From: Candidatus Gottesmanbacteria bacterium
GTDB lineage: Bacteria > Patescibacteriota > Microgenomatia > UBA10105 > UBA927
Reading direction: 5' to 3'
NCBI GenBank assembly: GCA_963714095.1
Contig: OY970230.1
Coordinates: 724,103 to 788,102, forward strand
Length of the DNA: 64,000 nt
Shown here: positions 1 through 64,000 of the stretch, piece after piece
Numbering within the stretch: position 1 is the first letter of the stretch
Layout: every line of letters starts with the position of its first letter
Made by a program: the position numbers and the translations under genes
Notes under the pieces: model-generated
Database searches by the model: none
What the model saw: only the letters and a program-made list of their open reading frames with translations
What the model was told of the DNA's origin: nothing

Positions 1-240
1 TTCTCTCCTTCCGACAGGGAAAGCGCATTGCTTTGTCACGATTTGGCAACAATCCGTACCACCGTACCCTTAGAAGGCACTCTAACACCCTTGGGAAGCC
101 TGAATCGGCCGGAGGCTATCAAGGAGCTTACAACGCTCGGTTTCCGGACTATTTTGAAGCGGATTACAGGGGAAGCTAAACCGGAAGAAAAGGAAAAAAA
201 GGAGAAGAAATCAGATAATCAACAGCAGAAATTTTTTTAA
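1..240 (+). CDS. 3-prime partial CDS; C-terminal fragment of an unidentified protein with a Lys/Glu-rich tail
   Basis: The frame is open from base 1 to the stop at 238-240. The low-complexity KEKKEKK tail gives no recognisable domain. Confidence 0.25.
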   Translation, partial: FSPSDRESALLCHDLATIRTTVPLEGTLTPLGSLNRPEAIKELTTLGFRTILKRITGEAKPEEKEKKEKKSDNQQQKFF

Positions 241-242
241 TT

Positions 243-1286
243 ATGAAAATTGCATTAGTGCATGATCAGCTCGGGGAATTCGGCGGGGCGGAACGGGTGC
301 TTCTTGCGATGTCCGAACTATGGCCGGAGGCACCGATTTATACCGCATACCTGCGCCGCGGTTCGCCGGCATGGGAACGGTTTAAGGATCGTGATATCCG
401 CGTGTCGTGGATGCAACCTTTGGCAAAATTTGCGAGTCCTTTGCGTTTTTTGGCGCCTCTCGTGTGGAATTCATTTAATTTTTCGAAATACGACGTGATT
501 CTTGATTCCTCAAGTTGGTATGTGACGAAAGGATTTGCCAAGAAGGGGAAGGCGATTGAAATTTGCTACTGTCACACGCCCCCGCGGTGGCTTTACGGAT
601 ACCCTACGTCGGTAAACTGGCAGCGGTATGGGGTAGTCCGCGCGTATGCGACGATTGTCGGATTTTTCATGCGGCAGTATGATTTTGAGGCGGCACAAAA
701 AGTGGATTATTTCATCGCCAATTCGCAAGAGACGCAAAAAAGAATCCGGAAATTTTACCGCCGTGATTCGACGGTGATATATCCTCCCGTCGATCTTCCG
801 TCTGTGCCGAAAGTGAAAAAAGAACAGTACTACCTTTTTGTTTCGCGCCCCGTGGGAAGTAAAGGGCTTGAACTTGCCCATGCGGCTTCTCAAAAAATGG
901 GATTTCCGCTAAAAGTTGTAGGGGCCGTAGGGGGTCACGTCTCCGATACCGAACTTGCCAAACTGTATGCAGGCGCGAAAGCCTTTCTGGCGCTGGCGAC
1001 TGATGAGGATTTCGGCATGACGCCCGTTGAGGCGATGAGTATGGGAACGCCGGTCATCGCATATGCCGGAGGAGGGTATACGGAATCGGTGATTGACGGG
1101 AAAACAGGGGTGTTATTTACGGAGCCGACAACGGAAAGCCTGATTGCGGCACTAAAAAAATTTGAAAAAATAAAAATAGATGCAAAAGACTGTCGTGATC
1201 AGGCCAAAAAATTCAGCAAAGAAAGGTTCCAGAAAGAATTACAGACATTCGTGACCGAAAAATTTCATTCCGCCGCTTCCCGTTAG
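243..1286 (+). CDS. glycosyltransferase family 1 (GT4-like, RfaB-type)
   Basis: 347 aa. The C-terminal EX7E-like region (FGMTPVEAMSMGTPVIA, GG-ESV) and overall layout are typical of GT-B fold group-1 glycosyltransferases. Confidence 0.7.
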   Translation: MKIALVHDQLGEFGGAERVLLAMSELWPEAPIYTAYLRRGSPAWERFKDRDIRVSWMQPLAKFASPLRFLAPLVWNSFNFSKYDVILDSSSWYVTKGFAKKGKAIEICYCHTPPRWLYGYPTSVNWQRYGVVRAYATIVGFFMRQYDFEAAQKVDYFIANSQETQKRIRKFYRRDSTVIYPPVDLPSVPKVKKEQYYLFVSRPVGSKGLELAHAASQKMGFPLKVVGAVGGHVSDTELAKLYAGAKAFLALATDEDFGMTPVEAMSMGTPVIAYAGGGYTESVIDGKTGVLFTEPTTESLIAALKKFEKIKIDAKDCRDQAKKFSKERFQKELQTFVTEKFHSAASR

Positions 1287-1307
1287 CCTCAAAAACGCGT
1301 ATACTGG

Positions 1308-2228
1308 ATGGGTATGAGCAGCGTTGTTGAGGTTAAAAATCTCACAAAACAGTTCGGCAAATTTGTTGCCGTAGACAGCATTTCCTTCGCAGTTGCCGAG
1401 GGAGAGATTGTGGGGCTTTTGGGGCCCAACGGTGCCGGCAAAACGACAACGATTTTTATGCTTCTTGATCTTATTACGCCGACATGCGGCGAGATTACGC
1501 TCTTTGGTTTAACGTACCGGCGAAGCCGCGAAGCTATTTTACAAAATCTGAATTATTCCTCGACGTATGTGGAGATGGCGCCGAGGCTCACCGTCTGGGA
1601 AAACCTGGTAGTTATGGCGAAACTGTATCGTGTAAAGAATGCCGGTGAGAAAATCCGGGAGTTTGCCAAAACCTTTGGTGTCATGGATTTTTTCTCACAA
1701 AAGCACGAGGATCTTTCCCAGGGTCAGAAAACGCGGGTGTATCTCTGTAAAGCGTTTCTGAACGATCCCAAACTGCTTCTTTTGGATGAGCCGACGGCCA
1801 GTCTTGATCCAGATGTTGCCGTAGTTATCCGGAAAGAGATCGTGCGCGCAAAGGAGAGCGGAACGACAATCCTTTTAACTTCCCATAACATGGCTGAAGT
1901 TGAGGAAGTGTGTGATAGGGTGTTGTTTATCGATCACGGGAAGATACTCGCGGAAGATACGCCCGAGCGCCTGGCAAAAAATGTAAGACAGATACGGGTG
2001 AATCTTATGGTGAAAGACGGACAGAAACGGACGCTCGAATTTACAAAAAAAGCCGGATTCGGAGCAGTTGCCCAAGGGAGATTCGTCACCGTTTCGGTTG
2101 ATGAACAGGATATTGCGTACCTTTTGTCGGGATTGGCAGAGTTGGGAGTCGAATATAGTGAAATATCCATAGATAAGCCGACATTGGAAGATTATTTTAT
2201 CAAGATGACAGGGAGGCGGGCATTATGA
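1308..2228 (+). CDS. ABC transporter ATP-binding protein
   Basis: Walker A GPNGAGKTTT, ABC signature LSQGQKTRV and Walker B LLLLDEPTASLD are all present. Confidence 0.85.
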   Translation: MGMSSVVEVKNLTKQFGKFVAVDSISFAVAEGEIVGLLGPNGAGKTTTIFMLLDLITPTCGEITLFGLTYRRSREAILQNLNYSSTYVEMAPRLTVWENLVVMAKLYRVKNAGEKIREFAKTFGVMDFFSQKHEDLSQGQKTRVYLCKAFLNDPKLLLLDEPTASLDPDVAVVIRKEIVRAKESGTTILLTSHNMAEVEEVCDRVLFIDHGKILAEDTPERLAKNVRQIRVNLMVKDGQKRTLEFTKKAGFGAVAQGRFVTVSVDEQDIAYLLSGLAELGVEYSEISIDKPTLEDYFIKMTGRRAL

Positions 2229-3013
2229 ACTCTCAACGGGTCGGCGCCATAATACTTAAGACCTGGCATAATTCCAAACGCGATGTGTTTAGGATTTTTG
2301 ATATCTTCTGGTGGCCGGCATTTGAGCTGTTCATTTGGGGAATTTTCAGTGTCTTTTTATCCCGAACCAGTACGAGTGGGGTGAATATTATCACCCTACT
2401 GTTGGGTGGTATTATTCTCTGGACGTTTTTTGACCGGTCCAGCCGGGATATATCGATTTCCATGATCGATGAACTCTGGAGCCGGAATTTTGTGAACCTG
2501 TTCTCCACACCGCTTTCTATGGCGGAATATCTTGCGGGAGTTGCGATTGTAGCAGTTATTAAACTTATCGTTTCCATGGTGTTTATGTTCTTTTTGGCCA
2601 ACGTGTTTTACGGGTTTCAAATTGCCTCCTTCGGTTTCTACCTCGTTCCTGCGGCAGCCGGGCTGGTCGTGTTCGGCTGGGCTTTAAGCTTAATTGTGCA
2701 GGGATTTATCATGCGGTTCGGTCATACCGTGGAAGTGTTTATCTGGGCCGTGGCTATCCTGGTTCAGCCGCTTTCCTGTGTGTTTTATCCGGTTTCGGTG
2801 CTGCCGGGATGGGCACAGCACGTCGCGTATTTTTTGCCGACAACCTATTTTTTTGAAAATATGCGGCAGCTGATGACTACACACACAATAAACGGGGTAC
2901 AGATTCTGACTGCATACGGTCTGGACGCTCTCTATTTGCTTTTGGCTCTACTCTTTTTCTATGCCTCTTACCGTCAGGCGAAAAATAGCGGGAACCTGAT
3001 TAAAAATTATTAA
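2225..3013 (+). CDS. ABC-2 type transporter permease
   Basis: 262 aa with about six predicted TM helices. Its start overlaps the ATPase stop (ATGA coupling). Confidence 0.6.
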   Translation: MNSQRVGAIILKTWHNSKRDVFRIFDIFWWPAFELFIWGIFSVFLSRTSTSGVNIITLLLGGIILWTFFDRSSRDISISMIDELWSRNFVNLFSTPLSMAEYLAGVAIVAVIKLIVSMVFMFFLANVFYGFQIASFGFYLVPAAAGLVVFGWALSLIVQGFIMRFGHTVEVFIWAVAILVQPLSCVFYPVSVLPGWAQHVAYFLPTTYFFENMRQLMTTHTINGVQILTAYGLDALYLLLALLFFYASYRQAKNSGNLIKNY

Positions 3014-3106
3014 ACATAGGTCAGGTTTGGGTGTTTGACAAATGATACTTCTTCCCGTAAGATAACAACTACACGCGCCGTCAGCGCGTTTTTCGAGGAA
3101 AAAGAA

Positions 3107-3808
3107 ATGGTTGACCAGAATAACACATTTGTTTTATCCGTCGGGGGATCGCTTATTGTCCCCGGCGGCATTGTCGATACCAAATTTTTGAGTGAATTTA
3201 ACACTTTCATTCGCAACCAAGTCTCCGCAAAAAAGCGGAGATTTTTTATTGTCATCGGCGGCGGATCGATTGCAGGGAAATATATTGATGCTGCCAAAGA
3301 CGTACGCGGGAAAGAACTGACGGATGCGGATAAAGACTGGCTCGGTATCCATGCCACCAGACTCAACGCCCAACTGGTGCGTACTATTTTTCAGGATATT
3401 GCAGATCCGCGGGTTATCAAACACTACGAAATAATCCTTAAAATTGATAAGCCTGTTGCAATCGCCGCAGGATGGAAGCCGGGTTGGAGCACGGACTACG
3501 ACGCCGTGACGCTCTGTGAAGATTACGGCGTCCGGTTCGTTGTGAATTTAACGAATATTGATAAAGTCTACGATAAAGATCCTAAATCATTTCCCGATGC
3601 CAAACCCATTGATACCATTACGTGGAAGGCATATCGGGAGATGGTCGGAGACACATGGAGCCCGCGCATGAACGCACCATTTGATCCGATTGCCTCGCGC
3701 TTGGCCCAGGAATTGGGTGTAACGGTGAAAATATTGAACGGAAAAGATTTGGATAACCTTGCCCGGGCATTGGATAATAAGGAATTCCACGGCACAACGA
3801 TCGCATGA
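3107..3808 (+). CDS. pyrH: UMP kinase, archaeal-type amino-acid-kinase fold (alternative start at 3035)
   Basis: The VLSVGGSLIVPGG and IVIGGGSIAGKY glycine-rich motifs match the amino-acid kinase family. A size of about 233 aa from the internal Met matches archaeal-type UMPK. Confidence 0.5.
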   Translation: MVDQNNTFVLSVGGSLIVPGGIVDTKFLSEFNTFIRNQVSAKKRRFFIVIGGGSIAGKYIDAAKDVRGKELTDADKDWLGIHATRLNAQLVRTIFQDIADPRVIKHYEIILKIDKPVAIAAGWKPGWSTDYDAVTLCEDYGVRFVVNLTNIDKVYDKDPKSFPDAKPIDTITWKAYREMVGDTWSPRMNAPFDPIASRLAQELGVTVKILNGKDLDNLARALDNKEFHGTTIA

Positions 3809-4848
3809 TTCTTTCGGATTGCACGCTCACCCACATTCGCAGTTATACAAAGTGCGCATTTACCTTTTCCCCGTCGACAACGCTCATTCTTGGCCCAAAT
3901 ACTGCGGGTAAAACAAATATCCTTGAGGCAATTATGCTATTGGCAATAGGGAAAAGTTTCCGGGCCGATGCCGACCGGGAAATGATTACCTGGGGTGAAG
4001 AGTTGGGTAGGGTAAAGGCAACTGTCGGGGATACGAAACTCGAGTTATTGATAACGAGCGGCATGGTTGGCCGTGCAAAGGCGCCGCTCAAAAAATATCT
4101 GGTAAACGGGATTGCGCGCCGCCAGGTGGATTTTATTGGGGTACTGCGTGCCGTGCTGTTTTGGCCGGAACACCTAGAACTGGTGACCGACAGTCCCAGC
4201 ATACGCCGTAAATATCTGGATAGCGTTCTTGTACAGGTGGACCGGGAATACAGAAGGAACCTCCAATCGTATGAACGCGGACTACGGCAAAGAAACAGAC
4301 TTTTGGATTTAATTAATGAGGGGAAAGCACATCATCATCAGCTTCAATTTTGGGACCAACTGCTTATCAAGGCGGGGGGCTATATAACCGATAAACGAAC
4401 GGTCTATATAGATTTTATTAATCACTATTCAGTATTCCCGATTCATTATTCGGTATCATATGATAAAAGCGTCATTTCTCAGTCACGATTGGATCAGTAC
4501 AAAGACGAAGAAGTTGCTGCCAAATCCACACTCGTGGGGCCGCACCGGGATGATTTCCTTTTTACAAAACAGGATCTTGATTTAAGTAAATACGGGAGCC
4601 GAGGAGAACAAAGACTCGCCATAGTATGGCTGAAACTGGCGGAACTGGCGTTTATTGAGAAAGAATCGGGAGAGCGGCCGCTTTTAATCCTCGATGATAT
4701 CTTTTCAGAATTGGATGTGGCGCACCGGACGCTTGTTCTTGAGGTTCTCGGCAAGCAGCAGACGATTGTCAGCTCCGCGGAGGAAGAGGTGTTGTATTTG
4801 TTTAAAAAACATCATATTCAGGCAGAGATTATCCGTTTAGGTGTGTAA
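3805..4848 (+). CDS. recF: DNA replication and repair protein RecF
   Basis: N-terminal Walker A GPNTAGKTNILEAI. SMC-like C-terminal signature and Walker B (LLILDDIFSELD). Confidence 0.8.
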   Translation: MILSDCTLTHIRSYTKCAFTFSPSTTLILGPNTAGKTNILEAIMLLAIGKSFRADADREMITWGEELGRVKATVGDTKLELLITSGMVGRAKAPLKKYLVNGIARRQVDFIGVLRAVLFWPEHLELVTDSPSIRRKYLDSVLVQVDREYRRNLQSYERGLRQRNRLLDLINEGKAHHHQLQFWDQLLIKAGGYITDKRTVYIDFINHYSVFPIHYSVSYDKSVISQSRLDQYKDEEVAAKSTLVGPHRDDFLFTKQDLDLSKYGSRGEQRLAIVWLKLAELAFIEKESGERPLLILDDIFSELDVAHRTLVLEVLGKQQTIVSSAEEEVLYLFKKHHIQAEIIRLGV

Positions 4849-4865
4849 TTGTGTAAAATAGACGT

Positions 4866-5663
4866 ATGGAAACTGTGACAATGGATGATCTCAAAAAAAT
4901 ACACGTGCCGCGGCCTGGTTCTCATAAAGGCCAGAATGGCAGGCTGCTTGTGATCGGCGGGTCACATCTGTTTCATGCCGCCAGTCTCTGGGCGCTCACC
5001 GTGGCCTCGCGGATTGTAGACCTCGTTCATTATTCTTCGGTGCCGGAAAACAATGCGATTGTACACGAGGAAAAGAAAGAATTCCGTAATGGCATTGTCA
5101 TTCCGCGAGGAGAGTTGGATCCCTATATTCAGGAAGATGACTGCATTCTTATCGGCCCGGGTATGACGCGGGACGCGGAAACGGAAACAGTTACGAATAC
5201 GTTATTTACAAAGTATCCGGATAAACAGTGGGTCGCGGACGCGGGAGCGCTCCAAATGATGGATCTCACCAAAATTCCAAAAGGTGCAATTCTGACGCCG
5301 CATCACGCGGAATATGCCCATGCGTTTGGTACACAAGAAATCTCAAGTGCGGCAAAAAAATATCACTGTATCATCCTTTTAAAAGGGGAGAAGGATATTG
5401 CATGTAACGCGGATGGACAGTGCCGCCAGATTCTCGGCGGAAATCCCGGAATGACCAAAGGAGGCACAGGGGACGTGCTGGCCGGCCTGATTGCAGCTTT
5501 AGCCTGTACCAACGATCCATTTTTGTCAACAATAGCGGGAAGTTTCATCAACAAAAAGGCTGGAGATGAACTTTATCAAATGGTGGGTCCCTATTTTAAT
5601 GCAACGGATTTGGCGAACCAGATTCCGTTGACGATGAAAGAACTTCTTATAGGCAGGCCATAG
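4866..5663 (+). CDS. nnrD: ADP-dependent NAD(P)H-hydrate dehydratase (YjeF C-terminal family)
   Basis: GGTGDVLAG motif, the N-terminal GQNGRLLVIGGS, and a carbohydrate-kinase fold signature. Confidence 0.7.
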   Translation: METVTMDDLKKIHVPRPGSHKGQNGRLLVIGGSHLFHAASLWALTVASRIVDLVHYSSVPENNAIVHEEKKEFRNGIVIPRGELDPYIQEDDCILIGPGMTRDAETETVTNTLFTKYPDKQWVADAGALQMMDLTKIPKGAILTPHHAEYAHAFGTQEISSAAKKYHCIILLKGEKDIACNADGQCRQILGGNPGMTKGGTGDVLAGLIAALACTNDPFLSTIAGSFINKKAGDELYQMVGPYFNATDLANQIPLTMKELLIGRP

Positions 5664-6333
5664 CGGTGCACGCAACCTGCCCTGATTCGCATGTGCACGA
5701 ATTGCATTTATCAGGGAACTGTTCCCCGTTTTTATACGTTTTTCCATTATATTGACAGTCTAAATTGTTACCCCTTTTAAGGGCGGGGCATGGGGCGCAT
5801 ACACCGATGTTTTGTGCTGAGCAGGTGCTTGGCCGCAGAGATGTGTAATTTTTTTCTTGATCGAAAACTACCCATCCGTTTGTTCCGATTTGCGACGCGT
5901 CAACCATAGTAGGGCATGAACAACACTGTGTTAACTGAATGCCTAACACCTGTTGTGATACTTTTGTATCTGGTGTTGGAGAGGGAGGCAGAAGATTTTG
6001 TTGTTCTTCCGGCGTCAGCGGCTGGGTAAACTGTTTTCCGTCGCGGGTTACACACACAGGCGGGTACATAGCCTCAATGACACTGCCGGGGGCTTTGCTA
6101 CACGCCTCAAACGTTGTTATTGCAGCCTGCTGTTTTTTCTGCAGGTATTGATAGGCAAAATATCCGGCGGCTTCAAGTGAAAGAAGGACAATAAGAACAA
6201 TCAGCACTGTCACAAGAGTATTTTTTGGTTTGGCGGGTGTGATAGGCGGTGGTATAGAAGGCACTGGTATCACTGGTTGTGGAGCGGGTTGAGCTATCGG
6301 AGGAGCCGTAGCTTGAACATCGGGAGTACCCAT
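5647..6333 (-). CDS. signal-anchored cysteine-rich extracytoplasmic protein with VWC-like C-terminal module
   Basis: Pro-rich N-terminal tail and a single TM helix. About 16 Cys lie in the ectodomain. The C-terminal CQYNGKTYKNGEQFPDKCNSCTCESGQVACTAMAC resembles the von Willebrand factor type C cysteine spacing. Confidence 0.45.
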   Translation of the reverse strand: MGTPDVQATAPPIAQPAPQPVIPVPSIPPPITPAKPKNTLVTVLIVLIVLLSLEAAGYFAYQYLQKKQQAAITTFEACSKAPGSVIEAMYPPVCVTRDGKQFTQPLTPEEQQNLLPPSPTPDTKVSQQVLGIQLTQCCSCPTMVDASQIGTNGWVVFDQEKNYTSLRPSTCSAQNIGVCAPCPALKRGNNLDCQYNGKTYKNGEQFPDKCNSCTCESGQVACTAMACL

Positions 6334-6345
6334 GGCTTAAGTGTA

Positions 6346-7686
6346 TCACACTTCTATCCAGCGTCCAGCGGATTTTTTAACACGTTGCCAGAAGGCATTT
6401 TGGCGGCACAGACGCGACACATCCTCCTTATTTTTTAAGAGTAATTTAATGCTTTCCTCAAGCCACAGATTACCTTGTGAACCTTTGAAAAGAATAATAG
6501 AACGGCGAGGAATATTCGATAGTGCCTGGTTTAGTTCGATGACTGAAGGAAACCACTCAACGTGTGTAAGAGTTTTTTGAACGATTGGCAAAATAAAACG
6601 TTTCGTTAATGGACCAACTACATAAAGAGTGTCGGGAATCGTTCTGACGGCATGTGCCACCGCTTCATGCTCGAGTTGTGACTCGTTACCTAACTCCAGC
6701 ATGTCGGCAAGCACAACAACCGCATGTCTTTTTGTTTCTCTTTTCAGTGTTTCGGTCATTTCCAGAAATGAAAGGACGGAAGGTTTGGATGCGTTGTAGG
6801 AAGAGTCGATAATGATGGAATCATTTTTTCCCGGAAAAATGCTTTCGCGGCCCCGCGGAGGTACAAAATTTCTCTCCAGATTCTTTTGGATACTATCAAC
6901 AGGAATGTTGAGTCGGTTAGCCGTAAGAATGGCCGGCGCAAACACAGAAGCGAGTTCTTGCGGGAACGCGTATCCCTTGAATTGAAGAGTGATAGGCGTA
7001 TCGCCGAGCTTGTAGGAAAAAATCGTTTTTTTCGAATCGAGCTCATAATCAGTTATACCGATAGTTGCGTCTTTTTTGATACCAAACGTAAGGGCGCCAG
7101 GAAGTGCTTTCGTAAGATATGGATTATCTCCGTTAACGATTTTAATGCTACATGTTTCAAGCATTTTTGCATCTTCTTTGGTTATTGCTTGAATTAAAAG
7201 TTCGAGGCGTTCCGTATCTGATACGACGACATTGGGTCCGAAAATTTTTTCGAATTGCATTGTATGGGCTGCAGACTCTTCTGTGATAATGCCGATATCG
7301 GGTTTGACGATTGTAAGGAGGTACTCCATGTTTTTTGGGGGATACGGGTCATCAATACCCATTTCAACAATAATAAATTTTATATTTTTTAAAAATCCGA
7401 TGCGCAGCGGTGCCATAACCATCATACGGATCCAATCGAGAGGAGAGTAGTCCTTTGGGAATAACCCTACGAGTCCTAAAGGGACACCGGTTTCGGAATT
7501 ACCGGAAACCATATGGGTCGGAGCAATATCTTTTAAGATTGAAAACAAAGCCTCGCGAGTGCTGGTTTTCCCCACTGATCCTGCGATGCCTATGACCGTC
7601 GCCCGGCTGCGGGAAAGTGCCAAACGTCCGATAGCACGTAAATACCAGAGGACAAAAGGCACAAGAAATAACTTCACTCTTTTCAT
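6346..7686 (-). CDS. Mur ligase family protein (MurF-like UDP-MurNAc-peptide ligase)
   Basis: P-loop IGIAGSVGKTSTREAL. Mur ligase middle and C-terminal domain layout, 446 aa. Confidence 0.6.
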   Translation of the reverse strand: MKRVKLFLVPFVLWYLRAIGRLALSRSRATVIGIAGSVGKTSTREALFSILKDIAPTHMVSGNSETGVPLGLVGLFPKDYSPLDWIRMMVMAPLRIGFLKNIKFIIVEMGIDDPYPPKNMEYLLTIVKPDIGIITEESAAHTMQFEKIFGPNVVVSDTERLELLIQAITKEDAKMLETCSIKIVNGDNPYLTKALPGALTFGIKKDATIGITDYELDSKKTIFSYKLGDTPITLQFKGYAFPQELASVFAPAILTANRLNIPVDSIQKNLERNFVPPRGRESIFPGKNDSIIIDSSYNASKPSVLSFLEMTETLKRETKRHAVVVLADMLELGNESQLEHEAVAHAVRTIPDTLYVVGPLTKRFILPIVQKTLTHVEWFPSVIELNQALSNIPRRSIILFKGSQGNLWLEESIKLLLKNKEDVSRLCRQNAFWQRVKKSAGRWIEV

Positions 7687-7952
7687 GACGGATTTTCCAG
7701 CTTATCAATAAATTTCGTAAGTTGGTACGTGATGGTAACGGCAATTACCGTGACGATGATCGCATAAATCAAAAGCGATAAAAGTCCGCTGCCGGAGGGC
7801 AAATAGGGTTTTATCTGGGTTGCGACGAATTCCTGTATGACGTTATTCCAAGCCAGAGCCGCTACCAATCCGAAACCGCTCGCGGCTAATGCAAGCATTT
7901 GTTTAAGAATTAGCAGGTGTAAACGCTTTCTATGTTGATTTTCTTGAGCCAT
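7683..7952 (-). CDS. small membrane protein, two TM helices
   Basis: 89 aa, hydrophobic. Translationally coupled to the upstream Mur ligase gene. Confidence 0.35.
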   Translation of the reverse strand: MAQENQHRKRLHLLILKQMLALAASGFGLVAALAWNNVIQEFVATQIKPYLPSGSGLLSLLIYAIIVTVIAVTITYQLTKFIDKLENPS

Positions 7953-7978
7953 GCGGTTATTATACAGGAAATATAAAT

Positions 7979-9031
7979 ATGTACACTCCTAAGTTTACCA
8001 TTACCAATAAAATCCTCAAATACATCGGCATCGTTGAGTCGGCGCGCGAGGTTATAGAGAATGCGCCGCTGGTGCCCGCTTGGGAAGCGAAATTCCGAGA
8101 AGAGGCGCTTGTCCGGACTGTCCACCACGGAACTCACATTGAAGGCAATGAGCTTAACTTTACCGAAGCGGAAAAAGTGCTCGCCGGAGCTACGATTGTC
8201 GGCCGCGACCGGGATATACAGGAAGTACTCAATTACAGGAATGTTCTCCAGTTTATCGAGCAGTATGACAATAACGAAATTTCGTCTGATACCCTTAAGC
8301 ATATTCATGCACTCACCGTGCACCGCATGCTGGCCGATGATGTGGTGGGGGAATACAGAAGGACACAGGTCGTCGTCAAAAATAGTCAAACCGGAGAGAT
8401 CACATTCCGTCCGCCGCCGGCTGTTGAAATTCCGTTTCTTATTGATGCGTTTCTGCGCTGGCTTAATGGCGTGGGTCCGGACGACATGCACGCAGTCCTC
8501 AAAGCCGGCGCCACCCACTACGAGCTGGTGCGCATCCATCCGTTTTTGGACGGCAACGGACGAGTAGCGAGGGCTGCCGCAACACTGGTCCTCTTCAAAC
8601 AAGGGTATGACATCAAGCGATTTTTTTCACTTGAGGAATATTATGACCGCGAACCACTGGCCTACTACGATGCGCTGCAGAGTGTCGCGAAAGCGGACGG
8701 CAACCTTACAAACTGGCTGGAATATTTTACCGAGGGGCTCGCGATTGAGCTTACCCGCATCAAAGAGAAAGTGAAGTCACTTTCAACAGATCTCAAAATT
8801 AAAAAATCGCTGGGCGGTCAACAGTTGGCACTTTCCGAGCGTCAGATTAAAGTGGTCGAGTTTATCCAGGAGAACGGATTTTTACAGAACAAAGCGTTTT
8901 TTGAACTCTTCCCCATGATTTCCGAAGACACGGTACTTCGGGAAATCAAGGATCTCATCAAAAAAGGGATCCTGCGTAAAGAAGGCTCCACTAAAGGCGT
9001 CAAGTACGTCTTGACGATCGGGGGAGAGTAA
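7979..9031 (+). CDS. Fic family protein (AMPylation-type) with C-terminal winged-helix
   Basis: Canonical Fic motif HPFLDGNGRVARAA. An N-terminal THIEGN-type inhibitory helix motif is also present. Confidence 0.85.
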   Translation: MYTPKFTITNKILKYIGIVESAREVIENAPLVPAWEAKFREEALVRTVHHGTHIEGNELNFTEAEKVLAGATIVGRDRDIQEVLNYRNVLQFIEQYDNNEISSDTLKHIHALTVHRMLADDVVGEYRRTQVVVKNSQTGEITFRPPPAVEIPFLIDAFLRWLNGVGPDDMHAVLKAGATHYELVRIHPFLDGNGRVARAAATLVLFKQGYDIKRFFSLEEYYDREPLAYYDALQSVAKADGNLTNWLEYFTEGLAIELTRIKEKVKSLSTDLKIKKSLGGQQLALSERQIKVVEFIQENGFLQNKAFFELFPMISEDTVLREIKDLIKKGILRKEGSTKGVKYVLTIGGE

Positions 9032-9045
9032 GCGATTATAGAAGT

Positions 9046-9231
9046 ATGAATCTTTCCGGACCGGGTGTGATCTACGCACTCATGATTATTCCTTCCCTGT
9101 TTGTTATTGTTGTCATCGTCCAGGGTATACAAAAATTGGTGAAACATGAGCCGGACGGTAAAGTCGCCATAGGATTTGGCATATTTTTTCTTATACTTAT
9201 CACACTTGCCTACTTTTTGTTCATCAAATGA
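9046..9231 (+). CDS. small two-TM membrane protein
   Basis: 61 aa, hydrophobic. Overlaps the ligase start by 4 nt. Confidence 0.3.
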   Translation: MNLSGPGVIYALMIIPSLFVIVVIVQGIQKLVKHEPDGKVAIGFGIFFLILITLAYFLFIK

Positions 9232-10940
9232 CATTTTCGTGCCTTGCAAAGTATTTTCAGCGTCTTGAGGCAACAGCGTCACGCATAGCGATGACGGAAA
9301 TTTTGGCACAGCTTTTCAAAAAAGCTCGACCTCAGGAAATCGGTGAAATTTGTTATCTCCTACAAGGGCGTACTGTTCCTCTCTACGAAGCCGTTGAATT
9401 CGGTGTTGCCGATAAATTTATGATCCGCGCAATAGCACTGGCGTATAACGTATCGGAAGACGCAGTCCGCAAAGCGTTCAAAAAATCCGGAGATTTGGGA
9501 ACCACCGCGGAATCGTTTCATAAAGGCGGCGGAACCCTGAGTGTGTCGGAGGTCTATCATATGCTCGATGCACTTGCGCGGGTGGCAGGAGCGGGATCAC
9601 AGGAGAAAAAAATCGGATTGCTTGCGGATTTATTGAGTCACGTGGACGTGGTATCCGCCCGTTATATCGCGCGGATTCCCCTGGATAAACTGCGCCTGGG
9701 ATTTTCGGATATGACAATTTTGGATGCTCTTTCCTGGATGGAAACGGGGGATAAGTCCCTTCGAGGGAGACTGGAAGCGGCATACAATGTCCGGCCGGAT
9801 ATCGGACTCTTGGCGATGGAAGTAAAAAAGGAAGGGCTCGCGGGACTCTCACATATCCATGTAAAAGTCGGGGCGCCGATATTGGCGTCGCTGTGTGCCC
9901 GGCTTCCCAATGCCGACGAGATGATTAAAAAAATGGGGGAGGTGGCCGTTGAGCCCAAATACGATGGGGTTCGGGTGCAAATCCATTTCAAGCGCAGTAC
10001 ATTTGTGTCGTCATTTTCGCGGAATCTTGAAAATACAACAGTTATGTTCCCGGAACTCAAAGATATCGAGAGTGAAATAACAGCTGATGAGGTTATTCTG
10101 GATAGTGAAGCCGTCGGCTACGACAAAAAAAATGACAGACTGATTTCATTTCAGGATACGGTCACGCGAAAACGGAAACACGCGGTCGCGCAGGCCTCTC
10201 AAACCATTCCGATAAAGTTTTTCGTTTTCGATATTCTTTACAAAAACGGGAAAGAATTGTTGCCGCTCCCGCTTTCCGAACGTCGAAAAATTCTCAGAGA
10301 AACACTGAAACAGAAAGAAAATGAGCGGCTCATGCTTTCACCGCAGATTGTGACACACGATGCGAATATGATCCGTCAGTACCACGATGAACAACTCAAA
10401 CGGGGCCTGGAGGGCGCAGTTATAAAAAAGTGGGACAGCGTCTACGAACCGGGCCGGGCCGGTTATCACTGGGTAAAATTTAAAGAAGAAGAGGGCAAAA
10501 CCGGGAAACTCACCGATACTATAGACGCCGTCATCATGGGATATTATCGCGGGGAGGGGAAACGAAGTAGTTTTGGGATCGGCGCGTTTTTGGTGGGTGT
10601 TGTGCGCGGTGACTCTATCGTTACGGTGACCAAAATCGGGACCGGTGTGTCAGACGAATTATGGAAAGAGATCCGTAAGCGCCTGAACGATATAAAAGTC
10701 GCTCATGCGCCGAAGGAGTATAAAGATGTCAATAAAATGCTCATTCCGGATGTCTGGGTAGCGCCCAAAATCGTTGTGGAGCTGGCCGGCGATGATCTAA
10801 CCCGTTCACCTACACACGGTGCCGGCATTGCAGTGCGGTTTCCCAGGCTCGTTCGCATCCGCGACGACAAATCTCCGCGGGACGCGACAACGGTCTCCGA
10901 GCTCACCAAAATGTACAAAAATCAGGGATCTAGAGTATAA
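9228..10940 (+). CDS. ATP-dependent DNA ligase (LigB-type)
   Basis: Adenylation motif I KYDGVRVQIH (KxDG) is present. The N-terminal DNA-binding domain beginning YFQRLEATASR is typical of archaeal/eukaryal-type ligases. Confidence 0.85.
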   Translation: MTFSCLAKYFQRLEATASRIAMTEILAQLFKKARPQEIGEICYLLQGRTVPLYEAVEFGVADKFMIRAIALAYNVSEDAVRKAFKKSGDLGTTAESFHKGGGTLSVSEVYHMLDALARVAGAGSQEKKIGLLADLLSHVDVVSARYIARIPLDKLRLGFSDMTILDALSWMETGDKSLRGRLEAAYNVRPDIGLLAMEVKKEGLAGLSHIHVKVGAPILASLCARLPNADEMIKKMGEVAVEPKYDGVRVQIHFKRSTFVSSFSRNLENTTVMFPELKDIESEITADEVILDSEAVGYDKKNDRLISFQDTVTRKRKHAVAQASQTIPIKFFVFDILYKNGKELLPLPLSERRKILRETLKQKENERLMLSPQIVTHDANMIRQYHDEQLKRGLEGAVIKKWDSVYEPGRAGYHWVKFKEEEGKTGKLTDTIDAVIMGYYRGEGKRSSFGIGAFLVGVVRGDSIVTVTKIGTGVSDELWKEIRKRLNDIKVAHAPKEYKDVNKMLIPDVWVAPKIVVELAGDDLTRSPTHGAGIAVRFPRLVRIRDDKSPRDATTVSELTKMYKNQGSRV

Positions 10941-10951
10941 TAAAGGCCACA

Positions 10952-11770
10952 ATGGCTATCCACTATTCCATTATTATCCCAACTTTAAACGAGGAAAAAT
11001 TTTTGCCGAAATTGCTGGAGTCACTCACTGCTCAGACGGACAAACATTTTGAGGTGATTGTTGTGGACGGGTCCTCTAAAGATAAAACAGTTGCGGTCGC
11101 TCAATCATTCGCCTCAAAACTGCCGAAATTACAGGTTATTATCAGTAAAAAAGCCAGTTTGCCGCTTCAGAGAAATATTGGAGCCAAAGTAGCAAAAGGG
11201 GAATGGCTCCTTTTTATTGACGCCGACGGCATACTGTTGCCCTATTTTCTAGAGCGGTGTACGACATACATCAGATCTGCGGAACCAAAGCTGTTTACCA
11301 CATGGTTCCGGCCGGATAGTGAAAATCCCAAAGATGCGGTCTATACACTGCTTGCAAATATTTATATTGAAGCAACTGTAATCTTTAAGAAGGCTCATGC
11401 CCCCGGACCACTGACAATCATCCATCGGAGCGCCTATACGAAAGTCGGCGGTTATGATGAGAGCCATGCCTTCCATGAAGACGTTGATTTTGGCATCCGG
11501 CTTTTCCGTGAAGGAATCCGTATGGAAATCCTTCGGGAATCGCTGTGTGTATGGTCGCTTCGCAGGTTTCGGAAAGAAGGAACAATTAAAGTGTTAAATC
11601 AATACATTGTGGGGATGCTGCCCGTGTTGTTTTTAAACACATCATTTAAACACATGCCCGGGTATGTTATGGGAGGACATCCCTATAAGAAACAAAAGAA
11701 TACTGCAAGAAAAACAATTAAAAAATTCGAACGAAGTTTCAAAAAACTCCTCAAAGAACTGTTTGAATAA
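10952..11770 (+). CDS. glycosyltransferase family 2
   Basis: N-terminal IIIPTLNEE and the DAD (DxD-like) motif FIDADG. Confidence 0.7.
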   Translation: MAIHYSIIIPTLNEEKFLPKLLESLTAQTDKHFEVIVVDGSSKDKTVAVAQSFASKLPKLQVIISKKASLPLQRNIGAKVAKGEWLLFIDADGILLPYFLERCTTYIRSAEPKLFTTWFRPDSENPKDAVYTLLANIYIEATVIFKKAHAPGPLTIIHRSAYTKVGGYDESHAFHEDVDFGIRLFREGIRMEILRESLCVWSLRRFRKEGTIKVLNQYIVGMLPVLFLNTSFKHMPGYVMGGHPYKKQKNTARKTIKKFERSFKKLLKELFE

Positions 11771-11788
11771 GTACGGTATAATGCCGGT

Positions 11789-13102
11789 ATGCAGATTATT
11801 GCTGACCTTCAACTTCATTCTAAATATTCGCGTGCGGTATCGCCCAATATGGTGCTCCCTGAGATTTGCGCGTGGACGCGCCGGAAGGGGATGGGCCTCG
11901 TTGCTACCGGCGACTGGACGCATCCGTTGTGGATGCGGGAAATTAAAGCAAACCTTGAAGAACTCGGTAACGGGCTGTTAAAACTGAAAACCGCGGGTAC
12001 CGACGATCCGTTATTTTTACTTGCAACCGAAGTATCCTGTATTTATTCCCAGGGAGGGCGTGGCAGACGCATTCATACGCTTATTTGGGTGCCGACACTT
12101 GTGTCCGCGGACAAAATCAACAAGGAGATGACGAAACAGGGTTGTAACCTCATGAGCGATGGCCGGCCGATTATCGGGCTCACCTCTATTCAGGTGGCGG
12201 AACTTGTGTTAACCATCGAGCCGCACGCGATGATCATTCCTGCGCACGCCTGGACGCCGTGGTTTTCCGTCTTTGGCAGCATGAGCGGATTTAATAGTTT
12301 GGAGGAAGCATACGGGCCGTATGCAAAAAATGTATATGCCGTTGAAACGGGATTATCAAGTAGCCCTGCAATGAACTGGCGTATTAAAGAGTTGGACTCC
12401 CGTTCCATCGTGTCTTTTTCCGATGCGCATTCCGGTCCGAAGCTTGGCCGGGAGTCAACCGTGTTTGACATTCCTGACGGGAAATTAAGCTATTCGGCAA
12501 TAGAAAACGCTATAAAACAAAAAGGACCGTCAAAAATAGCATACACGATAGAATTTTATCCGGAAGAAGGAAAATACCACTGGTCCGGTCACCGCGCGTG
12601 CAATATCCGCTGGGGCCCCAAGGATATAGAGAAAAAGGGAACCACGTGTCCGGTGTGCGGTAAGCATTTAACGCAGGGCGTGGAACAGCGCGTCGGCGAG
12701 CTTGCAGGACGAAGCGAAGAGTCATTACAGTTAGTAAAAAAGGGCATGATGACTTCAAGCCGCGCGTTTCCAAAAAGACCTCCGTTTGTTATGGTAGTTC
12801 CGCTGCAGGAAATTATTTCTGAATGTATCGGGTCGCCGGTTGCAAGCCCTAAAGTGCAAACGCCCTACCGTCAGCTGACGGACGCGTTAGACGGGGAATT
12901 TACCATTTTATTAAAAGCCTCACACGCGGATATCGCAAAGATTGCAGGGGAACGGGTGGCCGTTGGTGTAGATAAGGTGAGAAGCGGCGATATCGTCATT
13001 GATCCCGGCTATGACGGTGTCTTCGGTGTTGTGAAGCTTTGGCGGGAAGGTGAGGAAAAACCGTTAGTCGATGCTTCGCGCGAGCAGTTGTCGATATTTT
13101 AA
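11789..13102 (+). CDS. PHP-domain endonuclease, endonuclease Q-like
   Basis: The N-terminus ADLQLHSKYSRAVS...LVATGD resembles archaeal EndoQ PHP motifs. It also carries a CPVCGKHL zinc ribbon. Confidence 0.55.
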   Translation: MQIIADLQLHSKYSRAVSPNMVLPEICAWTRRKGMGLVATGDWTHPLWMREIKANLEELGNGLLKLKTAGTDDPLFLLATEVSCIYSQGGRGRRIHTLIWVPTLVSADKINKEMTKQGCNLMSDGRPIIGLTSIQVAELVLTIEPHAMIIPAHAWTPWFSVFGSMSGFNSLEEAYGPYAKNVYAVETGLSSSPAMNWRIKELDSRSIVSFSDAHSGPKLGRESTVFDIPDGKLSYSAIENAIKQKGPSKIAYTIEFYPEEGKYHWSGHRACNIRWGPKDIEKKGTTCPVCGKHLTQGVEQRVGELAGRSEESLQLVKKGMMTSSRAFPKRPPFVMVVPLQEIISECIGSPVASPKVQTPYRQLTDALDGEFTILLKASHADIAKIAGERVAVGVDKVRSGDIVIDPGYDGVFGVVKLWREGEEKPLVDASREQLSIF

Positions 13103-13190
13103 CCATTGACGCCGCGCATTGGCTCCGTTATCGTGGAGATAGTCGTAGTAAAGTAGTAGTGATGGTATTTTTGAGGGGAGGTGAATCGAA

Positions 13191-13517
13191 GTGGCAGCAA
13201 AAAGTAACGAAAATTTACTTGCAGCAGCGTCCTATTTATTGTGGTTCGTGACGGGAATCATTATTCTTCTTGTTGAAAAGCAGAATAAATTTGTCCGTTT
13301 TCATGCGATGCAGTCAACAATATTGTTTGGCGGCATATTTGTCATCAATATTTTTCTGGGATTCATCCCGATATTAGGATGGTTGGTAGGGCTACTCCTG
13401 TCTTTCGTCGCATTTATTCTCTGGATCGTTCTTATGTGGAAAGCATTCCAGGGGGAAACGTATAAGATTCCCTACGTCGGAGATCTTGCGGAAAAACAGT
13501 TGGCGAAAATGAAGTAA
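13191..13517 (+). CDS. DUF4870-like small membrane protein
   Basis: Three TM helices and an FHAMQS motif. GTG start. Confidence 0.4.
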   Translation: MAAKSNENLLAAASYLLWFVTGIIILLVEKQNKFVRFHAMQSTILFGGIFVINIFLGFIPILGWLVGLLLSFVAFILWIVLMWKAFQGETYKIPYVGDLAEKQLAKMK

Positions 13518-13522
13518 CAAGT

Positions 13523-14020
13523 GTGTTTACCAACCGCACTGAAGCCGGCAAGCGCCTGGCAAAAGAACTTGTTTCGTACCGCACGGCGGTAGATTTTGTC
13601 ATAGGCCTTGCGCGCGGAGGCGTTGTGGTTTCATCAGCTTTGTCAAACGCATTAGGTGTTGCGCAGGATGTTCTTGTAGTGAAAAAAATCGGAAGTCCGG
13701 GGAATCCGGAATTTGCCATAGGTGCGCGGGTTCCGGAGGGACAAACGCTCAATGTCCGGGATAAAACAATTATTCTTACGGATGACGGAGCGGCAACGGG
13801 CGCTACGATGGAAGTTGCTATCCGGTGGGCGAAAGAGCACGGCGCAAAAAAAATTATTGTGGCCTTGCCGGTTGCACCACCCGAGACGGCGGCAAAACTT
13901 CAGAAACTCACAGACGACGTTGTTATTTTGGAGACGCCTGGGGATTTTAGGGCTGTCGGACAGTATTACCGCGATTTTACGCAGATAACGGACAAAGACG
14001 TGGTACAATTACTTTCATGA
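13523..14020 (+). CDS. phosphoribosyltransferase family protein
   Basis: PRPP-binding loop ILTDDGAATGATM. 165 aa. Confidence 0.6.
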   Translation: MFTNRTEAGKRLAKELVSYRTAVDFVIGLARGGVVVSSALSNALGVAQDVLVVKKIGSPGNPEFAIGARVPEGQTLNVRDKTIILTDDGAATGATMEVAIRWAKEHGAKKIIVALPVAPPETAAKLQKLTDDVVILETPGDFRAVGQYYRDFTQITDKDVVQLLS

Positions 14021-14583
14021 AACTAATAGTCGGACTGGGAAATCCCGGTGGCCAGTATGCAAGTACCCGCCACAACATCGGGTTTATGGTTGTTGATAAA
14101 TTACTGCGTGAACTCGGCGCAGGTGTTCCGCCGGTATGGCAAAGAGATGAGAAGAAAAATGTGCTGACGGCAAGAATAGGCGAGGTATTATTGGTAAAAC
14201 CTCAGACTTTCATGAATAATTCAGGTTTTGCCGTGCGTGCACTCATGGATTTTTATAAACTCACGCCTGCGGATGTTTGGGTCATCCACGATGATATCGA
14301 TTTGCCGCTCGGCAAGATTAAAATCCGCGAGAAAGGCGGGAGCGCGGGACATCATGGGGTGGAATCTATTATTAATGAATTGGGTACGGATGTATTTATC
14401 CGATTTCGGTTGGGGATTGGAAGGGGATCGGAAGCGAACGACCGATCGGTGATTTCGTTTGTATTGTCGCGTTTCCGCCAGTCGGAGGCAGGTTCGTTTA
14501 AACACCTCATTAAACACGGAACTGAAGCAGTACAAATGGCACTTCTTAAGGGTATCGATGTGGCGATGAATAGGTTTAATTAG
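14017..14583 (+). CDS. pth: peptidyl-tRNA hydrolase
   Basis: The N-terminus LIVGLGNPGGQYASTRHNIGF is the classic Pth signature. Confidence 0.9.
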   Translation: MKLIVGLGNPGGQYASTRHNIGFMVVDKLLRELGAGVPPVWQRDEKKNVLTARIGEVLLVKPQTFMNNSGFAVRALMDFYKLTPADVWVIHDDIDLPLGKIKIREKGGSAGHHGVESIINELGTDVFIRFRLGIGRGSEANDRSVISFVLSRFRQSEAGSFKHLIKHGTEAVQMALLKGIDVAMNRFN

Positions 14584-14585
14584 GT

Positions 14586-14864
14586 ATGGCAGACCAGACC
14601 ACAATTCCCGCGATTGCAGACATCCTCAAAAAATTTAATCCGCTGGAAGATAAGTATATTTCCCGCGAATTCCAATCCTACGGGATATATCTTGCCGAGA
14701 CATTGGGTGATTATAAGCATAAATCGCTGTATATACGCCTGGCAAAAACCGTGCCCCGTGCGGTTCTTGAAAAGGCACTCACGTTTACCAAAGATGCCAA
14801 TGCCAGAAGCCGCCCGCGTCTTTTTATGTGGAAAATGGGGGAGCTGCGGAAAGGGAAAGAATGA
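14586..14864 (+). CDS. hypothetical protein
   Basis: 92-aa ORF packed tightly in the operon. No recognisable motif. Confidence 0.3.
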   Translation: MADQTTIPAIADILKKFNPLEDKYISREFQSYGIYLAETLGDYKHKSLYIRLAKTVPRAVLEKALTFTKDANARSRPRLFMWKMGELRKGKE

Positions 14865-15133
14865 AACGCGTGCATTGTATTATCTCCGGAGATGTTGTTG
14901 GAGTCGGGTATCGCACGTGGGTACAGCATCAGGCAAAGTCATTGGGAGTAACCGGTTGGGTAAAAAACCGTGAAGATAATACCGTAGAATTTGTCGCAGA
15001 GGGCAATGAGTCAATTCTGGAAAAATTTATTGCTGATTGTAAGAAAGGCCCGGATGTTGCATGGGTCGAAGCCGTTTCAGCTTCGTGGCTTCCCGCAAGG
15101 CATGATTTTTTGGACTTTACCGTAGTATACTGA
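14861..15133 (+). CDS. acyP: acylphosphatase
   Basis: VHCIISGDVVGVGYRTWVQHQAKSLGVTGWVKNREDNTVE matches the acylphosphatase signatures. The start is taken at the internal Met of the listed ORF. Confidence 0.75.
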   Translation: MKRVHCIISGDVVGVGYRTWVQHQAKSLGVTGWVKNREDNTVEFVAEGNESILEKFIADCKKGPDVAWVEAVSASWLPARHDFLDFTVVY

Positions 15134-15137
15134 AGGT

Positions 15138-15599
15138 ATGCTTAAACAGATTTTTTCCCGTAAGCCGTTGTTTTTTCTTTTTGTTTCCCTGGGATATTTG
15201 ATAGGCATTGGGTTTATCAAATGGTTTATCCATCCGCCGTTCGGAGCGCTCTGGTTTATTATCGGCGGCGTTATCGGCGTGTATTTATTGGATGCGGCGG
15301 AACTATTTGTCGCTGTTAATCCTTCTCCATTCCGGAGCATTGTATTTTCAGGAGCATTTGTTCTCCTATCCTTTTTTATCGTGACCTCCTCAACCAGTAT
15401 GTTAGCTATCGGGCTGGTGTTATCTTTGTATTTAACTCTTCTCCTTTGGCAGCTTGGGCAGTGGCAGATAACAGGTAATCTCAATAGCTGGTATCGCATG
15501 GTAGAAGGCCCCGTCGCTCGTGCGCTTCAGCTGTGGGGGATGATTATTTTTGCTATTTTTTTTGTTGTAGAAACATTGTTATTCTTGCGCTTTTTATGA
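15138..15599 (+). CDS. polytopic membrane protein, hypothetical
   Basis: 153 aa, four to five TM helices. Confidence 0.4.
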   Translation: MLKQIFSRKPLFFLFVSLGYLIGIGFIKWFIHPPFGALWFIIGGVIGVYLLDAAELFVAVNPSPFRSIVFSGAFVLLSFFIVTSSTSMLAIGLVLSLYLTLLLWQLGQWQITGNLNSWYRMVEGPVARALQLWGMIIFAIFFVVETLLFLRFL

Positions 15600-16093
15600 T
15601 GGAAGAAACATCCCAGCTTTGGCAGTATTTAGCGCCGGATATGCGGGCGCTTGTCCGCGACGGGGAGTTTTTAGTAGAAGACAGTATCCGGCACACCCTG
15701 CCAGTCGCCAGCAGCGCGGCCCGCCCCACTGACTTTTCATACCTCGTATTTCCTTTTGCGAAGCTTTATGAGGGGTTTTTAAAAAAGCTATTTTTGGATA
15801 CGCAGATTATTTCTGAGCGTGATTTTCACAGTGACCATTTCCGTATCGGTAGAGTATTATCTCCCAACCTGGCACGGCGACTCGGCGCACGGAGTGCCTA
15901 TGCGCAGATCAGTGACCGGTACGGCGTAGAGCTCGCGGCACGGCTTTGGCATACCTGGAAAGAGGGGAGAAATATGGTTTTCCATTATTTCCCCCACAAC
16001 TTGCGGTCGCTTACCCGCACCCAGGCCATAGAATTGGTAAATCAATTAGTCGGCACTATGCATGAGGCGGTATTGATACTTGCACCGAAGTAA
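15596..16093 (+). CDS. hypothetical cytoplasmic protein
   Basis: Starts at the internal ATG overlapping the upstream stop (ATGA). No recognisable motif. Confidence 0.35.
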   Translation: MMEETSQLWQYLAPDMRALVRDGEFLVEDSIRHTLPVASSAARPTDFSYLVFPFAKLYEGFLKKLFLDTQIISERDFHSDHFRIGRVLSPNLARRLGARSAYAQISDRYGVELAARLWHTWKEGRNMVFHYFPHNLRSLTRTQAIELVNQLVGTMHEAVLILAPK

Positions 16094-16115
16094 ACGGGTG
16101 GGGTATTGTAATAGT

Positions 16116-16778
16116 ATGGCAGCAAAAAAATCGGCGGTAAGTACACTCAGTCCGGTTTTCAGGTTGTGGGCGTGGATTCTCCTGGCATGGTGCCTGTACC
16201 GGTATTTTTTCAAACTACCCGAGTGGGCAGATGAGTTTATTTTTAAGCCGCTGGTATTCGTAGCACCGGTCATCTGGTACGTCCGCAAGAAAGAAAAACA
16301 GAGTCTGGCAACACTTGGGCTTACCTGGCATAATTTTTTTACCAGTGTCTATATCGGGCTCGGGTTTGGCGTGGTATTTGCTCTTGAGGGGTTGGCGACC
16401 CACATCATTAAATACGGGAAATTGGATGTCAACCCGACTGCTGTATTCCAGCAGTACGGATTTTTCCTCATTATTTTATCGTTGGCGACGGCGTTTACGG
16501 AAGAATTACTTTCCCGCGGATTTGTCTTTAACCGTTTGTACGAGAAAACGAAGAATTTAGCATACTCATCGGTCGTTTCATCCGTGATGTTTATGCTTTT
16601 GCATGTGCCGATTCTGGTTACCACGACCAAGTTGCAGGGGATAACGCTTATCCTCTTTTTGGTGACGGATTTGGTGCTTGGGCTGGCCAACAGCTTACTC
16701 TATTACAACACCGGGTCGCTCGTTGCCCCGATATTGGTCCACATCTTCTGGAACATGACCGTAGCTCTTTACCTCTGA
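16116..16778 (+). CDS. CPBP family intramembrane metalloprotease (CAAX protease / Abi)
   Basis: Motifs EELLSRGF (EExxxR) and HIFWN (HxxxN). Confidence 0.7.
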   Translation: MAAKKSAVSTLSPVFRLWAWILLAWCLYRYFFKLPEWADEFIFKPLVFVAPVIWYVRKKEKQSLATLGLTWHNFFTSVYIGLGFGVVFALEGLATHIIKYGKLDVNPTAVFQQYGFFLIILSLATAFTEELLSRGFVFNRLYEKTKNLAYSSVVSSVMFMLLHVPILVTTTKLQGITLILFLVTDLVLGLANSLLYYNTGSLVAPILVHIFWNMTVALYL

Positions 16779-16842
16779 CGAATTTACGAAAAATCCCCCG
16801 CGGAGCGAGGGATGTTTCGGTTAAACATGTACTTTTTCAATA

Positions 16843-17034
16843 TTATTGCACCATTTGCTGTACCGTCTGAAGCATCTGATTGGCGCCTACTGACTGGCCG
16901 ACATAAAATCCGACAAGTCCGGTAAAAATCGCTATGACCAATATGACGATGATACTCATAAAGTCGAGTGTATGTTTTTTCTGAGGTCGTGTTGACCGTG
17001 GCATAAGTATCACCTCCCTTTCAGACAGATTCAC
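16843..17034 (-). CDS. small single-TM protein
   Basis: 63 aa with a hydrophobic core. Confidence 0.3.
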   Translation of the reverse strand: MNLSEREVILMPRSTRPQKKHTLDFMSIIVILVIAIFTGLVGFYVGQSVGANQMLQTVQQMVQ

Positions 17035-17053
17035 TTTTTATAGTACCATACTC

Positions 17054-17800
17054 TTATTGTGCAAGCCACCCTCCGTCGACGTACAGGGTGGCGCCTGTCG
17101 TATAGCTTGCTTCATCTGATGCAAGATAGACGACTGCAGCAGCAATTTCTTCCGGTTTACCGAGACGCTTGACGGATAAACGGTTAGCCAATGACGATAT
17201 ATCCGTGCCTTTTGTCATTTCCGTATCGATGCCTCCGGGACCGATAGCATTAACCAGAATATTATATTGTCCCAATTCTGCAGCCAGCGCCTCAGTCATT
17301 CCGATAACACCGCCCTTGCTTGCCGTATAATGGACGAGGTTTGCCATACCGATGCCTACTCCTCCGGACGCAATGGACGCTATATTAATAATACGACCCC
17401 ATTTGTTTTTTACCATTTTGCGGGCAGCGGATTGTGCGGCAAAAAAGTATCCTTTCAGATTTGTATCGATAATGAGATCCCACTTTTCTTCAGTCATGGT
17501 AAGAAAAGGGGAGTAGTCAAGTGCCCCGGCGTTATTAACGAGAATGTCAAGCCGTCCGAATGTCGTTACACATGCGGTGACTGCGGCGTCTACGTCTCCT
17601 CTCTTGGTTACGTCCATTGTGACAGCAAGAGCTTCCTTGCCCCGCGATTTAATTTCTGCGGCTACGGCGTCCAGCTTATCCGCGTGCCGTGCGCCGATAA
17701 CGACTTTAGCTCCTTGATTTGCCAGGGCGATTGCTGTTGCTTTTCCCATGCCGCTTGAAGCACCGGTGACCAAAGCTACTTTTCCCGTTAAATCAAACAT
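17054..17800 (-). CDS. SDR family NAD(P)-dependent oxidoreductase
   Basis: TGASSGMGKA cofactor motif and YTASKGG (YxxxK). Start placed at the internal Met, which has a GGGAGAAT Shine-Dalgarno. Confidence 0.85.
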   Translation of the reverse strand: MFDLTGKVALVTGASSGMGKATAIALANQGAKVVIGARHADKLDAVAAEIKSRGKEALAVTMDVTKRGDVDAAVTACVTTFGRLDILVNNAGALDYSPFLTMTEEKWDLIIDTNLKGYFFAAQSAARKMVKNKWGRIINIASIASGGVGIGMANLVHYTASKGGVIGMTEALAAELGQYNILVNAIGPGGIDTEMTKGTDISSLANRLSVKRLGKPEEIAAAVVYLASDEASYTTGATLYVDGGWLAQ

Positions 17801-17802
17801 AC

Positions 17803-18231
17803 TTATTCTCCCTTCCGTTCCAGCATATAACTTTTTACTGCTAAGATAAACAGGATAAACATATTGACTGTGGAGATTGCGCACCACATACAGACGCCCC
17901 GGATGACAAACAGTTCCGTATAGGTGAACCAGAGAGTGAAACATACGCCGAATATCGTCATTCCCAAAATTCCTTTTAATAGATTGATGTTTTTTGAAGT
18001 GCTGCGGATAAATGCGAGGATTGCGATAATCGAGTAACCCAAAAGTCCTACGGATGGTACCGGGATACCCCACAGATAGCTTGCCGGATTTTTACGAACG
18101 AGTTCACAGCCGGAGGATACGCAGACAATTCCGACTTTCCGCAAAAAACTCTGAGTGACGTAGGCGGCGATGAGAATTCCCGTGATGGCAAGGATGAAAA
18201 TAATCCGGTTCAGAAGAACGGTTTGTTTCAT
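17803..18231 (-). CDS. vitamin K epoxide reductase (VKOR)-like membrane thiol oxidoreductase
   Basis: Loop Cys pair CVSSGC and intramembrane CMWC (CxxC). Four TM helices. Confidence 0.45.
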   Translation of the reverse strand: MKQTVLLNRIIFILAITGILIAAYVTQSFLRKVGIVCVSSGCELVRKNPASYLWGIPVPSVGLLGYSIIAILAFIRSTSKNINLLKGILGMTIFGVCFTLWFTYTELFVIRGVCMWCAISTVNMFILFILAVKSYMLERKGE

Positions 18232-18300
18232 ATGTTTACTATATCATACCATCTATGGAATACTAGAGAGATATACATATGTATATGAATAACTGCCCGT

Positions 18301-18946
18301 ATGGATCCTGATGTTATCAAAACACTCGAAATGTTTTTCGGTAGGTTTACGCGCCTGAAATACAAAAAGGGCGAAATCATTCTCCGGGCAGAGGATACAC
18401 CGCAAGGTGTATTTTTTTAAAAAAAGGTTATGTGCGCCAGTATATGGTGGGTTGGTCAGGAACGACACTTATGTTTCATATTTTTAAGCCGTATTCGTTT
18501 TTTCCGATGACGTGGGTAGTCAATAATGAGGAAAGTAAGTATTACCTGGATGCAATGACACCTGTTGAACTGTGGCGCGCGCCAAAAGACGCCGTGAAGA
18601 AATTTTTACGCGAACATCCTTCTGTCGTGTATGATCTGACGCGCAGGCTTCTTTTGGGGTGAGCGGGCTTCGGCGCCGGCTGGAATATTTGGTCATGGAT
18701 AGCGTATATAAAAAAACCATTCTTCTTCTCTCATATTTAGCCGGTAGCGTAGGGTAAAGAGAGGGGGTAAGCGTAGCCCTTCCCGTGCCGGTTACTCATC
18801 GGGAGATAGCTTCGTGGATCGGTACAACCCGGGAAACAGCAACGTTGCAGCTGGCACAACTCAAAAGACTTGGACTCATTTGCAGCCGCCGAAGACACCT
18901 CGTGATTCCCAGCCTTAGGAATCTGGAAAAGGAAATAGCACAGTAG
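18301..18946 (+). pseudogene. Crp/Fnr family transcriptional regulator, disrupted by at least three frameshifts
   Basis: A cNMP-binding N-terminus (KYKKGEIILRAEDTPQGVFF) and a C-terminal HTH (REIASWIGTTRETATLQLAQLKRLGLI) lie in three different frames. One break is at the T7A8 homopolymer near 18403-18425. Confidence 0.6.
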
Positions 18947-19238
18947 GGAAGTTTATAATTCTTTTGCCTGATATTTTAATTCCCTCCGATTGCAGCATCG
19001 CAATTTTTTTCCGGATATTTTTTCCGGTCGTTGACCCCATAAAGCCGCCGATGGTGCCGTCTGATGCTACTACGCGGTGGCAGGGGACCGTAGGGGCATA
19101 CGGATTATTTTTCATACACTGCCCGATTGCGCGGTATGCTTTTGTGTGAAGCGCCTCTGCAAGCGCCTTGTACGTCGTCACCCGTCCGCGGGGAACGGTT
19201 GTCAGGAGTTTGTATGTTTTTACTGCAAATGGAGTCAT
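18915..19238 (-). CDS. ogt: methylated-DNA--protein-cysteine methyltransferase (single-domain MGMT)
   Basis: PCHRVV active-site motif and the DNA-binding HTH. Confidence 0.75.
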   Translation of the reverse strand: MTPFAVKTYKLLTTVPRGRVTTYKALAEALHTKAYRAIGQCMKNNPYAPTVPCHRVVASDGTIGGFMGSTTGKNIRKKIAMLQSEGIKISGKRIINFPTVLFPFPDS

Positions 19239-19330
19239 ATGGTTATTATACGCTCACGGTATGTAATCCTGATTACAGACTTCCGAAGGAAGAATACTCT
19301 ATATCTAGAGTAGGAGAGGAGGTTAATTGT

Positions 19331-19741
19331 ATGAATAAAACAGTTCCTGTTGTCATCAGTATTCTTGTACTGGGTGCCGGTGCGTATTTTGTTATAAACC
19401 GGGCAAGCGCGGTAAGCCAGAATCAAATGACAGCAGTCGTAGCAAACGCGACATCAACAGCATCAATGAAAAGCTTTACAGTCTCGGGAACGGAATTTGC
19501 ATTTTCCCCGAATACATTGAGTGTAAACAAAGGGGATACGGTGAAGATAACGTTTACCAATAACGGGACACTGCCGCACAATTTCACGATTACGGAGCTC
19601 GCTGTGAAGAGTAAAACCATTATGCCCGGGCAGTCTGATACCGTGACATTTATAGCCGACAAAGCTGGTACGTTTGTTTACTTTTGCAGCGTGCCGGGCC
19701 ACAAGGATAAGGGCATGGTCGGGACTTTCACCGTCATATAA
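19331..19741 (+). CDS. cupredoxin (plastocyanin/azurin-like) secreted copper protein
   Basis: Signal-anchor N-terminus. Type-1 copper ligand pattern H...C-x2-P-G-H-x4-M ([12 protein letters not shown]). Confidence 0.65.
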
Positions 19742-21761
19742 TCCGGGCATTTTTTAGACGCAAGGAATTGGTGACGACGGAGATACTTGATGCTGCCATG
19801 GCAAAGGCGGCAAGTGTTGGAGACAGAATTCCTGCCATTGCCGCAGGAATGAGGATAACGTTATATCCAAATGCCCAAAAGAGGTTTTGTTTGATGACAG
19901 AAAGGGTTGCCCGGGATAATTTTATAGCGGAAATAACACTCATAAGATTTTTGTTCAAAAGCGTAATTCCAGACGACTCTATCGCGACATCAGTTCCTGT
20001 CCCTAAAGCGATTCCCACGTCGGCAGCGGCTAGAGCCGGAGCGTCGTTTATGCCATCACCGACAAAGGCGACCACTTGATTGTTTATTCTCAACTGGTTA
20101 ATTTTTTGCTCCTTTTGGTCAGGTAAAACGCCGGCAAGAATATTTGTGATGCCCGCCTGTTTGGCAATCGCTCCGGCGGTCCGTTCGTTGTCTCCGGTGA
20201 CCATCCATACGGTGACGCCCATACGTTCAAGAGCTTCGACTGTGTTTTTCGATTCCGGTTTTATCGTATCGGCAACAGCGATAAGGCCCAGAGTTTTCCC
20301 GCCGGAGGTCAGATCCATAACGGTTTTTCCCTGTTTTTCAAGATCCGAATGTGCTTTCGTCGGTTTACCGAAAAAGTACTGTTTCTTGTTAATGATTCCG
20401 GAAATTCCGGCGCCCGGCATTGCTTTAAACTGTGTTACATCAAACAGTTTTTGCCCTTGTGCTTTTGCAAGAATTGCGCCAGCGAGTGAATGTTCGGATC
20501 CTTTCTCCAGCGATGCGGCGATTGACAGTATGCGGGGAGGGATGATATCCGTCACAACCGGGATCCCTCGGGTGAGCGTACCTGTTTTATCAAAAACCGC
20601 GACGTTTATTTTGTTCGCAATCTCCAGACTTTCCGCATTTTTAATGAGAATACCGTGTTGGGCGCCGCGCCCGGTTTCCACCATAATCGCGGTAGGCGTT
20701 GCCAGCCCCATGGCGCAGGGGCAGGCAATAATGAGAACTGCGATCATAGTGGTAAGTGCCTGAATAAACGCACCGGTATCAAACCACACGACAAATGTTG
20801 TAACTGCCAGCATGAGGACGATAGGGACAAAATATCCGGATACGGTATCGGCGAGTCTTGCAATCGGTGCCCGTGTGCTTTGGGCCTCCGAGACCATACG
20901 GACAATCCGTGAGAGCATGGTATCGCTCCCTACTTTCGTTGCCTGAAAAAGAAACGTGCCGGTTATATTAATAGTTGCGCCGATAACAGAGTCACCCGAC
21001 TGTTTATCTACTGGTAACGATTCGCCGGTAACCATGGATTCATCTATGGAACTTATCCCTTCAATAATTTTTCCGTCAACCGGAATTTTTTCTCCGGGCC
21101 GGACGCGGATTGTATCGCCGACATTCACCTGATCAATGGGGACATCTACTTCACGACCGCCGCGTACAACGCGGGCGGTTTTAGCCGAAAGGTTTAAGAG
21201 TTTTTTAATTGCGTCACCCGTATGCGCTTTAGCCCGTGCCTCCAGCCAGCGTCCGAGTAGTATCAGCGTTATGATAACGGACGCGTCTACGTACATCATT
21301 GAAAAAAATGCTGCTGTCGTGCCGATTGCGACAAGCGTGTCCATATTGGCCGACCGGTTTTTGAGGCCTGACCATGCGGCCTGATAGAATTGCCATCCGG
21401 CCCAAAATTGGATAGGGAGAGCAAGTACAAGAAGAAAGAATTGGGAGAATTTATAATAGCTTCCGATGACTATAAGAATTGTCAAGATTGCCGATATAAT
21501 GACCTTTTGTCTAAGTATCAGTAATTCGAGTTTTTTTGTTTTTTCTTTGCTGTCTTCGGTTACCGCTTTATATCCAAGATCTGAGATGGTGTTACTCATG
21601 GATTTTAGGGAGGTTATGGAAGAATCAAATTCGACGGTAGCTTCTTCACTGCCGTAATTAACTGCGACAGCAGTTACCCCCGGAGTTTTTTGGAGTTTTT
21701 TTTCAATAAGATGCGCGCATGAGGCACAGTGCATGCCCACGATAGGGAAAGACGCTTTCAT
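19734..21761 (-). CDS. copA: copper-translocating P1B-type ATPase (alternative start at 21812)
   Basis: N-terminal HMA domain [11 protein letters not shown] transmembrane motif, DKTGTLT phosphorylation site and GDGINDAP. Confidence 0.9.
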
Positions 21762-21844
21762 ATTATTCTTTTTTACCGAAGAAAAACCAATATATGGCGG
21801 CGATACACCCAATTCCTCCGAGTGTAACGATAATCTTATCCATG

Positions 21845-22123
21845 TTATTTTTTCTCCATAATTTTCATAACTTCTGCAATAACCTCGTCAGCGTTACCTT
21901 TTTTGATTTCTGCAGCGACACACGTTTCCATGTGGTTTTTCAGGATCACCTGATCTGTTTCTTTGAGAGCGGATTGTACCGCAATGGATTGGTGAATAAT
22001 ATCAATACAGTACTGGCCCTTTTCGACCATTGTGATGACGCTATCAAGCTGGCCGCGTGCGATTTTAAAGCGGTGCAGAATTTTTTGTTGGACGGATTGA
22101 TCCCTCGGTATTCCTTTTGGCAT
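21845..22123 (-). CDS. csoR: CsoR family copper-sensing transcriptional repressor
   Basis: The DUF156 fold carries the Cys...His-x3-Cys ligands (YCIDIIH ... HMETC). Confidence 0.75.
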
Positions 22124-22132
22124 ATTGTCTCC

Positions 22133-22162
22133 TTGACTTTTATACCCCCATAGGGGATATAA
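22133..22162 (+). promoter_or_regulatory. sigma70-like promoter (TTGACT, 18-nt spacer, TATAAT) overlapped by a CsoR-type pseudo-palindromic operator TATACCCCC-ATA-GGGGATATA
   Basis: Seen directly in the sequence between the divergent csoR and membrane-cupredoxin genes. GC-rich inverted repeats of this form are typical CsoR operators. Confidence 0.45.
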
Positions 22163-22180
22163 TAGACGCATTCGATAAAT

Positions 22181-23161
22181 ATGTCAATACTTTGGTTCGC
22201 ATTTTTAACGGGATTGACGACCGGCGGGATTTCATGTCTGGCCGTTCAGGGCGGGCTGTTGGCTTCTGCAATTAACAATGAATCAAACCGATGGCAGCAG
22301 GTGGGTATGTTTGTTGTATTTAAGCTGTTGGGGTATACACTTCTTGGTTTTATTCTCGGACTTATCGGTTTGACATTAACTTTATCGCCGAAAATACTGG
22401 GTTGGGTGCAGATAGCCGCAGGCCTCTTTATGATCGCCACAGCCTTGCGGATGATTGATGCACACCCCATATTCCGGTATTTCGTTCTTACGCCTCCGCG
22501 GTGGGCATTCCGGCTTATGAAAAACACGAGCAGGAGTCAATCCTTGTTTGCGCCTGCACTACTGGGTTTTCTGACGATTCTGTTGCCCTGTGGGATCACT
22601 CAGGCAACCATGGCAGTAGCCGTGGCTTCGGGCAATCCGTTTTCGGGAGCCGCCATACTGTTTGCGTTTATTCTTGGTACCAGTCCCGTCTTTTTTGTAT
22701 TGGGTGCAACAGTTGTGGAATTACTTCAAAAGAAAGTGTTTTCGTACGTTGCTGCGGCAATTATTGTAGTATTTGCCGTGCTCTCCATCAATGGGGGATT
22801 GGGAGTTATGGGTTCTGCCTACACATTGCAAAATTACTGGCGCGCAGCAACAGGAGAGGTCACCCAAACCAGCACAGCTGCTATGACGGGTGGGATACAA
22901 GATGTAACGATTACGGTAAAAAATAATGGATATACAGCTAACGCAAATACGATTAAACGCGGCATTCCCGTGCGGCTCACCCTGGTAACCGATAACACCC
23001 TTGGGTGTTCGCGCGCATTTACCATTCCGGACCTGGGTATTTCTAAAGTGTTGCCGGCAACTGGCACAGAAACAATTGAATTTACGCCCCAAAAGGCCGG
23101 GCGGCTGGGGTATAGTTGTAGTATGGGTATGTACACCGGCGCATTTACCGTGGAGGAATAA
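22181..23161 (+). CDS. polytopic membrane protein with intramembrane Cys pair fused to a C-terminal degenerate cupredoxin-like domain
   Basis: Cys residues lie in TM1 (GGISCLAVQGG) and a later TM (LLPCGITQ), CcdA/DsbD-like. The C-terminal 100 aa is a beta-sandwich with YSCSMGMY but lacks the His ligands. Confidence 0.45.
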   Translation: MSILWFAFLTGLTTGGISCLAVQGGLLASAINNESNRWQQVGMFVVFKLLGYTLLGFILGLIGLTLTLSPKILGWVQIAAGLFMIATALRMIDAHPIFRYFVLTPPRWAFRLMKNTSRSQSLFAPALLGFLTILLPCGITQATMAVAVASGNPFSGAAILFAFILGTSPVFFVLGATVVELLQKKVFSYVAAAIIVVFAVLSINGGLGVMGSAYTLQNYWRAATGEVTQTSTAAMTGGIQDVTITVKNNGYTANANTIKRGIPVRLTLVTDNTLGCSRAFTIPDLGISKVLPATGTETIEFTPQKAGRLGYSCSMGMYTGAFTVEE

Positions 23162-23162
23162 T

Positions 23163-23363
23163 ATGATAAAAAAAACATTTAAAATTGACGGGATGCACTG
23201 TACAAGCTGTGCCCTCATGATCGAAAGCGATCTTGAGGATGTGGGGGTCAATGCTTCCTGCAGCTATGCAAAACAAACACTTATCGTGGAATTTGATGAG
23301 ACGAAGATTGGAGAACAAAAAATTAAAGACGTAGTTGCGAAAGCAGGGTATCAAGTTGTTTGA
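23163..23363 (+). CDS. copZ: copper chaperone CopZ (HMA domain)
   Basis: GMHCTSCA metal-binding motif. 66 aa. Confidence 0.85.
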   Translation: MIKKTFKIDGMHCTSCALMIESDLEDVGVNASCSYAKQTLIVEFDETKIGEQKIKDVVAKAGYQVV

Positions 23364-23748
23364 GCGCGTCGGTTTCATCCGTAAATTCTATCGTCCCTTT
23401 GACATTCGGACTTCCAAGAACCATGCGCGAGATCTGTTTTCCTTTTTCAAACAGAAGATAAACGGGGATGGTATGTTCGCGTGCAAATTCAATTTCCTGG
23501 CCGGTACCGGTCGTGGGCTGCCCGATGTAGGCGATCATAAGGTCACTTTTGCCCAGTTCATTGAGATCTGTCTGATAGACGGCCGCCGGAGCGACGTCAG
23601 GATTTTTAATTGGGTCGGTGCCGTTTAAGAACGCCCAGAAATAGGTGAATCCGTTTGCTTGGGCAACACGGGCCATGCGTATATAAAACGATTTCGTTTC
23701 AGTGACGTTGGTGAGTTGGGTCAGCGGCCCGCCAAAAAAGATTCTCAT
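23323..23748 (-). CDS. nucleoside 2-deoxyribosyltransferase-like protein
   Basis: The N-terminus MRIFFGGPL is characteristic of the NDT family, and the GTGQEIEFA region matches as well. Confidence 0.5.
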   Translation of the reverse strand: MRIFFGGPLTQLTNVTETKSFYIRMARVAQANGFTYFWAFLNGTDPIKNPDVAPAAVYQTDLNELGKSDLMIAYIGQPTTGTGQEIEFAREHTIPVYLLFEKGKQISRMVLGSPNVKGTIEFTDETDALKQLDTLLSQLRL

Positions 23749-23795
23749 AAGAAACGTATTGTACAATAAAAAAAGGAATGGTACACTAGTGACCT

Positions 23796-24119
23796 ATGGC
23801 AGATATAACGATAACGGATGCAAATTTTGATACGGAAGTCACGAAGTGCGATAAACCAGTTTTGGTGGATTTTTGGGCGGTCTGGTGCGGTCCGTGTCAG
23901 ATGCAGGGGCCGATTATTGAGGAAGTCGCCAACGCCATGAAAGGGAAAGCAAAAGTCGGGAAGGTGAACGTGGATGAAAATCCTGCCGTTGCACAGAAAT
24001 TCGGTATCATGAGTATTCCGACCATCATGGTTTTTAAAGGCGGAACAGTGGTAAAACAGTTTATCGGTGTGCAGACGAAAGAAACACTTCTTACCGAACT
24101 CAATAAACTGATTAATTAA
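23796..24119 (+). CDS. trxA: thioredoxin
   Basis: WCGPC active site. 107 aa. Confidence 0.9.
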   Translation: MADITITDANFDTEVTKCDKPVLVDFWAVWCGPCQMQGPIIEEVANAMKGKAKVGKVNVDENPAVAQKFGIMSIPTIMVFKGGTVVKQFIGVQTKETLLTELNKLIN

Positions 24120-24175
24120 AATAAAGAGCATAAATTAAAATTTAATTAATTTATTTTTTATTTAATTTCTTTTGT

Positions 24176-25114
24176 ATGTATGATGTCGTTATTATCGGGA
24201 GCGGGCCGGCAGGATATACTGCTGCGGTGTATACTTCACGGGCATTTTTAAAAACCCTCATCATTGCCGGTATTCAGCAGGGCGGGCAGCTTACGACAAC
24301 GACCGAGGTTGAAAATTTCCCCGGTTTCCCCAAAGGCATTACGGGGCCGCAGCTTATGCTGGACATGAAGTCACAGGTTGTCCGATTCGGGACAGAAATT
24401 GTGACAGCGACAGTCACTCAGGTGAAAAAATCCGGAAATACATTTGTGATTACCGCAGATAGAAAAAATATTGAGTCAAAAACCATAATTATCGCGTCAG
24501 GAGCGTCCGCGATGTATTTAGGATTGCCGTCGGAAAAAAAGTTCGCCGGTCACGGCGTGTCGGCGTGCGCCACGTGTGACGGATTTTTCTTCCGCGGGAA
24601 AGAGGTTGTGGTTGTCGGAGGCGGGGATACGGCGATGGAAGAAGCACAGTTTCTGACTACATTCGCGACGAAAGTAACCATAATTCATCGGAGGGGCGAA
24701 TTCCGTGCAAGCCCAATTATGCTGGAACGGGTTAAGAAGAATCCAAAAATCACCATGCTGACAAATAAAATTATAGAAGAAATTCTCGGAGACACCGCGG
24801 TCACAGGGGTACGCATCAAAGATACGGTAACCGGCGTGGTCGAGAAGTACTCCACAAATGGGGTATTTTTAGCAATCGGGCATAAACCGAATACCGAATT
24901 TTTGAAAGATATTGTTGTGCCTGATAAAAAAGGTTACCTAACAATCCATGGGTTACAAAAACCCGGTGACTATCATACGGCAACAAATGTCCCCGGAATA
25001 TTTGCCGCAGGGGATTGTGTCGATTTCCAGTACCGCCAGGCCGTCGTTGCCGCCGGTATGGGCTGTATGGCCGCCCTTGACGTTCAAAAGTATCTTGAAG
25101 CAGCCCGTATATGA
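24176..25114 (+). CDS. trxB: thioredoxin-disulfide reductase
   Basis: CATC redox centre and the FAD and NADPH GxGxxG/A motifs. Confidence 0.9.
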   Translation: MYDVVIIGSGPAGYTAAVYTSRAFLKTLIIAGIQQGGQLTTTTEVENFPGFPKGITGPQLMLDMKSQVVRFGTEIVTATVTQVKKSGNTFVITADRKNIESKTIIIASGASAMYLGLPSEKKFAGHGVSACATCDGFFFRGKEVVVVGGGDTAMEEAQFLTTFATKVTIIHRRGEFRASPIMLERVKKNPKITMLTNKIIEEILGDTAVTGVRIKDTVTGVVEKYSTNGVFLAIGHKPNTEFLKDIVVPDKKGYLTIHGLQKPGDYHTATNVPGIFAAGDCVDFQYRQAVVAAGMGCMAALDVQKYLEAARI

Positions 25115-25821
25115 TTTCCGTTCCAAAACCGCAAAAATATTCATCTCGGCTTGCATCGATTGAAAAAATATCGAGCAAGGTATATCTTGAGCGGTTCGAA
25201 CTTGTGGAGCCCAAAGAAATACGTTTTCTCCCGGGGCAGACGGTGATGCTATATGTGGCGCCTGATGTCAACCGCGCAATGTCGATTGCATCGCCCCCGT
25301 CCCAAAAAACCTCCATAACGCTTCTCCATGACGTGTCGCCCATGGGAGTATATTCGAAATGGGCTCTTTCAGCCAAGTCAGGGGATCCGATGGAGTTTAT
25401 GGGGCCTCTGGGTGCGTTTGCATTGGACAAAGAATCTCACAGAGGGAAGGTGTTTGTGGCAACCGGTACCGGCGTCGCCCCATTTTACGGAATGGCGGTG
25501 GATTATCTGTCGAACGGCGGCACCGATGACGTGACTCTGTACTGGGGGCTGCGTTATGAGGAGGATATATTTTTTAAAAAAGAATTTGAAACGTTGGTGC
25601 AACAATATCCTCACTTCCGGTTTGTTCTGACGCTCTCGCAGCCAACTGATAGGTGGCAGGGGACGAAGGGTCACGTACAGGATCATCTTTTTTCTCAGCA
25701 AAACCTCAGCGGATCAGACTATTATCTCTGTGGTAATAAACAAATGATTCTTGATATTCGTGAGAAGTTAAAAATTACGGGTGTTCCTGATATACAGACA
25801 AAATCTGAATTGTTTTATTAG
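25111..25821 (+). CDS. ferredoxin-NADP reductase-like FAD/NAD(P)-binding oxidoreductase
   Basis: VFVATGTGVAPF and YLCGNKQM motifs of the FNR family. Overlaps the trxB stop. Confidence 0.65.
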   Translation: MISVPKPQKYSSRLASIEKISSKVYLERFELVEPKEIRFLPGQTVMLYVAPDVNRAMSIASPPSQKTSITLLHDVSPMGVYSKWALSAKSGDPMEFMGPLGAFALDKESHRGKVFVATGTGVAPFYGMAVDYLSNGGTDDVTLYWGLRYEEDIFFKKEFETLVQQYPHFRFVLTLSQPTDRWQGTKGHVQDHLFSQQNLSGSDYYLCGNKQMILDIREKLKITGVPDIQTKSELFY

Positions 25822-25861
25822 TGTATTGCAATTTTAATAATCTTGCGTATACTCAAACCCT

Positions 25862-27142
25862 ATGACTATTAATCCGTTTGAAACTGCCATGTCACAACTG
25901 GCAAAAGCTGCTAAGCTTTTTCCGAAAAAAGATGAAACACTTCTTCTGACTCTTCTTTCGCAGCCCCAGCGCATCCTCAATGTTACTATTCCAGTGACTA
26001 TGGATGACGGGACCGTTAAAATTTTTCAGGGGTACCGCGTACAATTTAACAATGCATGCGGACCGTACAAAGGCGGCATCCGGTATCATCCGCAGGTATC
26101 ACTGGACGAAGTCAAAGCATTGTCTTTCTGGATGGCGATGAAATGTGCTGTAGCAGATTTGCCATTAGGTGGCGGCAAAGGCGGAATTATTGTAGACCCG
26201 AAAGCATTATCCGTTGGAGAATTAGAGCGATTATCTCGTGGGTATCTCAGGGCGATAGCAGATTGTATTGGTCCGGATAAAGACGTACCGGCGCCGGACG
26301 TGAATACCAACGGTGTCATCATGGGGTGGATGACGGACGAGTTGTTTAAAGCCAAACATGCAAAAACAAAAAAAGAGAAAAATTATCTCAGGGCGACATT
26401 TACCGGGAAAGCATTAAAAGACGGCGGCTCCGAAGGGAGAGAAGAGGCGACCGGATTGGGCGGACTCTATGTTTTGCAAACTATTCTTGCGCATCACAAA
26501 CTTGCAGGGAAACAACTGACTGCGGCTGTGCAGGGGTTCGGGAATGTCGGCTACAACGTGGCAAAGTTTTTAATAGAAGCAGGTATTACAGTTGTGGCGG
26601 TATCAGATAGTAAGGGCGGCATTTACGTGCCGGAAGGGATAAATCCGGCATTGACGCTCGACTGCAAAAAGAAACACGGGTACCTGGCTGGCTGTTATTG
26701 TTCAGGATCCGTCTGCGATCTGAAAAAAGGAAAGACAATCACAAATGCAGAGCTTTTGGAATTACCCGTTGATATTTTAGTTCCGTCTGCGCTTGAAAAC
26801 GTGTTAACAGGTCAGAACGCAGGGAAGATTAAAGCAAAAGTGGTCTTGGAGATGGCCAATGGACCCACCGCGCCCGAGGCGGATACAATACTATACACGC
26901 GCGGCATACCGGTCATTCCTGACGTCCTTTCTAATTCCGGCGGCGTCTCGGTTTCCTGCTTTGAATGGCAGCAGAATTTGAAAGGGGCTCATTGGACAAA
27001 AAAAGCCGTCAATGCAAAATTAAAGGCGAAGATGGAGAAAGAAGCAACGAACGTCTGGCTTACTTCAAAGAAATATAAAACAGACCTCAGGACTGCCGCC
27101 TTTTACCTCGCCCTCACCCGAATCCTCAAGGCGATGAAATAA
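25862..27142 (+). CDS. gdhA: NAD(P)-specific glutamate dehydrogenase
   Basis: Catalytic Lys region [11 protein letters not shown] and glycine-rich LPLGGGKGG. Confidence 0.9.
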
Positions 27143-27173
27143 TATTGACTTATAGCATATAATATGTGGTTAT

Positions 27174-28268
27174 ATGCGAGCAGAGACAAAAGTTGCGTTA
27201 TATCCTAGCCCTTGGGAACCGGAAATGAATCGTATTCCCCCCATAGAGCTATTGACCGCGGGAACAGCGTTAAAACGCCTTGAGTTTAGTTATCCCGATA
27301 TTCCTTCCACAATGCTGGATTCCATAATTGCGAGTGAATGGGCGAGTATTGATAACGGTCGCATGTATCTAGAAGTCAGGAACCCGGGGTTTTTACGTAA
27401 ATCAGGAAACACGGTATATCTCACTGATTTTGATGACTGTGTGTTGTCAACTACGGATTGGCACAACAGGGAATATGAATTGGTAAGTCAGTGTCCAGAA
27501 CTGTGTGCACAGCAAATAGAAATTTCCCCCAAGCAGGCTAAGAATGTGTATGAAATGTCAAAAATTCTTATTCCTGGTAAGGTTGAGCATGAGCCGCGGT
27601 ACACACCACGGTTAAATCTGATTCTTCTGACCCATATCGCAACCCAGTTGAGTTATGGGTATCCACCTGAAGTTGTATGGAATGCTCTTCCGAGTGTACG
27701 GGATGCTATTGTTAGTAATGTTGCTAGGCAGGGAGAAGGGGAGTTGGGATTTCTGAGAATCGACGATCGAATTCTGAAGTTATTTCAGGAAAATTCACCG
27801 GCCCAGTTTCTCCAAAAGAAATTTATGGATGAATTGCATCAGAAAGATGAGGGCGAATTTCATATTATCGTTACCCGCGGAAAGCCGGAAGGACTTCTCG
27901 GCCAAATATACAAAGTTCATACAAGCGGTGCGTTGGAAAAATCGGTTGATATCGTGATGTATACGAATGATATTAAAGCAGAGGCACTGGTCCAGCTTTC
28001 GCGTATCGTCCCATGGATGAAGAGTGCTCCGATTCTTATTTATGATGATAATCCGAATGAGGTTTTACCGTATTTGCGCTTTATTCATGAGCGGAATATC
28101 GACAACATCGAGCTTGTTCATGTGCGCCACAACAATTCAAAACGGAAGGATCTTGTCGTTGAAGGGTATACGCCTACAGGTACAATTCTCGATGCAGAAA
28201 CAAAGACTCGATTCGACCGGTATCACCCCGACGGATATCGTATTGACAATACTGCACAGGCAGGATAA
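27174..28268 (+). CDS. hypothetical protein with weak HAD-like motifs
   Basis: 364 aa. LTDFDDCVL (motif I-like) and ILIYDDNPNE (motif IV-like). Otherwise unrecognised. Confidence 0.3.
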   Translation: MRAETKVALYPSPWEPEMNRIPPIELLTAGTALKRLEFSYPDIPSTMLDSIIASEWASIDNGRMYLEVRNPGFLRKSGNTVYLTDFDDCVLSTTDWHNREYELVSQCPELCAQQIEISPKQAKNVYEMSKILIPGKVEHEPRYTPRLNLILLTHIATQLSYGYPPEVVWNALPSVRDAIVSNVARQGEGELGFLRIDDRILKLFQENSPAQFLQKKFMDELHQKDEGEFHIIVTRGKPEGLLGQIYKVHTSGALEKSVDIVMYTNDIKAEALVQLSRIVPWMKSAPILIYDDNPNEVLPYLRFIHERNIDNIELVHVRHNNSKRKDLVVEGYTPTGTILDAETKTRFDRYHPDGYRIDNTAQAG

Positions 28269-28428
28269 AATACATCTTTGTCCTTAGATGCAAGGCAACG
28301 AGCGTTTTCTCGCTTCACCACGAGAAGGCCGAATTTTCAATTCATGAGAAGCAACAAACCATATTCAAACCGAAACCAAATTTGGCAGTGTTTGCGTGTG
28401 TAGTCGCCTCAAAGAATTGAACCGTTGA

Positions 28429-28456
28429 CCCCGCATATAAGGCGGGGTTTATTTTT
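28429..28456 (+). terminator. rho-independent terminator hairpin CCCCGC-ATATAA-GGCGGGG followed by TTTATTTTT
   Basis: GC stem plus U-run, seen directly. It lies 6 nt upstream of tRNA-Ala. Confidence 0.5.
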
Positions 28457-28462
28457 GGAGTC

Positions 28463-28535
28463 GGGCCCGAAGTTTACCTGGTTGAACGCATCATTTGCAA
28501 TGATGAGGTAGGCGGTTCGACTCCGCCCGGGTCCA
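28463..28535 (+). tRNA. tRNA-Ala (anticodon TGC)
   Basis: Cloverleaf folded by hand. 7-bp acceptor stem with G3:U70. Anticodon loop TTTGCAA. T-arm GGCGG-TTCGACT-CCGCC. No encoded CCA. Confidence 0.8.
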
Positions 28536-28801
28536 CAACACTTGTTTTGAGAATAGGTATTTATTTTTTTAATAAATATTTACTCTCGCGACAAGAGCGC
28601 GAACTGGCTCTTTAAAAACTGAACGACTTTTTCCATCGTGTAGGTGCAATTCCTATGATGGAGAGAAAGTTTTATTTTTTAACAAGTAGTTGCATCGTAA
28701 GGGGTAACCTAAGAAGGTTAACTTCTTACTTGCATATCAATTTTGTTGGAGAAAGAACAAAGCGAGTAATCTTGCCGTATGGCGGGATTGCCTCCTTTGT
28801 T

Positions 28802-32027
<3,226 letters not shown>

Positions 32028-32151
32028 AAGCGAGAGCTTGTTCTTTATTCCAACAAATTGTATGCAGTTTGGAGTGACCATCAGGGTTGCCCCTTACGAA
32101 TCAACTACTTTAACAAGTAAATATCTAGACACTGAATTTAACCGCTCCAGT

Positions 32152-32275
32152 GTCTTCCAGTCTTTTGAGCGACGTGGACCCACCCGATCCCATTCCGAAC
32201 TCGGAAGTGAAACGCGTCAGCGCTGACAATACCTGTTTCGCAAGATACCGGGAAGATAGGTCAAGGCTGGGGGAC
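32152..32275 (+). rRNA. rrf: 5S ribosomal RNA
   Basis: CCCATTCCGAACTCGGAAGTGAAAC loop C/helix III signature. The termini pair to form helix I. Confidence 0.75.
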
Positions 32276-32325
32276 TTTGGAGCGGTTTTTTGTGGTATGA
32301 TAAAAAGAGAAAGGGAGGTACCACT

Positions 32326-32712
32326 ATGATTGGTTATAAAGGAGCGATTGAGGATTTAACAAATACTAATACATATTTCCGGCACGTGCTTTTTACCGCG
32401 CCGCATTCACAACTTGTACTCATGTGTTTGGCACCCAGCGAGGAAATCGGGATGGAGGTACATCCTGACAACGACCAGTTTTTCCGGTTTGAGAGCGGGG
32501 AGGGGAAAGTGATTATTGACGGCACAGAGTATCTGGTGAAAGACGGTGATGCAGCCATTGTGCCGGCAGGGGCTCAGCACAATATCATCAATACGTCCGC
32601 CACTCAACCGCTGAAGCTCTATACTATTTATTCGCCCGCACACCATCCGGACGGAACGATCCATAAGACGAAAGCGGAAGCACTTGCCGCGGAAGCAAGC
32701 GAACACGTCTAA
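32326..32712 (+). CDS. cupin domain protein
   Basis: Double-stranded beta-helix motif region with H-x-H...E...H spacing. Shine-Dalgarno AAGGGAGG upstream. Confidence 0.6.
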   Translation: MIGYKGAIEDLTNTNTYFRHVLFTAPHSQLVLMCLAPSEEIGMEVHPDNDQFFRFESGEGKVIIDGTEYLVKDGDAAIVPAGAQHNIINTSATQPLKLYTIYSPAHHPDGTIHKTKAEALAAEASEHV

Positions 32713-32750
32713 TTTGACAAAGCATAGCCGCGATATAGAATACGGGGCGT

Positions 32751-33062
32751 ATGGTCGGTAATTCTCCTGAAAATATAAGTAGACCTGCCTTGGATGACAT
32801 AGTAAAAATAGCGGTGTCTGCGGAATACGGAAAGTATGTCGCATTAAAATTTGGGTTGTTTGGGGGTAATGAAGATGCTGTCAGGGAAGCCTATGGTGAG
32901 TATATTGCTGGCAGAGAAATAGGTGAGCCGTTGGTAGAAAAAGCAGAGACAAAATTTTTCAGGTTAACCGGATTTTCAGCCTCAGATATCTATAAAAAAG
33001 CTCAGCAGGCGCATCTTCAATTGGAGCAAAAGAACGTCATGCGTCCTCTTGACAACCAATGA
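32751..33062 (+). CDS. hypothetical protein
   Basis: 103-aa ORF with no recognisable motif. Confidence 0.3.
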   Translation: MVGNSPENISRPALDDIVKIAVSAEYGKYVALKFGLFGGNEDAVREAYGEYIAGREIGEPLVEKAETKFFRLTGFSASDIYKKAQQAHLQLEQKNVMRPLDNQ

Positions 33063-33102
33063 TTCATACAGGATACTGAAAGAGAGTTGATTTCTTTTCC
33101 GT

Positions 33103-33732
33103 ATGAAATTTGGTTCTAAATACCTCGGACAATCACTGGCGCTCGGGATGATGGTTGTTGTATTGGCTGGTACCGTTGTGGCCATTACGCAAATGGGAAG
33201 TCAGGATATCCGGGGAAGGGCAGCAAGCAGCGGACAGTATCCTTCACCAACACCATTTATGTGGATGCCCAATGGGCAAAACTGCACAAGCTGTGGTTGT
33301 AACTGTTGTGCCAGCGGAGACTCATTGAATGGTGTTTGTCTATCCCCCTGTGATTTTGATGCGAAGAAACCCCCATCGATGCCCACTGTACAATGTGACG
33401 CAACACCAACTCCCACCCCCACTCCAGTATATTGTCAACATATGTGCGTGCAGCCATCAGCATGTGCTAACTTTGTGCCAGGATATTGTACCAACAATGC
33501 TGTATGTTGTACGATCATAAGTCTTACCCCTACTCCTACTCCCGCATGTGTTGTGGGTAAAACAAAAGGCTGTGTTACACCTAATGGTGCCGCAGGTAAT
33601 ATTGTATGTGTTAGTCCGGGCGTCTGGAATACGAGTAGTTGTCAGAGCATACAATGCTCGTTGACGTGTAAGACAACTGCAGATTGTTGTAACGGTTATA
33701 ACTGTAAAAACGGCGGGTGTCAAAAGAACTAA
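33103..33732 (+). CDS. secreted cysteine-rich protein with TPTPTP linkers
   Basis: N-terminal signal/anchor. About 30 Cys in 170 aa. Thr-Pro repeat spacers. Confidence 0.45.
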   Translation: MKFGSKYLGQSLALGMMVVVLAGTVVAITQMGSQDIRGRAASSGQYPSPTPFMWMPNGQNCTSCGCNCCASGDSLNGVCLSPCDFDAKKPPSMPTVQCDATPTPTPTPVYCQHMCVQPSACANFVPGYCTNNAVCCTIISLTPTPTPACVVGKTKGCVTPNGAAGNIVCVSPGVWNTSSCQSIQCSLTCKTTADCCNGYNCKNGGCQKN

Positions 33733-33750
33733 CGTCTAGTCGCTCCGTTC

Positions 33751-33779
33751 TTGCCTCGAAGCCGCACTTCCTGTATAAT
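33751..33779 (+). promoter_or_regulatory. sigma70-like promoter for rpsA (TTGCCT, 17-nt spacer, TATAAT)
   Basis: Hexamers and spacing read directly, about 35 nt upstream of the rpsA start. Confidence 0.4.
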
Positions 33780-33811
33780 ATCCAGTATCCTAATGAAAGC
33801 AGGTACTATGA

Positions 33812-34927
33812 ATGGCAAAAGCAACAAAATCTTCATCTAAAACCCCAGTTCCCCAGACAATGGAGGAGCTTCTTGCAAGCACAGCCTATACCCTCAAAGG
33901 TGTGAAAAAAGGCGATGTCGTGGAGGGGAAAATCACGCGCATATCCCGGAAAGAAATGACCATAGATATCGGTGGCAAGACTGAGGGTGTTGTTATTGAC
34001 CGTGAGCTTGAAACGTACCGCGATATGCTCATGGCACTGCATGTTGGTGATACGGTTGTGGCGCAGGTGATCGTTGCCGAAAACGACCGCGGGCAGTCGG
34101 TTTTATCGCTGCGCCGCAGCATCTTTGAAAAACGATGGGCAGCGCTTACTGAGAAGCAGAAGAGTGGGGAAGTGGTCGAGGTTACTCTCAAAGAGCCGGT
34201 TCGCGGGGGAATTCTGGTCGACTACGGTGGGCTCCGTGGATATATTCCGCAATCACAACTGGATTCGGCGACTGTGAAGGGAATGGATAAGATGATCAAC
34301 CGCAGGACGCAGGCAAAAGTCGTTGAGGTGGACCGCGATACAAATCGGCTGGTATTCTCGCAGCGCGCAGTCACCGAAGGAGCTGCCCTTGCCAAGCAAA
34401 AAGATGTATTATCCGCCCTTACCGTGGGGGACACAGTACAGGCAACTATCACCGGTGTCGTACCTTTTGGTGCATTTGCAAAGCTGAAAGTGACCAAAGA
34501 CAAGGAAGAACACGAAGTCGAAGGACTCATTCATATTTCCGAAATCGCATGGGAAAAAGTTGAAGACGTGAACCAGTATCTTAAAACCGGTGATAACATA
34601 AAAGTGAAAATCATAGGTATTGATGCGGCATCGGGGAAGCTGACGCTGTCCCTCAAACAACTGCTGCCCGATCCGTGGGAGCATGTGCTTGATATGTTTG
34701 AGAAGGATTCGATGGTTAAAGGCAAAGTGTCACGCGTCTCTCCGTACGGCATTTTTGTGATTCTTTCGCCCGGAATTGAGGGCCTCATTCATATCAGTAA
34801 AATTTCCCTCGGTGAGGAACCTAAAAGTGGGGATGAAATTCAGTGTATTATCGAAGACATCAAACCCGAACAGCGCAAAATCAGCCTCTCCATGACCCTT
34901 ACCGAAAAGCCGATTGGCTATAGGTAA
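33812..34927 (+). CDS. rpsA: 30S ribosomal protein S1 (four S1 domains)
   Basis: Repeated S1 OB-fold modules. 371 aa, a short-form S1. Confidence 0.85.
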   Translation: MAKATKSSSKTPVPQTMEELLASTAYTLKGVKKGDVVEGKITRISRKEMTIDIGGKTEGVVIDRELETYRDMLMALHVGDTVVAQVIVAENDRGQSVLSLRRSIFEKRWAALTEKQKSGEVVEVTLKEPVRGGILVDYGGLRGYIPQSQLDSATVKGMDKMINRRTQAKVVEVDRDTNRLVFSQRAVTEGAALAKQKDVLSALTVGDTVQATITGVVPFGAFAKLKVTKDKEEHEVEGLIHISEIAWEKVEDVNQYLKTGDNIKVKIIGIDAASGKLTLSLKQLLPDPWEHVLDMFEKDSMVKGKVSRVSPYGIFVILSPGIEGLIHISKISLGEEPKSGDEIQCIIEDIKPEQRKISLSMTLTEKPIGYR

Positions 34928-34944
34928 GGTATAATTTATTAGTT

Positions 34945-35244
34945 ATGGTATCTGAAGGACTTAGACCGATTGTTTATGTTGGTAGCAGCGGAGAGATTTC
35001 TCTTGTTGCTCAGCAAAAAACTCCATTGTCAAAAGAAGCCGTCCAGGCATTAGGGGAAGCAGTTTTGACGAGGGTAAATCCCGAGAAACAAGATCATATA
35101 AAAGCCGCTCACAAGCTAGACCGATTGAGCGCTGAGGCCGGGTTATTAACGACCGACGGGAAAGCAGAATTATTATCCCCCAGAAGATTTTCGAAATTGG
35201 ATTCATGCGGGGGATATGAGTCACAACCCATGGAAGCAGCTTGA
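34945..35244 (+). CDS. hypothetical protein
   Basis: 99-aa ORF. Confidence 0.3.
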   Translation: MVSEGLRPIVYVGSSGEISLVAQQKTPLSKEAVQALGEAVLTRVNPEKQDHIKAAHKLDRLSAEAGLLTTDGKAELLSPRRFSKLDSCGGYESQPMEAA

Positions 35245-35641
35245 TTTTATTGGAAGAAAGCCTGGCGAATACAAGGGTTTTGTTAATACATATAGAATGG
35301 ATCGCGGCAATAAAACAGCGTTATTAGAGCACGGAACGTTGCAAAACCCCAAGGCTCTCGGTGAAGAAATAGAATGGTATGTTCCAGAAGGAATAAAAGA
35401 ACTCGAAGAAAGCGCAATTACGAAGCAAATGTCAGACAGATTTAAACAGGGCACAGATTATATTGTCCATTGGGCTGATGCAGATGATATAACACCTAAG
35501 GATGAAGCATTATTGAAGCGACTTGGATTCGCCCGGGCATATCAGGATCACTATATGGGTGAAGTAAGTGAGAGTATTTGTTTTTCTGTTGATCGGCCAA
35601 CATTTGCCGAGGCGCTTTTACAAAAAATGGTAATGAAGTAA
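35216..35641 (+). CDS. hypothetical protein
   Basis: 141-aa ORF overlapping the previous one by 29 nt. Confidence 0.3.
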   Translation: MSHNPWKQLDFIGRKPGEYKGFVNTYRMDRGNKTALLEHGTLQNPKALGEEIEWYVPEGIKELEESAITKQMSDRFKQGTDYIVHWADADDITPKDEALLKRLGFARAYQDHYMGEVSESICFSVDRPTFAEALLQKMVMK

Positions 35642-35684
35642 TCTTCTTTATACATTTAATTGATTTTGATATAGAATAACCCCA

Positions 35685-36989
35685 ATGAAACTCCGGACAT
35701 CGTACATTTGCCAGCAGTGCGGGTTTGAGAGCCCCAGTTGGTACGGGAAGTGCCCCAATTGCGGGGAGTGGAATACGCTCGTTGAAACGGTAAAAGAGGT
35801 AGGGTCAGCAAACAGTAAACAGAGGATAGAGAATAGAAATGCTGCAAAGCCGCAAAAATTATCGGAAGTGCGGCATATTGAAAAAAATAGATTAAAAAGT
35901 GGGTTTGCGGAATTTGACCGTGTGATGGGCGGGGGGATTGTGCCTGGGTCGGTGACATTACTGGCGGGAGATCCGGGAATCGGAAAATCTACGTTACTTC
36001 TTCATGTGATAGCCAAATCCGGCGGGTTGTATGTGTCCGGCGAGGAGTCAGCGGAGCAAATAAAGCTACGCGCCAAACGCCTGGGAGTAGAAGGCACAAA
36101 TATCAGCATCCTTTCGGAAACGTCCGTAGAATCGATTGCAGCTTCTTTGGAAACGAGCGTAGATAAGAGTCTCGTAATCATCGATTCTATTCAGACGCTG
36201 TCGTCAGCGGATTTAGACGGAATGGCCGGATCGGTCGGACAAATCCGGCACTGCGCGGAAGTTTTGGTGGGTGTTGCAAAAAGCAAAGGGATTCCGATGA
36301 TGATTATCGGCCACGTGACGAAGGAGGGAACGATAGCCGGGCCGAAAGTGCTCGAACATATGGTCGATACCGTCCTGTATCTGGAAGGAGAACGGTTTGC
36401 TAATGCAAGAATCTTGCGGACCTACAAAAACCGGTTCGGTGCAATTGAAGAGGTGGGAATTTTTGAAATGGATGAGAAAGGACTGAAAGAGATATCCAAT
36501 CCATCCGCTCTATTTCTTCAAGACCGGGTAAAAAATGTTGCCGGATCTGCGGTGACCGTTGTTATGGAGGGAACCCGTCCGATGCTCATTGAAATTCAGG
36601 CGTTGGCGGTCGCGTCAGCACTTGCCATGCCGAGACGCATAGCAAATGGTATTGATTACAACCGTTTGCAACTATTGGTTGCCATTTTACAGAAACGGTT
36701 GAATATTCCACTGGGAAGTTTTGACGTATTCGTGAATGTCTCCGGCGGGATGAAGATTGAGGAACCGGCAGCAGATTTGGCCGTCGCTCTTGCCATTATC
36801 AGTTCGTTTAAGAATAAGCCCTTGGATCCTAGGACCGCGGTCTTCGGCGAGGTGGGCCTCCTCGGGGAGGTCCGCTCTATCGGTTCGGATGAGCGCCGGA
36901 CAAAAGAGGCTAAACGACTTGGTTTTACGACGGTAATTTCTCCGAAATCCGTCCGCAACCTGAGACAGGCAGAATCCATATTGAAATAA
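35685..36989 (+). CDS. radA: DNA repair protein RadA (Sms)
   Basis: N-terminal C4 zinc finger CQQCG...CPNCGEW. Walker A GDPGIGKST and the RadA-specific KNRFG motif. Lon-like C-terminus. Confidence 0.9.
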   Translation: MKLRTSYICQQCGFESPSWYGKCPNCGEWNTLVETVKEVGSANSKQRIENRNAAKPQKLSEVRHIEKNRLKSGFAEFDRVMGGGIVPGSVTLLAGDPGIGKSTLLLHVIAKSGGLYVSGEESAEQIKLRAKRLGVEGTNISILSETSVESIAASLETSVDKSLVIIDSIQTLSSADLDGMAGSVGQIRHCAEVLVGVAKSKGIPMMIIGHVTKEGTIAGPKVLEHMVDTVLYLEGERFANARILRTYKNRFGAIEEVGIFEMDEKGLKEISNPSALFLQDRVKNVAGSAVTVVMEGTRPMLIEIQALAVASALAMPRRIANGIDYNRLQLLVAILQKRLNIPLGSFDVFVNVSGGMKIEEPAADLAVALAIISSFKNKPLDPRTAVFGEVGLLGEVRSIGSDERRTKEAKRLGFTTVISPKSVRNLRQAESILK

Positions 36990-37010
36990 TGTTCATGATA
37001 TACTCATTAC

Positions 37011-37706
37011 ATGACCATATCTGTTGTTATTCCTGCCTATAACGAAGAGAAATATTTGCCGCGGACGATTGAATCACTGAAAAAATTAGATCGTAAACCG
37101 GATGAAATTATAGTTGTCGATGGCGGATCGACAGACAAAACCGCTGATATTGCCCGTCACCACGGCGCAATTGTGATTACTGTTGCTCACCGTGGAATCG
37201 GATTTGCGCGGGATAAGGGGCTGCAAAAAGCAACCTGCGATATTATTGCGTTTACCGATGCCGATACGGTAGTGCCGCGGGATTGGCTCACCAAAATTGA
37301 AGAAACATTGTCACGCCCGGGCGTCGTGGGGGTATTCGGTACATTCCGCGTACCGGACGGCTGGTGGGTGTACCGTTGGTATGTTAACTACTTTCAACCG
37401 TGGCTTAACCAGCTGTATTATTGGTTGGGAATTCCCATGGCAGCAGGCCAAAATATTGCATTTTTGCGGAAAATCGGACGCGCGGTCGGCGGATTTCCCG
37501 AGGATTATAAAATTGCGGAAGATATTGAAATGGCGACGCGTCTCAAAAAAGCAGGCAAAGTAATATTGCGGCAGGATCTTATTGTTTCCAGTTCGGGACG
37601 GCGGGGCAATGAAGGATTTAGCATGATGACGCGCGTCTTTAAAGCTTTTTTCCTCTATTTCATTTTCAAAAAAGCTAATAAGATAGGTTTCCCCGACATG
37701 CGGTAA
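37011..37706 (+). CDS. glycosyltransferase family 2
   Basis: N-terminus VVIPAYNEEKYL and a DAD motif. Confidence 0.7.
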   Translation: MTISVVIPAYNEEKYLPRTIESLKKLDRKPDEIIVVDGGSTDKTADIARHHGAIVITVAHRGIGFARDKGLQKATCDIIAFTDADTVVPRDWLTKIEETLSRPGVVGVFGTFRVPDGWWVYRWYVNYFQPWLNQLYYWLGIPMAAGQNIAFLRKIGRAVGGFPEDYKIAEDIEMATRLKKAGKVILRQDLIVSSSGRRGNEGFSMMTRVFKAFFLYFIFKKANKIGFPDMR

Positions 37707-37745
37707 CCCACAGCTATTCTTCAGGAAATTTGTGGTACAATTCGG

Positions 37746-38561
37746 GTGGTGAAAAGCAAAAAGAACTTATTGAAGGAATCCGCGAAACCGGTTCCTGCAG
37801 TGCCTATCGGTGCAAAGCCGCCGGCGGAGTTTACGAAGGCATTGGCTGCCGAGATCGTCAAAAACCTCACATCCATCGGCCGTTTTACCACGCGCCCCTT
37901 TATCCGCCACAAAAATACCGATGTAATCTCCGTCAAAGAGGAACTGTTGGGCGAGTATCCGGTTCTTGTGGATACCAGCGTCCTAATTGACGGCAGGATC
38001 CTCCCGATTGCCAATAGCGGATTTATCACGGGAACACTGGTTATTCCGCAATTCATTTTAGGGGAATTGCAGCATATAGCCGATTCCGAGGATAGTTTGC
38101 GCCGGGCCAAGGGCAGACGGGGCCTGGATATCATCAACAAACTCAAAGGCCAGAAGGTTAATAAGCTTCTGCACGTCAAATTCATATCCACGGACCCTGT
38201 CGATGTGAAAGAGGTTGACGCAAAGCTTGTCGCCCTTGCGAGGCGGTGGGCGAGTCAGAAAGTGCGGCTTCTGACCGTGGATTTTAATTTGGCGCACGTG
38301 GCCCGTGTCCAGGGGGTTAAAATATTGAATGTCAACGATATCGCCCAGGCACTCAAATTATCGCTCATGCCGGGAGAAGAGTTTACCGTGCGCGTGACCC
38401 ATGAGGGCAAGGAGCGCGCGCAGGGAGTCGGTTATTTAGCAGACGGCACCATGGTGGTCGTCGACAACGCCCGTGACCGTGTAGGAATGGATTTGGTGGT
38501 TATTGTCACCAAAGTCCACCAGACCGCAGCCGGCCAGCTATTCTTCGCACGGATGAAGTAG
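37746..38561 (+). CDS. PIN and TRAM domain protein (YacL-like)
   Basis: PIN acidic residues (VLVDTSVLIDGRI). C-terminal TRAM-like beta barrel (GEEFTVRVTHEGKERAQGVGYL). The radA-adjacent synteny is as in Firmicutes. Confidence 0.6.
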   Translation: MVKSKKNLLKESAKPVPAVPIGAKPPAEFTKALAAEIVKNLTSIGRFTTRPFIRHKNTDVISVKEELLGEYPVLVDTSVLIDGRILPIANSGFITGTLVIPQFILGELQHIADSEDSLRRAKGRRGLDIINKLKGQKVNKLLHVKFISTDPVDVKEVDAKLVALARRWASQKVRLLTVDFNLAHVARVQGVKILNVNDIAQALKLSLMPGEEFTVRVTHEGKERAQGVGYLADGTMVVVDNARDRVGMDLVVIVTKVHQTAAGQLFFARMK

Positions 38562-38800
38562 CCTCGTTTACAATTTTTAACTTTTCGCGTCCCGTACACG
38601 GGTTCCCATCTCAAAGTAAAAAATTGTAAACTTCATGTATAGTAAGTTATCCAAGAGTTATCCACAATTATTTCATAGAAAAAATATAGAGCGCTAAAAC
38701 GTGCTGTTTAATACAAAATAAACTATAAGTTATTGATATTTCAGTAAGTAAAAAACCTATGGGTCTTGACACGCGGCAGCGGGCGTGATTGAATGGGACT

Positions 38801-38959
38801 ATGAAGATGAAACTTTTATTACAGCGAATGGGTTTGGGTAGCAAAGCAGAGCGTAAATCTCCGATAGCCCTCGAGCGGGAGCGATTTGAAGCAGAGGTGA
38901 AGGATCAGTTTAAAAAACTGAAGGATAAAGGGCTAAGTATACCGGTGTTTACTTTATAG
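38801..38959 (+). CDS. candidate small protein (52 aa), possibly leaderless
   Basis: ORF MKMKLLLQRMGLGSKAERKSPIALERERFEAEVKDQFKKLKDKGLSIPVFTL, below the 60-aa track cut-off. A perfect TTGACA -35 and an extended TG-n-TTGAAT -10 end 6 nt before the ATG. Confidence 0.25.
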   Translation: MKMKLLLQRMGLGSKAERKSPIALERERFEAEVKDQFKKLKDKGLSIPVFTL

Positions 38960-39404
38960 GGAAAAAAAAGCATCACTACCGCTAGACATGGTTAGGCTAC
39001 GAGTAGTAATGCCTTTTAGTGTAGGTATCATTTTTTGGGCAAAAGAATAATACCTAAGTGACAACGTATCAGTGCATACGTTTGTTGTCAAATAAATAAT
39101 TGAAGCTAAATTTCTTCTTTAGCCCGTTCGGTCGGGGTATTTGTACTTTTTAAAATTGTTATATCTTTTCCCCAGTTTTTTTATATTTTTTCCCACACAG
39201 TTGTTACGAATTTCTACGATGCAATATTCCGGTTGACAAGAATTAATTATCGATATACAATCGCGACGAGTCGGGCTAAAGATAAATTTCTGAGCAAGAA
39301 AAATGTCATTGAACAAATCGCGCGCCAGTTCTGTTTTGTAATGGGGGATTGATAGTTGGGCAGGCTGTCAATCTCCCTTAGAGAGCAGAACAACGCGCGA
39401 TTTT

Positions 39405-41042
39405 TTATTGGGTGAGCAAGTTGAGGAGATGTTCTCTCGAATACCGGCCGACATTTTGGAAAATCAGCACCGTTGGATGGTCAAAAACCTGGATAGATTC
39501 TTCCGCAATATCATCATTGACGGCGATTCCGAATAACTGGGGGTAGGAGGTAAACCTGCCTACTTCTTTGTATCCTAATGAACCGTCCAGCAGTCGCTGA
39601 TAAAACAATTTCGTCAGGGGGTATTTACCTCCTAAATACGGCATCGTTGCCCACATACGGCGTGTTGAGAGGATAATGAAATCTCCGACAACGAGTTTAT
39701 CGGCGTAGTAATTCTTTTTCGCATCGTTGTCTTCGTCATAGACCGTCAACAGTTCGCGGTTATACGAAATTTCACCAGGCAAATCTAACGGGAGACCGTC
39801 ATTCCAATGTTCCGTATAAATTTTGGCGCCGGCGGGGATATGGGCAAAAATCCACTCAGAAGCAGTAAAGCGTGTCTGCGGCCGCAGATATACGGTCCAG
39901 TTGGCCAACCCCCACAAAAAAGTAATGTTAAGTAAAAGAAGAGTGATGGCGACGCCGGAAACACGAAAGCGTTTTGTAAACGCGACACAAAGCCATGACG
40001 CGGCAATGGTTATAAACGGTAGAAACGGCACGTTATAGCGGTTAAACTTAGCAAACCACGAACCTACCCAGCCAAAATAGATGAGGGGAAAGATGAGAAA
40101 TACAGAATAGCCAATAGCCAAGGGTGAATGGGAAAATTTTTTTAGTTTTGTGAGTATTTGAATAACAATGACGATCAGTCCGATCATTCCGATGATGGAC
40201 AACGGTCCTGCCTGCCAGAGCATGGTTTCAATTTGGAAGAGGTACGGGGTGGTATGCAGAAATTGGAGCGTGTAGGGTACCGTAAAACGCCCCAGGGCCA
40301 CTCCGGATTCATACGTCATGGATTCGTAAAAATGACTGAAGTCTAAGAGCGTATACGGGGAAAAAAGAAAGAAAATGACACCGGCAATACCGCCAAGTAC
40401 CAATGTCGAGAGAATTTTTTTGGAGAGATGTTTGAAAAAACCATGCGGGAGCCAGATAGCCGAAAGGGGAATGAGGCCAAAGAGTAAACTGGTCGTTTTC
40501 GCCGCGAGTGCAAGACCCCAAACGAAGCCAAGTACTGCAATATTTTTTTTAGATATTTTTCTTGCGGCCAGAAGAAGTAAAAGAATAAAAAATACTAACA
40601 TGGTTTCCGTTGTTTCGAAATGTGCCTGTTGGATGGCCCAAGGGGAGAATGTAAGAAATGTCGCTGAGAGAACTCCGATTACGGGAGAAAAATACGCGGC
40701 ACCGGCCAGATAGATAAGCAAAATACTGAGAGTCGAGAGTGTCGCCGAGACGTATCGTCCGATGACGGCAATCCGGCCCCAATCCGTGAGCCACTGTGGA
40801 TTATGCGTTATTGCAACGACCCCTTCACCAAGCGCGCGGTAGAGATACACAGGCAATCCCCCGTAGGCGAAAAACTTCGGATTCAGCTGATCGAAAAAAT
40901 GGATCCGTGTGACGGCCCAGCTAATATTTCGTTCATCAGGATGGAAAGCCCCGTACGAATCCCAGTTGACGTTGGTGAGTCGGAGAATCCCGCCGACGAA
41001 CATAATGAAAATAAGAAGAATAAGAATATGTCCTTTTTTCAT
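39405..41042 (-). CDS. GT-C fold membrane glycosyltransferase (ArnT/PMT, GT39/83-like)
   Basis: 545 aa, at least 11 TM helices. First-loop acidic motif HPDER. Translationally coupled to the flavoenzyme gene upstream. Confidence 0.55.
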   Translation of the reverse strand: MKKGHILILLIFIMFVGGILRLTNVNWDSYGAFHPDERNISWAVTRIHFFDQLNPKFFAYGGLPVYLYRALGEGVVAITHNPQWLTDWGRIAVIGRYVSATLSTLSILLIYLAGAAYFSPVIGVLSATFLTFSPWAIQQAHFETTETMLVFFILLLLLAARKISKKNIAVLGFVWGLALAAKTTSLLFGLIPLSAIWLPHGFFKHLSKKILSTLVLGGIAGVIFFLFSPYTLLDFSHFYESMTYESGVALGRFTVPYTLQFLHTTPYLFQIETMLWQAGPLSIIGMIGLIVIVIQILTKLKKFSHSPLAIGYSVFLIFPLIYFGWVGSWFAKFNRYNVPFLPFITIAASWLCVAFTKRFRVSGVAITLLLLNITFLWGLANWTVYLRPQTRFTASEWIFAHIPAGAKIYTEHWNDGLPLDLPGEISYNRELLTVYDEDNDAKKNYYADKLVVGDFIILSTRRMWATMPYLGGKYPLTKLFYQRLLDGSLGYKEVGRFTSYPQLFGIAVNDDIAEESIQVFDHPTVLIFQNVGRYSREHLLNLLTQ

Positions 41043-42259
41043 TGTGCGAGAATTTTTTTTGCCGCGTTTATCCCTAATTCTACCGCATAATTGGTGCCTC
41101 GGTCCCAGGGGACAATGCTGTCCATGTTGGCGAGGTACACGTTTGGAATTGCGGTCACAAAACTTGGCGTGCGGGAGGAATAGTGAAGTTGGTGGACCGG
41201 TTGGGCAAAGGGAGCGGTAAACATAAATGAATTATAAATTTTGAATGGTGAACTGCGGGTTAAACGCTTAACGAACGGAAGAAAAACTTTCAACAATTGC
41301 TCTTTGGTCATCAATAAATATTTGTGTCCCTCCGGCAGGTAGTTGCCAAAATACGTGAGGTGGTGACCGCCGTAGTCTTTAGTATCCATAAAATTCGTGT
41401 GCGCCACTGCTGCCAAAAACGGGAATTTACGGTCGGTGATACTCAGCCAGTACACATCTGTAAGAATCGGTTTATCGGTTTCAAGAATTAACGTTTGGGC
41501 CCAGAGATGGGGGATGGGGCTAAACTGAATATCCTGATAGAGGTTTTTTGCTGTTTCGCTTGGAACGGTGAGTAAAACGGTATCAAAACCCGACAGGCTA
41601 CTCACCGATGCAACCCTTGTGTTTGTGTGAATAGTCCCGCCTTGTTTTTTAATAGCGCTTTCGAGCGCGTCTATGAGAGTTTTGAACCCTCCTTCCATGT
41701 ACATCAAATTTGCCGTGCGTTTTTTAATGCGTGCCCAAAACCACGCGGCTTGAACACGTGGCGCGAAATCACCGAATTTTCCGACAAGGAGTGGCTCCCA
41801 AAGTACTGTGTATGCACGGTTTCCGCCTATTGAGGTTAAAAGTTGTTCAGCGGTGAAATTTTCTAATGGTTTCCAAAACGGCGTGATTTTTAAGTAAGCA
41901 AGAAGCGCCGCAGTACGCAACTTATCAGAAATTGAGAGCCCCGGAAATCGCAGGAGATGTAGCGGGGAATCGAGCTGGTACGGTTTCCCGTTATAGAGAT
42001 TCGCCGTCACAGGACGCGTGATGATGATTTTATTTGTAAGTCCTAATTCTTTGATTAATTTGAGTACCGTACGGTCATTGGTAAACCAGTGATGGTAGGT
42101 ATTTTCGAGGTACCAATTCCAACCCGGTTTTTTGAATCCATATGCCAGCCCACCCAATACAGGCCCGGATTCAAAAAGCGTGACCTTGTGTCCGCGGCGG
42201 GTTAGCGTGTAAGCGGCGGATAAACCAGTGAACCCCCCGCCGATAACTGCAATATGCAT
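41039..42259 (-). CDS. FAD-dependent flavoenzyme, UDP-galactopyranose mutase-like
   Basis: N-terminal Rossmann fold VIGGGFTGLSAA. HHWFTND resembles the Glf HIFHTN motif. 406 aa. Confidence 0.45.
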   Translation of the reverse strand: MHIAVIGGGFTGLSAAYTLTRRGHKVTLFESGPVLGGLAYGFKKPGWNWYLENTYHHWFTNDRTVLKLIKELGLTNKIIITRPVTANLYNGKPYQLDSPLHLLRFPGLSISDKLRTAALLAYLKITPFWKPLENFTAEQLLTSIGGNRAYTVLWEPLLVGKFGDFAPRVQAAWFWARIKKRTANLMYMEGGFKTLIDALESAIKKQGGTIHTNTRVASVSSLSGFDTVLLTVPSETAKNLYQDIQFSPIPHLWAQTLILETDKPILTDVYWLSITDRKFPFLAAVAHTNFMDTKDYGGHHLTYFGNYLPEGHKYLLMTKEQLLKVFLPFVKRLTRSSPFKIYNSFMFTAPFAQPVHQLHYSSRTPSFVTAIPNVYLANMDSIVPWDRGTNYAVELGINAAKKILAQ

Positions 42260-42288
42260 GAGAAGATTGTAGCATTTTATTTCCGTTT

Positions 42289-44439
42289 TTGTCGTATAAT
42301 CTATCCATGCTTTCCGATTTGCCGATTATTTTTCAATGGTGGGCGACGCTGTTTTTGGTCGGTGCTGCGGCGTATCCGTTGACCCGTAAATTATTTCATG
42401 GATGGTTTGACGGGGGGTATTTGTTTGCAAAAGCCGTGGGAATGGCGACGGTCACCTATATTGTCTATCTCTTAGGAGTATTGCACGTTGCACCGTTTGT
42501 GCAGGCGACCGTGTGGGCGTCAATGGGGGGAGTATTTATTCTTGGAATGCTTATAAATAGAGGAAACCAGAGGAAGGAGAATACAAAGAAAAAAATTCTT
42601 CTCATGGTAGCGGAAGAGCTTTTCTTTGTGGCCGCACTTCTGTTTTGGTCCTGGGTGAAGGCGCACGAACCAAGCATCCGCAGCCTTGAAAAATTCATGG
42701 ACTTCGGGTTTACCAAATCCATCCTGGACAGCAGGTTTTTTCCGGCCCCGGATATGTGGTACGCCGGCGCGACGATTAACTATTATTACTTCGGACACAC
42801 TGTCATGGCGGTTCTCACACGGATCTCCGGCATCGATTTGACAACGACATTTAATCTCATGCTTGTGACGATATTTGCGCTCTGTTTCACGATGAGTTTT
42901 TCGATTGGAAAACAATTGATGCGGGGACTAAAAGGGATACGGGCAATCGGGGAAATCGGAGGAGGACTGTTGACCGCATTTCTCGTGACCCTTGCCGGCA
43001 ACATGCAGACAATCTATGCATTTACTCAGGGGTATGACGGAGACAAGGTTGTTCCGTTTTGGAAACTTCTGTGGCCCATCGGAGATTTTATAAAACGTTT
43101 ACCGGATGGCCTGAACCGTTATTGGTATCCGAACGCCACCCGTTTCATTCCGTTCACGATTCATGAATTTCCCAGCTATTCGTTTGTGGTGTCGGATGTC
43201 CACGGACATGTATTGTCCATACCGTTCGTGTTGCTTGCAATAGCGTTTCTTATAATAATTTGGGGAGACAAAGGAAATAAGGGTGATTGGGGCATGTATA
43301 TATTTTATGGGTTTCTTTGCAGCGTACTTCTCATGACTAACGCCCTTGACGGGCCGATATATCTGGGATTGTTCCTCATTTCTTTGGCGGTATTCAACGT
43401 ATTTTTTAAGAAACGTTCATGGGAAAAAGTCGCGATTATTGCCGGTACGGTTATCAGCACGGCCGGCGTCGTGAGTCTTCCGTTTTTGCTGTACTTTAAA
43501 TCGTTTGTCACCGGGGTTGCCGTCAATTGTCCGCCGACGGCGCTTGCTGATACAAAAATCGGGCCGATTCTTTTTGAGGGAGTTGAGAAATGTCAGCACT
43601 CGCCCTTGTGGATGATGTGGCTTTTGTGGGGATTTTTTATCTATTGCGGATTGTTTTTGGTTATTCCGCTGATCAAAAAAATTCGGATCAAAAAACAGAT
43701 AGAGCACCAGGAATTTTTGCTGTGCATATTGTTCGTGTTTTCGATACTCCTTATCATCTTTCCTGAATTTTTTTACTTTAAAGACATATATCCCACGTAT
43801 TTCCGCAGCAACACTATGTTTAAGCTTGGGTACCAGGCGTTCATCATGTTTTCGATTATCGCCGGGTATACCATCATGAAAATGGTCAGGCAGAAGAAGC
43901 GAGTGTTGTTTTTCCTGTTTCTGGCCCCGCAGCTGTTTTTGGTTTCCATATATCCGATTTTCAGCGTACGGTCGTATTTTGACAGCCTCAGAAATTATGA
44001 AGGGATCAACGGGAGCGGATGGATCAGCGCACAGTATCCGGATAATTGGGCGGGGATACTCTGGTTGAACGATCAGTATCGGCTTGGCCGGCTGGGGCAA
44101 AATCCGGTTATAGTCGAAGCGGACGGGGATAGTTATACGGACTACAACCAGGTGAGCGCGTTCACGGGGTTTCCGACGATTGTGGGCTGGTCGGTCCATG
44201 AATGGCTTTGGCGTGGGTCCTATGACGTGGTGGCGCCGCGCAAAGCGGAAGTGCAGCAGGTGTATGAATCAACGGATATCAATGAAACCCGTCAGATTCT
44301 GGCGAAATATCACGCCACGTATATTTTTGTGGGCACGCTGGAACGGGAGAAGTTTAAAGATATGCAGGAATGGAAATTCAAGGAGTTGGGAAATGCGGTC
44401 TTTACCTCCGGAACTACGGTGATCTACGCAGTCCATTGA
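42289..44439 (+). CDS. DUF2298 (Chlor_Arch_YYY) large polytopic membrane protein
   Basis: 716 aa with more than 12 TM helices. Conserved INYYYFGH (YYY) motif. Confidence 0.5.
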   Translation: MSYNLSMLSDLPIIFQWWATLFLVGAAAYPLTRKLFHGWFDGGYLFAKAVGMATVTYIVYLLGVLHVAPFVQATVWASMGGVFILGMLINRGNQRKENTKKKILLMVAEELFFVAALLFWSWVKAHEPSIRSLEKFMDFGFTKSILDSRFFPAPDMWYAGATINYYYFGHTVMAVLTRISGIDLTTTFNLMLVTIFALCFTMSFSIGKQLMRGLKGIRAIGEIGGGLLTAFLVTLAGNMQTIYAFTQGYDGDKVVPFWKLLWPIGDFIKRLPDGLNRYWYPNATRFIPFTIHEFPSYSFVVSDVHGHVLSIPFVLLAIAFLIIIWGDKGNKGDWGMYIFYGFLCSVLLMTNALDGPIYLGLFLISLAVFNVFFKKRSWEKVAIIAGTVISTAGVVSLPFLLYFKSFVTGVAVNCPPTALADTKIGPILFEGVEKCQHSPLWMMWLLWGFFIYCGLFLVIPLIKKIRIKKQIEHQEFLLCILFVFSILLIIFPEFFYFKDIYPTYFRSNTMFKLGYQAFIMFSIIAGYTIMKMVRQKKRVLFFLFLAPQLFLVSIYPIFSVRSYFDSLRNYEGINGSGWISAQYPDNWAGILWLNDQYRLGRLGQNPVIVEADGDSYTDYNQVSAFTGFPTIVGWSVHEWLWRGSYDVVAPRKAEVQQVYESTDINETRQILAKYHATYIFVGTLEREKFKDMQEWKFKELGNAVFTSGTTVIYAVH

Positions 44440-44560
44440 CAACCTGAGTAAACTGTGGTTAAATACGTGAGTAGATTAAAGAATTCCTCGTATTGACAGT
44501 ATTTTCATGAGTTTTTCCAAAAACTAATTTCTATTTTCTATCATACTAAGTTCTTGTATT

Positions 44561-46120
44561 ATGGCGTTTCGCGCATCCACAAAATCAGCTAAACCAAAAA
44601 AAATTATTCCGGAGCTAAAACCTGCAGGCGAGCCAGTGGTTGTCGCGCCTTCACTGAGTATTGACGATCTTATCGGCGGGCCGAAGGAAGAAGCGAAACC
44701 TATTAAAGAGGAGCTAAAAGCAGTTGAGCCGAAAGTTGCTGACCCGTCATCGGCACCATTGCCGTATACGCCTCCTCCCCGGCAAGACAGACCGAGAATG
44801 GGATTCGACCGCAATCGTGGGGGATTTAACGGCGGGTACCGAAGACCCATGGGCGGCGGATATCAAAATAGACAAAATGGATATGGTCCGAATCGTGGCT
44901 ATAATGCGCAGGGGCCGGTTCAAGGGTATCGCAGAGAATGGATTCCTCGACCTCAAAATACCAGTCCGTCGGTTGGCGGATTTACGCCGGATATTGATGT
45001 GCCCACAGAAACAGTCAAGGGAATCCTGGACGTTATGCCGGAGGGACACGGGTTTTTGCGGCCGAAGTTTACGCCAAGCGAAAAAGATGTGTATATTTCC
45101 CAGTCGCAGATCCGTCGGTTTCTCCTTCGTAACGGCGACATGGTGGAGGGGCAGGCGCGTGCTCCGAAAGATAATGAGCGTTACTACGGACTTTTGAAAG
45201 TAGAAAAAGTGGACGATAAGCCGGCTGAAGAGATGGCCTCACGCCCGAAATTTGAAGATCTCACGCCGCTCTACCCAAACAAACACCTGCGCCTTGAAAC
45301 AGGCCAGCAACCGCTGTCGACCCGCATTTTGGACCTTATCGCGCCCATCGGATTCGGGCAGCGGGGACTTATCGTATCCCCACCGAAAGCAGGCAAAACC
45401 ACAATTTTGAAAGAACTCGCTGCGGGAATTTCTGCTAATTATCCCGAGGTGCACCTTATGGCGGCATTAATCGGCGAGCGGCCGGAAGAGGTTACGGATT
45501 TAACACGGTCTATCCACGGCGAGGTGCTGGCCAGTAATTTTGACGAATCCCCTGCAGAGCAGACGAGGATTGCCGAAGTGGCGCTCGACCGCGCAAAGCG
45601 GTTGGTTGAAATGGGGAAAGATGTGGTTATTCTTTTGGATTCCATTACCCGCCTTGCACGCGCGTATAACTTGGTCGTCAACCCATCAGGTCGAACGCTC
45701 TCCGGCGGATTTGACCCGGCAGCCCTGTATCCTGCGAAGAAATTTTTAGGCGCAGCACGGTGTGTAGAGGGATCTGAAGGGAAAATTACTGGTTCCCTGA
45801 CGGTTATCGGCACGGCACTTGTTGAGACCGGAAGCCGGATGGATGATCTTATTTACGAAGAATTCAAAGGCACCGGCAATATGGAACTGCACCTCTCGCG
45901 TGCGCTCCAGGAGCGAAGGATTTTTCCGGCAATTGATGTCGGTAAAAGCGGTACGCGCCACGATGAACTTTTAATCGGCGAAGAACAAATGAAAAAAGTA
46001 ACGACCCTGCGCCATATGCTTTCTATGCTTGGCGACGAAGAGCGCACTATGATGCTTATTGAAAAGCTTGCCAAAACCAAGGATAACGCAGAATTCCTCG
46101 ATACGCTGTCACAGGGATAA
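44561..46120 (+). CDS. rho: transcription termination factor Rho with N-terminal low-complexity insertion
   Basis: Cold-shock-like RNA-binding domain. P-loop GQRGLIVSPPKAGKTT and a RecA-like core. About 100 extra residues rich in G/R/N/Y/Q lie near the N-terminus. Confidence 0.9.
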   Translation: MAFRASTKSAKPKKIIPELKPAGEPVVVAPSLSIDDLIGGPKEEAKPIKEELKAVEPKVADPSSAPLPYTPPPRQDRPRMGFDRNRGGFNGGYRRPMGGGYQNRQNGYGPNRGYNAQGPVQGYRREWIPRPQNTSPSVGGFTPDIDVPTETVKGILDVMPEGHGFLRPKFTPSEKDVYISQSQIRRFLLRNGDMVEGQARAPKDNERYYGLLKVEKVDDKPAEEMASRPKFEDLTPLYPNKHLRLETGQQPLSTRILDLIAPIGFGQRGLIVSPPKAGKTTILKELAAGISANYPEVHLMAALIGERPEEVTDLTRSIHGEVLASNFDESPAEQTRIAEVALDRAKRLVEMGKDVVILLDSITRLARAYNLVVNPSGRTLSGGFDPAALYPAKKFLGAARCVEGSEGKITGSLTVIGTALVETGSRMDDLIYEEFKGTGNMELHLSRALQERRIFPAIDVGKSGTRHDELLIGEEQMKKVTTLRHMLSMLGDEERTMMLIEKLAKTKDNAEFLDTLSQG

Positions 46121-46178
46121 TATTGACTTCAATTTGCACTTCGGGTTTTCACATGCTACCCTGAAGAGCACTGGTTTT

Positions 46179-47279
46179 ATGAAAAAATACTTCCAAAATT
46201 TGTTTGAAGATATCGGTTTGTGGCGGGAGGGATGGACTCACTATATTGAGCGAAAACTCAAACGGTGGGGGACGGGTTTTGAAACGCAGAAAAACGTGAT
46301 TGTAGATATCCTCATGGCCCGGCGCGGTACATACCAGCGGCCGTTTTTAACGATTTCCCTGGGGATTCTTCTTATTACGGGGGTGATGAGCGCGCCCATT
46401 ATTGCCAATGCATATCCGGGGAGTGTTCAGAGTCAGCTTACGCAATTTACTCCTTCCTCCGCAGTCGCCACATCGCTGGATTTTTCCGATTACGGGATTC
46501 AGACCCAGATATCACAAAAACCCCGTGATCAGGTTATAAGCTATACGGTAGAGAAAGGCGATACGCTTTCAAGCGTCGCGGAAAAATTCGGGATTTCCAC
46601 CGATACAATCCGCTGGGAAAACAATCTCACGAGCGATGATCTTGCTATCGGCGACACGCTCAAGATTCCGCCGGTAACCGGTATGGTGATTACCGTTTCT
46701 GAAGGGGAAACGGTTCAGAGTATTGCAAAAAAGTATAAAACCGATGCGCAAAAAATTGTTAACTATCCGTTTAATGATTTTGCAGATCTGGACACGTTTG
46801 CACTCAATGTAGGGCAAACATTGGTTGTTCCGGATGGTGTGGAGCCTGCGGCAGCACCTCTCTTTATTGCTCAGGGACCGGCTCCTATGTCTATCGCAAC
46901 CGGTATTGGTCAAATTTTATGGCCGACCAATGGGGTTATAACACAATGTCCGGTTTGGTATCACGTAGCATTTGATATTGCCAACCCTGCGGAGCCCGGC
47001 GTGATGGCGGCAACAAACGGTGTTGTCAGTGTTCCTCCGTTTGATCGGTATGGGTACGGCAATCACATTATTGTCAATCGCGGCGACGGGTTGTCAACGC
47101 TGTATGGGCACCTTTCGGAAATTTATGTGAGAACGGGGGATCATGTTGCCCAAGGACAGGTGATCGGCCGGATGGGGTCAACCGGTCGGTCGACGGGTCC
47201 GCATTTACACTTTGAGACACGGATCAATAATGTGATTGTCTATCCTAATCAATTTTTCCACACATCCTGCGGCGGATAA
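46179..47279 (+). CDS. LysM domain-containing M23 family metallopeptidase
   Basis: Two LysM repeats (YTVEKGDTLSSVAEKFGIS). M23 catalytic motifs HxxxD and GPHLHFE. Confidence 0.8.
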   Translation: MKKYFQNLFEDIGLWREGWTHYIERKLKRWGTGFETQKNVIVDILMARRGTYQRPFLTISLGILLITGVMSAPIIANAYPGSVQSQLTQFTPSSAVATSLDFSDYGIQTQISQKPRDQVISYTVEKGDTLSSVAEKFGISTDTIRWENNLTSDDLAIGDTLKIPPVTGMVITVSEGETVQSIAKKYKTDAQKIVNYPFNDFADLDTFALNVGQTLVVPDGVEPAAAPLFIAQGPAPMSIATGIGQILWPTNGVITQCPVWYHVAFDIANPAEPGVMAATNGVVSVPPFDRYGYGNHIIVNRGDGLSTLYGHLSEIYVRTGDHVAQGQVIGRMGSTGRSTGPHLHFETRINNVIVYPNQFFHTSCGG

Positions 47280-47290
47280 AAATACCTTTG

Positions 47291-47361
47291 TGGACCCGAG
47301 GGGAATTGAACCCCTTTCTACTCCATGCCATGGAGTCGTTCTACCGGTATACTACGGGCCC
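47291..47361 (-). tRNA. tRNA-Ala (anticodon GGC), with a weak D-stem (A12/A23 mismatch)
   Basis: Hand-folded. Acceptor GGGCCCG/CGGGUCC with G3:U70. Anticodon loop AUGGCAU. T-arm AGGGG-UUCAAUU-CCCCU. Confidence 0.6.
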
Positions 47362-47399
47362 CGGTGTGTGGTGTGGCGTCGCGATTACGCGACATCCTG

Positions 47400-47472
47400 T
47401 GGACCTGAGCGGAATCGAACCGCTGATCTCCGCAATGCGAATGCGGCGCATTACCAGCTGTGCTACAGGCCC
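47400..47472 (-). tRNA. tRNA-Ala (anticodon CGC)
   Basis: Hand-folded. Acceptor GGGCCUG/CAGGUCC with G3:U70. Anticodon loop UUCGCAU. T-arm AGCGG-UUCGAUU-CCGCU. Confidence 0.8.
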
Positions 47473-47649
47473 GAATAACAATGTAATTATAGCAGAAAAT
47501 ATGGGGAATTGGTCTCAATCCTATCCCGTTTCGCTAAAGCTTCGCGGGATTGATGGTTATTAAACTCTCAAATATGAATTTGCTCATTAAATAACCATCA
47601 AAAAAACATAGGACTTAATCCCGACAATTGGACGCCTATGCTTTTTTAA

Positions 47650-47862
47650 TTACCGCGTTGTCGTTACCCCTGCAACTGTCGGGGTCGTGGCGGCGATGTG
47701 GGTGCTGATAAACTGCCCGACCATCGCGCCCAACCCGAGCATCAGGGCAAAACCGATAACAAACATCCATCCCCGCACTACCACAAGGTAGTTTTCGGAT
47801 GCATGTGCCGCTTTTCGGTGTGCCGGTGTATGATGAATCCGGCGTACATGTCTTTTTGCCAT
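47650..47862 (-). CDS. small membrane protein, hypothetical
   Basis: 70 aa with a basic N-terminus and one TM helix. Confidence 0.25.
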   Translation of the reverse strand: MAKRHVRRIHHTPAHRKAAHASENYLVVVRGWMFVIGFALMLGLGAMVGQFISTHIAATTPTVAGVTTTR

Positions 47863-47868
47863 ACAATA

Positions 47869-50238
47869 TCAGTGTGAGATATTTGTAGCTTTCTTGTCAA
47901 CCCCCAGTTTTTTGAGAACGAACCAGACAAGAAGAGAAATAAGGAGGAGAAATTCCGTCCAGAGCAGGAATACTTTAAGAGTTGATGGCTGATAGCTGGC
48001 CACAATAGTATGGGTACCGGCAGTAACGGGTATGCCGATAAAGAAGGGGAAGGTGATGATTGGTGCGACTACTTCACCATCTACGGTGATGTGCCAGTCG
48101 GGGTGGTAGGTCTGTTTTAAAATAACCAAACACTGAGTACAATGCTCCGGTACGCTTACACGGGCAGTGAAAATCATATCCGTGTCGTCGGTTTGATCTG
48201 TGATTTTTATCTTCCCTACACTACTTAGGTCAGCTACATAGCGGGGAGGTTCAGAAAATACGTTATGGATTTTATTGTCAGGAGTTATAAATGTTACCTC
48301 ATCGGTCATTTTGAAATTCGGTAGCCCCACATTTACCGGATAATTTTTGGTGTCAAAACTAAGCTGCGGATACAAGCCGTTTTTGGGGTCGTCAGATTGG
48401 ATCCAGAGGCGTATGACGTTGGTGAACGAATATTTATCGGATGCAACGATTGCAGGGCGCACACCGGCAGTAAAATAGCCGGATGCCGGTACCTCATAGA
48501 GCTTCCATGAAGGATTTTCTTTCAGTAATTTCCAAAACGGCTGGATGTTACCTTTGGGGAGATTTGCGGGGGTCGCGACATACCGGATGTTGTACAGCGC
48601 ATAATCCTCGGCATGATCTTCGCGGAAATATTGTTCGGTGTCGCTATTGGGTGACCAGGTTTCCGGAAGCCATAATACGGTCGGCAGTGCAAAATTAGAC
48701 AGATACATATACATCGGCGTTTCGGCAATCCGGAAATCACGTCCCCAGGATCCGCCGCGTCCGGCGAAGACCCTGCCCGGTGCTGTTTTCTGAAGGGTGA
48801 GGAGTGTTGAAACAAGCGCGTTGGTATCAGCAGACTGTTCGACATAATTGCCGTTGGCCCGTGCGATGAGCGTATCGTTGTATTGTGAATAGCGGAAAGT
48901 TTGGCCGTAGACCGCGGGAAAGATAAAAACGACAATCAGAATTAACGTTATCATTTTTATATATTTTTTAGGAGCAAGAATAACGCGGCTGAGCCATTCA
49001 GTTACTTTTTCCCATATTAATGTCAGCCCGAACGGCGCCAAAAACAGCCCTGCCGCGTGAACGCCGACGATGAAGCGTGATTGATGAAATTCGGTCATGG
49101 AGGGAATAATATTGAGCAAATTTCCCCACGTCGTTCTGCCGAAGTAGAGGAGGAGGAAAAAGAAAAAGAGAAGAGTAAATGGAACAGAGTCGGCAGCAAA
49201 TAGTCCGACAAGCACAAGTCCGGTCATAACCGGCAGCCTGCCGAAATCAAAGAGTGCGCCGTTTCCAAGTCTTGCGACAACCTCTTTGGCGCCGTATGAA
49301 TTGAATTTCCACACGGGATCCCAGAATGAAAAGTTGTGGAATTTGTCTAAAAGCATAGCGGGGATAATCCAATAGCTTAAAAATACGAGTGCAATTGCCG
49401 CGATACCGGATAATAGAACGGCATTTTTCTTCAATGGTTTGACGATGTCTTTTATTGACTGCCGGCGGAAAAACGCAAGGATGGGCGCAGCTGCGGCAAG
49501 AGGAACGAGGCTTAAAAATGCCATAACGCCTATCCCGATATGCCCGGCAGTTGTGAAAATAAGAAATACTATTGCAAAGAAAAAATCCGAAGGTATTTTT
49601 ATTCCGAATTTTATATTTTGTGTTGTATATTTTTTAAAACATCTGTATGCATACGCGAGAGCCAGCGGCAGCCATACCATGGCAAACAGTTGGCTTGACA
49701 GGCCGTAGCCGCGCCATAAAAATGACGACGGATCAAGGCCGTAGAATCCATCTGTGGAGATCTGCGAAGCCAACAATGCCGCCAGTCCTGCAGTCATCCA
49801 GGATGCGCCGGTGACCTGCACTGCCAAAAATACCGAAAGCGGGAAGAGACAAAGGAGGAGATAGATGATGAGGTGGTAGTACTGAAATAAACTGACGGAA
49901 CTGGTGAATACCTGGATCATTTTCCACGACCCGACGATGAGGACCTGCGGCACGTGGGAATAATAAAAGGGCAGATTATATCCTTCATTCCAGTTTGGCA
50001 CCCAGTGATCGGCAAGATAGGAGAAGTGACATATGGGAAAAGTCAGTATATTTCCTGAACACTTTTTATCTGCAAAATCCCATATTTGGTTTGTCCGGTA
50101 GACCAGCGCGTATTGGAAAGCATTATCATTCGGATCCACCTGCGCCGTGGGCTCCGTCCGGTACAGCCACAGGTTAAACCCGACGGCGAACAGGAGCATT
50201 GCAACGGAAATAATTTTCTCACTGTTTATTTTTTTCAT
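47869..50238 (-). CDS. large polytopic membrane protein, GT-C/YfhO-like
   Basis: 789 aa. The N-terminal half has more than 12 TM helices and a DPND first-loop motif. The C-terminal part is an extracytoplasmic domain of about 300 aa. Confidence 0.45.
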   Translation of the reverse strand: MKKINSEKIISVAMLLFAVGFNLWLYRTEPTAQVDPNDNAFQYALVYRTNQIWDFADKKCSGNILTFPICHFSYLADHWVPNWNEGYNLPFYYSHVPQVLIVGSWKMIQVFTSSVSLFQYYHLIIYLLLCLFPLSVFLAVQVTGASWMTAGLAALLASQISTDGFYGLDPSSFLWRGYGLSSQLFAMVWLPLALAYAYRCFKKYTTQNIKFGIKIPSDFFFAIVFLIFTTAGHIGIGVMAFLSLVPLAAAAPILAFFRRQSIKDIVKPLKKNAVLLSGIAAIALVFLSYWIIPAMLLDKFHNFSFWDPVWKFNSYGAKEVVARLGNGALFDFGRLPVMTGLVLVGLFAADSVPFTLLFFFFLLLYFGRTTWGNLLNIIPSMTEFHQSRFIVGVHAAGLFLAPFGLTLIWEKVTEWLSRVILAPKKYIKMITLILIVVFIFPAVYGQTFRYSQYNDTLIARANGNYVEQSADTNALVSTLLTLQKTAPGRVFAGRGGSWGRDFRIAETPMYMYLSNFALPTVLWLPETWSPNSDTEQYFREDHAEDYALYNIRYVATPANLPKGNIQPFWKLLKENPSWKLYEVPASGYFTAGVRPAIVASDKYSFTNVIRLWIQSDDPKNGLYPQLSFDTKNYPVNVGLPNFKMTDEVTFITPDNKIHNVFSEPPRYVADLSSVGKIKITDQTDDTDMIFTARVSVPEHCTQCLVILKQTYHPDWHITVDGEVVAPIITFPFFIGIPVTAGTHTIVASYQPSTLKVFLLWTEFLLLISLLVWFVLKKLGVDKKATNISH

Positions 50239-52100
50239 AAATAGAGTTTCGGATTTAACCAGTCCGCATGGTCATCGGTAATCCCGTCGCCGGCATCGGT
50301 AACAACCAACTTCAGTGTCTTTACACCGGTGATTGTTACATCCGCATGCCGCGGAAGATCATACCGGCCTATTTTTTTGGACGCAAATAAGAGTGTATCA
50401 TCCCCATACACTTCAAATACGACCGTTCCTCTGGGACCCGCCTCCGTATCTACGCCGTAATCGAATGAAAACAGGGTAAAATGCCCTGCGACATCGAACG
50501 TTTGGGTGCTGTTTGCATGTGTCCCAATCCCGCGCCGGTAAAATGCATATTGGACTGAAAGAGCGCTCCATTTATCAAATCCTGCCGACGCGTTGACCGG
50601 CATATTAATTTCACGCTGTCCATAGTCCTGGCTGAAGGCAAACGGAGTGAGCGTGGTGAGCGATACCGGCCCATGGGTTATAAGCGGCATATTTTTTGCA
50701 GTGATGGCAAGAGCAACAAACGCAACCGGCCACAGAAATGTCCAGAATGTTATGTCGCGTCGTATGGTGTACAGGAACCAAAGAAACAGACCGATGAAAA
50801 TGAGGGAAACGCTGATTGTCAGGTTGGGTTGGATAAGTGATGAAAGAACCGGAAATCCGTTGTGGGGATAATTGAAGACGAGCGCGGTATGGAGATTATA
50901 AAAATAGAGAAGAGAGAAGAGAATATAAAAAAAAGAGAAGATACGAAAAGGTTGGTTGGTAAAAGTCTGTAGACTCTCTTTTTTTGTCAGGCGCATACGG
51001 ATCCAAAAGACGCCCCAGAGGAGTACGAAGACTATAAGCGGAAATGCATAGCGGTCATGTGACTCGGTCTCGAACAGGAAGAAAGAGGCATTGGCAATGA
51101 TAATTGCACTAAGAAAGCGGTAAATTGTATCGGATTCGTTTTCTTTTTTGTTTTGCAGAAACGCAAAGGGTTTCATGATAAGCGCTGCAAGCAAATATCC
51201 TGCGGAAAAAAGAGAGAGCCCCACCGTTTTAGCGTTTGCCAAACCCACAGAAAGTAATTTGTCTGAAAACTGCATTCCGTGGGCGCGAGCGACTATCCAC
51301 CAGAGGTTAAATGCGTTTAAAGACAGCCATGGGAAATAGTCATAATTGCCCGTGAGCGATTCAATAACTTTCCCCATGCCGCCGGACAGGATAAATTCGA
51401 TATTAAGACCCGCAAATGTTACGAGTGACCCCGCAAGTCCCTGCACAAGACCTTCAAACCCTGCATATTGCCAGAGAAATAGGAAAAAAATAGGTCCGTA
51501 AATCATGTTTTGAAGTTTCGTCATCATGGCGAGCATATACACCATGCCGGCAAGAAATGGTTTCTTTTTAAGGACAAGAAGGAACGCGCCCAGAAATACG
51601 ATGACACCGAGACTGTCTACCTGGCCCCACCACGCGCTGTCCATCCATGAAACAGGGTTAAGAAGATACACAACAGCAAGCAGCCCGTAGAAATATACCG
51701 GGAAATCAGGAAATCCGATTTTTTTTGCGTTCTTGCCGATCCAGAGGAAGAGAGCCGCGATACCGAAGTCTGCAATAATTGCAGGCATTTTGGAAACGAT
51801 TAAAAACAAAAGATTGGTATTTTGCCAATATTGATTAAAATTATGCGGGTCCGCAAATAACCGGTACATGGCCGGCATGAGTGCCAGAAAGTAGCCAAAC
51901 GGGGTAGGGTAGTTAAAATTCGTGACTGAGAGTCCCTTAACGATTCCGAAATCGAGTACCGCCAATCCCCATGACTTCCAAAATGAGACATCCGCTTCAA
52001 AACCGGGATTGGGGATAAGAAGAAGACGGATGATGAAGGCGAGAATGAATCCTGTAATCAGTATGATCGGCAGGGAGGATTTTTTCATTGTTTTTCCCAC
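50235..52100 (-). CDS. GT-C-like membrane glycosyltransferase fused to C-terminal NPCBM carbohydrate-binding module
   Basis: N-terminal TM domain of about 470 aa. The C-terminus TVVFEVYGDDTLLF...VTITGVKTLKLVVTDAGDGITDDHADW matches the NPCBM/NEW2 consensus. Confidence 0.6.
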   Translation of the reverse strand: MGKTMKKSSLPIILITGFILAFIIRLLLIPNPGFEADVSFWKSWGLAVLDFGIVKGLSVTNFNYPTPFGYFLALMPAMYRLFADPHNFNQYWQNTNLLFLIVSKMPAIIADFGIAALFLWIGKNAKKIGFPDFPVYFYGLLAVVYLLNPVSWMDSAWWGQVDSLGVIVFLGAFLLVLKKKPFLAGMVYMLAMMTKLQNMIYGPIFFLFLWQYAGFEGLVQGLAGSLVTFAGLNIEFILSGGMGKVIESLTGNYDYFPWLSLNAFNLWWIVARAHGMQFSDKLLSVGLANAKTVGLSLFSAGYLLAALIMKPFAFLQNKKENESDTIYRFLSAIIIANASFFLFETESHDRYAFPLIVFVLLWGVFWIRMRLTKKESLQTFTNQPFRIFSFFYILFSLLYFYNLHTALVFNYPHNGFPVLSSLIQPNLTISVSLIFIGLFLWFLYTIRRDITFWTFLWPVAFVALAITAKNMPLITHGPVSLTTLTPFAFSQDYGQREINMPVNASAGFDKWSALSVQYAFYRRGIGTHANSTQTFDVAGHFTLFSFDYGVDTEAGPRGTVVFEVYGDDTLLFASKKIGRYDLPRHADVTITGVKTLKLVVTDAGDGITDDHADWLNPKLYL

Positions 52101-52729
52101 CCGACACTGTCAACGATTTTTGTAAAGAGAGCAGGATCCAGACTTCCCTGACTGAGATGGATGACATATTGGGGCGCTCCCGCGACCTCAAAAAAGATAT
52201 CCAGATTCGGTGACCCGTTTGCCGTATTGAGAAACTTTACCGTATAGCCTTTAAGCCCTTGGCTGTTGGTAAATGATTCGATACTTGCGACTCCGGTCAG
52301 TCCGCCGAACTGTTTCCACCAGGCGTTTATGTAGACTGTTTTCGGTTGGTTGATATAGATGCTCTCCGCAGTATTTTTTTTAAGGTCATCTACCCCGATA
52401 AGGACATGGGAGGAAGGATTGTCGCCGGCAAGCGCGTACATATCGTACGAGTCATGGGGAAATGTTGTGAGATTGAGGTTTCCCGGCACGCTGAATGTGT
52501 AGGGATAAAGATTTCCTTTTACGGTGTGCCATGCGTTGTTGAGGGTTGGTTGGGCAGTAGGAGTATTTTGTGGCCCAAGATAGGTATTGCCTGCGGGGAT
52601 GACTATCGTTCCGACGCGTCCCGCAATTTGACGGTACTGGAGCACAACCACTATGATGCCCACAATGGTGAAGGTAACTGCGACTACAACAGCTTTATTA
52701 TAGGAAGATATTTTATTTTCCACACACAC
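52085..52729 (-). CDS. signal-anchored secreted hypothetical protein
   Basis: 214 aa. N-terminal TM helix, then a Thr/Asn-rich beta-rich domain. First gene of the minus-strand operon. Confidence 0.4.
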   Translation of the reverse strand: MCVENKISSYNKAVVVAVTFTIVGIIVVVLQYRQIAGRVGTIVIPAGNTYLGPQNTPTAQPTLNNAWHTVKGNLYPYTFSVPGNLNLTTFPHDSYDMYALAGDNPSSHVLIGVDDLKKNTAESIYINQPKTVYINAWWKQFGGLTGVASIESFTNSQGLKGYTVKFLNTANGSPNLDIFFEVAGAPQYVIHLSQGSLDPALFTKIVDSVGWEKQ

Positions 52730-52745
52730 ATAGTATCATAAAAAC

Positions 52746-54425
52746 TTGTACAATAGGGAGCATATGCGGCGAGTATATTGGGGAGCATTAATTTTTTTCT
52801 TCTTACTGTTTTCTCTCGTGCCGACGTTTTATGAATTGTCGCGGCAGGGAGATCTTCAGCCGGACCGGCAGTTTGAACTCGTCCATAATTTTTATACCGA
52901 TTATAATTTTTATCTTTCCCGGATCCGTGAAGGGAGGGAAGGCGCCTGGACTGTGACGGAAAAGTATACGTCAGAGCCTCACGCGGGATCCTACGTCCAG
53001 ATTATGTATCTTCTGATGGGAAAAGTGTCTGCATGGTTTGACGTGCCGTGGAGTAACAGTGGTGATACGTATCACACAGCACGGATAGTCCTTGCGGCTT
53101 CACTATTATTTGTTCTGTCATATGCAGCCAAATGGGCATTTGAGCGGTTCCGTTCTTGGTGGCAGATTGCCGCATTCCTGCTTGCCGTAACAGCCGGGAG
53201 CTGGCCGTTATTAGTGTTTCACCAGGGGGAATGGCGCTTCGGTGGATACATGCCGTGGTGGAGTCTTATGGATAATTTACAACGGATTACGTTTATTCCG
53301 CATATGCTTGCAGGACAGATTCTCATTGTATTCCTTCTGGTTGCAATGGCGCATGCTCCAACCATGAGCCGCGCGGGTAACTGGATATTCCTGGGTTTTT
53401 TAGCGTTTTTACTCGGCGTCGTATTTCCGGCGGGCCTGGGGTTTGTCGCTGCCGCGTGGGGAATATTTATCATCATTGATCTTTTGTGCCGATTGCCGAT
53501 CCCGCGGAAAGAAAGACAGCCGTGGATATTCACACGCATCGTAGGACCCGCCATCATCGGTCTTATGAGTACGCCGACACTTCTTTATTTTTCCCTTATT
53601 ATGAAAATTTACCCGTGGAAGCGGCTTATTGATTATTCAATACTGCACCCGCCGCCGTTTAATCTCGGGGAATATCTCTTGGCTGTGGGACCCATGCTCG
53701 TTTTGGGCGCAATCGGCGGATTATTGGTATTAGTCAAACGGGAGCGCCGGCTTCTCGTGTTTGTGGCGTGGGTAGTTGCGTGGATCGTACTTATTATTGT
53801 TTTTCAATACATCCCCCAGGAGTCACCCCTCAGATTTACGGAAATGCTCCCGCAGGTGCCGCTGGGATTCCTTGCGTGTTATCTTTTCTACGAGTTGTAC
53901 CGGATGTTTATTAAACCGTACCGGTATCTTTTTATCATCATTCCTTCATTTTTGGTTTTAGTGGGGTTGGGACAAATGTACTCATCCTGGCGGTGGCAAA
54001 AAGAATTTATTGATCAGAAAATTTCAGCGACGCAGCCACTCGTTCCCACAGGAAGTTATGTGATGTACCCGTTAAAGGATTTTGTTGCCGCAATAGTATT
54101 TCTTCAGGACCATACGAGCCGCGACACGGTTATTCTTAGTGAAACGACTGCGGGAAACTACATACCGGTTTACTCCGGCAATACCGTGTATGTGGGGCAG
54201 GCAAATACCGTTAACACCGAGCAAAAAGAGCCCGTTGTCAAAGATTTTTTCGCAGGAAATATGACGAGCGCCCAAGCTCAGTCTTTTTTGAAGGAAAATA
54301 ATCTGCATTATATTTTTTTCGGACCGCAAGAATCAGAGGATGGAGGGATTATGGATTTGGCGGAAACATACTCGTTTTTGAATCAAATATACCAAAATAA
54401 TCATGTGAGGGTTTATACGTGGTAA
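52746..54425 (+). CDS. large polytopic membrane protein (GT-C-like)
   Basis: 559 aa, more than 12 TM helices. First gene of the plus-strand glycosylation operon. Confidence 0.45.
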   Translation: MYNREHMRRVYWGALIFFFLLFSLVPTFYELSRQGDLQPDRQFELVHNFYTDYNFYLSRIREGREGAWTVTEKYTSEPHAGSYVQIMYLLMGKVSAWFDVPWSNSGDTYHTARIVLAASLLFVLSYAAKWAFERFRSWWQIAAFLLAVTAGSWPLLVFHQGEWRFGGYMPWWSLMDNLQRITFIPHMLAGQILIVFLLVAMAHAPTMSRAGNWIFLGFLAFLLGVVFPAGLGFVAAAWGIFIIIDLLCRLPIPRKERQPWIFTRIVGPAIIGLMSTPTLLYFSLIMKIYPWKRLIDYSILHPPPFNLGEYLLAVGPMLVLGAIGGLLVLVKRERRLLVFVAWVVAWIVLIIVFQYIPQESPLRFTEMLPQVPLGFLACYLFYELYRMFIKPYRYLFIIIPSFLVLVGLGQMYSSWRWQKEFIDQKISATQPLVPTGSYVMYPLKDFVAAIVFLQDHTSRDTVILSETTAGNYIPVYSGNTVYVGQANTVNTEQKEPVVKDFFAGNMTSAQAQSFLKENNLHYIFFGPQESEDGGIMDLAETYSFLNQIYQNNHVRVYTW

Positions 54426-54435
54426 GGTAAACTAT

Positions 54436-55974
54436 ATGATTCTCGGAAAAAATCGTTTATGGGGACTGTGCATTGGGGTACTTCTCGTTGGAATTCTCCT
54501 TTATCTTTTATATTGGCGTTGGCAGGTAAGTCAGATTAGGTATTTTGATATTGATGAATTTTTACACCTGCATTTGACGGCAGAGCTTGTCCGGGGGGAG
54601 CGGCTATATATTGATTTTATTACGTACTTTTCTCCCGGATTTATGTGGGTACTCGCGCCGCTGTTTTGGATTTATGGCGTTTCATTTCAAATATTTATCG
54701 CAGCGCGCGAGCTATCATTCTGCATATTTTTGGCACTCCTTTTTGTTCTCTGTATTCTGTTTGGGTATACGCGATCGTGGCGTTGGGCTCTGCTTCCGGT
54801 CATTATTTTGGCATTTTTGCCGATGCCGTACGACAAATTTTTAGAAGTGAGACCCGATACGATAGCTACACTTCTTGCATGTGCAGCGCTACTCACGGAA
54901 GTTATCGCAATTAGAAAGATACATGTGATGCGTTTATGGTGTCTGTGCGGATTTTTGTATGGCATATCGTTTTTATTTCTTATCAAAATGGCGCCGTTTC
55001 TTCTTGCCGGGTGGATAGTCGCGATGGTAGTGAGTTTTCAACGGGTAGGCACGAAAAATAAAAAAACTGCTTGGGCAAACCTGATTGCCATGACCGGAGG
55101 ATTATTGATTGCGCTATGTGGATTTTTCGGGTGGGCTGCGTTAACCGGAGGTCTGCAGGTAACATTGTACTCGGTAGTGCAAATGCCATTTGAAATCTCT
55201 AATCATTTTCAGGGGGGGTATTATCTGGCACCGTTTTTATTTTTCTATCCGAACGCATTATTCTACGGCGGCGATGGCGTTTCACTTTCAGCAGGATTAC
55301 TTATGAATAATGCACTATGGATATTTGCGTCCATGGTTGGTGTATATCGTTTGCTTACGCCGTATCTGAAAGCTCAGGGAAATAGGGAGAAGATGCAAAT
55401 TGAACTCCTCCTTGCACTTACGTTTGTATTCGCGGGCATAGGATTTATAAAGTTTTCTCCGGTCAAGTATAGCCAGTATCTCATTCCGACTGCTGTATTT
55501 ATAGCGTACTATGCAGCTGATGGTATATCTCTTTTTTTTGACTGGCTTGCAAGTGTCGGCGGATATCCGTCACTTGCGATTGCCTTGGTTGGACTGGGAT
55601 ATGTACTTGTTACAGTGACCCAATCAATTAATGCTCCGAAGATTTTGTCAACAAATGCCGGACAGCGTACGGAATTTGACCGATTGTTGGCTACCGTGCC
55701 ATTGTCGGCCCGTGTCGTGGATCTGGAAGGTAAAATGATATTTTGGCCTGACGGATACCCAATGTGCTGTATGTCGCTTGAAGATTTTGTGCCGTATATT
55801 TCTCACGGGCCGCCATCTTTAGCAACGTATTTATCTCTTCACCTGGCCGATTATCTGTATGACGGAACCACAAATAGACTCACAAGTCTTTTCCCTGAAA
55901 ATGTTGCATATATAAAATCACACTTTGCACTGGTCCCGGGATGGGGGAGTAGTTTGTGGAAACGGATTCAATGA
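54436..55974 (+). CDS. GT-C fold glycosyltransferase (GT39/ArnT-like)
   Basis: 512 aa, multiple TM helices. First-loop acidic motif FDIDEFLH. Confidence 0.55.
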   Translation: MILGKNRLWGLCIGVLLVGILLYLLYWRWQVSQIRYFDIDEFLHLHLTAELVRGERLYIDFITYFSPGFMWVLAPLFWIYGVSFQIFIAARELSFCIFLALLFVLCILFGYTRSWRWALLPVIILAFLPMPYDKFLEVRPDTIATLLACAALLTEVIAIRKIHVMRLWCLCGFLYGISFLFLIKMAPFLLAGWIVAMVVSFQRVGTKNKKTAWANLIAMTGGLLIALCGFFGWAALTGGLQVTLYSVVQMPFEISNHFQGGYYLAPFLFFYPNALFYGGDGVSLSAGLLMNNALWIFASMVGVYRLLTPYLKAQGNREKMQIELLLALTFVFAGIGFIKFSPVKYSQYLIPTAVFIAYYAADGISLFFDWLASVGGYPSLAIALVGLGYVLVTVTQSINAPKILSTNAGQRTEFDRLLATVPLSARVVDLEGKMIFWPDGYPMCCMSLEDFVPYISHGPPSLATYLSLHLADYLYDGTTNRLTSLFPENVAYIKSHFALVPGWGSSLWKRIQ

Positions 55975-57629
55975 AAAAATATATCGGGCTCTATTTGGCA
56001 ATTATCGTATTTGTCGTCCAGCTTCTCCTTATTCATGGCGCGGGGCTGACATGGGATGAGCCGTCGAGTTTTTTCTTCGGACGGGCGAACCTCGATTTCT
56101 GGCTTACCGGAAACCGTGCATATCTCACCGATATCAAAAGCAAAACGCTCTACACCGATAGCCCGTTTTTTTACCTGTACGGCGAAGATGTGTATCCGCC
56201 GTTCCCGTTTGTTGTCGCCTCGGGGTTTTCGTGGATATTTGCCGAGCATCTGCGCCTTTTATCATTCATTGATGCTCATCACATGGGCGAAGTGTTATTG
56301 GGAAGTGCCGGAGTTGCGGCTTTCTATGGTGTGGCCACTGAAGTCGGTCTTACCGTTCCTATTGCAGCAGCTACCACGCTCCTTTATGCCTTCTATCCGA
56401 CAATTATCGGGGAAATGCGTGCTGATGCCAAAGATATACCGCTGATGAGCATGATCTGTATTTTTGTCTATTGTTTTTTGCGGTTTTTAACAACGCTTTC
56501 GCGCCGTGGGTTTTCCGGGCATGTATGGTGGGCGATTCTTTCAGGCATCACCTTAGGTTTGGCTTTTGCAACAAAACCGACCGCACCGATTATCCTCGTA
56601 CCCATTGCCGTATGGTTTATCATTTCCATAATCGCACATCCATCATTTCGGAAAGCGGTAGGGCGATTGGACCGCCTCACGCCGCTGGTTTTATTGACAG
56701 GAAGTATCGGATTGACAACGTTTTTTTTCGCATGGCCCTGGTTATGGGACAACCCTGTGGGTCATCTTTCTGCAGTCTGGCAGTTTTTCCGAACGGTGGG
56801 ATTTGGCAATGTAGTTACGTACATGGGAGGAATTTATTATGCTGGCTACACATTACCCTGGACCTATCCGTATGCAGCCCTTGGCACCAAAACACCGATT
56901 GAACTCCTCATTCTTGCTATTGCAGGAATGGGGGCTGTTTGGTGGTTCTTTCGCCATGGTCGGGCCTACGCGGCGCTTGCCTTTTTCTGGTTTTGGCTTC
57001 TTATCCTGCGGTTTTTACTGCCGGGGATGGTGATTTATGATGAAGTTCGGCACTATATTGACGCAATGCCGGGGTTTTTTCTTCTCATCGGGTTCGGGCT
57101 CCAATGGTTGGCGCGCCTTCACCCTAAAAAGGTATGGAGGTTCGTTGCAGTCGCGATATTTTTATGTTCTTTCGGTCATGAGATTTTTATTATGGTGCGG
57201 TTTTATCCGTATGAGCCCACGTATTTCAATGCGCTTATCGGCGGCATAAAAACAGTTTCGGCGGACAATCTTTTTGATGTTGAACATCTGGGTGCTTCCG
57301 TCAAAGAGGGGATAGAATTTGTCAACAGGCAGCCCGGGAATCCTTCCGTCTATGTGTGTCAGATTTCGCATCTGGCGTATTTTTACGCGGCGCCGAATGT
57401 CCGGGTGGTGAGGTATCCGCAGGATGGCAGTTATGTGTTGGTTCCCAACGACTACGCATTTTTTGGTGCAGTGAACGCATATTATTCCAACATTGCCCGT
57501 CGTGTGTATACGGTAACCCGCGACGGCGGGGATTTGCTATACGTGTACCACGTTACGGGTTCGGGAGCTGAGTATTGCGGTCCGGAATCCGACACTGTTT
57601 TGCCCGCAAAATATGATACGAATCCGTAA
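55956..57629 (+). CDS. GT-C fold glycosyltransferase (GT39/ArnT-like)
   Basis: 557 aa. First-loop motif LTWDEPSSFF. C-terminal soluble domain. Confidence 0.55.
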   Translation: METDSMKKYIGLYLAIIVFVVQLLLIHGAGLTWDEPSSFFFGRANLDFWLTGNRAYLTDIKSKTLYTDSPFFYLYGEDVYPPFPFVVASGFSWIFAEHLRLLSFIDAHHMGEVLLGSAGVAAFYGVATEVGLTVPIAAATTLLYAFYPTIIGEMRADAKDIPLMSMICIFVYCFLRFLTTLSRRGFSGHVWWAILSGITLGLAFATKPTAPIILVPIAVWFIISIIAHPSFRKAVGRLDRLTPLVLLTGSIGLTTFFFAWPWLWDNPVGHLSAVWQFFRTVGFGNVVTYMGGIYYAGYTLPWTYPYAALGTKTPIELLILAIAGMGAVWWFFRHGRAYAALAFFWFWLLILRFLLPGMVIYDEVRHYIDAMPGFFLLIGFGLQWLARLHPKKVWRFVAVAIFLCSFGHEIFIMVRFYPYEPTYFNALIGGIKTVSADNLFDVEHLGASVKEGIEFVNRQPGNPSVYVCQISHLAYFYAAPNVRVVRYPQDGSYVLVPNDYAFFGAVNAYYSNIARRVYTVTRDGGDLLYVYHVTGSGAEYCGPESDTVLPAKYDTNP

Positions 57630-57668
57630 CGTACGCAACTTGCCTCTCGTGATACAATCTTCTGAGAC

Positions 57669-58403
57669 ATGAAATCATTTGTGCAACCGCATTTGAGTCT
57701 CATTTTGCCCGTGTACAACGAAACCAACCGTCTGGTGCAGGGTCTTACAGCATCCCTTTCATATTTACAAAAGCAAACGTATCCGTGGGAGCTCATTCTT
57801 GTTGATGACGGGTCGCGTATCCCCGTGCGGGAGGTTTTAAAAGGGACACCCATTGCCCGCCGCATGCAGAAGCTTCCGGTTGCCATCCTTCGTCTGCCCA
57901 AAAATTCCGGCAAGGGCACTGCGATTGCCCGTGGTGTTGCGGCAGCGCGGGGGAAATACATCGTATTCAGCGATGTAGATTTTTCGGTGGATATAACAAC
58001 ATTGTCGGTTGTGCTTTCTGCACTGACTGAGGCTTCTGTAGTTATCGCTTCAAGGCGGGCTCCGGGAGCAGTCATCAGCACACACCAACCGATCCTGAGG
58101 GAAACTGCAGGGAGGCTGTTTACCTATTGGTCTAATACCCTTTTGGGTTTACGCGTGTATGACAGTACGTGCGGGTTTAAGGGGTTTCAGCAGAAGGCTG
58201 CCAAACGGTTGTTTAATAATATGGTTATCGGCGGATGGGTGTTTGATGCCGAGGTTCTTTGGCGGGCGCGGCGGTGGAATATGCCGATCGTTCAGGTTCC
58301 GGTTCACTGGTCAGATAAAAAAGGGACGCACGTACATATCCCCGATGTTCTCCGTTCCTGGATGGATCTTTTTAGACTTTGGGCACACGTGAGTAGTTTG
58401 TAG
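57669..58403 (+). CDS. GT2 polyprenyl-phosphate sugar synthase (Dpm1/ArnC-like)
   Basis: LSLILPVYNE, the LVDDGS DxD-type motif and FSDVDFS. Confidence 0.65.
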   Translation: MKSFVQPHLSLILPVYNETNRLVQGLTASLSYLQKQTYPWELILVDDGSRIPVREVLKGTPIARRMQKLPVAILRLPKNSGKGTAIARGVAAARGKYIVFSDVDFSVDITTLSVVLSALTEASVVIASRRAPGAVISTHQPILRETAGRLFTYWSNTLLGLRVYDSTCGFKGFQQKAAKRLFNNMVIGGWVFDAEVLWRARRWNMPIVQVPVHWSDKKGTHVHIPDVLRSWMDLFRLWAHVSSL

Positions 58404-58406
58404 TAT

Positions 58407-59138
58407 ATGCAATCATATTTATATGATGATTTATATGAACTGGAAGATACACACTGGTGGCATCGGGCGAAACGCCGGCTGGTGTATGCCCTTATGCGCC
58501 GGTACACGACCCGTACGCGCACGCGTCCGCGGATTCTTGATGTCGGCTGCGGAACGGGTAAAAATATTGAGGAATGGTCTCACCTTGGTCCTACTGCCGG
58601 CATTGATGCAGAACTCCGTGCTCTGGCATACTGCAAAAAACGCGGAATTTTGCGTGTCCGGTTGGGTAGGGCAGAGCATACAGGGTTGCCCGCTTCCTCG
58701 GTGGATGTAGTAACCCTACTGGATGTTTTGGAACACACGGATGATACGATGGTATTGCCGGAAATAGCGCGGATACTATCTGCCGAAGGGATTGTGATTT
58801 TGACCGTACCGGCATACCCATGGCTTTGGAGTACGTGGGACGTGGTATTACACCATAAGCGCCGATATACCAAAAATGGACTTTGTCGTTTAGTGTCAGC
58901 CAACGGGTTCCGCGTCCTGTACGCTTCACATGTATTTTCTTTTTTGCCTCTCCCAGCCCTGCTGATCCGGCTTATGAAATCCCGACTGCCGAAAGAGCAA
59001 TATGGGTCTGATTTTAGATTGTCATTACCGTTTATTAATAGGATATTGTATACATTTTGTATACTGGAGCAGGGAGTGATGAAAATTGTTCCGCTGCCGG
59101 TGGGCACAAGTATAGTCTGTGTTGCTCAAAAAAGATGA
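58407..59138 (+). CDS. class I SAM-dependent methyltransferase
   Basis: Motif I ILDVGCGTGKN and motif II VDVVTLLDVLEH. Confidence 0.7.
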   Translation: MQSYLYDDLYELEDTHWWHRAKRRLVYALMRRYTTRTRTRPRILDVGCGTGKNIEEWSHLGPTAGIDAELRALAYCKKRGILRVRLGRAEHTGLPASSVDVVTLLDVLEHTDDTMVLPEIARILSAEGIVILTVPAYPWLWSTWDVVLHHKRRYTKNGLCRLVSANGFRVLYASHVFSFLPLPALLIRLMKSRLPKEQYGSDFRLSLPFINRILYTFCILEQGVMKIVPLPVGTSIVCVAQKR

Positions 59139-59176
59139 TTTGATTATAGTACTACAAACGTAGTATCCTAGCCGGG

Positions 59177-60157
59177 GTGAAAAAACCATACCTTTCCGTT
59201 ATCATCCCTGCCTACAATGCCAGCGAGACTCTCGGGAGGCTTCTGGGGTCCCTGAAAACATCTTCGTTTAAAAATTTTGAAGTTATCGTCGGGGATGATG
59301 CCTCAAACGAACAATATCTCGTCGGAAAAGGCATTAAAATTGTCCGTTTAACACGGAACCGCGGTCCGGCAGCGGCGAGGAATGCCGCGGTTAAACGAGC
59401 AAAAGGAAACGTCCTTGTTTTTTTGGACGCCGACGTGACGGTATACCCGGATACGCTCTCAAAAATTGCCGGAAAATTTAAAGAAGATCATGATCTTACG
59501 GCTGTTACCGGCGTCTGGGATAAACACCAGCAGACGAAATCGTTTTTTCCGCAATTCAAAGCTATGCGTGACTGGAGTTATTGGACGAATGAACGGGGCC
59601 GTGACGGGTATTATTACCTGTTTAGTACGCGGATTGCGGCGATCCGCCGCGAAGTATTTATCCGGCTCGGCGGCTTTAACGAGGCGTTCCGGCAGATGGA
59701 GGATGTGGAGCTGACCTACAGGATAGCCAAACGGTATGCAATCATCTTTGCGCCCGATGTACGGGTTCACCACGAGTTTGAAAATTTTTGGCCGGTCGCG
59801 CGAAAATACTTCTGGAGGAGCTTTTACTGGACAAAACTTTACAAAGTGCGCAAAAAATTTGATCCGGTTGCAACCACGATGTCCGAAACGATTACGGCAG
59901 CAACGGGGGTTGGGGCAATCGGGGTAATTGGCATAGGGATAATCCTCTATTTTATTTTGCCATATGTATGGGTACGGATGGTCACGCTTGTACTGGCTGC
60001 TATCCTTTTTTTTATTCACCTTTTTTTTCTCCGTAAATTTTTATGGTTTGTCTATAAGGAAAAAGGGATGGGGTTTGCCGTCAAATCAATTTTCACCGGA
60101 CTGGCACTGTATTTCGTCATTATGTCGGGGGCTATCTACTACCAACTCCGGAAGTAA
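59177..60157 (+). CDS. GT2 glycosyltransferase with C-terminal TM helices (GtrB-like)
   Basis: LSVIIPAYNA, FLDADV. Two C-terminal TM helices, as in bactoprenol glucosyltransferases. Confidence 0.6.
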   Translation: MKKPYLSVIIPAYNASETLGRLLGSLKTSSFKNFEVIVGDDASNEQYLVGKGIKIVRLTRNRGPAAARNAAVKRAKGNVLVFLDADVTVYPDTLSKIAGKFKEDHDLTAVTGVWDKHQQTKSFFPQFKAMRDWSYWTNERGRDGYYYLFSTRIAAIRREVFIRLGGFNEAFRQMEDVELTYRIAKRYAIIFAPDVRVHHEFENFWPVARKYFWRSFYWTKLYKVRKKFDPVATTMSETITAATGVGAIGVIGIGIILYFILPYVWVRMVTLVLAAILFFIHLFFLRKFLWFVYKEKGMGFAVKSIFTGLALYFVIMSGAIYYQLRK

Positions 60158-60162
60158 AATCC

Positions 60163-61749
60163 TTGTGCTATGATATTTTTATTCGTATGCATTGGATAAA
60201 ACGACATACAGCGTTTGCTTTATTTTTATGTGTCGTGATCGTGGGTTTTGTACTTTGCCCGTCCATCGGAGCGGCGTGGGACGAGCCGGATAATATGTTT
60301 TCCGGCGGGGTGTATCTAAATTTTATTACCCACGGATTGGACCCGACATATTTTCGGATTCTGACGTATAAAGCATCCGCATACGGGGACCGGATTGTCC
60401 CCAACGACCACGTGACCGCGCACTACCCGCCGATACCAAATTATATAGGCGCGTTGTTTGTGTCTGCGGCTGCGGCACTCCATATACGTGTGACTGCGCC
60501 GGTTATCATCATTGCGTGGCATCTCTCTACCGTGCTCTTTTTTGCCCTTATGGTGACAATGACGTATCGATTCGGTGTTCTGTTGGGATTATCCTATGGT
60601 GCAAGCCTGTTTGCCGCACTGACGGTATTTTTGTACCCGCAGATTTTCGGCTATGGACTTTCCGATCTCAAAGATACCGCACAGGTGGCAATGGTAGTTA
60701 CGAGTCTTTATTATTTGGTGCGGGCAACGAAAGATGCCGGGGTAAAGAAAAAAGATTTTATTATCGGCTCCGTGATGTGGGGGCTGGGAATGGCGACGAA
60801 ATTTAATGCCGTTTACGTGCCGATTATCTGGGGTATTTGGTATTTGGCAACGGCACGAAAAACTATTGTTTTTACTATAAAATACGCTCTCTGTATCGGT
60901 ATTGTCGGTCTTTTGACGATGTTTGTGGTTTGGCCCTATTTATGGTTTTCCCCTTGGGGACATTTTTGGGAGATGGTTACCTATTTTCTAAATGTCGGCC
61001 GCGGGTATAACGTTTTGTGGGACGGGGTCGTGTATACGGTCGGCATGGGAAAAAGTTTATGGTGGTATCCGTGGGCAAGTTTTCTTTTTATGACGCCGTT
61101 GACCGTCCTGGCGTTTATTGCCGTTGGTATTGCAGCATTCCTGCGGTTTGCGAAAAAAAACAGAGTCTTACTCCTTCTGCCCATGTGGATTCTGGTACCG
61201 ATGGTGCGTACGCTGTCTCCCTGGAGCGCATTTTATGACAACCTGCGGCATTTTCTGGAAATTGTACCGGCGTGTATGCTCGTGTCTGCTCTTGCATTGG
61301 ATTGGATTGCCCGAAGATTCCGACCTGTCGCCGTTGTGGCAGCCGTCGCAGCGATTGCGCAGCTGGTCTGGATAAATGTCTCGGTATTTCCGTATTCAAC
61401 GGGCTATTATAATATGTTTGCGAGTATGGCCAATATCAATTTTGACCGAGACATCGAAGGGCTTTCCGTCAAAGAAGGAATGGATTGGCTGCATCAAACG
61501 TATGGTCACCTGAAGGTGTGGGTACCGATAGCCGGTCATTTATCATGGTCGTATTTGACTGCCGGTGATCGATATATCTATACGCTGGAAGAACGCCCTG
61601 ACAGCATTATTATTGTCAATAAGCAAACGCATGACGCTGACAGTTTGAGAATATTGGTTGCTCAAAATAATTTTACTCTTGTCCATACCATTTCCCGCGG
61701 GTCGGCCATATTTGGCTGGATATACAAACGAACTGCTCGCCCGTTGTAA
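60163..61749 (+). CDS. GT-C fold glycosyltransferase (GT39/ArnT-like)
   Basis: 528 aa, first-loop motif AAWDEPDNMF. Confidence 0.55.
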   Translation: MCYDIFIRMHWIKRHTAFALFLCVVIVGFVLCPSIGAAWDEPDNMFSGGVYLNFITHGLDPTYFRILTYKASAYGDRIVPNDHVTAHYPPIPNYIGALFVSAAAALHIRVTAPVIIIAWHLSTVLFFALMVTMTYRFGVLLGLSYGASLFAALTVFLYPQIFGYGLSDLKDTAQVAMVVTSLYYLVRATKDAGVKKKDFIIGSVMWGLGMATKFNAVYVPIIWGIWYLATARKTIVFTIKYALCIGIVGLLTMFVVWPYLWFSPWGHFWEMVTYFLNVGRGYNVLWDGVVYTVGMGKSLWWYPWASFLFMTPLTVLAFIAVGIAAFLRFAKKNRVLLLLPMWILVPMVRTLSPWSAFYDNLRHFLEIVPACMLVSALALDWIARRFRPVAVVAAVAAIAQLVWINVSVFPYSTGYYNMFASMANINFDRDIEGLSVKEGMDWLHQTYGHLKVWVPIAGHLSWSYLTAGDRYIYTLEERPDSIIIVNKQTHDADSLRILVAQNNFTLVHTISRGSAIFGWIYKRTARPL

Positions 61750-63375
61750 TTATTTTTTTATCGCAAATATTGTGACCGCGGGATTTTGGAATACCGGAGT
61801 AAGTATAGCGGGGTAGAATATCGGAGTATTGAAGAATTTCTTTTCATCTGCACCCCAGTAGACGTAGGAGATGTTTTCACGGTGAAGCAGCGTTTTTGCG
61901 TCCGCGGTGGTCAATTGCCCTGAATAGAACTGCGTTGCTTCATGATAGCGCTCATTCCAATCGAGAAAACCCGGTGTTTCGCCCAAAAAGACGCGTACCG
62001 TTGCATAACTTGGGATAATTTCGCCGAAATATTGCATGACCATGACGCCGCTTTGGTGAGGGACGGTTGACAGGAAACGGATCGCATCCCATTCCAGATT
62101 TTGCGGATAGACGTTTGTCCAGATTTGCTCCTGATTGGCGAATGTTTGGCGTGTAAAGCTAAACGTCAGAAAAAGGGACGCGGCAATCATACAAATGACA
62201 ACAATCTTTGCGGCACTTTTGTTTAATACGCGTCCGATTGCCAGGATACCCAGTGCGGCGAGTATTCCCGCGGGGACGTAGTCGTAACCATCCATTAAAC
62301 GGAAATTGGCAAACGGAAAAATAGTTAGATGGGTGAGGGGAATATAGAAAAGAGGCCCTAGGATCCATGTCGTCCCAAGGACGACCAAAAGTTGTACGGA
62401 CACACCCATTTTCCGCCACATGTGAGGGAGGGCAAGAAAAAGGGCGAGGATGGCAGGAAGATATAAGAGGAGGGACGAGAGATAATTCGTAAGGAGAAAC
62501 GGGTCCGTCACCCAGCGTTTTTCGTCGATGTTAAAATTCTTAAATGCGTAGCTTGTATCCATTTGTAGTTTGGTAAATATCCCCACTGCTCCCAGAGAAA
62601 TAACGATTGTGAGAAGCGGAGGAAGAATTTTTTTGATTTGGCCGCGGAAAAGGGCCCAGAGAAACCATGCAACAAAGACAGTGAGAACCAGCATGCTGTC
62701 GTATGCAGGCATGAGGAGGGCTCCGGTAATTGTCAGAAGTGCAATACCGACGAGGCGGGGCCATGATGCTTTTTTTATATACAGAAAAACAGCGGTAAGG
62801 AGGAATAACCCGAACGCTTCAGAGAGTACATGGTGGGGAAGCCCGAAATGCCGCAGCGCCAGTTCCTGCGGGAAGTAGCTGAATATGGCAGGGACGGCAT
62901 CCAGGATTGAGGGGATATTTTTGATCGCGCTTATCAGCGGACCCGGTTCCAACCCGAGCGTAAAAAGGACGGCCAATGATTGAAGATCAGCCGGCAAAAC
63001 AGTCACAATAAATACATATGTCGCGAAAAATAAGATGAGACCGGCCGCGACACGTGTTACCATATATGCAGAAACAGGATCAAAAGAAAAAAGATGCGCA
63101 ATTTTACCGACGATTACGTAAAAAACATGGACATAGACTGCAGGATTAGGCCTGGTCGTATACGGATTGTATAATTTCCAAACCGGTCCGTCTTCCGCCT
63201 GGCGTATGTGCGCGGCATACGCTCCTTCTCCGTTCAGCACATAATAGTTCCGGCCCGGGGGCGCAACCGAGAACGGGCGCATGGTGATCCAGAGAAATAA
63301 GCCAAGCTGGAGAACAAATAGGATGGCGGTAAGAAAGAGCGGGTTTATAAGAATTGAACGTATGCGTTTCGGCAT
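61750..63375 (-). CDS. large polytopic membrane protein (GT-C-like)
   Basis: 541 aa, more than 12 TM helices. Convergent with the plus-strand operon. Confidence 0.4.
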   Translation of the reverse strand: MPKRIRSILINPLFLTAILFVLQLGLFLWITMRPFSVAPPGRNYYVLNGEGAYAAHIRQAEDGPVWKLYNPYTTRPNPAVYVHVFYVIVGKIAHLFSFDPVSAYMVTRVAAGLILFFATYVFIVTVLPADLQSLAVLFTLGLEPGPLISAIKNIPSILDAVPAIFSYFPQELALRHFGLPHHVLSEAFGLFLLTAVFLYIKKASWPRLVGIALLTITGALLMPAYDSMLVLTVFVAWFLWALFRGQIKKILPPLLTIVISLGAVGIFTKLQMDTSYAFKNFNIDEKRWVTDPFLLTNYLSSLLLYLPAILALFLALPHMWRKMGVSVQLLVVLGTTWILGPLFYIPLTHLTIFPFANFRLMDGYDYVPAGILAALGILAIGRVLNKSAAKIVVICMIAASLFLTFSFTRQTFANQEQIWTNVYPQNLEWDAIRFLSTVPHQSGVMVMQYFGEIIPSYATVRVFLGETPGFLDWNERYHEATQFYSGQLTTADAKTLLHRENISYVYWGADEKKFFNTPIFYPAILTPVFQNPAVTIFAIKK

Positions 63376-63385
63376 AGGTAAAATA

Positions 63386-63886
63386 TCACGGCATCGGGAG
63401 TGTAGGTATTCCTGTTGCCGGAGCGTTTTGTACGGCGGCTGAGGTTGCAGCCTGCGGTATATCGTTTAGATCGTTTTGGACTTTCGCATAATCCGTGCTT
63501 CCCGGCTGTACGAGTTTCAGTGTGGCAGTAAGCGCTTTCGCTTCATTAATCGTGTCCCCTTTGAGTTTATACACATTTGCCAGGTTGTAGTAGGCGTTGG
63601 CGTACGACGGATTAAGTTGGATAGCGCGTTCAAACAGGATGATCGCGTTATCGTACTGTTTTTGGGCAACAAACACATTACCGATATTGACGAAGAGTGT
63701 CGGATTAGACGGATCCAATTGTACTGCTGACTGGTCTGCTGTGAGTGCCCAACCGGCGGCCTCTGTTGAGACCGGCATAATGGTCTGATACGTGAGCCCC
63801 AGGTTTTCCCATGCAGCGACGTTTTGCGGGTTGAGGGAGACCGCGGTTTTTGCTTCTTTGACGGCCTGTTGTAAGAGTTGTGCCAT
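63386..63886 (-). CDS. TPR repeat protein (start may lie beyond 63886)
   Basis: Repeated A/W/L/G/Y/A/F/A/P TPR consensus positions (AYYNLANVYKLKGD). Confidence 0.55.
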   Translation of the reverse strand: MAQLLQQAVKEAKTAVSLNPQNVAAWENLGLTYQTIMPVSTEAAGWALTADQSAVQLDPSNPTLFVNIGNVFVAQKQYDNAIILFERAIQLNPSYANAYYNLANVYKLKGDTINEAKALTATLKLVQPGSTDYAKVQNDLNDIPQAATSAAVQNAPATGIPTLPMP

Positions 63887-64000
63887 AAGCTGCCGATCTT
63901 GGGCAGAACCGGTACTTTCATTGAATGAAGCGCCTATGCTATTGGCCAGCGCCAGGCTTGTTTGTCCGTAGCTGATGTGGTAGCTGCTTAAAAAGGTATT

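Follow-up and report, generated by a model that had tools for sequence, protein, structure and literature searches.

Gene content of the locus

The locus lies within a 64-kb stretch of DNA, analysed as a whole and called the window here, and comprises three genes (Table 1). The ORF listing confirmed all three at the positions given in an earlier sequence-only reading, with the GT-C/flavoprotein pair divergent from the DUF2298 gene. The 4-nt overlap noted in that reading is also present, as an ATGA reading ...gcacaATGAaaaaagga..., and implies that translation of the flavoprotein and the GT-C would be coupled. The mechanical ORF of the DUF2298 gene runs from a TTG at 42289 to 44439 on the plus strand (716 aa). 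The ATG at 42307 is the likelier start, as alignments to homologues begin at residue 1-3 of the protein translated from it.

Table 1. Coordinates of genes and other features at the locus
Feature	Positions	Strand	Description
PMT_2-type GT-C fold membrane glycosyltransferase	39405-41042	-	545 aa; distal gene of the bicistronic unit
ATGA overlap	41039-41042	-	flavoprotein TGA stop / GT-C ATG start
FAD-dependent flavoenzyme	41039-42259	-	406 aa; NF005560/PRK07233; amine-oxidase/PDS/PPO fold
Divergent intergenic region	42260-42306		47 bp; back-to-back -10-like hexamers
DUF2298 / Chlor_Arch_YYY polytopic membrane protein	42307-44439	+	710 aa from the ATG; GT-C-like

The hexamers between the divergent genes are matches to consensus only: TATAAT at 42295-42300 on the plus strand, 6 nt upstream of the ATG at 42307, and, on the minus strand, ACGACA-18-TACAAT with a TG, ending at 42266, 6 nt upstream of the ATG at 42259. 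We infer a promoter role for these elements, and both genes may possibly be leaderless.

The 545-aa protein matches PMT_2 (PF13231) over residues 96-218, with 30.4 bits against a cut-off of 26.1. It has about 10 hydrophobic segments and returned no NCBIfam match and no PDB sequence match. The DUF2298 protein also has about 10 hydrophobic segments, contains an NYYYFGH motif, and matches PF10060 (E = 3.4e-95) and TIGR03662 Chlor_Arch_YYY (462.9 bits; cut-off 300). It had been described as a presumed glycosyltransferase. Consistent with this, a chain of profile-profile comparisons makes it GT-C-like: DUF2298 aligns with a GT-C paralogue family (hhalign 98.3%, 464 columns), which aligns with the family of the window GT-C (PF13231, PMT_2; 94.7%), which in turn aligns with c20, a second PMT_2 family of the related loci (hhalign 99.2%).

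The flavoprotein is not a Glf-type mutase

The flavoprotein begins with a Rossmann motif (MHIAVIGGGFTGL) and has no signal peptide or TM segment. In NCBIfam it is a full-length match to NF005560 (PRK07233), scoring 365.9 bits against a cut-off of 252, with residues 1-404 aligned to positions 1-429 of 435. As NF005560 carries only the name 'hypothetical protein', membership of this family, which has no assigned function, names the protein without explaining what it does. Its best Pfam domain is Amino_oxidase, over the full length. The second-best NCBIfam model, the isoprenoid enzyme HpnE, reaches 100 bits against a cut-off of 283 (residues 3-236), and the models for PPO (48.7 bits; cut-off 97.85), CrtI (46 bits; cut-off 238), PDS and ZDS also score far below their cut-offs. 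Its PDB sequence matches are PF1083, PPO, PDS, LAAO and MAO. CPR and Chloroflexi homologues share 55 invariant residues, among which Trp, Tyr, His, Arg, Asp and Asn are abundant, and this signature is retained in the fusion proteins described below.

The sequence-only reading had proposed that the flavoprotein is a Glf-type UDP-galactopyranose mutase (UGM) and, on that basis, that the locus uses a Galf donor. Profile searches gave no match to Glf (PF03275) at E <= 0.1. Amino_oxidase and NF005560/PRK07233 led, followed by HpnE, PPO and CrtI. Bacterial UGMs were absent from the best 60 PDB sequence matches, and the structures of PDS and PPO are nearer to the flavoprotein than that of UGM. The profile of the flavoprotein family scores only 24.5 bits on E. 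coli Glf, and nearly all of this comes from the FAD-binding region at the N terminus. By hhalign the two align with 84.5% probability over 298 columns, and here the flavoprotein differs from Glf at the active site: the essential Arg278 is replaced by Ala283, which is nearly invariant in the family, and Tyr151, His59 and Glu298 are replaced by Leu, Phe and Asn. In the same alignment Glf Arg170, Arg174 and Tyr181 fall on the invariant Arg177, Arg181 and Tyr187, and His56, Thr-Asn-Asp 60-62 and an NxTDxxxP[FY]xxxxxHxxF stretch also align. The likeness of HHWFTND (within YHHWFTND, residues 55-62) to the Glf motif HIFHTND is real; what fails is its specificity for UGM, because phytoene desaturases likewise have the HxF core and a basic stretch preceding the GG motif. 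The identification as UGM was rejected on the missing PF03275 match, the change of Arg278 to Ala, the greater closeness to PDS/PPO and the fusions to membrane modules, and the Galf donor inferred from it is therefore unsupported. The 64-kb window holds no Glf or WbbI-like (Galf-transferase-like) gene.

The flavoprotein is coupled and fused to glycosylation machinery

We surveyed the neighbourhoods of 80 related loci, counting downstream neighbours over the 65 loci that have one and genes within 10 kb over 71. The immediate downstream neighbour of the flavoprotein gene is a GT-C gene in 32 of the 65, with short gaps or overlaps in most of these, and a UbiA gene followed by a GT-C gene in 5 more. 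Orthologues of the window GT-C (41-60% identity) adjoin the flavoprotein in L001, L013, L034, L036 and L065. L082, a 73%-identical relative, has the same trio, GT-C orthologue included, and the same 4-nt overlap. The order is reversed in L085 (PMT_2, then flavoprotein) with a 4-nt overlap retained, and a Chloroflexota locus (L058) carries DUF2298, two PMT_2-like genes, LPG_synthase_TM and the flavoprotein. In 31/71 loci a DUF2298 gene lies no more than 10 kb from the flavoprotein, upstream and divergent in Gottesmanbacteria-type loci, downstream and on the same strand in Levyibacteria-type loci. Since the trio recurs in L082 and across the 80 related loci, its adjacency is not due to chance, and the coupling of flavoprotein and GT-C persists despite varying gene order and strand, in two phyla. 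It is not universal, as many Chloroflexi loci place the flavoprotein among housekeeping genes.

Gene fusions were sought among 50%-identity representatives of the flavoprotein family. The flavoprotein follows GtrA_DPMS_TM in P0388, and P0378 is built as GtrA, flavoprotein, GT2, GT2. In P0345 it is joined to LPG_synthase_TM, with an upstream GT2 gene overlapping by 4 nt; in P0379 to a GT-C-like 7-TM domain (hhalign 90% to the window GT-C family); and in P0279 to a SAM methyltransferase. Neighbourhoods of the fusion genes are full of GT2, PMT_2, PMT and GT-C_AftD genes. Each fusion was seen in one or two metagenomic contigs only, and single fusions could be artefacts of assembly or gene calling.

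Family membership, fold, absence from the UGM family, operon conservation and domain fusions are all shown by the analysis. The functional tie to GT-C/DUF2298 glycosylation machinery that had been proposed for the flavoprotein is borne out by the conserved operons and the fusions: this is an uncharacterised family repeatedly coupled or fused to machinery that places lipid-carried sugars on the cell surface. In the searchable literature we found no description of this flavoenzyme as a component of such glycosylation.

Some relatives encode a pentofuranose-type route

In some relatives the flavoprotein adjoins a UbiA protein resembling decaprenyl-phosphate phosphoribosyltransferase, a HAD-like protein and an SDR epimerase, a set that is a route to a PRPP-derived pentofuranose donor and not to Galf. 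The UbiA gene is directly adjacent in L019, L031, L037, L048, L059 and L014, and decaprenyl-phosphate phosphoribosyltransferase is the best NCBIfam match of these UbiA proteins (177-201 bits). L014 has SDR, HAD-like, UbiA and flavoprotein genes together, which provides every step of a polyprenyl-P-arabinose-type pathway with one candidate. In about 13 Levyibacteria-type loci the GT-Cs are followed by an SDR and HAD-like pair. SDR genes occur in 13/71 loci, and UbiA genes in 9/71, at a distance of up to 10 kb from the flavoprotein. The furanose logic of mycobacterial type that had been suggested for the locus thus holds for some relatives; it holds neither for Galf nor for this window, whose 64 kb contain none of the UbiA, HAD-like and SDR genes of the route.

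A model for the flavoenzyme

We consider it fairly probable that the locus encodes a compact extracytoplasmic glycosylation module dependent on lipid-carried sugars, in which the flavoenzyme serves GT-C enzymes as a dedicated accessory at the cytoplasmic face. We infer the substrate, chemistry, topology and acceptor of the pathway as follows. On the cytoplasmic side of the membrane, the flavoenzyme would bind a substrate linked to polyprenyl phosphate, and its flavin would modify either the donor or the lipid that carries it, ahead of flipping. Transfer of the sugar to an extracellular acceptor would then fall to the co-translated PMT_2-type GT-C and the divergent, GT-C-like DUF2298 protein.

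As to chemistry, we tentatively favour a change to the polyprenyl carrier, in which a C=C bond close to the phosphate is reduced or isomerised to leave a dolichol-like, non-allylic lipid, over DprE1-like oxidation or epimerisation of the sugar while it is lipid-linked. The active-site signature is constant while the adjacent donor-making genes differ among homologues (UbiA/PRPP type, GT2/UDP-sugar type, or none), which argues for a substrate that is common to them or lies at the level of the carrier. CPR bacteria are generally considered to lack a quinone-based respiratory chain, and a reductase or a redox-neutral enzyme is then more attractive than a net oxidase. Precedents for the reduction of lipid C=C bonds by the amine-oxidase fold are RetSat and BfaA, the latter acting together with a methyltransferase. 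Against the carrier reading, the polar and aromatic invariant residues look more like a sugar/phosphate pocket than a purely hydrophobic isoprenoid tunnel, and the UbiA adjacency and the SDR frequency would fit DprE1/DprE2-like epimerisation at least equally well.

A ferredoxin gene adjoins a flavoprotein-GT2 pair in L089, and L083 has a flavin reductase gene at a distance of about 4 kb; we counted both in favour of carrier-level chemistry.

Somewhat unlikely, though the strongest of the alternatives, is that the flavoenzyme is an analogue of DprE1. It would oxidise a polyprenyl-phosphate-linked sugar at one hydroxyl, such as the 2'-OH of polyprenyl-P-ribofuranose. Reduction of the product from the other face, either by an SDR acting as partner or by that same flavin in its reduced state, would give the GT-C enzymes an epimerised donor, Araf or Xylf for instance. 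The adjacent UbiA proteins with their phosphoribosyltransferase scores, the gene set of L014, the Levyibacteria-type SDR and HAD-like pairs and the polar and aromatic invariants all point this way, and a GT-C_AftD-type gene adjoins one fused homologue. In mycobacteria, Rv3789 (GtrA family), dprE1 and dprE2 are gene neighbours, an arrangement that the GtrA-flavoprotein fusion mirrors. However, the low SDR and UbiA counts, with neither gene in the window, weigh against this reading, as does the occurrence of the same conserved active site beside GT2 (hexose-type) donor synthases. A net oxidase also requires an electron acceptor, and none is known from CPR fermenters. Auxiliary epimerases acting on the lipid-linked sugar are known from pentofuranose systems, but the Citrobacter system needs only a single SDR and no flavoenzyme for epimerisation (Kelly et al., 2024; PMC11127046).

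A divergent UGM-like enzyme, that is, a redox-neutral pyranose-furanose mutase acting on a nucleotide- or lipid-linked sugar to feed a furanose donor to the GT-C, is improbable. The 298-column alignment with its shared His, TND, Arg and Tyr positions, a length nearer to bacterial UGMs than to PPO, the suitability of a redox-neutral flavoenzyme for an anaerobe and the compatibility of GT2 fusions with UDP-sugar supply speak for it. Against it stand the profile, PDB and active-site results above and the lack of a Galf-transferase-like gene in the window, and the fusions to GtrA, LPG_synthase_TM and GT-C-like modules favour a lipid-linked over a soluble substrate. That the protein is a housekeeping oxidoreductase (PPO, amine oxidase or carotenoid desaturase) in a meaningless inherited gene order is least probable: despite the JGI label 'protoporphyrinogen oxidase' on many homologues, the Amino_oxidase domain and the unrelated housekeeping neighbours in several Chloroflexi loci, of the NCBIfam models compared only NF005560 passes its cut-off, the annotated neighbourhoods hold no haem or carotenoid genes, the coupling outlasts changes of order and strand in two phyla, and the five different fusion partners all come from lipid-linked glycosylation.

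Comparison with known systems

From the phytoene desaturase/CrtI/HpnE/RetSat group the flavoprotein differs in missing every family cut-off by a wide margin, in a context free of carotenoid or hopanoid genes and in invariant residues more polar than a carotenoid tunnel would predict. Mycobacterial arabinan synthesis (DprE1/DprE2 with Rv3789 and Emb/Aft) is similar in having, as proposed for the locus, a flavoenzyme that acts on a lipid-linked sugar upstream of GT-Cs, with UbiA-type phosphoribosyltransferase and SDR neighbours, which the locus shares through its relatives. A GtrA link is common to both, by fusion in the flavoprotein family and by neighbourhood in mycobacteria. However, DprE1 has a VAO/FAD_binding_4 fold and the flavoprotein a PDS/PPO fold, so that any likeness would be one of analogy. 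The searches turned up no homologue of DprE1 or DprE2, the window lacks the UbiA and SDR genes, and CPR bacteria have no evident electron acceptor.

The locus also resembles three-component glycosylation systems, which we compared as GtrA/GtrB/GtrV, CsbB/GtcA/YfhO, ArnC/ArnEF/ArnT and the pentofuranose systems (PMC11127046). In these, a polyprenyl-phosphate-linked monosaccharide is the donor for a polytopic GT-C outside the membrane. PMT_2-type GT-Cs are present in the locus and its relatives, the relatives carry the UbiA phosphoribose synthase, HAD-like protein and SDR epimerase, and members of the flavoprotein family are fused to GtrA-like and GT2 modules. Unlike in the known systems, neither donor synthase nor flippase adjoins the trio here: the window has no conserved donor synthase next to it and no identified flippase gene anywhere in its 64 kb, and both absences weigh against the model. 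Among the described three-component systems we found none with an amine-oxidase/PDS-fold flavoenzyme, whereas here the GT-C has in the flavoenzyme its most constant partner and DUF2298 is an additional, uncharacterised GT-C-like partner. This coupling suggests that surface glycosylation by lipid-carried sugars can include an extra, previously undescribed step.

Results

All three open reading frames called by the sequence-only reading were recovered, as was the 4-nt translational coupling it had claimed between a flavoprotein gene and a gene for a polytopic membrane glycosyltransferase (GT-C), which share an ATGA at the stop of the first and the start of the second (Table). Homologues of the DUF2298 protein align from residue 1-3 of the version that begins at ATG 42307, and we therefore take this codon as its likely start. 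On both strands of the divergent intergenic region, a -10-like hexamer ends just 6 nt ahead of the ATG, so the flavoprotein and DUF2298 mRNAs may be leaderless. By the names of its homologues, the window belongs to Candidatus Gottesmanbacteria, a member of the CPR group Microgenomates. The same gene order is found on a 731-kb contig of a syntenic relative (L082, 73% identical).

Table. Features of the window
Feature	Position	Strand	Remarks
GT4 glycosyltransferase, then ABC ATPase and ABC-2 permease	243-3013		Wzm/Wzt-like arrangement
Three tRNA-Ala genes	28463-28536, 47290-47361, 47399-47472		Anticodons TGC, GGC, CGC
GT2, 231 aa, soluble	37011-37706		Between radA and a PIN-TRAM gene, 1.7 kb beyond the GT-C gene
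Stretch 3' of the GT-C gene	38562-39404		843 bp, without an ORF of at least 66 aa
Sigma-70-like site, TTGACA-17-TACAAT	39233-39261	+	Strongest of the region; points into the GT-C 3' end
Predicted GT-C, 545 aa, polytopic, PMT_2	39405-41042	-	PF13231, 30.4 bits (gathering score 26.1)
Shared ATGA	41039-41042	-	Flavoprotein stop and GT-C start
Flavoprotein, 406 aa	41039-42259	-	Full-length Amino_oxidase plus NAD_binding_8
Divergent intergenic region	42260-42306	both	47 bp between start codons; -10-like hexamer on each strand
DUF2298/TIGR03662 ORF	42289-44439	+	716 aa as called mechanically; likely start ATG 42307
Second, larger glycosylation island	47869-63375		YfhO-like, 789 aa; GT87-like plus NPCBM, 621 aa; PMT_2, 557 and 528 aa; GT2, 244 aa; GT2 with TM segments, 326 aa; methyltransferase; four unannotated ORFs (three polytopic, 512-559 aa, 9-11 hydrophobic segments; one of 214 aa, one segment)
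GT2s with TM segments	57.7-60.2 kb		

The 545-aa protein is predicted to be a GT-C glycosyltransferase, PMT_2 and GT39/GT83-like. We counted about 10 hydrophobic segments, and by hhalign its family matches c20, a second PMT_2 family clustered from related loci, with a probability of 99.2%. A candidate catalytic acidic motif, HPDER, follows the first hydrophobic segment (residues 33-37). The DUF2298 protein scores 320 bits against 27.8 for PF10060 (E = 3.4e-95) and 462.9 against 300.25 for TIGR03662 (Chlor_Arch_YYY), and its translation carries the eponymous tyrosines as NYYYFGH. DUF2298 proteins had been presumed to be glycosyltransferases, and this view gains from an indirect route: DUF2298 aligns to c11, a family of GT-C paralogues that often follow the flavoprotein in Gottesmanbacteria, at 98.3% over 464 columns, and c11 aligns to the GT-C family of the window (PF13231, PMT_2) at 94.7%, whereas the direct comparison of DUF2298 with the window family reaches 73.6% over 70 columns only. 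By transitive homology through c11, the window family and c20, DUF2298 is thus GT-C-like. Neither the GT-C nor the DUF2298 protein gave a usable match when searched against PDB sequences.

Neither a tRNA nor an Rfam match (E <= 1) was found in the stretch 3' of the GT-C gene, and the matching stretch of L082 holds just a 54-aa ORF. The small GT2 beyond it has TIGR04283 as its best NCBIfam match, under the cut-off of that model; since it is missing from L082, it probably lies outside the conserved module. At least eight ORFs of the window are GT-C-like, and no GtrA was found among the window ORFs scanned. The first three genes of the second island also lie near the flavoprotein in L078 and L082. 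Between an M23 peptidase gene and the YfhO-like gene stand two of the three tRNA-Ala genes, in tandem. The arrangement at the other end of the window suggests export of a cytoplasmically built glycan.

We collected 80 loci with flavoprotein homologues from species-representative genomes, all Microgenomates and Chloroflexota, and clustered their ORFs. Of the 65 loci with a neighbour, 32 have a GT-C paralogue directly downstream of the flavoprotein on the same strand, with an overlap or a gap below 35 nt at most of these junctions; in 5 further loci a UbiA gene intervenes between flavoprotein and GT-Cs. DUF2298 lies within 10 kb of the flavoprotein in 31 of 71 loci, upstream and divergent in the Gottesmanbacteria type, which includes the window, and downstream on the same strand in the Levyibacteria type, where the order is flavoprotein, GT-C, (GT-C), (SDR, small HAD-like protein), DUF2298. 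Even where PMT_2 comes first (L085), the 4-nt overlap with the flavoprotein is kept, and a Chloroflexota locus (L058) runs DUF2298, two PMT_2-like genes, an LPG_synthase_TM protein and the flavoprotein. These conserved neighbourhoods show a dedicated genetic coupling of the flavoprotein to GT-C and DUF2298, and the earlier proposal of a link to glycosylation machinery is real. As the association outlives inversion, reordering and transfer between phyla, it indicates selection rather than inherited gene order.

Other genes recur at these loci. In six Chloroflexota loci (L021, L027, L058, L072, L074 and L076) an LPG_synthase_TM gene, resembling the MprF flippase domain, is usually upstream of the flavoprotein, and UDP-glucose 6-dehydrogenase is downstream in five of the six; in the remaining locus, L072, the flavoprotein gene is where the sequence ends. 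In two near-complete Gottesmanbacteria genomes, giant ORFs (13,555 and 7,176 residues called; L084 1-2946 and L085 1-3235) end a few kb from DUF2298 and the flavoprotein. Upstream of the flavoprotein cluster, about 30 loci (L016-L079) carry type IV pilus genes. In the Levyibacteria type, genes for PilN, PilO, a small protein and an Ig-domain (Big_13) protein come in this order, the stop codon of the last overlapping the start of the flavoprotein gene, and in two Gottesmanbacteria loci (L020 11280-18793 and L078 11288-18657) PilB, PilC and several pilins stand between the flavoprotein and the UbiA and GT-C genes. The recurrence of type IV pilus neighbours suggests that the acceptors may be pilins or surface proteins with Ig domains. 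The arrangement recalls the TfpW-dependent arabinofuranosylation of Pseudomonas pilins (bioRxiv 10.1101/2020.04.19.049825).

The only curated cut-off that the flavoprotein passes is that of NF005560 (PRK07233; 365.9 bits, cut-off 252, full length), which NCBIfam names 'hypothetical protein'. The family is large, with about 1,460 clusters at 50% identity (E < 1e-30) among 1.84 billion representatives searched. Next comes the HpnE model (100.4 bits, cut-off 283), and PRK07208 models are also matched, far under their cut-offs. Membership of the protoporphyrinogen oxidase (PPO), amine oxidase and carotenoid desaturase families was rejected on scores under cut-offs together with gene context: the HemY model TIGR00562 gave 48.7 against 97.85, over the N-terminal 208 residues only, PRK11883 models at most 37 bits against cut-offs above 500, crtI_fam 46 against 238 and phytoene desaturase (PDS) 33.9 against 569. 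Nor does the flavoprotein have the VAO-type FAD_binding_4 fold expected of a DprE1. Searched against PDB sequences, both the single protein and a profile of 98 sequences returned PF1083, PPO, PDS, L-amino-acid oxidases and MAO. We modelled the structure from the 98-sequence alignment (pLDDT 93.8; 20 close homologues had given 72), and in this model the predicted fold is most similar to the phytoene desaturase/CrtI/HpnE group, which is the nearest relative group without including the flavoprotein as a member. The analysis shows a cytoplasmic protein of the FAD-type PDS/PPO fold with neither signal peptide nor transmembrane segment. The protoporphyrinogen oxidase label that is widespread in automatic annotation of NF005560 is a mis-annotation.

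Five of the best 150 of the 1,460 clusters carry extra domains, each fusion resting on one or two contigs. The flavoprotein is preceded by GtrA_DPMS_TM in P0388, by GtrA in P0378, where two GT2 domains follow it, by LPG_synthase_TM in P0345 and by a 7-TM GT-C-like domain in P0379 (hhalign 90% to the window GT-C family); in P0279 it is followed by a SAM methyltransferase. A GT2 gene precedes the P0345 gene and overlaps it by 4 nt (L087), and the LPG_synthase_TM family of this fusion is the usual upstream neighbour in Chloroflexi. The fusions to GtrA, GT2 or LPG_synthase_TM are those of other lineages than the one of the window. The genes around the fusions encode GT2s, PMT and PMT_2 GT-Cs, GT-C_AftD, methyltransferases, an SDR and an aminotransferase, and every partner belongs to polyprenyl-phosphate-dependent glycosylation. 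Since the flavoprotein is tethered directly to membrane modules, its substrate is more likely lipid-linked than soluble.

Alpha-pentofuranoses are added to bacterial glycans by a GT-C together with a flippase, a HAD phosphatase and a polyprenyl-phosphoribose synthase of the UbiA type, and the lipid-linked sugar is acted on by an SDR epimerase (Xylf) or by DprE1/DprE2 (Araf) (Kelly et al. 2024, PMC11127046). A UbiA gene follows the flavoprotein in L019, L031, L037, L048 and L059 and forms a divergent pair with it in L014 and L064. In NCBIfam, these UbiA proteins match decaprenyl-phosphate phosphoribosyltransferase models best, with 177-201 bits, which falls slightly short of the cut-offs (207-234). 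Two loci (L014 5647-11242 and L019 9561-19879) hold sets resembling a complete polyprenyl-phospho-pentofuranose pathway in CPR bacteria: a UbiA phosphoribosyltransferase-like protein, a small HAD-like protein, several GT-Cs, a GT4 and a methyltransferase. Only L014 adds an extended SDR, and there SDR, HAD-like protein, UbiA and flavoprotein stand side by side. The HAD-like family, c8, is a candidate assignment from an N-terminal DxDxV-like motif recognised by eye; c8 gave nothing significant against Pfam and NCBIfam. An indirect matching of genomes between the flavoprotein and UbiA phosphoribosyltransferase homologues showed no overlap among the top 120. The furanose donor that the sequence-only reading had proposed by analogy to mycobacteria therefore stands in part: relatives hold a pathway of this kind, but it is PRPP-derived and does not run through UDP-Galf, and no UbiA, c8 or SDR gene was found in the 64-kb window.

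Discussion

Across all three domains of life, much of the cell surface is the work of GT-C enzymes and their lipid-linked donors, and Microgenomates have unusually many GT-C genes. A flavoenzyme that is co-translated with GT-Cs and, in some lineages, fused to modules of the GT-C, GtrA, GT2 or flippase-like kind points to a so far undescribed step that tailors the donor or its carrier lipid. We tentatively propose, at somewhat less than an even chance, that polyprenyl-phosphate/GT-C glycosylation has a fourth component that has gone unrecognised, the NF005560 flavoenzyme, both in CPR bacteria and Chloroflexi and in further lineages, and that DUF2298 is the cognate new GT-C family of this enzyme. 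The flavoenzyme would tailor a polyprenyl-phosphate-linked donor before it is flipped.

One form of this model places the reaction on the polyprenyl chain, for example as a reduction of a C=C near the phosphate; the enzyme would then be a polyprenyl-phosphate C=C reductase that supplies GT-C and DUF2298 enzymes with their own pool of dolichol-like carrier. We regard this chemistry as a serious possibility, though short of probable. PDS and HpnE, its nearest relatives, act on isoprenoids, and the enzyme keeps one active-site signature (55 invariant residues) whether the donor synthase next to it is UbiA, GT2 or absent. Anaerobic CPR bacteria would also be well served by an enzyme that is reductive or redox-neutral. 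The methyltransferase fusion recalls BfaA/BfaB, and RetSat offers another precedent. Our literature searches found nothing relevant on a prokaryotic polyprenol reductase.

Alternatively, the flavoenzyme may act on the lipid-linked sugar, by oxidation or epimerisation as DprE1 does, and would then be a non-homologous replacement of DprE1 that makes epimerised furanose donors. The UbiA, SDR and HAD-like neighbours favour this chemistry, as do the GtrA fusion and the polar and aromatic nature of the invariant residues; we hold it to be only slightly less likely than the first.

The sequence-only reading had instead likened the flavoprotein to a UDP-galactopyranose mutase (UGM, Glf), an activity that we now judge very improbable. 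PF03275 is missing among the Pfam matches of the flavoprotein at E <= 0.1, and E. coli Glf scores 24.5 bits with the family HMM, most of it within residues 6-174. By hhalign, the family profile reaches a probability of 84.5% over 298 columns of E. coli Glf. The motif likeness noted earlier does exist, as YHHWFTND aligns to AHIFHTND, but it is a resemblance at superfamily level. We compared the active-site residues at the level of sequence, with numbering checked on the real E. coli Glf and on an hhalign alignment of moderate confidence. Of the two essential arginines (Arg170 and Arg278 in E. coli, Arg174 and Arg280 in K. pneumoniae), Glf Arg170 corresponds to the invariant Arg177, but Arg278 is replaced by Ala283, at least 90% conserved. 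Glf Arg174 falls on the invariant Arg181. In the pocket, Tyr181 is kept (as the invariant Tyr187) and Trp156 changes conservatively to Phe162, but the rest is replaced (Tyr151 by Leu157, His59 by Phe59 and Glu298 by Asn306). The closest structural neighbours are not UGMs, and in the PDB searches a eukaryotic UGM was matched by the first 50 residues only. A tblastn search of the 64-kb window with E. coli WbbI and Glf found no gene resembling either, the best E being 0.28. Best matches to PPO and amine oxidases with UGM residues absent, which the earlier reading had itself named as evidence against its proposal, are thus what we find, and by its sequence the flavoprotein lies outside the UGM family. 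A housekeeping role with no relation to glycosylation is hardly credible, given that the conserved neighbourhoods tie the flavoprotein to glycosylation machinery.

Lipid-linked GT-C glycosylation is well known. Our searches found no literature on the function of DUF2298, PRK07233 or TIGR03662/Chlor_Arch_YYY, and nothing, in the searchable literature, that describes a conserved PDS/PPO-fold flavoenzyme as fourth component or DUF2298 as its partner. On the combination of GtrA, an FAD-dependent oxidoreductase and a GT-C, the papers found were Kelly et al., its commentary and reviews, none of which appeared to describe such a flavoenzyme. The pentofuranose systems of PMC11127046 differ from those seen here in that no flavoenzyme of the PDS/PPO fold is described there. 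The model of a fourth component gives a testable role to two large families without known function, NF005560 and DUF2298, whichever chemistry applies, and the analysis corrects the automatic 'protoporphyrinogen oxidase' label of NF005560 members. DprE1 is a tuberculosis drug target. If the flavoenzyme acts on the lipid, then some bacteria would make dolichol-like carriers and the family would be a candidate prokaryotic polyprenyl reductase; action on the sugar would instead make it a second, independent solution to the DprE1 step.
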